DNA of 39,682 nt, taken from IMG/VR virus record IMGVR_UViG_3300027790_000014, positions 1-39,682 of that record; one strand, 5' to 3'. Below, piece after piece: positions 1-39,682 of the stretch. The notes beneath the pieces were generated by a model that saw nothing but the letters and a program-made list of their open reading frames with translations, made no database searches and was not told where the DNA came from. A program made the position numbers and the translations under genes. Position 1 is the stretch's first letter; every line of letters starts with the position of its first letter. Source of the stretch: a virus. Taxonomy: Duplodnaviria > Caudoviricetes.

Positions 1-127
1 CAACAATTCCGGCATTTATTGTAAGCAACCCAGTGACCGGGTCTTTGTAGCACTGCCCGATTTCACAAACTCGACTAGAGGCAGAGTAATATTTGGTTTT
101 ATGATCTTCAAGGGTAAAGTTAGGCGG
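1..127. repeat. Terminal direct repeat, left copy (assembly overlap of a circular contig)
   Basis: Bases 1-127 are identical to 39556-39682. The length matches a common assembler k-mer, and an ORF reads in frame across the junction. Confidence 0.95.
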
Positions 128-277
128 TAGCATTTCTCCTCTGTGAATTTTCTCAACATCCACAGCAGAAACCCTATAGCGGTTCAAAATTTCATGGGTT
201 TGTTTATCGTGAATTTCAACCAAACCCCACGCTGTAGAATCGTTTGTCAGTTGCAATGTTGTCTTAAGAAATTCCAC
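1..277 (-). CDS. Hypothetical protein, 139 aa, N-terminal part (continues across the circular junction to 39413)
   Basis: GTG at 277 after GGGAGA. Reads MEFLKTTLQLTNDSTAWGLVEIHDK... without a stop through the junction. Not in the ORF track. Confidence 0.8.
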   Translation of the reverse strand, partial: MEFLKTTLQLTNDSTAWGLVEIHDKQTHEILNRYRVSAVDVEKIHRGEMLPPNFTLEDHKTKYYSASSRVCEIGQCYKDPVTGLLTINAGIV

Positions 278-279
278 GG

Positions 280-1065
280 TTAATTCTCCCAAAAATTAAG
301 TCCTTCTAGAACGTTTTGATCATCTCCTAGGATATCATCCACCGGAAAGACTCTGTGTTCTATTTTTTCACCGATATCGTGTAATCCAGCGCTGCCATGG
401 TAATAATCATTTTCGAATATCGTTTGCATCACATATGGCACAGGATAATCAAAACGTGGTGACCCTATATAATCATGAATCAGATCTAATTCGCTTTGAG
501 GATTTTTCGTAAAGCGATCATAATCCACAATATGGACTTTATCACCGTGCCCTCTTGCAAACAAATCTTGCATCCACGACATAGCAATGCCAGTCGGTTG
601 ATCGAAGCGTAACTGGTAGTGGATACGCCCTCTACGTGTAGCGCACTGTGCACGATGCTCATCTGTCATATTGTCATGGCGCAAATAATTCTGACGCCAA
701 AGCAATTCCCAAGAGGCTATTATTTGCTTTATATCCCTGACACAAAAAATCATCTTGGTATTGGGGAACGCTTCCTCCAATAATTCAAAATAATGAGGCC
801 AACCGCGCGATCGATCGAATATAAAAGATTCTTCACGATGGGAATAGGCCCCCTCAATTATCCCACGAAGGGCACCTAATTTTTTCTCATCATCAGGGTT
901 AGCCAAAAAACAAGGGTTTTGGTCCCACGCCTGCCTTGCGGCTGTGACTACATCAATAATGCCACTAGTAGGTGATACGTGGAAATCAAGATTTTGGTTC
1001 AAGGCATTGGCTAAGAGGGTCGAACCACTTCTAGGTAGCCCCGCCATGAACACAAAATTTTTCAT
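280..1065 (-). CDS. Sulfotransferase family protein (PAPS-dependent, P-loop fold)
   Basis: N-terminal GLPRSGSTLL 5'-PSB loop, VRDIKQIIASW 3'-PB-like motif, and a YDRF..NPQSELDLIHDYIG segment. Confidence 0.85.
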   Translation of the reverse strand: MKNFVFMAGLPRSGSTLLANALNQNLDFHVSPTSGIIDVVTAARQAWDQNPCFLANPDDEKKLGALRGIIEGAYSHREESFIFDRSRGWPHYFELLEEAFPNTKMIFCVRDIKQIIASWELLWRQNYLRHDNMTDEHRAQCATRRGRIHYQLRFDQPTGIAMSWMQDLFARGHGDKVHIVDYDRFTKNPQSELDLIHDYIGSPRFDYPVPYVMQTIFENDYYHGSAGLHDIGEKIEHRVFPVDDILGDDQNVLEGLNFWEN

Positions 1066-1066
1066 A

Positions 1067-1576
1067 TCAACCTCTTTTGTAATTCAAGCCGGAGATATTA
1101 CCGCTACTATCTCTGATAACTTCAGCGCCCTGAATTGTTTCGATATTATCGATTCTATCACCAATGGTTTCAAGAGCTTTTGTACTTGCTATCTGAGCAG
1201 CGGCAAAAGATTCAGCTAGAGTCGTAATTGATTCCATCACAGCCTCTATTGTTGAATTAATATCAGCCATATGGACATCAAGTTTTGCTGACGATGCTCT
1301 ACTGGACTTCTCAGTTACTTCAGCGGTACTTTTTGTTAGCCCTTCGATGGATTTTTTTAGCAACTCAATCGCGCTATTAATCGACTCAGACTGCTTGTTC
1401 CCATTTTCAGCAACGCCAGCTATTAATTTGAGCAACTCAGTGTTTCGTTGTTCAATGTGCTTCGCCACTTCATCGCTTATGATCGGAGAAGGAGCCAAAG
1501 AGATTATTTCCTTTCTCTTTTGAAGCTCCCTTCTGGCCAGCTCAGCTCGGGCTTGACTCTTCATCGCCATTGGCAA
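1067..1576 (-). CDS. Hypothetical coiled-coil protein overlapping the portal 3' end
   Basis: 169 aa ORF, tightly coupled to its neighbours, with helical heptad-like composition. Confidence 0.7.
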   Translation of the reverse strand: MPMAMKSQARAELARRELQKRKEIISLAPSPIISDEVAKHIEQRNTELLKLIAGVAENGNKQSESINSAIELLKKSIEGLTKSTAEVTEKSSRASSAKLDVHMADINSTIEAVMESITTLAESFAAAQIASTKALETIGDRIDNIETIQGAEVIRDSSGNISGLNYKRG

Positions 1577-3668
1577 TCCTCACGAGTTGTTCTGTCGACA
1601 TGCTTCTAATTTCTTGAACTGTTTTAGCGGTGTCGGCTTGGATCTTCTCAACATTCGCACCAGTTTCTTGCGCTTTAGTAATCGCCGTGAGCCTCTCATT
1701 TTCGGCCCTCAATTGACTATTTTGAGCATCCAATATGAGTTTCGTTTTCTCGATCTCAACCTTCTGGGCGTCAATTTTAACTCGTTCAGCGTTGAGAGTC
1801 AATTCTTGCTGCTTGATCTGTTGAGCCATGATATCAGCTTGAGCTTTCTTCTCTTCAGCCATCGCCAACACCATTTCTGGTGAAGGTTCTTGGGGTTGAT
1901 TAGCAGCTTCAGCACGGGCCTTCTCGATTTGTTCACGCTCTTCATCAGTCCACTGGGACTCAGGAATGATACCTGCATTGATGAGTTGAATACGTTTCCG
2001 CTCTGCAATGACATCAAGACCCGGAGCATTGGTGTTCTTCAACAGAACATCGCCACCTTCGGTGATAACAGACGGATCAAGTTGTGCCATTTCAGTGATA
2101 GCCGCAACAGACTCTTGTTGACGACTGCTGAACGATTTACCGGCACTACACGCAACATTATAACGAGCACGTGATAGATCATTGATCATGACAGGTGTTT
2201 TGGTTTCTTCATCCATCACAACCTGATTAACGATCTCAGTTGAAACAGCACCGTCTTCACCGACCAAACGGATCTGGCGTTGAGTATCGTAAACCTTAGG
2301 AATAGCATCAATCAGAATACGTGCTGTGTGGCAAATCGCCACTTCCTGAGCTTCGAAATACTCATACGTGCCAGTGTCACCTCGTTCTTGCAATGCTTCA
2401 ATAGCGACGCCAGACTGAAGGCCGGGGTTATCGCCCATCGAAGCATTGAACAGACCAGAACCTTGAGTGATATCATCACGCGCTGCCAGTGCTGTGCCTT
2501 CTAACGAAGGATTTACTTGAGGTGGCCCGCCTTTATATGGCGGCGGAGCTTTAGGATCTGGTTTATAGAATTGAACAGGATCAGCGTTGGTATTCATCGT
2601 GCGAAGAGAGTCTTCATGCCCAGCTGCCTGCGCTTCCGTCATCCAATACTTATCACGTGGAGACAGTGCGCCTTCTTCGATCTGACGAGATCTAGCATAG
2701 TTATAAATACGCTGAGCATCCAACAGCTTTTCAATCGCGCCGTGATAGATTGTTTTGTTCTCGGTCACGTTATAATTGGCATAGGTCGGAATGATAGGAA
2801 TCCAACTGAATACCGTTTCGCGTTCACCTCCTAGCCAATCGCCACCATCCAGCTTGCGGGTTTTGACTACTCGATCTTGGCGAGTACGACGAGCTTTTTC
2901 CGTGATGCCAGCTTCTGCCAGCTCATCTTTAATAGGCTCTAGATCGTCTTCACGATAGACAGATCCGTCATTCATCTGGATAAGAACAACGGGCACCATT
3001 TCAACCCAGTAAAATTCAGCGACTGTTACGGTGTCAGCCTTATTGGTGTAGACGTTGGCAGTTCGGTCTACCGCAATGCTGAGACCAGACCCCTCTGGCC
3101 ATTTCTTTTCATATTTTTTGCGATCGATAGGAACCAAACGTACTGCCCATTTGGCATCTGAACGGTCACGTTCTTTTGCGTCTGGATCGAACCAGACTGA
3201 ATTTACAAAATCATAGATAGGCTTGATGAACAAATCTTGGTCAAATGATTCATCATCGGCCCAATCTTGTTTCACCATCCAACCGTCAATACCAGTACCA
3301 ACCATGTTTTTGGCGGCATAGCTGTAGATATGAGTGGCTTTAGATAGATTCTCAATGTTACGAATCATGCCAGACATTAGTTTAGCTGATTCATCATCAG
3401 CGTAACTGTTGGCTGGATCGATTTTAATAGCGAAATCAGCTTTTTTCAGTTCGCCAGTGATCTGGTTAACGATAGGGTTGCATTTGTCCAGAGTATAACG
3501 AGGGCGTCTTGCGGTGCCAAATTGCCGCCAGATTTCTGGCTCCCATTGACCGTCACGCTTATCAAGAAAATTACGGGCTTCACGGGCCTGCTCTCGCTCA
3601 TCGGTGTCTACCGATTGGGCGTCCTTGATGAGCATCAAAACGTCACTATGTTCGTTAAAATCTGGCAT
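1542..3668 (-). CDS. Portal protein, P22 gp1-like
   Basis: 708 aa, directly after terL. GQW..RPRYTLDKCNPIVNQITGE, DAQRIYNY and SGVAIEALQERGD motifs, and a long C-terminal coiled coil. Confidence 0.9.
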   Translation of the reverse strand: MPDFNEHSDVLMLIKDAQSVDTDEREQAREARNFLDKRDGQWEPEIWRQFGTARRPRYTLDKCNPIVNQITGELKKADFAIKIDPANSYADDESAKLMSGMIRNIENLSKATHIYSYAAKNMVGTGIDGWMVKQDWADDESFDQDLFIKPIYDFVNSVWFDPDAKERDRSDAKWAVRLVPIDRKKYEKKWPEGSGLSIAVDRTANVYTNKADTVTVAEFYWVEMVPVVLIQMNDGSVYREDDLEPIKDELAEAGITEKARRTRQDRVVKTRKLDGGDWLGGERETVFSWIPIIPTYANYNVTENKTIYHGAIEKLLDAQRIYNYARSRQIEEGALSPRDKYWMTEAQAAGHEDSLRTMNTNADPVQFYKPDPKAPPPYKGGPPQVNPSLEGTALAARDDITQGSGLFNASMGDNPGLQSGVAIEALQERGDTGTYEYFEAQEVAICHTARILIDAIPKVYDTQRQIRLVGEDGAVSTEIVNQVVMDEETKTPVMINDLSRARYNVACSAGKSFSSRQQESVAAITEMAQLDPSVITEGGDVLLKNTNAPGLDVIAERKRIQLINAGIIPESQWTDEEREQIEKARAEAANQPQEPSPEMVLAMAEEKKAQADIMAQQIKQQELTLNAERVKIDAQKVEIEKTKLILDAQNSQLRAENERLTAITKAQETGANVEKIQADTAKTVQEIRSMSTEQLVRIANGDEESSPS

Positions 3669-3669
3669 C

Positions 3670-4974
3670 TTATCCCCAGCCTGAGAAGTCTATTTTCTTA
3701 GATTTGTTTGGTTGTGGTTCTTCATATACTACGCACATTAAGCCAAATGAATCGGCACCGTGGCTTGACCAATCATGACAAGGGCCAAGGCCGATGTCTC
3801 TGTGCTCATCTTTCTTTTCGTGGTACCAACTAAGGGCATCGATACCGCCTTCGCATTTCTCTTGGTCAATCCATATTCGAGGGAACAACCGGCGTCCTTC
3901 TTCAATACGCAACTTAGCTGCGCCTTTGCCTTGGTTTGGTACCACTTCCACTTCATAACCAGCGGCGATCAAGGATGATTCATAAGAAACATCAAATACC
4001 TTGTCATGAGTTGACCCATCATGTGGCAACCAGATTTTAGTGCGATCTGGTGTATAACCTTCGCCTCTCATCCACGCTAAATGGGTAGCAAGGTCTTGGC
4101 CTTGGGCCTCGTAGTAATTTAGAACGCGAATTTCGCGGCCTATGAATTGAGCTGCCCAGATAGTGAATGAATCCGCTTTCGCGCCTGTGCCGCCGATATC
4201 AACAAAAAGGCGGACAGTGAACATCGGGTCTTCAAATAGACGAGTTAGTCGCCCTTCATTCTTGGCTTGCTGTAGGCGTTTAGCATAATAAGCACCATCA
4301 ACAATCTGAACATAGCCACCATCCCAAATATGGTCATATTCATCTGGGTTGTTTCGTAGGCAGTCTTTGCGTTCTTGCTCCAGCACTGCTGGGAACCAAG
4401 GATTATCATTCCAGTTAGCACGGGTTATAATAGAACCGGTAGGAGGCGTGTTACCTCTAAATAACTTATCGACTGGATCAATTTTTAGTCGTGGGTTCCA
4501 GCTCATCCAGATTTCGGATTCAGGTGCCCGAATAGTAGGACGCAATAACCTTAAACTGTTACTGGAAAGGGTCTGTGCCTCTTCACCCCAAGCCCGTTTG
4601 AACCCTTCAAGGGACTTGATTGATTCTGCTGTGTGGTCTTGCATACCCTGAAAAATGATAACACCATCGCCGGGCGTTGCTATTCGATCAGTGAAAACCT
4701 TGAACCCGTCCTTTTCGCCTAGGCCAAACTCATTTAGTTTAGCTTCTAATAGACGTTTAGCGGAATCCTTCAGTGATTTTTGCACCTCACGAATACAAAC
4801 TGATAGCAATCCTTGGCCACCACAAGCACCGGGTTCATAAAGGCTATCATCGATCAGTTGCTCACCAAAAAAGTGAGATTTGCCTGATCCCCGACCACCA
4901 TAAGCGGCCTTGTATCGGGAGGGTTCTAATAGCGGGGCAAAAACCTTAGCTACTTTTCGCTGTAGTACTGTCAA
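3670..4974 (-). CDS. terL: Terminase large subunit
   Basis: YGGRGSGKS Walker A, AWGEEAQ Walker B, SWNP motif and C-terminal HDWSSHGADSF nuclease motif. Confidence 0.95.
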   Translation of the reverse strand: MTVLQRKVAKVFAPLLEPSRYKAAYGGRGSGKSHFFGEQLIDDSLYEPGACGGQGLLSVCIREVQKSLKDSAKRLLEAKLNEFGLGEKDGFKVFTDRIATPGDGVIIFQGMQDHTAESIKSLEGFKRAWGEEAQTLSSNSLRLLRPTIRAPESEIWMSWNPRLKIDPVDKLFRGNTPPTGSIITRANWNDNPWFPAVLEQERKDCLRNNPDEYDHIWDGGYVQIVDGAYYAKRLQQAKNEGRLTRLFEDPMFTVRLFVDIGGTGAKADSFTIWAAQFIGREIRVLNYYEAQGQDLATHLAWMRGEGYTPDRTKIWLPHDGSTHDKVFDVSYESSLIAAGYEVEVVPNQGKGAAKLRIEEGRRLFPRIWIDQEKCEGGIDALSWYHEKKDEHRDIGLGPCHDWSSHGADSFGLMCVVYEEPQPNKSKKIDFSGWG

Positions 4975-5608
4975 CGATCACGCGCTCAATTGTTTGAATT
5001 GGATTGCCATCAGGATCGCCAACGCCGATCTGATCACGGAATGCTTGTACTTCAACATGCTTGCCAACCAACTCCAATGCCCGGAGTTTGTCATACGTTT
5101 TGATCTTCAGTTTATCAACTGGATAGGTATCTTCACCTTTACCACGATTTATTTCTTCGACCGTGTATTCTTGGATGCAATACCAATCGTCATCATCAGC
5201 ATCGCTAAAGTCATAAACAGCATTGCCATGACTATCAACTTTAATAAACTTACGAATATTAAAATCAGCCAGTAGCGAAGCTCGACGCAATACCCATTCA
5301 GCATCAATCGTAGCTTGCTCGAATTTAAGTGCTTGCTCGACTTGAGATTCGACGAAATCTTCGATAGCTTCTTCAATACGAAGGTTAGCACGTTCAATAG
5401 CTTTTGCTTGAATATGTTCAATGACGGCTTTAACTTTTGGATTATTGAACACCTTGTAGCAAGAAGACTGTTGAGTCTTTTCATTTTGGCCCGGTACTGG
5501 ATACGCAGTGCGGTAAGCCCGCATTTTGTTACCATGGCGTATGTACTCCATCACCAAATCTTGCTGTTGGTCAGTCAATGTAGACCAGACGTTGGCACTG
5601 TCATTCAT
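4946..5608 (-). CDS. terS: Terminase small subunit
   Basis: LTDQQQDLVMEY..GNKMRAYRTAY HTH-like N-terminus and KIKTYDKLRALELVGKH motif. Overlaps the terL start. Confidence 0.85.
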   Translation of the reverse strand: MNDSANVWSTLTDQQQDLVMEYIRHGNKMRAYRTAYPVPGQNEKTQQSSCYKVFNNPKVKAVIEHIQAKAIERANLRIEEAIEDFVESQVEQALKFEQATIDAEWVLRRASLLADFNIRKFIKVDSHGNAVYDFSDADDDDWYCIQEYTVEEINRGKGEDTYPVDKLKIKTYDKLRALELVGKHVEVQAFRDQIGVGDPDGNPIQTIERVIVDSTTAKSS

Positions 5609-5613
5609 TCTTT

Positions 5614-5646
5614 CACGCTACCGCCCCTGCAGGTTCCTACAGTGGC
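5614..5646 (-). promoter_or_regulatory. ops element (5614-5625) in a JUMPstart-like context
   Basis: The minus strand reads GCCACTGTAGGAACCTGCAGGGGCGGTAGCGTG, with an exact 12-nt ops preceded by the hairpin CTGTAG-GAAC-CTGCAG. It lies between rfaH and terS. Confidence 0.92.
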
Positions 5647-5670
5647 TCCAATTAATCAATTTGTTTTGAC

Positions 5671-6162
5671 TTACAGAAAATCAGCGTTATTTGCTATTAT
5701 CTTCTGTTGTCCGCCTAGCAATCCCATTAAAAGCATTGAACGGGTCTCCCCATCTGGCTCTTGGTAAATCGCTTCAACTCCAGCAAAAGGACCTTTGTTT
5801 ATGGTCACTGTATCGCCTTTGTTTGGTCGTATTGAGTTGATAGGCTCTCTGGTTTGGTGTCTTTCTTTTAGTTGGTCGATCAGTCTTTCGTCGACCTTTA
5901 TTAGCTTGTTACCAAATGTAACTAACTTACTGACACCGAAACTATTGTTAATTTTAGCAGCGCTTGTTATCGCCGGGTCAAACTTCACGAAAACGTAGTT
6001 TCTAAAAACTGGTTCAAGCTCGGTGGTTATTTTGCCTCGTTTAAGCTTTTCTACCACCACCTTTGGATTGAAAGTTTCAATCATCTGGCTTAATAAGTTG
6101 TTTTCCGCTTTGTCCTGTTCACCGAAACCAGTTTTTGTTTTGACAGCGTACCAGTTTTCCAT
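5671..6162 (-). CDS. rfaH: RfaH-like transcription antiterminator (NusG family, NGN plus KOW)
   Basis: 163 aa and colinear with E. coli RfaH as recalled: WYAVKTK, EKLKRGK..EPVFRNYVFVKFDP, GVSKLVTFG, GDTVTINKGPFAGVEAIYQEPDGETRSMLLMGL. Confidence 0.9.
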   Translation of the reverse strand: MENWYAVKTKTGFGEQDKAENNLLSQMIETFNPKVVVEKLKRGKITTELEPVFRNYVFVKFDPAITSAAKINNSFGVSKLVTFGNKLIKVDERLIDQLKERHQTREPINSIRPNKGDTVTINKGPFAGVEAIYQEPDGETRSMLLMGLLGGQQKIIANNADFL

Positions 6163-6192
6163 AATCGGCTTTATTTTAAGATTGTACTGGTA

Positions 6193-6222
6193 ATTTTACC
6201 ACAAAGTGGTAGGTTTTGTCAA
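6193..6222 (-). promoter_or_regulatory. sigma70 promoter driving rfaH and the late operon
   Basis: Minus strand TTGACA-18nt-TAAAAT with extended -10 TG. The spacer contains the palindrome TACCAC-AAA-GTGGTA. Confidence 0.75.
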
Positions 6223-6282
6223 GTATTTCATATTAATAATTTGGCGCAGTGGTTGTAACTAAAAGTCAGAAACATTAAACTA

Positions 6283-6311
6283 TTGACAGTTGCGTTCTGC
6301 TGTGTTATAAT
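6283..6311 (+). promoter_or_regulatory. sigma70 consensus promoter, first early promoter
   Basis: TTGACA-17nt-TATAAT with extended -10 TG. Divergent from the rfaH promoter. Confidence 0.88.
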
Positions 6312-6369
6312 AGAGTTTAGAGGTTGGGGCAAACAGTTCCGACCACCGATAGCGAAGAGAAATTAAAAA

Positions 6370-6810
6370 ATGACTACTGAAATTAAAGTTGGTGCTAAAG
6401 TTTCCTGCCCTGTGACTGATACTGAAGGCGAAGTTAGCTTTCGCATCGGTAAACTGACAAATATTAATAGCCGTTACGCAACTGTGGAGTGCGGTGATGG
6501 CGAAATCATCAAGGTTGGCAAGACTAAAATCGAACTTTTAGAAGAACCAATTAACGAAGCACTGACTACAGCTGCTAAAGGGCGTAAAAGTCGTCACCAT
6601 TATAAAGAATGTCGTGCTTATAGTGGTCGCAAATCGCTGGACAATGGTGACAAGACTGCTCTGTCACTACGTGGCAAGGAGCTTGGTGAGGTTTACGAAA
6701 TAGCTTCTGAGATCCTCGAAGAGTCTGTTGAGGTATTGATGAGCAAATATTCGCACCTTAATCCGGGACAACAAAGAATGTGTCTTGGAAACCGAATTAG
6801 GAATACTTAA
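6370..6810 (+). CDS. Hypothetical early phage protein
   Basis: 146 aa, first ORF after a strong promoter. C-terminal YSHLNPGQQRMCLGNRIR motif resembles other phage hypotheticals. Confidence 0.8.
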   Translation: MTTEIKVGAKVSCPVTDTEGEVSFRIGKLTNINSRYATVECGDGEIIKVGKTKIELLEEPINEALTTAAKGRKSRHHYKECRAYSGRKSLDNGDKTALSLRGKELGEVYEIASEILEESVEVLMSKYSHLNPGQQRMCLGNRIRNT

Positions 6811-6889
6811 TAGGGCCTCAGAAAGTGCAATTGAGGGAGTCCAACAGGGCTTCCTGAATACTTGACAACATACCCTCCGGTGTGCGTAT

Positions 6890-7135
6890 ATTCGTGAAAC
6901 TTTCTCGTGAAACCCACATATTTGCTCATTGTCTCCGAATATACACACCCCAAAAATTCGCGTCGGACGGGGCCTCTGGAGGGGGTGTGTGTCCCTGTGC
7001 AATGTGAGATATAACTTGCTCTAACCTTTCCCGGTTTTTTCGAGAGTTTCTGGGGAAACTCCCTTTTTTTTCCAAAAAATTTATAAAATAAAAATAATAC
7101 ACCTACCACATATTTCCCCAGAGGCCCCGTCCTTC
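6890..7135. other. Putative replication origin or cis-acting non-coding region
   Basis: A 15-bp perfect inverted repeat (6965-6979 / 7118-7132) flanks an A/T tract. Short direct repeats TCGTGAAAC x2 and CCACATATTT x2. Immediately upstream of the primase-helicase. Confidence 0.4.
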
Positions 7136-7189
7136 GGGCGCTTTGTTGCGTAATAGTTCCGTCTCGAACCGTCACACTGCCTATCACAC

Positions 7190-7218
7190 TTGACAGACTC
7201 CAATCATCCTGTTATAAT
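7190..7218 (+). promoter_or_regulatory. sigma70 consensus promoter for primase-helicase
   Basis: TTGACA-17nt-TATAAT, extended -10. Confidence 0.85.
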
Positions 7219-7251
7219 GGTCCTCCACAATACAAATAGAGTATAGTCATT

Positions 7252-9630
7252 ATGTCCGAGAAATCTATACGGAGAGACGCACCTGTCTTTCTTGATGTCG
7301 TCGCCCTTCGTAACATCATTGATCAAATTGACGATTATGACATCAAAATTCATCAAGCTGCCCGATGGTATGCACAAAATGGCATTCATATCGTGCCCTT
7401 CCGTCCCGGTGATAGTGAAGGTAAATACTCTGGCTATCCCAAGGGCTTATCACAACGCCACGCAACTAAAGATTTAAAGAAAATTGATGAGTGGTGGCAT
7501 CCAGTAACAGGTCGTTATATTGGTGCTTCAATTGCCATGGCTCATGGTGGATCAGCTGGTTATTGCGCCTTGGACCTTGATCGTAAGGGCGATATTGATG
7601 GTATCAAAAACTTAGCCGATCTTCAAATGGCCTATGGTTCATACAACGACAGTGAAGGCGAAGATCTTCAAACATTGATAGCTACCACTCCCTCAGGCGG
7701 ACGCCATTTAATCTTCCGTTACCATCCAGAAATCATCAGTAATTCTGAATTCAGTATTCCCGGCATTGACACTCGTGGTGGCCTCAAAAAAGATCCAAAA
7801 GAAAATGGCGGCATCACATTTGTCGAACCATCACGCAAACCAAAGAAAGATGGCTCTTATCGATGGGATGATCAGATAATTCAGATCAAGGATATGCCTC
7901 AATGGTTAGTAGATGTACTAAACGATCGACAGCCAGACTCACCTAGTGGTGGCATCCAATTACAAGATTCTTATATCGAATCAGCACCGGGCAAACATGG
8001 TGATGGACGCGACCGTAACATTTACATGGATCTGATGAGATTCGCCGGTATTGGATATACAGAGGACCAACTCTGGGGCCTGATGCCCAAGATCCTAGAG
8101 CGAATGGACCCACCTGATGAAGATATGGTCCGCCGTAAGATTGAATCAGTCCTAGAATCAGATGCTTTCAAGAATGCTGAGGAAGAGACCAAGACCAAAA
8201 AGCAAATTTCAGGCCTTAACCTTATCAGGGATTCAAAGGATAGACCAATTAAGTGTGTGGAGAATCTTGAGATTATATTGCGTTCACCACTATTTGAACA
8301 TGAGTATGGTAAGATTGAATATGACGATTTCACACAGAGCTTTACTATCAACAGCAAGACTCTGGCATCACGTGTAGATTGGTCTATCGGCATTCAGACT
8401 TGGATTGCGAAAAAATTCAAGTTAGACTTCCCCAAGACCGATGTTAGAGATCGGGTGGAGTATATCGCCTACGAAAACCCACATACCAACCTTGCTCGTG
8501 ATTACATGTTAAGATGCCCAAGGCCGACAGCAGAAGTAGAAGAAAATTATCACGGCTCCAATCGCAAAGGTCCCGGCCCAGCATTCCAGCGCCTATGTTA
8601 TGAAGTACTAGATTTAGGCAATAATTCGCTCCACCCCAATTACAGTCCAGAAACCGCCAAGATTTATGAATCCTTCTTATGGTTCTGGATGCAGGGCGTA
8701 GCGGCTCGTGCCTGTATTCCCGGCTGTAAGATGGAAATCGTACTCAATATATTCGGTGGCCAAGGTATTGGTAAGTCATTATTCTTCCGGGAGCTGTGCC
8801 CTGATCCTAAGTGGTTCACAGATTCAATACAGGACAGCATCGTAGGCGGTGGCCAGAATAACCGTGATGAATTAATGAAGCTCCACGCAAAAATAATCGT
8901 GGAAATGCCAGAACTCAACCCGATTAAGAGAGGTGGGAAATCATCAGATGATAAATTCAAACAATTCATTTCTTCTCAGGTGGATAATATGCGCCTACCA
9001 TATGGCCATGACAGCATTGATTATCCTAGGTCTTGTGCTCTTGCCGGTACTTCTAATAATCGTGATGTGTACCGCGATTCTACTGGGGCTAGACGGTTTT
9101 TATCAATTGATCACGGCGACGTATCCATTAGAGTAGGTGATCAAGATGCCGGGGTAATGGATGAAATTCGTGATCAGGTATGGGGCGAGATCATCAACAG
9201 TTTTGGTCCCGGTGAATTAGACTACCCGGCCAATAAGATGCTGGTAGCCGTGCCACCCTCATTGCGTGAAATGCAAAATAGAATCAATAACCACCACCGA
9301 TTTGAAGAGATCGGTATCCAAGATATTACCGAATGGCTGGAAGATAAAACACGTGTCACTTGGGCAGAAATACTGGAGTACGCTAAGAATTTGCCGGGGC
9401 TACGCGATGCAAAAGAGTCGTTCATCATGACCAGCGTTCGAAAGGAGCTATCCAACAATAAGAATTTCGAATTCAAGCGTAATGCCACTAGGTATGACGC
9501 ACGAGGCCAGAAAGCACGTACCAACTGTTGGATCAATATGGATTTAGATATAGAGAAAAACTGGAAGGCTGGGGATGAAGTACCACATCATTGGTCAGGT
9601 GTTACCGAAGAAATAGAACCGGAGTATTGA
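7252..9630 (+). CDS. Primase-polymerase (Prim-Pol) fused to a VapE/VirE-like P-loop helicase
   Basis: ALDLDRK, TPSGGRHLIF and GIDTRG Prim-Pol motifs. GCKMEIVLNIFGGQGIGKS Walker A, IVEMPEL Walker B and GTSN..DSTGARRF. Confidence 0.88.
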   Translation: MSEKSIRRDAPVFLDVVALRNIIDQIDDYDIKIHQAARWYAQNGIHIVPFRPGDSEGKYSGYPKGLSQRHATKDLKKIDEWWHPVTGRYIGASIAMAHGGSAGYCALDLDRKGDIDGIKNLADLQMAYGSYNDSEGEDLQTLIATTPSGGRHLIFRYHPEIISNSEFSIPGIDTRGGLKKDPKENGGITFVEPSRKPKKDGSYRWDDQIIQIKDMPQWLVDVLNDRQPDSPSGGIQLQDSYIESAPGKHGDGRDRNIYMDLMRFAGIGYTEDQLWGLMPKILERMDPPDEDMVRRKIESVLESDAFKNAEEETKTKKQISGLNLIRDSKDRPIKCVENLEIILRSPLFEHEYGKIEYDDFTQSFTINSKTLASRVDWSIGIQTWIAKKFKLDFPKTDVRDRVEYIAYENPHTNLARDYMLRCPRPTAEVEENYHGSNRKGPGPAFQRLCYEVLDLGNNSLHPNYSPETAKIYESFLWFWMQGVAARACIPGCKMEIVLNIFGGQGIGKSLFFRELCPDPKWFTDSIQDSIVGGGQNNRDELMKLHAKIIVEMPELNPIKRGGKSSDDKFKQFISSQVDNMRLPYGHDSIDYPRSCALAGTSNNRDVYRDSTGARRFLSIDHGDVSIRVGDQDAGVMDEIRDQVWGEIINSFGPGELDYPANKMLVAVPPSLREMQNRINNHHRFEEIGIQDITEWLEDKTRVTWAEILEYAKNLPGLRDAKESFIMTSVRKELSNNKNFEFKRNATRYDARGQKARTNCWINMDLDIEKNWKAGDEVPHHWSGVTEEIEPEY

Positions 9631-9656
9631 CGGATTTCTGAGAGCTGTGTTATAAT
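9627..9656 (+). promoter_or_regulatory. sigma70 promoter overlapping the primase stop codon
   Basis: TTGACG-18nt-TATAAT with extended -10. Confidence 0.65.
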
Positions 9657-9662
9657 CTCTCC

Positions 9663-9737
9663 CGTATTGTGGAAGATACAGCTCTCTCTGGACTTGATCG
9701 TCTTGTTTCTATGGCCTCCTAGTGAGGCCATTTTTTT
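9663..9737 (+). ncRNA. Candidate small RNA, about 75 nt
   Basis: Bounded by the 9627-9656 promoter and an intrinsic terminator. No ORF. Confidence 0.45.
9711..9737 (+). terminator. Rho-independent terminator
   Basis: ATGGCCTC-CTAGT-GAGGCCAT followed by a T-run. Confidence 0.85.
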
Positions 9738-9856
9738 ACTAGCCCCGTGAAACAGTTCCACGCCTCCGACCGGGTTCCCGGCCATTCCGGACACCCTCAA
9801 TCCGGGTTCTGACCGGGTCTCCGTCGCCCGTTCTTGGGGTTTCCTTGGCGTCTGTC

Positions 9857-9885
9857 TTGTAGGAGGGGGTTCAATATGGTAGAAT
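9857..9885 (+). promoter_or_regulatory. Probable sigma70 promoter for the HNH gene
   Basis: TTGTAG-17nt-TAGAAT with extended -10 TG. Confidence 0.5.
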
Positions 9886-9921
9886 CCCAGAGTCCAAGGG
9901 AAAGACGGAAAGAAAGTCACC

Positions 9922-10290
9922 ATGCAAAACACTAAACACGAAACCTGTTGCTATTGTGGATGGTCCCAAGACCTAACTAGAGATCACTTGATCCCGGTGA
10001 GCATAGCTAACACTAGTAGACATTTCGAAATGAAAGACATCGTTACCGCTTGCCGATCTTGTAATTGTACACTAGGCGATGTTCCGATCATAACAGTTCC
10101 GGAACGAGCACGATGGCTATATAGCCGATTCAAGAAGAAATACGCGAAATTATTAGCATCCCCAGATTGGACGGAGAGCGAATTAGACGAATTGGGAATC
10201 GGATTACGAACTTCCATAGAAAACCAGATGTTGGAAAAACAGGTACTACTTTTCAGGATGGAGAATCTACTCAGAGTCGCAAATAATTGA
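9922..10290 (+). CDS. HNH endonuclease
   Basis: CCYCG...TRDHLIP...VTACRSCN zinc-binding HNH signature. Confidence 0.85.
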   Translation: MQNTKHETCCYCGWSQDLTRDHLIPVSIANTSRHFEMKDIVTACRSCNCTLGDVPIITVPERARWLYSRFKKKYAKLLASPDWTESELDELGIGLRTSIENQMLEKQVLLFRMENLLRVANN

Positions 10291-10315
10291 CAGCCCCTGA
10301 AGGGGATGCTATAAT
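10287..10315 (+). promoter_or_regulatory. sigma70 consensus promoter fused to the HNH stop codon
   Basis: TTGACA-17nt-TATAAT. The spacer holds the inverted repeat CCCCT-GA-AGGGG. Confidence 0.88.
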
Positions 10316-10363
10316 TTGCCCTGTCGTGAATGAATCACGTTCTATTAACTGTGGAGAAAGACA

Positions 10364-10837
10364 ATGTCTGAAGCAACTGCTATGAAGCAACTGAAGAAAA
10401 ATGATTTCCTGAATGCCGTATCTACTGAGCCAATGACCCGTGGCGATCTGGTTGACGCTCTGGAAGATTACGATTTTATCCCGTCCTACTTGGATTACCT
10501 AACCGACCACTTCGCGGCTCAAGGCAAGATCATCAAGAATGAAGATGGTACTTTCCAGCGTAAAGCCCCCAAGGCCAAAGGCGGTGCGTCTCGTGAATTG
10601 TTCCGTGTTGTTGAATCCGAAGTTGATGGTGAAGACACCTACGAAGTTGAGCAGAAAACTCTGGGCCAAGGCGAGTACTACAATGATGCCTGTAAAGACG
10701 AAGGCTGGCGTCAGACCCCCGGTGCCGCTGCTAAAGCTGCTCGTCAAGCGATTTTCGCACAGTATAAAGCTGACACTGCGAAAGTCAATGACGTTTTGAA
10801 AGCTTTTGAAGAAGCTGGCGAAACTGAAGGCGAATAA
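10364..10837 (+). CDS. Hypothetical protein (possible winged-helix N-terminus)
   Basis: 157 aa, GGAGA RBS, downstream of a promoter. Confidence 0.8.
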   Translation: MSEATAMKQLKKNDFLNAVSTEPMTRGDLVDALEDYDFIPSYLDYLTDHFAAQGKIIKNEDGTFQRKAPKAKGGASRELFRVVESEVDGEDTYEVEQKTLGQGEYYNDACKDEGWRQTPGAAAKAARQAIFAQYKADTAKVNDVLKAFEEAGETEGE

Positions 10838-10866
10838 TTGACAGGCTCTCCGGGGCCTGTTATAAT
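10838..10866 (+). promoter_or_regulatory. sigma70 consensus promoter with an internal hairpin
   Basis: TAA|TTGACA-GGCTCTCCGGGGCCTGT-TATAAT. Hairpin ACAGGCTC-TCCG-GGGCCTGT. Confidence 0.9.
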
Positions 10867-10870
10867 TTGT

Positions 10871-11462
10871 CTTCAAGAGGTCTGAAGTTCAGCAGGGTTG
10901 GTGACCTCTCCAACTAAAATAACCCGCCCCGGTGTGTACCGGGTTAAAAGCGGAGTAGAGCAGATGGTAGCTCGTGAGGCTCATAACTTCAAGGTCGCTG
11001 GTTCGAATCCAGTCTCCGCTTCCAAATTCCAAGGTTTTGGAGCTGAACGCAACCCTCACAGGCAGTTCCGGAACGTCCTAGCCAGCGGACGTAAAGATTA
11101 ACTGGTGTAGCGGGTGTGAACCCCGCCCTAAAACCTGTCATGTTGGGACCATGTAAAAAGTCCCGCGACTGAGTATCCGCCTTGGTACTTTGGAGAGTTG
11201 AAGCGGATAACGCTCTCCCTGCCATGGACAGTAGCAGCGCCGAGGAAACCGGGCGCGGTAGGCCTCCATGGGGTATGAAAACCCGTCAGTGTAAGTGACG
11301 TTAAACGAAAACCGGTAAGGTAGGCCAATGATAACTCCCGACCTGTTAAGAGCTGCTTCTAGGTCGTTAAACCAAAAAAGACAGCCGGTTTACGGACTTA
11401 GAGAGTACAAGGTTCACGGGTAACCAGACAATTGACCTCCGAGTAGGTGCAAGGCCTACACC
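10871..11462 (+). ncRNA. Candidate structured non-coding RNA region surrounding the tRNA
   Basis: No credible ORF over about 600 nt. Kissing-loop pair, two H-type pseudoknots, two T-arm-like hairpins and several long-range stems. Confidence 0.55.
10949..11024 (+). tRNA. tRNA-Met (CAT), initiator-like body
   Basis: Acceptor AGCGGAG/CTCCGCT, D-stem GAGC/GCTC, anticodon loop CTCATAA, T-arm GCTGG-TTCGAAT-CCAGT, encoded CCA. 76 nt. Confidence 0.93.
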
Positions 11463-11485
11463 TAATAGCGAAAAGAGACAATAAA

Positions 11486-11674
11486 ATGGACCAATTAAGA
11501 ACAAGATTTGACATCGGTGTATCTACGATGATCATAATATTAGCACTATTCATTGTTATTTTGATGATAGGTGAAATGGATGCTCGTGATCAAGAACGCC
11601 ACGAGGAGTTTTATTGCGCAATGGTAGCTGAAGGCAGCTGGCCTGCTTATAACGAGGATATCGACTGTGACTAG
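11486..11674 (+). CDS. Small membrane protein (62 aa)
   Basis: ATG at 11486 is preferred over the GTG at 11447. One TM segment followed by a YCAMVAEGSWPAY motif. Confidence 0.7.
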   Translation: MDQLRTRFDIGVSTMIIILALFIVILMIGEMDARDQERHEEFYCAMVAEGSWPAYNEDIDCD

Positions 11675-11888
11675 CAGAGAGCATCGTTTTTATAGTGTCA
11701 CAGCAAAAGGCATCGATTCCAAAGTATTGTTCAAACTGGGCCACATTCAAGCCAGCTCCCCCAGTAAAGCAGCGGAACTAGCCTTTGATAACGGTCTTCC
11801 TGAGGTAATGCCAGAAGGCAAATATCGCGTTCTGGTAAAATGTCATTCCGGAGTTAGCTTCAGGTTCGTAATGGAGAAAACAAAATGA
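11667..11888 (+). CDS. Hypothetical protein
   Basis: 73 aa, overlaps both neighbours. Confidence 0.6.
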   Translation: MTSREHRFYSVTAKGIDSKVLFKLGHIQASSPSKAAELAFDNGLPEVMPEGKYRVLVKCHSGVSFRFVMEKTK

Positions 11889-13564
11889 ACGTACAAATTG
11901 ATTATGACGCAAAAACGAACAAGTTTTTGATCAAGAACGGGTTCGAATGGAACGATATCATGGTTAAAATACCGGATCGTCGTTTCCGTAAAGCTTCTCG
12001 CACTTGGGCCGTCCCCGCTCTTCGTCGTAATATCCAGTACATGGACAAGCATCTCAACAATCCCCAGATGTACAGCGAGGAAGCTCTTACCATTTTCAAT
12101 GTGAAGAGACTGGAATTCCGCGAAAAGCCACAAGCTCACAAAACATTTCCGTCTTGGTACAACTTCAAAAACACTCCGATGGCACATCAAAAAACCGGAC
12201 TGGAAAAATTCTTCCCGCTAAACGAGTGTGCCATTTTCTATGAGCAGGGGCTGGGCAAAACATTCACCAGCATCAACCTAGCGGCAGCATGGCGAATGAC
12301 TGACCAAATCGACGCCGTTATTGTAATTTGTCCCTCCTCAATTAAGTTGGTGTGGGAAGATGAATTGGATACCCATTGCCCGATTCCGACCGAACGCCAC
12401 GTGTTAACAGCAGGCAAGTATAAAGCAGCGGATAAATTCATCGAAACTCCGTCAGATTTCCAGTGGTTGGTGGTAGGAATTGAAGGTCTATCCCAAGGCA
12501 AAGCACATGAGTACGTTTCGCGGTTCCTGAATACCCGCCGTTGTGCCATCATTATTGATGAAAGTTCCCGTATTAAGACTCCCAGTAAAACCCGGACAGA
12601 TCGTTGTGTCGCCTTCGGCAAATTAGCCCATAAACGAGTGATTCTGTCAGGCACATCAGTAACACAGGGCGTAGAAGATTTATACACGCAATATAAATTC
12701 CTTAATCCTGACATTATCGGTTATGATTCGTTCTATTCCTTCCGGGCACAGTATTGCGTAACAATGAGCATCGAAGTAGGTCGAGATAAATTTGTCCAGA
12801 AGATAGTCGGGTATAAGAATGAAGATGAACTGATGGAACTGATCAAGCCAGTCACCATGCGAGTAGAGAAAAAAGACGCTGTCGATCTGCCAGAAAAGAC
12901 ATTCACCAATCGTTATATCACCATGACTCCGGCACAGAAAAAGCTGTATACTGATATGAAAGACGAACTTTATTCCTGTGTCAATGGTGAAGAATACGAG
13001 GTGACCACGGTCCTCGAACAGATGCTACGATTACAGCAGATCACTGGTGGGTTTTACCCTTGGGATGACGGCGAAAAAGTAGTACCCAAGCCGATTCCCG
13101 GCAAGAATCCCAAGATAGAAGAACTGATGAACATCATGGACGAAGTTAGCGGTAAGGTCGTCATATGGTGTCAGTTCCGTCCCGAGATCGAACTCGTTTC
13201 GCAGTCGCTCAAGAAAGCTGGCATTGGCGTCGTAGAATTCCACGGTGGAAAAGACGACGTAGAGAAGCGTTTCGCAGTCCATGATTTCAAGAATAACCCG
13301 GATACAAAGGTATTCTTGGCAACACGGGCAGCGGCCTACGGATTGACTTTGACCGTGGCGTCAACATCGATCTACTATTCACAAGGTTACAGTCTAGAGG
13401 ATTATTCGCAATCTCAGGACCGAATTCATCGGATCGGCCAGAAAGATGGGTGTTCTTATATCCACCTAACCTGTGACAAGACCATTGATACTAAAATCAT
13501 AAACGCGCTGCTTGGCAAAAAATCAGTGGCCGATATGATCTATTCATTAATCAAGGAGGAATGA
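11885..13564 (+). CDS. SNF2-family (SF2) helicase
   Basis: EQGLGKT, IIDESS, LSGT, LRLQQITGG, GLTLT and QSQDRIHRIGQ motifs. Confidence 0.93.
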   Translation: MNVQIDYDAKTNKFLIKNGFEWNDIMVKIPDRRFRKASRTWAVPALRRNIQYMDKHLNNPQMYSEEALTIFNVKRLEFREKPQAHKTFPSWYNFKNTPMAHQKTGLEKFFPLNECAIFYEQGLGKTFTSINLAAAWRMTDQIDAVIVICPSSIKLVWEDELDTHCPIPTERHVLTAGKYKAADKFIETPSDFQWLVVGIEGLSQGKAHEYVSRFLNTRRCAIIIDESSRIKTPSKTRTDRCVAFGKLAHKRVILSGTSVTQGVEDLYTQYKFLNPDIIGYDSFYSFRAQYCVTMSIEVGRDKFVQKIVGYKNEDELMELIKPVTMRVEKKDAVDLPEKTFTNRYITMTPAQKKLYTDMKDELYSCVNGEEYEVTTVLEQMLRLQQITGGFYPWDDGEKVVPKPIPGKNPKIEELMNIMDEVSGKVVIWCQFRPEIELVSQSLKKAGIGVVEFHGGKDDVEKRFAVHDFKNNPDTKVFLATRAAAYGLTLTVASTSIYYSQGYSLEDYSQSQDRIHRIGQKDGCSYIHLTCDKTIDTKIINALLGKKSVADMIYSLIKEE

Positions 13565-13567
13565 TTA

Positions 13568-13855
13568 ATGGAACAATTGGGTGGACCTATGAAAACAATA
13601 GCTCAAGAACTTTGTGATTTGTTACCAAATTATCAGCCACCGGAGCCACAAGTTTATCCGCTAAAACGCCGGATGTTGGATAATCGGCGTAAAATAATGG
13701 AATGGTTAAGGAAAGGAGAGTCGGCAACCCAGATCGCGGCGAAACTGGATATGCCCCTTTCGAATTTTTCGATGTATCTACCGTCAGTGCTAAACGACGA
13801 AGACAAAGAAGAATGGGAACAAACCGTACGGTCGAGAGCCTACAAGGGTAGATAA
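13568..13855 (+). CDS. Small helix-turn-helix DNA-binding protein
   Basis: LRKGESATQIAAKLDMPLSNFSMYL HTH pattern. Confidence 0.65.
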   Translation: MEQLGGPMKTIAQELCDLLPNYQPPEPQVYPLKRRMLDNRRKIMEWLRKGESATQIAAKLDMPLSNFSMYLPSVLNDEDKEEWEQTVRSRAYKGR

Positions 13856-13884
13856 TTGACACCGGCCTTAGGCCATGGTATAAT
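13856..13884 (+). promoter_or_regulatory. sigma70 consensus promoter fused to the upstream stop codon
   Basis: TAA|TTGACA-17nt-TATAAT. Spacer inverted repeat GGCC-TTA-GGCC. Confidence 0.88.
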
Positions 13885-13918
13885 GTTCCCCATAGTGAAT
13901 AGAGACACAGGTAATGAA

Positions 13919-14242
13919 ATGATAAACCGAGTTTGGGTTGTCCAAGAGGGCAAAAACGATTATTCGTCGGCAGAAGAAGAGTACGGAACAGTGCATTTTA
14001 TCACTGAAGGTGAATTGCGTAATATTCCCGGTTCCCAGCAGAATATTGATGTAGTATCTGATATTCGTAAATTTCGTTCTGAATATATTCCCGGTAAAGA
14101 CTACATCATTCCAGCTGGTAATCCGATGGTAGTGGCTCTAGTAACAATGTCACTCGGTCCGGGCAATCATAACTTCCTCAAATGGGATGGCCGTCGCGCC
14201 TCCTACATTCCTTTTAAATTAAATCCGGAGATACTAAAATGA
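13919..14242 (+). CDS. Hypothetical protein (107 aa)
   Basis: The ORF-track start at 13856 is the -35 box, so the likely start is ATG 13919 (MINRVWVVQE). Confidence 0.75.
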   Translation: MINRVWVVQEGKNDYSSAEEEYGTVHFITEGELRNIPGSQQNIDVVSDIRKFRSEYIPGKDYIIPAGNPMVVALVTMSLGPGNHNFLKWDGRRASYIPFKLNPEILK

Positions 14243-14841
14243 ATCAAGACGATTTCCAAGAATGGCTAGAAGAGCCTGAAGTTGACAAATACCTGAGTGT
14301 GATCATGGTCAACATTCAAAAGGCCATCGCCCAATCTGATGAGATTGAATTCCGCAAATGGCTATCCGCCGCAATGATGATCGCATTTGATGCTGGTAAA
14401 GTAGCTCAGATGATTGTTGACGTTGACGCCGACGCCTATGAGTCGATGACAATTTCTCAATTGGCTGCTGAAATCAAGCGACTGAAAGAAAATGTCGACG
14501 AATTCAATAAAGTCAAGGCTGAATGGCAAAAAGCTTATGATTACCTGACTATCAGTGTAGTACCAGAGCGAATGGATGAAGAAGACATCGGCACAATGAA
14601 AGTCAACGATGTTGGTCGTCTTCAGGTTGCGTCTGACATCCGTTGCAGTGTCCCTGCCGCAAATAAAGAAGCATTGCAAGAATGGCTGGAGGAAAATGGC
14701 CATGAATCAATGATCGCCAGTACAGTGAATTCTTCAACACTCAAAGCCTTCGTAAAAGAAATGATGAAGGAAAAGAAACCCTACCCGAAAGATTTACTTA
14801 AGGTAGAACCCTATTCACGCGCAACTGTAGTAAAGGCGTAG
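14239..14841 (+). CDS. Hypothetical replication-module protein (coiled coil)
   Basis: 200 aa, GGAG RBS. EWLEENGH..TVNSSTLKAFVKE motif typical of helicase-polymerase modules. Confidence 0.8.
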   Translation: MNQDDFQEWLEEPEVDKYLSVIMVNIQKAIAQSDEIEFRKWLSAAMMIAFDAGKVAQMIVDVDADAYESMTISQLAAEIKRLKENVDEFNKVKAEWQKAYDYLTISVVPERMDEEDIGTMKVNDVGRLQVASDIRCSVPAANKEALQEWLEENGHESMIASTVNSSTLKAFVKEMMKEKKPYPKDLLKVEPYSRATVVKA

Positions 14842-14902
14842 GATCGAGCGCACATCTCGTTAACCTGTGTAAAACTAACTTTAATGTAAAAGGAAAGTCA
14901 TA

Positions 14903-15628
14903 ATGACTAAGAAAAAAGAAGTAGCCAAAACTCAAGATCAAATGCCAGCTTACATCAAGCAAGGGATGAACCGTGGTAACGAAAATGTGTCGCAAGACGA
15001 TTTGCAGTTGCCCCGAATTGATGTGTTGCAGGCTCTTTCCCCACAGATCAACAAAAAGAAAGATGAGTATATCGAAGGCGCTGAGGCCGGTATGCTGTTC
15101 AATACCCTGACCGGAGAGCTTTATCCTGACGGATTGCGTATTACCCCAGTCAGCTTCGTGAAACGTTTCCTTGTTTGGGTTGATCGTCAAAAAGACACAA
15201 ACGGTGGCTTACGTGGTGTATTTGATACTCCTGAAGAGGCTGAAGCTTTCGTCGAGTCTCAGGAAGACGAAGACAAATTGGAAGTGGTACCTACTGCTGA
15301 GCATCTTGTACTGTTGGATGATGGCAACGAAGTTATCCTTTCTATGGCCAAGTCTAAGATGAAGGTCAGCCGCAAATTCAACAGCTTGGTTCGTTTGAAT
15401 GGTGGCGATCGATTCGCTAATTCGTACATGGTCACATCGGTTGATGATGAAGGCGCGAAGGGTGAATTCCAAAACATTGCTATTAATAGCGATGGGTACC
15501 CATCCGAAGAAGTCTACCTGAAAGCTGAAAAGTTGTATGAAGCGATTCAGGGAGGACAACGCCAACAATCGGCCAATTACGATGACGAAAAGGCCGGATC
15601 GGCCAACACAGAAGAAGCTGAATACTGA
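14903..15628 (+). CDS. Putative single-stranded DNA-binding or annealing protein
   Basis: 241 aa, lies between helicase and polymerase. Acidic C-terminal tail ending in an aromatic residue (NTEEAEY). Confidence 0.55.
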   Translation: MTKKKEVAKTQDQMPAYIKQGMNRGNENVSQDDLQLPRIDVLQALSPQINKKKDEYIEGAEAGMLFNTLTGELYPDGLRITPVSFVKRFLVWVDRQKDTNGGLRGVFDTPEEAEAFVESQEDEDKLEVVPTAEHLVLLDDGNEVILSMAKSKMKVSRKFNSLVRLNGGDRFANSYMVTSVDDEGAKGEFQNIAINSDGYPSEEVYLKAEKLYEAIQGGQRQQSANYDDEKAGSANTEEAEY

Positions 15629-15639
15629 TCAGCACTAAC

Positions 15640-15667
15640 GACGCCCTTAGGGGCGTCAACTGTTTTT
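15640..15667 (+). terminator. Hairpin, possible weak terminator
   Basis: GACGCCC-TTAG-GGGCGTC with a delayed T-run. Confidence 0.45.
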
Positions 15668-15685
15668 AAATATCGGAGAATTAAA

Positions 15686-15859
15686 ATGAGATCGATTGGA
15701 GGAGTGAGTCCTATCTTAGCGGCTTTAATGGGAGCAACAGCAGTGTCTACAACCATGGACATTGAAAAAGAACGTCGTAAATGGGAACACGAAACTCGTC
15801 GCCCCAATAGAATGAGTCAAAAGAAACGACGTCAAAGAGCACGTTGGACTCGTAAATAA
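15686..15859 (+). CDS. Small Arg-rich protein (57 aa)
   Basis: GGAGA RBS. MRSIGGVSPILAALMGATAVSTTMDIEKERRKWEHETRRPNRMSQKKRRQRARWTRK. The stop abuts the next promoter. Not in the ORF track. Confidence 0.7.
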   Translation: MRSIGGVSPILAALMGATAVSTTMDIEKERRKWEHETRRPNRMSQKKRRQRARWTRK

Positions 15860-15888
15860 TTGACAGGCTCTTCGGGGCCTGTTATAAT
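15860..15888 (+). promoter_or_regulatory. sigma70 consensus promoter with an internal cUUCGg hairpin
   Basis: TAA|TTGACA-GGCTCTTCGGGGCCTGT-TATAAT. One mismatch to the 10838 copy. Confidence 0.9.
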
Positions 15889-15926
15889 AGAACCCTAATA
15901 GCGAATAGAGACAACAAGGAGTTATC

Positions 15927-16253
15927 ATGAGATTTTTCGTAGTCTACATGCCTGAGTTTAAACGTTGGGCAACAGTAGTTCTCAACGGCCAACGCCAAAT
16001 AGGGTTCTTGGCTTTACACCTAGACAGTAGCCTTGAAAAAGTAAAAGAAAGGACTGTTGATTTGGCTTGTGACCATGTGCTAGGTGAAATAGAATTCGAC
16101 CGCATGGAAGCTGAAAATCCACAAAATCTGATGGATCTCTCTGGAGCATATGAATTGCGTATGTGGGACCCTGAAACCATGAATCCAGCCTTAAAATGGG
16201 TTGGTGGTCGCAATCCATCAGTTTATCTTGATACTCCGCCTTATTACATCTAA
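15927..16253 (+). CDS. Hypothetical protein
   Basis: 108 aa, AAGGAG RBS. Confidence 0.75.
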   Translation: MRFFVVYMPEFKRWATVVLNGQRQIGFLALHLDSSLEKVKERTVDLACDHVLGEIEFDRMEAENPQNLMDLSGAYELRMWDPETMNPALKWVGGRNPSVYLDTPPYYI

Positions 16254-16262
16254 GGAATACAA

Positions 16263-18113
16263 ATGTTCCCTAATATTTTAGCATTTCCAGAATTCTCCTA
16301 CGATACAGAAACCACCGGCCTGAATCCAATGGCCGGTCACCGTGTGTTTGGTTTTAGCATTAGCACTCCCGATGGTAAAGACTACTATTGGGACATTCGC
16401 CAAGTACCACAAGCTGTTGAGTGGTTTAATCGGATGATGAGCATGTTTACTGGCACAATTGTTTGCCATAACCTTTCATTTGATTACCGTATGTCTAAAG
16501 TTACCGGAATAAATCTGCCACTGGAAAAGTGCGTGGATACTTGTATTATGGCAAGTTTGGTTAATGAACATGAGCACAGCTTTTCATTGGACAATCTGGC
16601 ACGTAAGTACACGAATGACTGGAAAAAAGGTGATCAGCTTTATCAGGATTTGGCAGATATGTTCGGCGGTCGCGCCACTAAAAATGTCCAAATGAGTCGA
16701 ATCGCCGATGCACCTGCAAACATTGTCGCACCTTATGCCAAAGGTGATACCCGATCCACCTTATCGCTATACTACTACCTGAAAGAGCAAATCAAGTACC
16801 AAGGTCTGGAAAGAATTGTAGCGTTTGAAAATAGCCTGACTCCAGTTATGATCGAGACCGAAATGCACGGTGTTCGTGTTGATATTCCTAAGGCAGAACA
16901 GGCCGTGGGTGAATTGACCACTGTTATTAACGCAATGCAAAAACAGTTAGACGAAGTGGCCGGTTTTAAATGCAACCCACAGCCTAGCGGTGATATGAAA
17001 AAGTTGTTCAAGCCAGAATGGCGGGAAGGTCGGTGGTGGGCCTGTGATGGAACTCCATTGGAAGAAACTAAATCTGGTAACGCTAGTCTGGGTGCTGATG
17101 CAATGAGGGCTATGAGCCACCCGGCGGCAGGTATCATCTTAGAATTGCGTAGTATGATCAAAACCCGCGATACATTCCTAGTAGGCCACGTGTTGGAATC
17201 GGCTCAGAATGGCCGGGTTTACCCTAACATCAACCAGACCAAGGGCGAAGATGGTGGGACCGGTACTGGTCGGCTGTCTTATACCGGTCCAGCATTACAG
17301 CAGATCCCGGATCGAAACAAAAAAGTAGCTGAGATTGTAAAACAGGTATTTTTGCCAGATGAAGGTCACAGCTGGATTGATGCTGATTTGAAATCTTTCG
17401 AGGTGAACATTTTTGCTCACCTAGTAGGAACGCCTGACATTTTGGATGTATTTGCCAAAAATCCGGAAACAGATTTTCACCAGTTTGTTGCGGATTTGAC
17501 CGGTCTGCCACGTAACGCAACGTATTCAGGCGAACCGAACGCCAAACAACTTAACCTCTCTATGATCTTCAACCAAGGTAACGGTACCACTGCTGAAAAG
17601 ATGGATATGCCATGGTCTTGGGAAAGCTTCACACCAAAGGATAGTAAAGATGGAAAAGAAGTCGTGTACAAAAAAGCCGGACCTGAAGCAATGGCTGTCA
17701 TCGAAAGGTACCACGAGGAACTTCCCGGAGTCCGTAAACTTGCTGATGGTTGCAAAGCAACTGCCGGTAAACGAGGATATATATTTACAAGGTCCGGTCG
17801 CCATCTTCGATTCCCCAACGGAAACAAAACATATAAAGCTTCAGGATTACTTATCCAAGCCACAGCCGCTGACGAGAATAAGCGGAATTGGCTCCTTATC
17901 AATGAAGCCCTTAGCGGTAGTTATGGCAAAATGCTTCTTAACACTCACGATTCCTACTCCTTGTCACTCCCCATTGGTGAGGAAGAGCGTTTGGCCAAAC
18001 GCGTCAAGGAGGCGGTACAGGCCGATAGGGGTCTGAGAGTGCCATTAACTTTGGAAGTAAACCATCCCGGCAGAAACTGGTGGGAATCTAAATCAAGCGA
18101 TAGGTGGATGTAA
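16263..18113 (+). CDS. dpoZ: Family A DNA polymerase with 3'-5' exonuclease, probable DpoZ
   Basis: DTETTG ExoI, HNLSFD ExoII, TGTGRLS, DADLKSFEV motif A, NAKQLNLSMIF motif B and NTHDS motif C. No 5' nuclease domain. Close to purZ. Confidence 0.8.
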   Translation: MFPNILAFPEFSYDTETTGLNPMAGHRVFGFSISTPDGKDYYWDIRQVPQAVEWFNRMMSMFTGTIVCHNLSFDYRMSKVTGINLPLEKCVDTCIMASLVNEHEHSFSLDNLARKYTNDWKKGDQLYQDLADMFGGRATKNVQMSRIADAPANIVAPYAKGDTRSTLSLYYYLKEQIKYQGLERIVAFENSLTPVMIETEMHGVRVDIPKAEQAVGELTTVINAMQKQLDEVAGFKCNPQPSGDMKKLFKPEWREGRWWACDGTPLEETKSGNASLGADAMRAMSHPAAGIILELRSMIKTRDTFLVGHVLESAQNGRVYPNINQTKGEDGGTGTGRLSYTGPALQQIPDRNKKVAEIVKQVFLPDEGHSWIDADLKSFEVNIFAHLVGTPDILDVFAKNPETDFHQFVADLTGLPRNATYSGEPNAKQLNLSMIFNQGNGTTAEKMDMPWSWESFTPKDSKDGKEVVYKKAGPEAMAVIERYHEELPGVRKLADGCKATAGKRGYIFTRSGRHLRFPNGNKTYKASGLLIQATAADENKRNWLLINEALSGSYGKMLLNTHDSYSLSLPIGEEERLAKRVKEAVQADRGLRVPLTLEVNHPGRNWWESKSSDRWM

Positions 18114-18319
18114 TGAAAGAAGAACAACCAGATGGTAGCGTGAATGACATGAGACATATACTGTATACAAGCGATGATTTCACTGATGAAGAGATACAAA
18201 GGGAAAATAAACTAACGGTGATGGTAATAGATGGCGGGTTACACGTGTGTAAAATATGTGGAGAATATGAAGCCGGATTAGACGGCCCCTGTAAAGCGAG
18301 GCATAGCCATGGATCTTGA
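18104..18319 (+). CDS. Hypothetical protein (CxxC)
   Basis: 71 aa, overlaps the polymerase stop. Confidence 0.55.
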   Translation: MDVMKEEQPDGSVNDMRHILYTSDDFTDEEIQRENKLTVMVIDGGLHVCKICGEYEAGLDGPCKARHSHGS

Positions 18320-18716
18320 ACAATACTGGGAAAAGCTAAATAACTTTGATTGGTTCTATGAATACAGTGATGATCATAGCGTTTGGCAAAGAGGCCGCAT
18401 TGCGGCCAGTAAAATTGCAGCGATCGCAATTGAAAGCCCAGAGCACAGAGCGTTATATGATGGCTTCTATAAACATCACTTCTCTGGCAAATCATTTGGT
18501 ACTGAAAAAGCACCAAAGCCAGAAAAACCAAGGGTATATATTGACGTTTATGTATACCCTGATAATGAACAATACCATGAACCTCCGTTTTGGAAATCAG
18601 ATGATTATGAAAAAAGAAAAACAACCTCATGTGAGCGTTGTGATGAAGAAATGAATATCCATTACGGTGAGCCCTTTGCATCATGCAATTGCGGAACTTC
18701 AGAGTGGTATAAATAA
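18309..18716 (+). CDS. Hypothetical protein with a C-terminal Cys cluster
   Basis: 135 aa. FDWFYEYSDDHSVWQRG motif and CERC..CNCG. Confidence 0.7.
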   Translation: MDLEQYWEKLNNFDWFYEYSDDHSVWQRGRIAASKIAAIAIESPEHRALYDGFYKHHFSGKSFGTEKAPKPEKPRVYIDVYVYPDNEQYHEPPFWKSDDYEKRKTTSCERCDEEMNIHYGEPFASCNCGTSEWYK

Positions 18717-18717
18717 A

Positions 18718-18746
18718 TTGACATCATCACACTGAGGTGATATAAT
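18718..18746 (+). promoter_or_regulatory. sigma70 consensus promoter for the Z-biosynthesis cassette
   Basis: TAA-A|TTGACA-17nt-TATAAT. Inverted repeat ATCAC/GTGAT in the spacer. Confidence 0.88.
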
Positions 18747-18795
18747 GTTAGATCAACATGAATTAGAAACTTTCAGCCCATTAGAGGAAAATAAA

Positions 18796-19893
18796 ATGAA
18801 ACAAAAAGCTTACATGATTTTGGATTTACAATATGGTTCCACTGGTAAAGGCTTGTTGGCTGGCTATTTAGCTAAATTCTATGAACCTGATGTAGTTGTT
18901 ACGGCTTGGGGTCCGAATGCTGGTCACACCTATATTGATGAAGAAGGTCGCGAGTTTATTCATTGTATGCTGGCCAATGGTGTAGTGTCTCCGAAACTGA
19001 ATACAATACTTATGGGTCCCGGATCAGTGATTGATTTAGATCGTTTACGTTCAGAAATCGAGTCCTGTAAAGACCTCTTGATCGGGAAGCGTTTAGTAAT
19101 TCATCCTCAGGCTGTCGTAGTGACCGCTAAGCACCGGGAAACGGAAATGCGAAACGTAAAAATTGGGTCCACGATGAAGGGCACCGGGGCAGCGATCATC
19201 GAGCGAATCGAGCGAGACCCGGCAAATAATCCTACAGCTTTGACGCAAATAAGCCAGAAATGGCTAGATGAAATCGCTCAAATGGGAATTGGCATTGCGG
19301 TATCCCGGTATGATTATGACTACGAGATAGCCAATGCTAAAGCTATTCAGATCGAGGGTGCTCAGGGCTACAGTCTGTCGATTTATCATGGTTTTTATCC
19401 ATACACTACATCGCGTGATGTAACCCCGGCTCAAGTCATGGCAGATTGCGCCTTGCCTTGGTGGCTTAATCCCGAAGTGTACGGCACATTGCGAACTTAC
19501 CCGATCCGGGTGGCCAATCGATATGATGAAGATGGTAATATGATCGGTACCAGTGGCCCCGGTTATGCTGACCAAGTCGAGTTATCTTGGGAAGATCTGG
19601 GAATGGAACCGGAGCTGACTACCGTCACACAACTGCCGAGAAGAATTTTTTCATTCAGCACCAATCAAACAGTGGAGGCAATTTACCGGTGTGCCCCCGA
19701 CAAACTGTTTTTGAACTTCATCAATTATATGGATGAAGAGGACGCCAGTGAATTGATCAACAAGATCAATAAAATAGCCCGGACAACAAATCCAGATAAT
19801 TGGTGTTCAGTTGATTGGGTCGGTGTAGGTCCTAAACACCAAGATGTGATTCATACCCCTCATTGGCGTCATCAACAGGAGAAGTCCAAGTGA
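18796..19893 (+). CDS. purZ: PurZ, N6-succino-2-amino-dAMP synthetase (PurA homologue)
   Basis: DLQYGSTGKG has Ser where PurA has the catalytic Asp of GDEGKG. Also NAGHT, IGSTMKG, EGAQG, FYPYTTSR, RTYPIRV and TTVTQLPRRIF. GAGG RBS before ATG 18796. Confidence 0.93.
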   Translation: MKQKAYMILDLQYGSTGKGLLAGYLAKFYEPDVVVTAWGPNAGHTYIDEEGREFIHCMLANGVVSPKLNTILMGPGSVIDLDRLRSEIESCKDLLIGKRLVIHPQAVVVTAKHRETEMRNVKIGSTMKGTGAAIIERIERDPANNPTALTQISQKWLDEIAQMGIGIAVSRYDYDYEIANAKAIQIEGAQGYSLSIYHGFYPYTTSRDVTPAQVMADCALPWWLNPEVYGTLRTYPIRVANRYDEDGNMIGTSGPGYADQVELSWEDLGMEPELTTVTQLPRRIFSFSTNQTVEAIYRCAPDKLFLNFINYMDEEDASELINKINKIARTTNPDNWCSVDWVGVGPKHQDVIHTPHWRHQQEKSK

Positions 19894-20654
19894 AGATAAT
19901 GGTATGTGGTCATGGTCGCCACGGAAAAGACCAATTTTGTGAATTTCTGGGACTACCTTTCACCAGTTCTTCGATGATAGCGCTAGAGACAGTTATTTGG
20001 CCAGAAATGTGGAATCTTTATGAGACTAAAGAGCACTGTTTTGAGGATCGAGTAAATAAGCGGGAACAATGGGCTGAGATGATCAGAGCCTACAATACTC
20101 CCGACCTCACCAAACTGGCCCGAGATATTTTTGCTGAGTGTGATGTTTATTGCGGTATCCGTAGCCGTGATGAGTTTCTGAAGGCAAAAGAAGAAGGATT
20201 GTTTGATCTGGCCATCTGGGTAGACGCCTCAGAGCGAGTGCCAGAGGTAGATCCGACTTGTGAAGTGCTAATGTCAGATTGCAACATCATAATCTACAAT
20301 AATGGCACCTTAGAGGAGCTAAAAGAAAAGGCAATTGTTATACGAGAAGCAATCACAGCCAAGTCTACGGCAGGCCAATCCACTAAGGATATGATTGTCA
20401 ATTGGGCTAATGAAGTGTTTCCAGATCGAACGGTGACTAACGCAATTCAGAAGTTAGCATTGGAAGAGTTGCCGGAATTCTTGATGGCACAAGATGATCC
20501 TATGGAATTAGCTGATGTGGCCATCATTGTTGAGGACATTGCGTATTTGAAAGGCTGGGACCTAGACGCAATTAAGCGTGAGAAGATGGCTATTAATATT
20601 AACAGAAAGTGGGCTATCGATGATACCACTGGCTTAATGAATCACGTGGAGTAA
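19890..20654 (+). CDS. mazZ: Fusion of a deoxynucleoside monophosphate kinase-like domain and a MazG-like dGTP/dATP diphosphohydrolase (MazZ/DUF550)
   Basis: N-terminal CGHGRHGKD P-loop. C-terminal WANEVFP..KLALEELPE..ELADVAI..EKMAININRKW. GTG start overlaps the purZ stop. Confidence 0.78.
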   Translation: MKIMVCGHGRHGKDQFCEFLGLPFTSSSMIALETVIWPEMWNLYETKEHCFEDRVNKREQWAEMIRAYNTPDLTKLARDIFAECDVYCGIRSRDEFLKAKEEGLFDLAIWVDASERVPEVDPTCEVLMSDCNIIIYNNGTLEELKEKAIVIREAITAKSTAGQSTKDMIVNWANEVFPDRTVTNAIQKLALEELPEFLMAQDDPMELADVAIIVEDIAYLKGWDLDAIKREKMAININRKWAIDDTTGLMNHVE

Positions 20655-20656
20655 CT

Positions 20657-21166
20657 ATGATACTTGATTTCTCACTAACAGAAGTTATGAGGCTGTCAAA
20701 TATCAAACGTTGGGGCATTATTGAAATGTCCCGCGAACAGTCCGTAGCTGAACATTCTTACAACGTGGCCATGATATCAATGGCCATATACAAAAATCTT
20801 GAATTTGACAGCCCTATCAATGAGTCTCAGCTGATCTGTTGGGCCTTATATCACGATTTACCAGAACTTTATACGGGGGATATACCTACTCCCGTGAAAA
20901 AATACCTAGATCTGGATAGTTTTGATAATGAAGTCTTGCCTCTATACGCCGGGATTAAACAGTTACATAGAGATAGTGTAATTGATCAAATAGTTAAGGC
21001 AGCGGACTATATCGAAGCGATCCAATTTGCGGAGAAATTCTGCGTGGATAGCAGAGGACCTGAGATAATCAGGGATATACAGAAGAATATGACGATATTT
21101 CTTTCGTCAAAATGCGACGTCCTTGTCGCTGCTGCTGTGGAGAAGGTACTTGATGAACAGGCGTGA
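20657..21166 (+). CDS. datZ: HD-domain dATP triphosphohydrolase DatZ (YfbR-like)
   Basis: RW..QSVAEHSYNVA, ALYHDLPELYTGDIPTPVK and VKAAD. Located in the purZ cluster. Confidence 0.85.
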   Translation: MILDFSLTEVMRLSNIKRWGIIEMSREQSVAEHSYNVAMISMAIYKNLEFDSPINESQLICWALYHDLPELYTGDIPTPVKKYLDLDSFDNEVLPLYAGIKQLHRDSVIDQIVKAADYIEAIQFAEKFCVDSRGPEIIRDIQKNMTIFLSSKCDVLVAAAVEKVLDEQA

Positions 21167-21593
21167 GAACCAATTCAAAAAGCATTTGATGAAGATAATG
21201 GGCACCCGGTGGGATGCCCAATCTCACGAGGACAAGTACTCAAACGGCATCCCGGATCTTTCTTTTGGTGCCAATGGTGTGAATGGGTGGATCGAGTTGA
21301 AGCAAATCCCAAAGTTTAAGGGAAGTAACCTCGTTAAGCCGGACAAGTACACTCCTGAACAAATCAATTGGATCAAACGCAGGGGTAAGAAAGCTGGTCA
21401 TTGCTTCATATTCGTAAAAGTAGATGACCGGTACTTTCTATTTGATTGGGGATGGGCCAGAGAAATAGCCAAAGGTATGACAAAAGCCCAATATATAGAA
21501 CGTAGTCTATGGTATTGGAGCGAAATTGACCCTAATCAGCTAATTGATTTTCTTACCAACCCATCGTTTAGCCCAAGCTCTGATGGTCTGTGA
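21153..21593 (+). CDS. PD-(D/E)XK nuclease (VRR-NUC or Holliday junction resolvase-like)
   Basis: GIPDL...GWIELK...PEQINWI. Confidence 0.8.
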   Translation: MNRRENQFKKHLMKIMGTRWDAQSHEDKYSNGIPDLSFGANGVNGWIELKQIPKFKGSNLVKPDKYTPEQINWIKRRGKKAGHCFIFVKVDDRYFLFDWGWAREIAKGMTKAQYIERSLWYWSEIDPNQLIDFLTNPSFSPSSDGL

Positions 21594-21860
21594 CCCCATA
21601 AACCCGATCATCCCACCGCAGAATAAATACCAATTTTGGCCAAAACCCAATTGGGCTAGCCCATGCCCAGCACATAAAGAAAGTGCCCCGCAAATAGCTC
21701 CTTCTAATAAAATCCTTGTAAAACTAGTTTCTTCCTTATCTCCTATCACACGTAATACGGCCAAGAACCATGCCATTATGACCCCTCCCGCCCAAGGCGG
21801 TATGTTCTCAATTAAGTGTTTAAAATTATCCATCCCGATATGGTCCTTATTCACTTTCAT
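21540..21860 (-). CDS. Holin, lambda S-like
   Basis: Three TM segments, LEGAICGALSL..GGMIGFMGSQTIR and a basic C-terminus. Confidence 0.8.
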   Translation of the reverse strand: MKVNKDHIGMDNFKHLIENIPPWAGGVIMAWFLAVLRVIGDKEETSFTRILLEGAICGALSLCAGHGLAQLGFGQNWYLFCGGMIGFMGSQTIRAWAKRWVGKKIN

Positions 21861-22152
21861 ACCAATGATTTAGCTTTCTTTCGTGGGCTTTTATTTTACT
21901 AGGCAGTTTATTTAGTTTCCATTTATCTACAGCATCCCTTTTTTCTTCAGGAATATTGCGTATTACTGCTAGTTCTTCTTCAGCCTCTTCGATCTGGGAT
22001 TCAAGTTCAATGATTTGTTGTTGCATCAGATAGGGGGCGTCGACCTTCTTAGCAACATCGGAATGTTTCGCATAGCGGTCTTCGGCAGCTAGGACCACAC
22101 CGCCGATAGCCACGATCAAAGCGACGGCGGCAGAGAGTTTCGCAACATTCAT
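21847..22152 (-). CDS. Membrane-anchored coiled-coil protein (possible spanin component)
   Basis: N-terminal hydrophobic segment followed by a coiled coil, inside the lysis cassette. Confidence 0.5.
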   Translation of the reverse strand: MNVAKLSAAVALIVAIGGVVLAAEDRYAKHSDVAKKVDAPYLMQQQIIELESQIEEAEEELAVIRNIPEEKRDAVDKWKLNKLPSKIKAHERKLNHWYESE

Positions 22153-22155
22153 GAT

Positions 22156-22623
22156 TTAATTACCTCCCGGCTTTTTCGTGTCCGTTCCCTTGGCTTTGTC
22201 GTAACTACGCTGGGCACCTATACCTAACATACCCATGACGACAGAGAAGAGCGCTCCCGTTTCCAGAACAGGCGGCGGAGAAACTCCAGCAGGGATTTTC
22301 CCGAAGGCTTGAAATATAGCCCATACCCAAATTAGGAATGGATAAATTATGAACTGGTAGGCCATAGCAGCACCACCAGCCCAGCCCATAAAAGGACGCC
22401 ACCCAGCTACGAAAATAGACGGATGTTCAGCTTCCTTAAGGTTAATAGCCAGTTGGCCTTCGATCTGCCTGACGAAGGCATTTAATTCAGCCAAGTCACC
22501 TTTTTGCTCCAGCTCAGCTAATTTGTGATGAGCCTCAGCTTGCTGAATAGGATCAGGCCATACTCGGTTAATAAGACCCTTGGCCAGTCCTGCAACAGCA
22601 CTAATAGTCATTGGATCAGCCAT
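22156..22623 (-). CDS. Holin-like protein (GTA 3TM holin family)
   Basis: FVAGWRPFMGW and GMLGIGAQRSYDK motifs. Start coupled to the endolysin stop. Confidence 0.78.
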   Translation of the reverse strand: MADPMTISAVAGLAKGLINRVWPDPIQQAEAHHKLAELEQKGDLAELNAFVRQIEGQLAINLKEAEHPSIFVAGWRPFMGWAGGAAMAYQFIIYPFLIWVWAIFQAFGKIPAGVSPPPVLETGALFSVVMGMLGIGAQRSYDKAKGTDTKKPGGN

Positions 22624-22973
22624 CACATGCACCCGTTATGTTCCAAGGAATAATGATTACCATCGTTGAAACGACCGCCCCAACGGCACAAAGGATGAAG
22701 TGATTCCCACCACTCGCCTAATTCCCGGTGATCCTCAGTTTCCGTCAGGAATTCACCATCTTTAAACAAATTAAGATCTTGAGCTAAACGCAATTTGTGA
22801 CAGCTATTGCGATGGCCATATGCTTTCTTTTCACCAATATGACCATGAAGGCGAGGATCACGATAAGCATCGCCTAATGTCACCTCATAGCCCATTTGAT
22901 GGGCCTGATTAATGAGTCCCGGTAACAATTTCGCGAATAAACGTTGCTTTTCGCCTAAAGTCATTTTGCTCAT
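22623..22973 (-). CDS. Endolysin, peptidase M15 family
   Basis: GDAYR, SCHKLRLAQDL and WGGRF..DGNHYS zinc-peptidase motifs. Confidence 0.88.
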   Translation of the reverse strand: MSKMTLGEKQRLFAKLLPGLINQAHQMGYEVTLGDAYRDPRLHGHIGEKKAYGHRNSCHKLRLAQDLNLFKDGEFLTETEDHRELGEWWESLHPLCRWGGRFNDGNHYSLEHNGCM

Positions 22974-23257
22974 ACATCATGCTTCCTATAATTAAATGAA
23001 GAAGACCCGAATTTACGAACCATAAAATAATAGACGTAAGCTTGGGCAACACGAATGGGCCGAGTCCAGAAGTATCTTTCACTATCGCGCAACATAGCAT
23101 CAAGAAATTTCCAATCACAATGGGCGCGATAGCCTTCTGTGCCGCCTTTCTGATAACCCTCATCATGTTTATCACATGATGCTTCATGAAACCAGTTAAA
23201 TAAAAGGTTTTTTATCCATTCTGGTAACCATTCTGGACCACACCCATTACTAGACAT
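22970..23257 (-). CDS. Prokaryotic phospholipase A2-like protein
   Basis: NGCG..ASCDKHDEGY..CDWKFLDAM..YYFMVRKFG. Start set to MSSNGCG. Confidence 0.6.
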   Translation of the reverse strand: MSSNGCGPEWLPEWIKNLLFNWFHEASCDKHDEGYQKGGTEGYRAHCDWKFLDAMLRDSERYFWTRPIRVAQAYVYYFMVRKFGSSSFNYRKHDV

Positions 23258-23513
23258 TAAAGAAACTCGCTCTAAAAGGTTTCCATACGGATTCGAAATC
23301 ATCAATATTATGAGGTCCTAAAACAACCACATTACCGTTATCAAATTGAAATGGAGTAGTAAGACCTGCTCGAACATCATCCTTAATAGAAGATAGGCCC
23401 CACATATCTTGCGCGGTCGCAGAGCACATAACACCTTCAAATTCCACTCCTTCGAGCTTCTTTTTAGGTTTATCTATATCCGTCTTCTTAGCTGCATTTA
23501 CTGATAAGCTCAT
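23250..23513 (-). CDS. Hypothetical protein, tail-associated
   Basis: 87 aa, GGAGGT RBS, coupled to the upstream gene. Confidence 0.7.
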   Translation of the reverse strand: MSLSVNAAKKTDIDKPKKKLEGVEFEGVMCSATAQDMWGLSSIKDDVRAGLTTPFQFDNGNVVVLGPHNIDDFESVWKPFRASFFNV

Positions 23514-23698
23514 ATTTCACCTCCTATACCATCAGCCTCACGAGAGGGAGTCCATTCCCACGCATCTCTGTATTCTCTGTTAGCATCCATGAATTCCTTT
23601 TCTTCAGGAGTTACATGCCAGTACTCTACTCCTGCTGGAACTGACGTAGGCTTGGAGCATTGACAGATATTGCCGTTATCAATGTAAACAATGTGCAT
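23510..23698 (-). CDS. Small tail fibre assembly-like protein
   Basis: VPAGVEYW..REYRDAWEW motif, directly downstream of the tail fibre. Confidence 0.6.
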   Translation of the reverse strand: MHIVYIDNGNICQCSKPTSVPAGVEYWHVTPEEKEFMDANREYRDAWEWTPSREADGIGGEI

Positions 23699-26600
23699 TA
23701 GTCTTTACCTCCAAAAACATTAACTGTAACGATGTTAGAGTCTACGTCGCTGCCCGTCGATGTACTTTTGACCTTGACGTCCACGTAGTTCCTTGATCTT
23801 ACGGTATTAGCAATACCAAACGTTGTAGTTTCGATTGCAGCTCCCGTAGGAGTAGCGGCGTCGTTATCCATAGGCGTTTCGTAGACAACACGGTAAAACC
23901 CAGCACCTAAATCGACAATATCAGAAACGTTATAAGAGCTACGTATCAACGGCGGGTTTTGGGCCCCATCAAAGTTCACCCAAGCAGTAGCTACTTGAGG
24001 ATTCTCAATCTCACCACGAACAATCAAATCACCATGCACCTCTTCATCAATTACTTTCCTCTTAGCAGGAGTGTAATTAACAAGAGTCTCAGCAACGATG
24101 TCACCATCACCGTCAGTACGGAATTCACCAAGATAGACACGGGAGATAGGAGATCCAGCACTGTCATACATCTTCCCATCTACTACATCGTAGCGATCAG
24201 AAGGAGTGATGGTGTTAAGTTCTAGCTGGTTAATAGAGGTGTAAGTAGCATCGCCATTATTCGCAGTGATATTGATACGATGGCACAAATAGGCTGTAGT
24301 GTTCGCAGACGTATCTTGCAGATCTCCCCAAAGGTTAGTGCCATTCCCAGAGTAATCTGCTGAAGTATAGGAACTGTCAATAGCAGTCCAGTTTAGACCG
24401 TCATTACTACCTTCAATAGTAAATCTACGTGGGGACTCTGTAGTATCATTTACTTCACGTAGCCTCCAAGATTTAAGAACTCTAGGCTCTGAGAACTTAT
24501 ATTGTAGCCAGCTTGTAGTAGGTGTAGATGCAGCCCAATAAGTAGAGGGAAGAATATCATTAGGGCGCGCTGAGAACGCTCCCCACGCTACTTGAGAACC
24601 TGTTTCCTCACTAGCACTAGCAACACCTGTACTACTTTCATAGTCAAAATGTCTAGCAGTGGTTCGGAGATTTACATCCCCTCCAAGAGGACTCTGAACA
24701 CCAAAGTAATCCTGCTCCTCAAGAGGACGATACTCAGTGACTCCATAAGCACCAGCTTTATCCTTGTAGAGATAGAGCTTCTTATTCTCATTACTTACTG
24801 GAACAGTGAAAGTAGTAGATGCCCCAACTTGCTCCTGAGTATTCACTTCACCATTGGAATTGAAACCTTCAGCGAAAGAGATAAGAGTGTCTTGATTAAT
24901 AGTTACTTCATTTGCAGCAGTGGCGTAATCGTATTGAGCGAACACTCGGTTACCCGCTGTACCAGTTTCAGCAATAGCTAGGAATAGGTACTCATCATTG
25001 AGAGCGTTGTAGCCCGTCCCAGTAGTGTTGACAATGAATCCATCTTCTGCGGTAAGGATGCTAGTAACTACAGATTCAGCAAAGTTAAGATCCGCATATA
25101 ATTCGTTAGCGACTCCTCTAGCTGTATCTACAATAAACCAACTACCTGCCTGACTAAGACGCTTACCTACGATCCAAGCAGGCTTAAACCCATCACCTTT
25201 ACCGGGTTCTGACTCAGTGGATACATAGTTACCAGCAGCGCCAGTACCAATATACTTACCTACCTTGATTAGACCGGGAGTATTGGCGAAGTGGTAAGAT
25301 ACCATAGCATCTGAAGGACTGTTGATGCTATTAAAAGTGTTCAAAGAAATAGATGTGTTAGTACTCAATATACCTGATATAGCAGCAGAAGCACCTGTCA
25401 GGTTCAAATCAAGTCTTTCAGAATAGTCACCGAAGACGACAGGCCAATCAGTGACTATGTCTCTGTTCTTAAAGATACTCAGGTCAGGGGCTCTACCTAA
25501 GTGGTGAGGAATTTCATGCCCCGCAACGCCATCACCTACATAACCAACAATGCTAAATCCCATATCAGGGTTGAAGTGACAGGTGTAGGCTTTGTTTCTG
25601 TTAGTTAGACCAGTAGCAATCTTAGTAGTCTGGAAACACCAAGCGGCGTAGTCACGGCCACTCGTATTGTAGCCAGTGCTACTGCCTACATTGAAACCCG
25701 ATGCTGTTACGCTTGCGATACCTGTGCCGCCTGCTAGAGCTTCTGCTGCTGTAGTGTCGCTTGATAAAAAAGCGTCGAAGTTACTTCTTACAGAGTCTTG
25801 TAAGAAATGACTATTCAACGCATCTCTATCTTTAATCCAAATAAGCCCGCCGAAATCAGCGCTGAACATATCTACCCCCGTAGGGATAGTCTGGCTCGTG
25901 CCATTACCTAGATAGCTAAGGATACCTACACCATTCCTAGAAGCTTCTCCCTGACTCAGAGGGTCTTGGTTAAGTACTTGGTTACGAGATGCGGAAGCAA
26001 TTTGTTGCGTAGCACCCACACTAGCAGCGGCTTCACCAGCCCAAGTTTTCGCGGATTTGCTGCCGGGGCCACCGGGTTCAGTGGGTGACTCTGCCCAATC
26101 TTCAGCGGTCTGAGCACTGGCAGCAGCTGCTGTTACATCGAGACCAGTTTGAACGCGATCAGCAGCCGTGGCAACAGCATCGGCGGCAGTATCAGCGGCA
26201 TCAGAAGCAGCCGCCGCCGCACTGGCAGCAGCATTAGTTTCACTGGCAGCGGCGTTGGTCTCGCTAGTAGAAGCAGCGGACGCACTGGCAGCGGCGTTGG
26301 TTTCGGATATGGCTGCCGCGTCACGGGCTGCTTCTGCTTGTAACGCAAATACCTCAGCATCACCTACATTAGGTGGCCAAGGAGTCCAATTAGTACCGGG
26401 ATCAGATGATGGGTTATTGCCTTGGTTATCTACTACTTGAGATTCCCAATATAGATCATTGTCGCGTACGATATCAGCAACATCATAAAAAGCGTCATTG
26501 TTCCAATCAGCACCAAAGGTCTGTCCAGAACCGCCGCCAACAGGATCACGTGATAAAATTTGTACATCATCAGAATCAGTCAATATAACACGATAAGAGC

Positions 26601-26799
26601 CAGAGCCAAAAACATTAGGACAACGGCCATCGCCGTTCAGAATCACGGGATTAGAATTAGCGATGGTCTCGTTAACATCGGCATATGTGTTTTTAAGAAC
26701 TGTACTACTACCTGATTCATAAAAATACAGTTTACCACTGATGAGAGGGTCACCAGCAGGATCGAAAAATTGTTCGAAAGCATTGATTAATCGAGCCAT
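23698..26799 (-). CDS. Tailspike or tail fibre (receptor-binding protein)
   Basis: 1033 aa. N-terminal particle-binding domain (FFDPAGDPLISGKLYFYESG..NPVILNGDGR), Ala-rich linker, YxGxG repeats, discoidin-like SPRRFTIEGSNDG domain and AWVNFDG C-terminal domain. Confidence 0.85.
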   Translation of the reverse strand: MARLINAFEQFFDPAGDPLISGKLYFYESGSSTVLKNTYADVNETIANSNPVILNGDGRCPNVFGSGSYRVILTDSDDVQILSRDPVGGGSGQTFGADWNNDAFYDVADIVRDNDLYWESQVVDNQGNNPSSDPGTNWTPWPPNVGDAEVFALQAEAARDAAAISETNAAASASAASTSETNAAASETNAAASAAAAASDAADTAADAVATAADRVQTGLDVTAAAASAQTAEDWAESPTEPGGPGSKSAKTWAGEAAASVGATQQIASASRNQVLNQDPLSQGEASRNGVGILSYLGNGTSQTIPTGVDMFSADFGGLIWIKDRDALNSHFLQDSVRSNFDAFLSSDTTAAEALAGGTGIASVTASGFNVGSSTGYNTSGRDYAAWCFQTTKIATGLTNRNKAYTCHFNPDMGFSIVGYVGDGVAGHEIPHHLGRAPDLSIFKNRDIVTDWPVVFGDYSERLDLNLTGASAAISGILSTNTSISLNTFNSINSPSDAMVSYHFANTPGLIKVGKYIGTGAAGNYVSTESEPGKGDGFKPAWIVGKRLSQAGSWFIVDTARGVANELYADLNFAESVVTSILTAEDGFIVNTTGTGYNALNDEYLFLAIAETGTAGNRVFAQYDYATAANEVTINQDTLISFAEGFNSNGEVNTQEQVGASTTFTVPVSNENKKLYLYKDKAGAYGVTEYRPLEEQDYFGVQSPLGGDVNLRTTARHFDYESSTGVASASEETGSQVAWGAFSARPNDILPSTYWAASTPTTSWLQYKFSEPRVLKSWRLREVNDTTESPRRFTIEGSNDGLNWTAIDSSYTSADYSGNGTNLWGDLQDTSANTTAYLCHRINITANNGDATYTSINQLELNTITPSDRYDVVDGKMYDSAGSPISRVYLGEFRTDGDGDIVAETLVNYTPAKRKVIDEEVHGDLIVRGEIENPQVATAWVNFDGAQNPPLIRSSYNVSDIVDLGAGFYRVVYETPMDNDAATPTGAAIETTTFGIANTVRSRNYVDVKVKSTSTGSDVDSNIVTVNVFGGKD

Positions 26800-26804
26800 T
26801 GTTA

Positions 26805-29027
26805 TTACCTTGTTTTTAACAGTTCTTCGATGGATTTAATAGCAGCGTCTTCATTGATACCACGGGCGCGTTCTAAAGCTTCGCCAGCAGCACCTACAGC
26901 ACGTTCTGTAATACCTTGATCTTGGGCCACCTCAGCACCGGTACGGACGGCTTGCTCAATTTGTCCTTTAAATGAAGTACGAGCAGCAGCACCGAACATG
27001 CGGTCTAGTTCATCGGCAAATAGAACTTGGGTTGTGATGTCATCTTCAAATTTACCACCAGTTTTCTTGGCTACTTTTTCAATTTCATCAATGGCACTGA
27101 CCATATTGGCACGGGATTGCGTATTGCTAAGTAGTCGACGCAATGAAGTACCAACAGCTTTATCGGCATTAGGACCAAAGAAATCAAGTTTAGTACCGGC
27201 TGATGCCTGTAGCGAATCAAGAGCATTGATGGTTTCAGAGAAAGTAGTATTGGCTTTCTCATAGTCAGCAAAATTAGCATCAAGTACGTTATCTAGGCCA
27301 GTACGTAATTGTTTTAGAACACGCTCAGATTTACCGGACAGACCTCGAACTTGCTTGCCGAAGGTTACTTGTTCATCGATAAATTTCTTCAGGCGGTGAC
27401 CTTCGAAAGCGTCCGGGAGTCGTTTAGCTGTTCGCACAGGCTCGAATTCACTTAAAACTTGCCGCTGTAGCCCCCCCATCCCGACCAATTCTGATGTGGC
27501 AGTTGCAGTCTTAGTTCCTTTTTTAAAATCCCCCGGCTTCAGGATAAATTCCATAATTCTCTCTTCAGGGTCCCATCCTATCAATGAGGGATGCACGAAT
27601 TCATCCCCCATCGGTAAAATTTTAGTTCCTTTGGGGAGAACAACTTCTTCCACATTACTGGAAAATCTAGCAGCTACTTCAGGATCTGGTGTCACTGAAG
27701 TTATGGTTTTTCCGGTCTCAGGATTGGCCGCCCCCCTATATACTTTGGTGGGTCTATCTAGAGTAATGCCCTTATCATTTATAGCTTTCACTATATCATC
27801 AAACTGATTCTTTAGATGGTCGGGCAGCTTTCTTCCAGTAGCCAGAAATTCATTGATATCCGGACTTTCAACATAGTCGATTATGGATTTCATTTGTCTA
27901 CTTGATAATCCATCGATGCTTTGGTTAGGTATATCCAATGAAACAGCTTGACTTACCGAGGGTTTGGGTGTCAGTTTACTGATTCTACCTAAAACATTTT
28001 TAATAGCTTTTTCAGCTCCCTTAACGCCTTCAATATCAGAACCTTCAAAAGCCGCTTTAAAATTTCCGTTGTCTAGACGTTCAACAGTTATTCCCATTTC
28101 ATCTAATTGACCAAGAAAATCATCCACTGCTGGTGAAAAATCAGCCTGTTTTCCCTTTAAATCTTGAGCAGCTTTGTTGACAGCAGCGCCTGCTTCCTTA
28201 TTCACTTTCTTAATGTGATTAACGCGTTCAAGTAATGTTTGGCCAGCGATATCAGACGGACGATTCTTAGAAGCGAACAGCGCGTTTTCACGGCCACGCT
28301 TAAGAATGTCTACCATCCCTTGCATTTTGCGCTTATCGCGTTTAGTAGCAGCTTTAGTAGCAGCAATTACACCCCGGTCAAATCCTTGGCGTAACGTTTC
28401 CATTGCTTGAGGACTTTTAGCCACTTTACCGGTTTCATCACGGATGAATTCAGCTAATTTTTTATTGGCAGGATCAGCAGCTAATGTTTCAGCGATTTTT
28501 TGCTTGGCTGGACTTTGCGCAGTGAAAGATCTTGCTATATCATCAACTGCACCAGTTGCTCCAGTCTTAGCGGCAACTCCTATTGGGGCAGCTGGAGTAG
28601 TGAATTCACCTAAAAGGCCCAATGCTTGACGTAGATTAGGATCTTGGACAAATCCACCGCCAGCACCTGCCTTACCTATAGCAGATCCTTTCAAAGTAGG
28701 AACACGAAGATCAGAACCAGCCAATTGTAAAGCGGCATTAGCAATATCAGCCGGAATATCGGCTACAGATAGAGCACCACGGTTGAATCCCGCAATCACT
28801 TCTAAGGCAGCTTTACGAGCCAGATCAAGATTAACAGGATCAGAAATAAGTCTATCGGCTTGATTACCACTTTGAAGTGAGCCATCGCCATTGGCAGTAG
28901 CAGTAGTAGATACTCCATTTTGAACACCTGCAAAAATTTGTTCCAATTCCGCTTCAGTGGGTGGAGAATCGCCGGTAATTTCGACGATTTTACCACTTTC
29001 TGGATCTGTAATTTCAAATGTAGGCAT
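26805..29027 (-). CDS. Large ejection (DNA transfer) protein with an internal ADP-ribosyltransferase-like domain
   Basis: Occupies the P22 gp16 position and is helical and Ala/Gly-rich. Internal DYV..DINEFL..KVYRG..TSVT..VAARF..LPKGTK..MEFIL segment. Confidence 0.7.
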   Translation of the reverse strand: MPTFEITDPESGKIVEITGDSPPTEAELEQIFAGVQNGVSTTATANGDGSLQSGNQADRLISDPVNLDLARKAALEVIAGFNRGALSVADIPADIANAALQLAGSDLRVPTLKGSAIGKAGAGGGFVQDPNLRQALGLLGEFTTPAAPIGVAAKTGATGAVDDIARSFTAQSPAKQKIAETLAADPANKKLAEFIRDETGKVAKSPQAMETLRQGFDRGVIAATKAATKRDKRKMQGMVDILKRGRENALFASKNRPSDIAGQTLLERVNHIKKVNKEAGAAVNKAAQDLKGKQADFSPAVDDFLGQLDEMGITVERLDNGNFKAAFEGSDIEGVKGAEKAIKNVLGRISKLTPKPSVSQAVSLDIPNQSIDGLSSRQMKSIIDYVESPDINEFLATGRKLPDHLKNQFDDIVKAINDKGITLDRPTKVYRGAANPETGKTITSVTPDPEVAARFSSNVEEVVLPKGTKILPMGDEFVHPSLIGWDPEERIMEFILKPGDFKKGTKTATATSELVGMGGLQRQVLSEFEPVRTAKRLPDAFEGHRLKKFIDEQVTFGKQVRGLSGKSERVLKQLRTGLDNVLDANFADYEKANTTFSETINALDSLQASAGTKLDFFGPNADKAVGTSLRRLLSNTQSRANMVSAIDEIEKVAKKTGGKFEDDITTQVLFADELDRMFGAAARTSFKGQIEQAVRTGAEVAQDQGITERAVGAAGEALERARGINEDAAIKSIEELLKTR

Positions 29028-30082
29028 TATTTTGTCCTTACTTGAAAACGTCCTATTTGTTGTACTTGGCCGGTATTATTGCCGTCACCATTTTCAAATG
29101 TCTTAGGTAATCTTGCCAATGTTTTACGGCGAATGGCAGGTGGTAAATGTTCATCGAAAGTATCTAGAAAACCAACTACCTCCCGATTACTATCAGTAAC
29201 AGCCTGATTAGCGATTCTTTTAGCAGTGGCAGTCATTTCATTGAATACTTCGGGAGGAAGAGCGCCCTCGCCTTGGATTCTATTAACGAATCCGATTAAC
29301 TGATCTGAAATACCACCAGTAGCACGGGCCTGCTCTTGTTCGCCTTCACGCACGACTGATGTGGGATCAAGCGCTTTCATGAAAGTGAAAATCGCAGCCA
29401 ACTGATCAGTAGCGGTTTTGGTCTCACCGATTTTTTCTAATCGAGCAGCAGCATTGCGAATTTTCTTAGGTTCAGCGATCAATTTTTCTACATCACTTTG
29501 GATATTACGCAATTCACTTAATTTGAGATCAGGCTTTTCTGCCAGCCCCTCTAGCTTTTTCCGTGCTTGGGCTGTCTCCACTTTTATTTTATCAGTCTCA
29601 GCTTCAATTTTCTTGGTTTCAGCGATTTCCTTTTCAGTCAATTGCTTACTACCATCAACTGCTGCCGTGAATGATTGTAGTTCTTTAATGGCCTCAGCCG
29701 GATTGACCATCGCTAATTGTCTAATTCGACGGGTTTGAGTAGGATCGCCACCACGGGCCATAATTTGCTGGATACGCTGATCAGCGAAAGTTATAAACCC
29801 TTGCGGGTTAGACTGAAGCAGATTTTGCCCGATACGGGCATCACGAATAAATTCGTCAATATCCTTCGCGTCCTTAGCCCGGATCGACTCTCCTATTTGA
29901 AGGGCAATAGCTGGCTCTATACCGGCCAATTCTTTCAAAGCGCCTTCTTGGCCAGCGAAAGCCTGTCCTGATAATTCGCGAATATCAGATTGGCGTTGCT
30001 GTTCGCGACCACGTTCAAAAGCACCAAGAACATCAGGTGCTCTCTGTGATAGAATGGCTTGTGCTACTACTGGGGATACCAT
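29027..30082 (-). CDS. Ejection protein (gp20-like position)
   Basis: 351 aa, helical, with an FMKALDPTSVVREGE motif. Confidence 0.7.
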   Translation of the reverse strand: MVSPVVAQAILSQRAPDVLGAFERGREQQRQSDIRELSGQAFAGQEGALKELAGIEPAIALQIGESIRAKDAKDIDEFIRDARIGQNLLQSNPQGFITFADQRIQQIMARGGDPTQTRRIRQLAMVNPAEAIKELQSFTAAVDGSKQLTEKEIAETKKIEAETDKIKVETAQARKKLEGLAEKPDLKLSELRNIQSDVEKLIAEPKKIRNAAARLEKIGETKTATDQLAAIFTFMKALDPTSVVREGEQEQARATGGISDQLIGFVNRIQGEGALPPEVFNEMTATAKRIANQAVTDSNREVVGFLDTFDEHLPPAIRRKTLARLPKTFENGDGNNTGQVQQIGRFQVRTK

Positions 30083-30091
30083 GTGGCCTCC

Positions 30092-30973
30092 TTATGCAAA
30101 TGGGTCTTGGAAAGCAGTTAACCCGAATTCGTCGATTCCAAATCCGGCTCGATCAAATCCGCCTAGATTAACGGCAGTGTTTATACCACTTTGAACCGGC
30201 TGAGACTGGAAGAATCGACCACCTAACCCAGCCAGTGCCTCGGTTAATTGGCCACGTTCATTAGCCGCCGCGATTCCTTGAAGACCGGATATATCAGCAC
30301 GTTGCTGAATACCAGAAATAACGGGAGCAGCGCCACCAATACGGATATTGGAAAGCTGTGTACCACGAGCGCCAAGAATCTGGGCCTGTCTGTTTCGCGC
30401 TGCTTCGTCTAGCTCCGACAATGTTGAACGTATTGTTCGAGCTTGCCCTGCCAAAGGCTCAAGTTCCGCAAGTCGTCTGGTGATGATATCGGCTTGCTGC
30501 CCTGCCGCCAGTTGTTGACCTGCTAAAAGAGAGGCTCCTGACACATCGCCGCTCGCAAATGCTTGGCGTTGCTGTTGGGCGAGTTGGCGGCGGTTCAATT
30601 CGCGTTGAAAATCAGAAACCGGAATTCCAGAAATAGCCTGTTCTTGGGCAGATTGCCCACTTAACCCTAAAATCGCGGCTTGTTCTTCAAAAGCACGGAG
30701 ATCATCAAATTGCTCTAATGGTTCCCGTTGAGCTTGACCGGCCAATTCGGCTAGACGCAATTGCTCTGCAGACCCTTCGCGCACCAAACGTAATGCTTCA
30801 GGAGTACGAGCCTTAATCAAAGCATCAATATCTTTAGGATTAAGAGTACTGGGATCAGTTCCGGGAGTTCCTATCCTGACAGCACCTAAAGCAGTTTGAA
30901 CATTAGGGTCAGCAGCGGGGATATTCAAGTTACTAAAATTGCTTAAATCTATATTACCAAGATTAATGGCCAT
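30092..30973 (-). CDS. Ejection protein (Ala/Gln/Gly-rich)
   Basis: Composition and synteny. Confidence 0.65.
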   Translation of the reverse strand: MAINLGNIDLSNFSNLNIPAADPNVQTALGAVRIGTPGTDPSTLNPKDIDALIKARTPEALRLVREGSAEQLRLAELAGQAQREPLEQFDDLRAFEEQAAILGLSGQSAQEQAISGIPVSDFQRELNRRQLAQQQRQAFASGDVSGASLLAGQQLAAGQQADIITRRLAELEPLAGQARTIRSTLSELDEAARNRQAQILGARGTQLSNIRIGGAAPVISGIQQRADISGLQGIAAANERGQLTEALAGLGGRFFQSQPVQSGINTAVNLGGFDRAGFGIDEFGLTAFQDPFA

Positions 30974-31674
30974 TATAAAATTCTCCCGGCCAACCCGGCC
31001 AATGATTCGGCTGCACTAGTTCTAAATTGTTGACCTGCTACATCACCAAGTAATCTGGCTTCACGAGCAGAACCACCAAGTTCTTGTAATTGACCACCAG
31101 TACCGACCAACAACGAAGCTCGTTGTGCCCCAGTACCACCGGCGATATCGGCTAGACTTTCAAGACCACGTGAACGGATAGCACCGATGTCACCCGCAGT
31201 CGCAATGCCTTGACCGCCAAGAGCAAGGAGCGATTGGTTAATATCAGGTGTGATACCACTAACAGCCAAGTCAGCTTGCCTAGCTAGTTCAGGTTGTATT
31301 CCTTCAGTAGCAAAAATACGAGGATCAACCCCGGCCAAAGCTGCTTCTCTCACAACATCAGCGATGCCACCTGAGATAGGAGCGCCGCCTAGAATTTGAT
31401 CGGTGGCTAATTGCTGAGCTTGAATGCCCGGTTCCAAGAATGGCTGTAGTCTAGATTCAGCCTCAGTAGTACCTAAAGCAATACGTTGAGCTGCTTCCTT
31501 TTGAGCCTGTAAAATGTCGAGTTCACCGGATCGAGTAGCAGTTTTTAACTGTTTAGCCGATTGGATCGCTGCACGTTCTTGATCTTTAGCAGCACTTTCA
31601 CGAGCCTTTTTGGCATCACGGGCTGATTTTACCGCAACTGCTGCTCCTACAACTGCTGATGTAACTGCCGCCAT
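30973..31674 (-). CDS. Ejection protein, P22 gp7-like
   Basis: Hydrophobic Ala/Gly N-terminus followed by KKARESAAKDQERAA and LQPF..G. Confidence 0.7.
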   Translation of the reverse strand: MAAVTSAVVGAAVAVKSARDAKKARESAAKDQERAAIQSAKQLKTATRSGELDILQAQKEAAQRIALGTTEAESRLQPFLEPGIQAQQLATDQILGGAPISGGIADVVREAALAGVDPRIFATEGIQPELARQADLAVSGITPDINQSLLALGGQGIATAGDIGAIRSRGLESLADIAGGTGAQRASLLVGTGGQLQELGGSAREARLLGDVAGQQFRTSAAESLAGLAGRIL

Positions 31675-32120
31675 TAGATTAGCCTCTTACCGTATGATTT
31701 TTCGTAAGGCTCATAGCCCATTTTTTCGTACATACCTTCAACAAAATCAGGCATCGATGAATACATGAACACCATGTTCCATTGAATACACCCAGCTTCT
31801 TTAGCCAGTTTTTCCATCTTCTTCAACAGTCCAATAGCATTGCGCCCGGATCGGTGTTCTTCATCTACCCACCATGCAATCTCAGTTCCGATGAAATAAT
31901 TAGGTGATGCCAGTAATGGTCCTTTAATACCACAGCAAAAACCACATACCCTACCATCAATATCGACAACAGCCATCATATTGTTATCAATACAATGTTC
32001 AGCCATCCCAGCTACCATGTTAGGGCAAAAAGGAGCATCAGGATATTTTGTATGCTTCCAGAATTCTTGGGCCATTCGAACAATAGATGGAATATCGTTA
32101 ATTTTGCCTTCTCTTATCAT
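31674..32120 (-). CDS. GNAT-fold acetyltransferase-like protein
   Basis: EIAWWVDEEHRSGRNAIGLL..AKEAGC..MYEKMGY. Confidence 0.8.
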   Translation of the reverse strand: MIREGKINDIPSIVRMAQEFWKHTKYPDAPFCPNMVAGMAEHCIDNNMMAVVDIDGRVCGFCCGIKGPLLASPNYFIGTEIAWWVDEEHRSGRNAIGLLKKMEKLAKEAGCIQWNMVFMYSSMPDFVEGMYEKMGYEPYEKSYGKRLI

Positions 32121-32695
32121 TGTTCTATGTCCAAAAATGCTGTTAATACCAGACGAGCTTTATTCCCTTGCCCATATCCGCCTGACGGCATCGCCATATG
32201 CATTAAATTTGCATCGAAAAGCAAAGCTCTGTTAGGCATCATATCACACATAACGTTTATCTGCCAAGCATCTAAGTCAGCATGATCTTCGTCCCATACT
32301 TTTTGCTGAAGGTCATTAATAGGATTTTTGTAAAGACCAGTTCTTTTATGGACTATGAATGCTGTGCCACCTAGACAATCTTCAAGACGATTGATATAAA
32401 GCATGAACCCGTAGCGACCCATAGCAATGTCGGTATGGGCTGGGTGAGGGACATTAACCCCTTCTGGACTCTGCCTGAGGAACATAGCATTTACCTTGAT
32501 ATTTTTGCCAAGTAACGCTTCGATCTTATCTATGATCTCATGTTTTACTGGAACAGGTATTTCATCAGTCACATTAGGGTAAAATACACCATCCTTTTCG
32601 TTAGTCATGCCACTGTAATCAAGTTCATCACAATGGCTTCTGAAAGAATCAAAGTGACTTAGAAAATTATCTTCAATTAAAAAATCAGGTTGCAT
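32117..32695 (-). CDS. 2OG-Fe(II) oxygenase superfamily protein
   Basis: IEDNFL, AHTD (HxD), GGTAF, PNRALLFDANLMH and ARLV. TAATG-coupled start at 32695. Confidence 0.75.
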   Translation of the reverse strand: MQPDFLIEDNFLSHFDSFRSHCDELDYSGMTNEKDGVFYPNVTDEIPVPVKHEIIDKIEALLGKNIKVNAMFLRQSPEGVNVPHPAHTDIAMGRYGFMLYINRLEDCLGGTAFIVHKRTGLYKNPINDLQQKVWDEDHADLDAWQINVMCDMMPNRALLFDANLMHMAMPSGGYGQGNKARLVLTAFLDIEQ

Positions 32696-32973
32696 TATGA
32701 CCTCTGTGCCCAACCAGTATCGCCGTCACCGGTTTCTTTGAAATAAATTCCGGTACCAACGGCAGCCGATGTATCTACATACCATCTACCAACAGATGCG
32801 ATGATATTGCCTTCAGGAGTACCCGACCCCGTTAATGGAGGCGTATTGTTGACCGCTTCTGTGATCTGAGCCATCCAATTATGAAACTCTTGAGTAGATA
32901 CCATGCCACCGATTATACCGGCTTCTTCGACTACCGGAAGACCAAAAGCAGGGACAATAATAGGATCAGCCAT
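32695..32973 (-). CDS. Small tail-associated protein
   Basis: GSGTPEG..VGRWYVD..YFKETGDGDTGW spike-type motif. Follows gp10. Confidence 0.65.
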   Translation of the reverse strand: MADPIIVPAFGLPVVEEAGIIGGMVSTQEFHNWMAQITEAVNNTPPLTGSGTPEGNIIASVGRWYVDTSAAVGTGIYFKETGDGDTGWAQRS

Positions 32974-34480
32974 TGATTCTGGCCTCCACTTTAACTAAAG
33001 TAACTTTAGTTGGGCTAGCTACCTCAAATCGAAGGATTCTGGATCGAGGGAATCTTCCTAATCTGTTCCATATAGGACGCCTGATATATTCGCCTATCTT
33101 ACCCATTGAACGACTCAATAGACCTTTGAAAGTACGTCCGCCATCATCAGACCATGACATAGTGATTTGAGGATCTGAGCCACCTTTGGCGGTAATAGGA
33201 ATTCCTAGTGAGGTAGAACCAGTTCTAACTGTCATATCTTCGGTTAAACCTATGCCGGATTCGACGACAGCTTCAACTTGATCTAGGAAAATAGGATGGC
33301 CACCATTATCAAAAGCTTTAGTAGTAACGATACGCCGGGATAAAAAGCCATAATCAAGATAAACATCTTCGTCAATAAATCCTACTTGGCCGTTTTGTAA
33401 ATCACCAACCATCACCCTATTATAGGCAGCAGTCATGGCCGCAACCCTATATTGCGTTAAACTGGACCCGTCCTTTTCTACTGATTGGCGTTCATGCCAT
33501 TTTTTAGTTACCAAATCGTAAACATACGTGGTGTCAGGGAATGACATTCCATAGAAAAAATGACCAGATTCAGCGTAATACCAACTGAAAAGATCAGATA
33601 CTTCATCTTCTGTTAATTTTGATAATTCGTTATCGAGTGCTGGAGTGGAAATCTTTGTTTTATTACCGCCGATTAATAACCAAACAGAGGGTGTTTCGTT
33701 AAAAGTAGACCCTACGAAAATAAGGCCCCCGCTAACCCGTTGAATAGTCTGAGGTGATTTGCAACCTACATCAACAACACCGCCCGATAGACCAATGAAA
33801 GGAGCAGGTGATCTGCCGGTGTTACGGAATATCTGAGTGGTTTCAGACCCAAAAACATATAACTGAGATCTTGACTTCCCTAACGCAGCTATATCATCTG
33901 GATCAGCTTCGGCTTGTGAGAAATCAAGGGCATCATAAGCAACTCCACCGGGCAACCCGCGACCATCTTTCAATGGACTATTGAAAAATTTAGTTCCATC
34001 TTTTTTGGCGAAAACAAAAAATCCATCGATATAAACTACATGCGAAGCCGGACCATCAAAATTAACATCTGTTACTTCAGCAAGAGAGGCAGAATCTACA
34101 TCATAGATATAAGTTTTATCTGCATCAGGAGATACAATGGCTAATTGATCACCATTATCATCTATAATTACTCGGTCGGTTCCTTCAATAGTACCAATGA
34201 GAGCGCTGGTAAAAGTGGTGCCATCAAAATCAATGCGGTGTAATTTCTGGCCAATAATAACATAAGGCTTATCCCTAAGTGTGTGAGCGCCCCGGCAGAT
34301 ATCCCGAAGGTTAGTCAAATCGATTGCTTCACTCAGGCCGGGAGTATTGAACAAGTTGGCCTGAGTCACTGAATCAGTTTCAGGAAAGTTAGGATAGAAG
34401 TTAATGCATCTTTGCGCAGAAATAGGAAGCGCGTCCGATACGTAAAATCCATCCGTTATTGGGATATCTACATCAGGCAT
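32966..34480 (-). CDS. Tail hub / DNA stabilization protein, P22 gp10-like
   Basis: 504 aa, beta-rich. AQRCINFYP..TPGL, AEADPD and SWSDDGGRTF..MGKIGEY..WNRLG. Confidence 0.88.
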   Translation of the reverse strand: MPDVDIPITDGFYVSDALPISAQRCINFYPNFPETDSVTQANLFNTPGLSEAIDLTNLRDICRGAHTLRDKPYVIIGQKLHRIDFDGTTFTSALIGTIEGTDRVIIDDNGDQLAIVSPDADKTYIYDVDSASLAEVTDVNFDGPASHVVYIDGFFVFAKKDGTKFFNSPLKDGRGLPGGVAYDALDFSQAEADPDDIAALGKSRSQLYVFGSETTQIFRNTGRSPAPFIGLSGGVVDVGCKSPQTIQRVSGGLIFVGSTFNETPSVWLLIGGNKTKISTPALDNELSKLTEDEVSDLFSWYYAESGHFFYGMSFPDTTYVYDLVTKKWHERQSVEKDGSSLTQYRVAAMTAAYNRVMVGDLQNGQVGFIDEDVYLDYGFLSRRIVTTKAFDNGGHPIFLDQVEAVVESGIGLTEDMTVRTGSTSLGIPITAKGGSDPQITMSWSDDGGRTFKGLLSRSMGKIGEYIRRPIWNRLGRFPRSRILRFEVASPTKVTLVKVEARING

Positions 34481-34590
34481 TAGTTTACTCTCAAAATAGC
34501 GCTCGAAACCAATAAATCGGTGGTCCCGGCATCGTTAGCAACGAATACTTCCACGTAATCATTAGTATCAGCAATATCATCATTCAATAG
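34480..34590 (-). pseudogene. Probable C-terminal remnant of a deleted structural gene
   Basis: Frame LLNDDIADTNDYVEVFVANDAGTTDLLVSSAILRVN* ends with TAATG coupling to gp10. No good start or RBS. Confidence 0.4.
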
Positions 34591-35014
34591 GAGTATCTTC
34601 TTGCGGATAAAATTTGTCGGTTCTATTGAATTGATCTTCATTACCTGAACCAATCGGTAATGTGTCTGGATAGGACATTGGGCCTAGATTTAGCGCAATG
34701 CGTCTCATTACATTTTCGCCACGTTGAGCATTGGCAAAAAGAATTTGTCCTATGGGGAATCCATAGGAGTTACCTAGCCGTACAGCTAGATTAAAAACAA
34801 CTCCTTCAATTGCTCCATCAGGAATAGTCACATCATCACCGAGGTTAGATACACTGGTATAACCTAAATTAACCCCATCAGCAGCAAATGCCGCCATCAT
34901 GCGGTTCATATACAGAACAGCGTCTTGGGCATCAACTTGCTCGATGGGAGCTTCAGCGGCCTGAACTTTAATTTCTTGCAACGCTGATTTGATTATTGAT
35001 TCGGCCTTTTCCAT
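34580..35014 (-). CDS. Head-tail adaptor, P22 gp4-like
   Basis: ALQEI..MNRMMA..GVNLGY..NLAVRL..YPDTLPIGSGN. Confidence 0.85.
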   Translation of the reverse strand: MEKAESIIKSALQEIKVQAAEAPIEQVDAQDAVLYMNRMMAAFAADGVNLGYTSVSNLGDDVTIPDGAIEGVVFNLAVRLGNSYGFPIGQILFANAQRGENVMRRIALNLGPMSYPDTLPIGSGNEDQFNRTDKFYPQEDTPIE

Positions 35015-35050
35015 TGTTTAACCTCGGTGATGATTTATATAGCTGAATTA

Positions 35051-35209
35051 TTACTCAGCTTTTTCCCAGCCTAATTCCTCTGCTTTTTTGATAGTAGCAG
35101 GACAGCTGTTGGTCATGATTTGTTCACCGCTAGGACGATTCCAAACGATGCGTTCCTCATACGGGTTTTTTGCTTCTTCCTGAACTTCAGGTGCTTTTGC
35201 TTTAGCCAT
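35051..35209 (-). CDS. Hypothetical protein (52 aa) after the coat gene
   Basis: GAGG RBS. MAKAKAPEVQEEAKNPYEERIVWNRPSGEQIMTNSCPATIKKAEELGWEKAE. Not in the ORF track. Confidence 0.75.
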   Translation of the reverse strand: MAKAKAPEVQEEAKNPYEERIVWNRPSGEQIMTNSCPATIKKAEELGWEKAE

Positions 35210-35242
35210 GATGATTTCCTCAATTAGGCGTTTAGATAGTCA

Positions 35243-35265
35243 TAAAGGGAGCATTGCTCCCTTTA
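35243..35265 (-). terminator. Terminator-like hairpin after the coat gene
   Basis: Perfect 10-bp stem, TAAAGGGAGC-ATT-GCTCCCTTTA. Confidence 0.7.
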
Positions 35266-35283
35266 ATAGATCACAGGTCCTTA

Positions 35284-36552
35284 TTAAGGATTACCGTGGC
35301 CTTGACCGGCGAAGAACGGATTCATTGAGCCATATGCGGGACGTAAATCAATACGAACTGTTTGCTTGTTGGCATCACCACTAGCGTACAGCGAGGTACG
35401 TAACTGCAGGCCATCACGAGTAGTAGCCACAGTATCCGTGCTGTGAAGCTTCTTGATGGGGATAGAAGCAATGGTGAACGCGTCACGATGCCAGAACATA
35501 TTGGGCTGAATCACAGTACTAGCAGAACCGCCCAGAGTAACGACGTCACCTGCTACAATAGCAGAGTCAGTGGTGTTGTAAGCACCGGCAGCTTCGAAGA
35601 TGCCCGGACCAGTAACCAGCAGAGTACCTGCGCCAGTACCATCCAGAGTAACGTCCTGAACCACAGTACCGGTGAACAGAACCTGAGTGCCATCAGCCTT
35701 GAGAACAGGCATGCGGGTAGACAGATTCAGACGGTTACGGCCAGTTACTTCGATAGTCTCACCAGCTTTGATCTCCAAGTTGGCTTGGAAACCACTGACA
35801 GCGATTGATTGACGCATGGAATCTTTATGAGTTACGTAAGTAACATCAGGATTCACAGCGACAGCACCAACACGGTCGGCACCAACACCAGTCATGTAAG
35901 AAGACAGGGTAGTAGCGGTTTTAACGGTCAGACCAGCGAAATTTTCTTTCACAGTGGCGCGTTCGTTAGCGGTACCTACTTCAGGATTGGTGCCCAAAGA
36001 GCGCTGCTCATTGGCCAAAGCTACCTGAGAATATGGATTCAGAGCATAGTACCAAGGTGCACCCATAGGAACACCGGACGATTGCATCAAAGCACCGGCT
36101 TCCGCTACTTCAGACCAAGAGTTAACACCTTCACCGGGAGTACCGACACGAAGACCAGCATTACGCATCATGAATCCAGCGAAATCTGTTTCCAGATCGG
36201 TAACAATGCGAGTGCCAATGTCATCCCAAAAACGATTGATATCAGTGCCCATGTTCAGGGCTTCATCGGCTTCATCATAATCAACAGGAACAGTGATATA
36301 GTCCTGTACGGTAGCAGATGCTTTGCCGGTGATGATGTCTTTCTTCTGGCCAGTGATATCACCAGTAGGAGTACGTACCGACTTGTAATCAGTAGGACGT
36401 TTAACATCCACTGTATCGCCGGAGTTTGGATCAAATGCTCCTTGGAACATTTGGGTGTTCACGTTACGAGAAAGTACACGGTTGGATTCGAAACGATCCA
36501 GTACCTTCATCATAACCTTTCGAGTAAAGTTACTTTCGAAGTTATTAGCCAT
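35284..36552 (-). CDS. Major capsid protein, P22 gp5-like
   Basis: MANNFESN..SGDTVDVKRP..PNMFWHRDAFTIASIPIKKLH..VRIDLRPAY. Confidence 0.92.
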   Translation of the reverse strand: MANNFESNFTRKVMMKVLDRFESNRVLSRNVNTQMFQGAFDPNSGDTVDVKRPTDYKSVRTPTGDITGQKKDIITGKASATVQDYITVPVDYDEADEALNMGTDINRFWDDIGTRIVTDLETDFAGFMMRNAGLRVGTPGEGVNSWSEVAEAGALMQSSGVPMGAPWYYALNPYSQVALANEQRSLGTNPEVGTANERATVKENFAGLTVKTATTLSSYMTGVGADRVGAVAVNPDVTYVTHKDSMRQSIAVSGFQANLEIKAGETIEVTGRNRLNLSTRMPVLKADGTQVLFTGTVVQDVTLDGTGAGTLLVTGPGIFEAAGAYNTTDSAIVAGDVVTLGGSASTVIQPNMFWHRDAFTIASIPIKKLHSTDTVATTRDGLQLRTSLYASGDANKQTVRIDLRPAYGSMNPFFAGQGHGNP

Positions 36553-36564
36553 GAGTGGCCTCCA

Positions 36565-37422
36565 TTATTCAATCGTAGCGCCCCAAGGATTATCATCCTC
36601 AGATGTCGCTCCTCCGGACAAAGTCTCGGTAGGTTGTGGAGCGTCGCTAACAGTTTTTGGTTTAACAGCTGTGGCTTGTGTCTTCACTTCATTGAAAACA
36701 GTCGCGCCATTCAGCCAAGTCGTTTGGTTCAAACTATCAATCGCTTGAGGATTGGCAGCAAGGTAACGAGTAATCAAAGGGCCATCACCATCAGCTAAAA
36801 TAGCATCGACAATCTCAGGCTTAAGACCATATGCCGCCACTGTTTGACCGGCTTGTTGCATCTCCTCAGGTTTAATGCCTAATTTGGTAGCACGGCCAGA
36901 ATAAACGGCGACTTTCTCGTTTAGTGCTTTAACACGTTCTTGCTCAGCTTCCTGCTGTTCACGCTCTTCCTTTTCACGCGATTGAGTTTGCTGGTTTTGA
37001 TAATCCCTCAACTCTGCCTTTTTATCGGCGTATTCGTTGATAGCAGCTTGGTAATCCGCCTCGTTATCATAGTCCCAACGATCTGGGATAGATGGCATTT
37101 GCGGCTCACCGGGATCGTTCTGCTTTTTGGCTTCAGCGAGTTGCTTTCTCAGCTCCTCGTTTTCACGTTTTGCTTTACGTTCCTCAAAAGCTTTTTCAGC
37201 GATAATTTTCTGAGCTTCGGGTGAAATCTCGACTTTTTCACTCTGGGTCGGTCCAGAGGATGGTGCCGAATCATCAGTTACTTGGCTATCTGTGCTACTA
37301 GACTGATCCCCCGGATTCAGATTGTCATCTTCAGTACCGGGATCGATAGTGGCACCAAGTTGATTTTCTAATTCAAGGTTGCTGTCAGTGGTTTGCACCT
37401 CAGCATTTTGCTGGTCACTCAT
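36565..37422 (-). CDS. Scaffolding protein
   Basis: Acidic coiled coil directly upstream of the coat gene, with a GPLITRYLAANP motif. GGAGA RBS before ATG 37422. Confidence 0.85.
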   Translation of the reverse strand: MSDQQNAEVQTTDSNLELENQLGATIDPGTEDDNLNPGDQSSSTDSQVTDDSAPSSGPTQSEKVEISPEAQKIIAEKAFEERKAKRENEELRKQLAEAKKQNDPGEPQMPSIPDRWDYDNEADYQAAINEYADKKAELRDYQNQQTQSREKEEREQQEAEQERVKALNEKVAVYSGRATKLGIKPEEMQQAGQTVAAYGLKPEIVDAILADGDGPLITRYLAANPQAIDSLNQTTWLNGATVFNEVKTQATAVKPKTVSDAPQPTETLSGGATSEDDNPWGATIE

Positions 37423-37471
37423 GGTTATCTCCAAAGAGTAAATATCGCGAAAGGGTCGCGTACCCATACGG

Positions 37472-37717
37472 TTAAAACAAAGATGGCGGTAAAGCCATCA
37501 TCAAAATCAATTCTTCTTCAGTTTCATTGCGCTTGAAAACATCAGGTTTTACCCAGTCCCATCCCTGTCCTTTCTTATTCTTTTTGACTTCCAATAATTC
37601 ACGGTCAAATATACAATTGCCGTTCAAATCAGGATTATCGAAAACACAAGTCGGATCTATGAAAGCATCGAATACGCAATCATCGCCCTTTTTGGGACTA
37701 TCAAAAACGCAAATCAT
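37472..37717 (-). CDS. Hypothetical protein with four C-[VI]-F-D repeats
   Basis: 81 aa, fills the gap between two late genes. Confidence 0.65.
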   Translation of the reverse strand: MICVFDSPKKGDDCVFDAFIDPTCVFDNPDLNGNCIFDRELLEVKKNKKGQGWDWVKPDVFKRNETEEELILMMALPPSLF

Positions 37718-37726
37718 AAACTTTTA

Positions 37727-38209
37727 TCAGGTTTTGCTGGCAGTAAAGAATCCTGCAGCGTTCACTGCTCCGGTCAAATCATTACCGTTAGTGGTGATAA
37801 CGAAATCGTGGGCAGTAAGTGGAACCAAATTTGCGTCAGTACCGCCTGTGGTATCCGAATCAAAACAAACTAGTAGCTTGACTAGGTTATTGTCTGTGAT
37901 ACCACCTGCACTGACCCAAACAGGGTCTGGCATATCAACACTCTGAGTATTATTAGTGTCGTTCGGCACCGGCTCAGAAATGTCGGTATCATCGAACACA
38001 ATACGAGCATAATTGGTGAAATCAGCTTCAGTATTGCCGGGAGCCGCCAGAATCGCTGCCAAAGTGTCGTAATCCTCAAGCACATTATCGGCTTCAACAA
38101 CTTTCAGCAAGACAATTACCAAAGCTGAGTTAGCAGGGTCATTGTTCGCCACACGGGAAGCATATTCACAGGGGCGACCTAGCCCTTGGTTAAACGTAAA
38201 ATCGGCCAT
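37727..38209 (-). CDS. Putative virion structural protein (fibre adaptor-like)
   Basis: 160 aa. NDPANSALVIVLL..NTEADFTNYAR..LVPLTAHDF..NGNDLT. Confidence 0.65.
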   Translation of the reverse strand: MADFTFNQGLGRPCEYASRVANNDPANSALVIVLLKVVEADNVLEDYDTLAAILAAPGNTEADFTNYARIVFDDTDISEPVPNDTNNTQSVDMPDPVWVSAGGITDNNLVKLLVCFDSDTTGGTDANLVPLTAHDFVITTNGNDLTGAVNAAGFFTASKT

Positions 38210-38210
38210 A

Positions 38211-39413
38211 TCAACCTTCCATTACTTGTAAATTATACGCCCCAAACGTGACGCCATTATCAGAACGTAATATCAACGTTCCAAACTGTCCGGGAGCAAG
38301 AGAGGTTCCCGTTAAATCAATATCAATTATACCACTGCCATCAGTGGATTCAAGTTCACCTTGTGTAATAGGTGCGTTGAAGTTAGCAGGGTCAGATTCA
38401 TCAAACCATGCCCAAGATAAATTTGATAGCCCCGGTAAAGGATTGCCGTTCCTGTCCACTAAAGTGCATTTCGCTATAAGAGCCGCTGCCACTGGGATGA
38501 TGCTATTAGCAATATCAATCTCAGTAGCAATGCCTATACCAACGACCAAATCTGTCTGAGGCGTGATGCTATTAGCAGTATCGATCTCTGTAGCAATGCC
38601 CAGCGCAACTGTAGTTCCCGATAGCGGGATAATGCTGTTTGCCGTATCAATCTCGGTCGCTGTACCAATGGCGACTTCAAGCCCTGTCTGAGGCGTGATG
38701 CTGTTTGCCGTGTCGATCTCGGTCGCTGTACCGATGTTTACCAGCAAATCGACTTGAGGCGTGATGCTGTTTGCCGTGTCGATCTCAGTAGCTGGGTCAA
38801 TTGGGACAGTTAGGCCAGCCGCAGCAGCGTTTAGTGGTAAAGCGATTGCGTTATACGATGGCGAACCACCGCCGCTCCAAGATATGACACCAGTGGATGA
38901 TCTGTATCCACCAGCTGCGCCCAGCCCACTAGACCCATCGCGTATAGAACCCGCTAAAGAATTTCCCGCTCCCGATATCGATCTTGCTGATGAAGCATAT
39001 GAATGTCTCATCACGCCCCAGATCATTCCATCGGAAGGAGCCGTAGTATTGGCAGTACTTTGCGTGGCTCCTGCCCCGCTGTTCGTGGTGGGAGTTCCTG
39101 TTGGATCAGCTTGGTCTACCCCTTCGAATGAACCGCCCACCAGCATAGGTTTGCTATAAGCCGACAAGGTAAGGGATAGTATGTTTATGCCTGAAGGCAC
39201 GCCTGCTAACGAGAATGCTTTAAGCGCTCCCGAAGTGGCTTCTTCAGTCATACTAACAGCATCGTATCGCATGCTGTTAACAGTCTGTATTAGGTTTACA
39301 TCGTACCCGCCACCAACGACAGCTCGATCTGAACCTACACCAGCGTCAAGTGATACTGATCTGGTTGTACCGTTGCCGAATGTGACTGCCGAAGATACAA
39401 ACGAAACTGCCAT
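38211..39413 (-). CDS. Putative head fibre or decoration protein with 22-aa tandem repeats
   Basis: 400 aa. Ser/Gly/Thr-rich beta domain, five ATEID(T/I)ANSI repeats and an Ig-like C-terminus. Confidence 0.65.
   Translation of the reverse strand: MAVSFVSSAVTFGNGTTRSVSLDAGVGSDRAVVGGGYDVNLIQTVNSMRYDAVSMTEEATSGALKAFSLAGVPSGINILSLTLSAYSKPMLVGGSFEGVDQADPTGTPTTNSGAGATQSTANTTAPSDGMIWGVMRHSYASSARSISGAGNSLAGSIRDGSSGLGAAGGYRSSTGVISWSGGGSPSYNAIALPLNAAAAGLTVPIDPATEIDTANSITPQVDLLVNIGTATEIDTANSITPQTGLEVAIGTATEIDTANSIIPLSGTTVALGIATEIDTANSITPQTDLVVGIGIATEIDIANSIIPVAAALIAKCTLVDRNGNPLPGLSNLSWAWFDESDPANFNAPITQGELESTDGSGIIDIDLTGTSLAPGQFGTLILRSDNGVTFGAYNLQVMEG
38490..38810 (-). repeat. Five 66-bp coding tandem repeats
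   Basis: RATCTC anchor at 38517, 38583, 38649, 38715 and 38781. Confidence 0.9.
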
Positions 39414-39555
39414 TATGGGTTAGCCACTGTGATACGATTTAACGCCGATCCAAATTCGGCAACTAAACGAGACTCAAGCTCAATAACATCGCCTACTTTT
39501 CGCCAATATCCGTTGGATACACGGATCAGAATAACATCCAAATCCGATGAGTCTT
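39413..39555 (-). CDS. C-terminal part of the 139-aa junction-spanning protein
   Basis: ...DSSDLDVILIRVSNGYWRKVGDVIELESRLVAEFGSALNRITVANP*. TAATG overlap with the start of the 400-aa gene. Confidence 0.8.
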
Positions 39556-39682
39556 CAACAATTCCGGCATTTATTGTAAGCAACCCAGTGACCGGGTCTT
39601 TGTAGCACTGCCCGATTTCACAAACTCGACTAGAGGCAGAGTAATATTTGGTTTTATGATCTTCAAGGGTAAAGTTAGGCGG
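39556..39682. repeat. Terminal direct repeat, right copy
   Basis: Identical to 1-127. Confidence 0.95.

Follow-up and report, generated by a model that had tools for sequence, protein, structure and literature searches.

Genome organization and the late arm

The window, the whole 39,682-nt stretch of DNA that was analysed, is a complete circular phage genome of 39,555 bp, in which the first 127 nt are identical to the last 127 nt. The host is likely a gammaproteobacterium. An earlier note, made from the letters alone, had described a phage-encoded RfaH homologue with a cognate ops site at the head of the minus-strand late operon, in the order promoter, rfaH, 45 nt, ops, 5 nt and terS ATG. All of these elements were confirmed at their coordinates, with the terS ATG at 5608. 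The features discussed below are as follows.

6193..6222, minus strand: late promoter of sigma70 type (TTGACA-18-TAAAAT, extended TG), from the promoter scan
5671..6162, minus strand: phage-encoded RfaH-family NusG paralogue, 163 aa, from HMMs, fold and alignment
5627..5642, minus strand: predicted 5-bp stem-loop, JUMPstart-like, ending 2 nt 5' of ops
5614..5625, minus strand: exact ops, GGCGGTAGCGTG, an exact match and the only exact copy in the window
4946..5608, minus strand: terS, terminase small subunit (Pfam Terminase_2), the first gene after ops
1542..4974, minus strand: terminase large subunit and P22-like portal, from the family scan
1..1576, minus strand: late arm up to the circular junction, including a sulfotransferase-like gene
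21544..39682, minus strand: remaining late arm, with scaffold, P22-type coat, head-tail, tail and lysis genes
35243..35265, minus strand: predicted terminator-like hairpin with a short U run after the coat gene (-15.2 kcal/mol, z -2.75)
6283..6311, plus strand: first of eight early promoters, divergent from the late promoter

The late arm continues through the circular junction. A count of ORFs gave 29 co-oriented ORFs over ~23.6 kb after ops, in agreement with the earlier estimate. The late genes are tightly packed with few gaps. A sulfotransferase-family gene (280-1065, minus) and a GNAT acetyltransferase gene (31674-32120, minus) lie among the virion genes. The plus-strand early arm is driven by eight near-perfect sigma70 promoters and encodes a primase-helicase, an SNF2 helicase, a family A polymerase, a PurZ/MazZ/DatZ-type cluster and tRNA-Met. 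The tRNA-Met(CAT) gene (10949-11024, plus) is located just 3' of an early promoter, and the Z-genome set (16263-21166, plus) comprises a phiVC8-like family A polymerase and PurZ-like (YGSTGKG motif), MazZ-like and DatZ-like genes. Candidate regulators in the early arm are an HTH-like protein (13568-13855, plus) and a protein of no known family (10364-10837, plus). The last late ORF overlaps the last early ORF head-on (21540-21593), without a clear intergenic terminator.

The late promoter occurs at the same position in the related contigs L001, L335, L336 and L340, and lies 28-30 nt 5' of rfaH in four lineages. An inverted repeat overlaps its spacer and -10 element. Inverted repeats are found in or across the spacers of promoters 10838, 15860, 10287, 13856 and 18718 (plus) as well as 6222 (minus), and may act as operators or also terminate transcription; overlaps of a similar kind are annotated in phiVC8. 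The early arm of one relative (L397:4023-5725) contains duplicated promoter sequences in two identical pairs.

No strong second promoter was found on the late strand, as had been noted before, but there are two weaker intragenic candidates, at 1802 (score 15.8) and 32267 (score 14.2). Shuffled sequences gave maxima of 9.4-20.6, a range that includes both scores, and the 1802 candidate is conserved in neither L001 nor L129. The earlier statement that the phage encodes no Q-like gene, sigma factor or RNA polymerase held for the 47 ORFs scanned, among which we also identified no member of a known late-activator family. Late timing could instead come from non-consensus promoters that depend on an activator, for example an early HTH protein, in which case RfaH-ops would only help the packaging genes. 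The HTH-like ORF at 13568-13855 and the weak late-strand candidates are compatible with such control, to which consensus scans are blind. We consider it very unlikely, given how tightly the late genes are packed, that the 1802 site is not conserved and that the ORFs scanned include no known late activator.

The RfaH homologue

The window protein passes the NCBIfam RfaH model NF006534 (150.2 bits against a cut-off of 124) and is far under the cut-offs of the UpxY (63.7/100), LoaP (48.7/125) and NusG (38.1/135.7) HMMs. It can be aligned end to end with E. coli RfaH (E 2e-28). An AlphaFold model based on a deep alignment has an NGN domain and a beta-KOW domain (pLDDT 90.7); the deep alignment gave the beta-KOW form only, and a shallow alignment gave a model of low confidence. 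The top two Foldseek matches of the model are both RfaH, the first being 8PHK_P (TM 0.73); identity to E. coli RfaH is 38% in this comparison. In a quick tree of 31 rows, a subset of a 100-row alignment, the 13 rows of the phage clade group in a single branch (SH-aLRT 92, below 95) that adjoins RfaH of Enterobacterales, Vibrio and Pseudoalteromonas. This placement is suggestive, not firm, evidence from sequence that the phage RfaH proteins are one clade beside gammaproteobacterial RfaH. The NF006534 pass and the fold match bear out the identification of the gene as an RfaH homologue, although the protein falls narrowly below the second RfaH-type model, TIGR01955 (139.8 against 144.5).

The RNAP-binding positions F51/Y54/F56 are invariant in all 40 clade proteins. 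At the autoinhibition positions E48, I93 and F130 the window protein has E, I and Y, respectively, with Y at the F130 position also in 17 of 25 cellular RfaH proteins, and R138 is retained. In E. coli RfaH four side chains (K10, H20, R23 and R73) contact ops, and H20A and R73A cause strong recruitment defects, according to the accessible text of PMC5995543. K10 is retained in 38 of the 40 clade proteins, including the window protein, where H20, R23 and R73 are replaced by N, S and F, so that three of the four ops-reading side chains are changed. R73 is lost in all five ops-linked phage proteins, yet retained in 15/40 clade proteins, and N at position 20 also occurs in 10/25 cellular RfaH proteins. 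Position N147 is occupied by G in 33 of 40 clade proteins, and the position of the NusG Rho-binding loop (IFG) reads LLG in the phage protein and LIN in E. coli RfaH. Because H20, R23 and R73 are changed, we regard the protein as a variant of the RfaH family and not as an E. coli-type orthologue. The rfaH start has almost no Shine-Dalgarno (SD) pairing (-0.1 kcal/mol).

In Z-genome DNA, position A7 of ops would be 2-aminoadenine. A link between the altered ops-reading pocket and the Z-genome is not supported: PurZ was found in none of four related records (20-73% complete), and the H20/R73 changes are the same in the relative L337.

Of the clade clusters, 20 were looked up, and every one derives solely from metagenomic or read assemblies. 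A tblastn search with the window protein against 50,697 cultured-phage records returned only two Salmonella bacterial contigs, and a scan of GTDB genomes with strict patterns returned no clade member and two distant deltaproteobacterial matches. Plasmid matches reach ~40% identity and, among the matches listed, are cellular-type.

The ops element and its leader

By base composition, an exact ops 12-mer is expected by chance 0.0024 times per genome and ~1e-6 times in the rfaH-terS gap. The window ops is the E. coli chromosomal consensus, and 11 of its 12 positions are invariant in five lineages. These include the central bases, which are needed for recruitment but not for pausing in E. coli, where A7T abolishes RfaH recruitment (PMC5995543, accessible text). 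Within the rfaH-terS spacers only the ops 11-mer and one stem base are invariant.

The JUMPstart-like hairpin proposed earlier retains a conserved stem, but its Rfam score is under the cut-off. In four lineages 20/20 cells of the stem pair, with two two-sided compensatory changes, although in this small sample of four sequences pairing was equally high in 17 of 500 shuffles. The hairpin region alone folds no better than shuffles (z -1.28). The Rfam JUMPstart model RF01707 matches the leader over its full length at 17.4 bits, against a gathering threshold of 35 (E 0.21); a full-length match of this strength fits capture from a gammaproteobacterial leader. We found no mention of an upstream RNA hairpin in the accessible part of PMC11001881.

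terS was said to have no SD sequence, but ops itself offers an imperfect SD-like duplex (-6.7 kcal/mol, ~11 nt 5' of the terS ATG). This stretch is 10-11 nt 5' of the terS start codon in both the window and L340, and L336 has an AGGA 5 nt 5' of terS. ops is distant from the next ATG in L335 and L337. Neither an intrinsic terminator nor a C-over-G skew suggesting a Rho site was found 3' of ops in the window.

Conceivably, the phage factor has lost autoinhibition and ops dependence and acts as a general competitor of NusG, with ops serving as a pause or ribosome-loading site for terS. The changed ops-reading residues, the confidently predicted beta-KOW form and the SD-like stretch before terS in the window and L340 would all suit such a factor. 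However, E48, I93 and R138 are retained in the window protein, the recruitment-specific central bases of ops are invariant, and ops is far from the following ATG in L335 and L337. On balance we think this explanation decidedly unlikely.

Conservation of the rfaH-ops pair

A profile scan of IMG/VR that did not require ops yielded 44 loci, namely 6 phage-clade, 2 cellular-type and 36 distant NusG paralogue loci. The sequence GGCGGTAGCGT occurs 17-47 nt after the rfaH stop in all six phage-clade contigs, whose proteins have 97% (L001 and L002), 53% (L335), 51% (L336), 42% (L337) and 36% (L340) identity to the window protein. The six contigs represent five lineages, whose proteins have 35-53% identity to the window protein, and a third 97% copy (L129) came from a metagenome scan. 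The ops linkage is based on these six contigs, and ~35 clade proteins are without genomic context. The search of phage databases that the earlier note had proposed recovered the cassette in relatives, with ops conserved beside rfaH in all six contigs.

A related terS accompanies rfaH-ops in L335, L336 and L340. From one lineage to the next, the terminase, portal and capsid genes that follow terS come from different families, which argues that retention of the cassette does not depend on the cargo behind it. All lineages have an intact rfaH. The two cellular-type loci, L338 and L339, have no ops. The ops core was not found within 100 nt of rfaH at any of 40 cellular-type loci (3 of 43 were too short and were dropped), nor was ops found in either of two terS relatives without rfaH. 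A combined pattern of the protein end and ops, which by design requires ops, gave 10 matches in IMG/VR, the six known and four due to chance, and the P0203 scan returned only the contig of L337. We collected 177 distinct viral ops sites, 21 of which passed an intergenic filter (a non-exhaustive set, as the filter also dropped window-type sites); only two, rfaH-linked, precede a terminase as judged by eye.

Host RfaH might be the main reader of ops, the phage copy topping up a scarce factor or widening host range, with no gate timed by the phage. The window ops is the E. coli consensus, H20, R23 and R73 are missing from the phage protein, and the accessible text of Wang et al. states that RfaH activates any operon with ops in its leader. 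Plasmid PrfaH, in contrast, uses a divergent site of its own, and chromosomal RfaH does not substitute for it (PMC11880322, accessible text). However, N at position 20 is common in cellular RfaH (10/25), R73 arose late in RfaH evolution, rfaH is intact in all lineages and, of the 21 filtered intergenic viral ops sites (non-exhaustive), only the two rfaH-linked ones precede a terminase. We judge this reading unlikely. The phage RfaH might also act mainly in trans on host ops operons (LPS, capsule and EPS) and remodel the cell surface. A canonical ops implies shared specificity, and the targets of host RfaH are envelope operons, but this leaves unexplained why all five lineages keep ops in the interval from rfaH to the first late gene, and we find it hardly credible.

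The nearest cultured phages by DNA polymerase are Vibrio phages (52-54% identity). Three cultured relatives, phiVC8, K300 and Alteromonas phage ZP6, were compared, and rfaH and ops are absent from all of them. In each, a consensus sigma70-type promoter immediately precedes terS, and another, intergenic promoter precedes the capsid gene. None of four divergent-type rfaH phages has such a pre-capsid promoter; three of these are fragments (20-42% complete), but include the capsid gene. The contrast is one of position, as the phiVC8 site scores 15.9, like the intragenic 1802 site of the window. Since the rfaH phages lack the pre-capsid promoter that their rfaH-less relatives carry, the comparison fits replacement of an internal promoter by RfaH-ops. 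The consensus promoters on the late genes of the cultured relatives also suggest that this phage group can run its late genes from ordinary promoters, and that an RfaH timer is not obligatory.

A lambdoid relative and distant NusG paralogues

L337 is a lambdoid phage (record G004, 73% complete) with the gene order HTH regulator, replication initiator, DnaB, HNH, resolvase and rfaH, and with ops 17 nt later. 3' of ops are a GC hairpin (-9 kcal/mol) with U7, then small membrane-type genes, followed by terminase, portal and coat. No consensus promoter turned up there. By its arrangement, rfaH of L337 sits in the Q position, and ops and a predicted terminator, a hairpin with a U run, come after it in that order (L337:6478-6570). 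This layout is the best structural argument for a gate and makes L337 the cleanest test case, in which rfaH-ops would fully take the place of Q at the terminator.

Distant NusG paralogues occupy the Q slot in many phages (L341-L376; L379-L382). Most of the 36 distant NusG paralogue loci lie just before terminase-like genes, by eye. The ops core occurs within 100 nt at 3 of 35 of them (L352 was left out), against 0.32 expected. In four cultured temperate phages a NusG-like gene is found in this region, three with an annotated terminase close behind. Other sequences near such genes include TGCGGTAGCT after the stop in L341, L342 and L366, and GGGCGGTAAC ~100 nt after the stop of the NusG-like gene of phi3LM21. 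In L179, L182 and L183 cellular RfaH-like genes are followed by a hairpin and an ops, TGCGGTAGCGTG.

A model for late gene expression

We propose that the phage RfaH probably joins polymerase at ops and keeps it transcribing along the late operon. Host RNA polymerase would start near 6186, transcribe rfaH and pause at ops; without RfaH, Rho would tend to terminate it in terS or further on. Accumulated RfaH would then load and carry polymerase through the 24-kb arm of virion and lysis genes, shielding it from Rho, and the RfaH-bound polymerase would also pass the terminator-like hairpin after the coat gene. Pausing at ops, exclusion of NusG and ribosome recruitment via S10 would follow the example of E. 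coli RfaH, for which ops pausing, recruitment, NusG exclusion and ribosome loading are described in the accessible texts of PMC5995543 and PMC7593976.

Because ops is downstream of rfaH, the factor would be made unaided and without self-amplification. Late output would then rise as RfaH accumulates, and a graded delay is more likely than an all-or-none one. The earlier claim that RfaH and ops gate the whole late operon is supported insofar as the pair heads the operon in five lineages, but a strict Q-like timer is less supported. The analogy to lambda Q/qut likewise holds best for L337, with rfaH in the Q position before a terminator-like hairpin, whereas the window has no terminator after ops. 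A strict timing switch is less secure on sequence grounds because the canonical ops could be read by host RfaH already present, because H20, R23 and R73 are changed and neither an intrinsic terminator nor a C-rich skew follows ops, and because cultured relatives carry ordinary sigma70-type promoters on their late genes.

More broadly, RfaH/ops may be a third class of phage late antitermination beside N and Q, with a dedicated fold-switching clade, a remodelled ops-reading pocket and a portable cassette for virion and lysis timing, while among uncultured phages NusG paralogues would occupy the Q slot much more widely still. We offer this generalization tentatively and rate its chances as slightly short of even.

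Relation to known systems

RfaH/ops itself is known and has so far been described only for bacterial and plasmid operons; the phage likely uses it to drive its late genes. We found no phage late operon under RfaH/ops in the literature within reach, which mostly excludes subscription papers; the data sets of Wang et al. and the phi3LM21 supplements may list phage rfaH-like genes. The accessible part of Wang et al. mentions rfaH-like genes on prophages without giving their function. Phage late control is a founding model of antitermination, and RfaH is a regulator of envelope and virulence genes and an activator of plasmid transfer; a phage clade with RfaH/ops on its virion operon would, if true, join the two fields. 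Such phages would also offer a natural setting in which to ask how a protein without H20, R23 and R73 recognizes an identical ops, and whether timing is possible with a factor whose gene lies 5' of the site at which it loads. At only 0.65 kb, the cassette is easily testable in E. coli. In Serratia entomophila, the RfaH-like factor AnfA1 activates the phage-derived particle cluster Afp, which, unlike a phage, is a non-replicating contractile injection system.

The phage system resembles E. coli RfaH with ops/JUMPstart (PDB 5OND, 6C6S, 8PHK) in fold and family, the 12-nt ops, the upstream hairpin and the long target operon. It differs in that the gene is phage-encoded and first in its own target operon, the targets are virion genes, and H20, R23 and R73 are changed, with G at N147 in most clade proteins. 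The factor gene is likewise inside the operon it serves in cis-encoded cellular RfaH clusters (Shewanella CL7, PMC7593976, accessible text) and in UpxY systems, but their targets are polysaccharide operons and not phage morphogenesis genes, and the window protein does not reach the UpxY HMM cut-off.

A mobile-element version of RfaH/ops is proven for IncX plasmids, according to the accessible text of PMC11880322. PrfaH/ActX (PDB 9IK0) is the element's own RfaH-like antiterminator, co-transcribed with the long operon that it activates. The plasmid site, however, is divergent and located 5' of prfaH, and chromosomal RfaH does not act on it, whereas the phage ops is canonical and 3' of the gene. 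The temperate phages phi3LM21, Nsp-JY10, MinM1 and ppBjS10J-1 have, by annotation only, a NusG paralogue between replication and packaging genes. These phi3LM21-type genes share ~26-31% identity with distant viral queries, are undetected by the window protein and have no exact ops; the main text on phi3LM21 mentions neither NusG nor antitermination.

Lambda Q/qut, Pseudomonas AlpA and Caulobacter GafZ (PMC11150451, accessible text) likewise achieve processive antitermination of a long late or particle operon with a factor loaded at a DNA site. The proteins are unrelated to RfaH, and they load at a promoter element, whereas RfaH is loaded onto elongating polymerase at a hairpin of the non-template strand; the window has its loading site ~570 nt downstream of the promoter.
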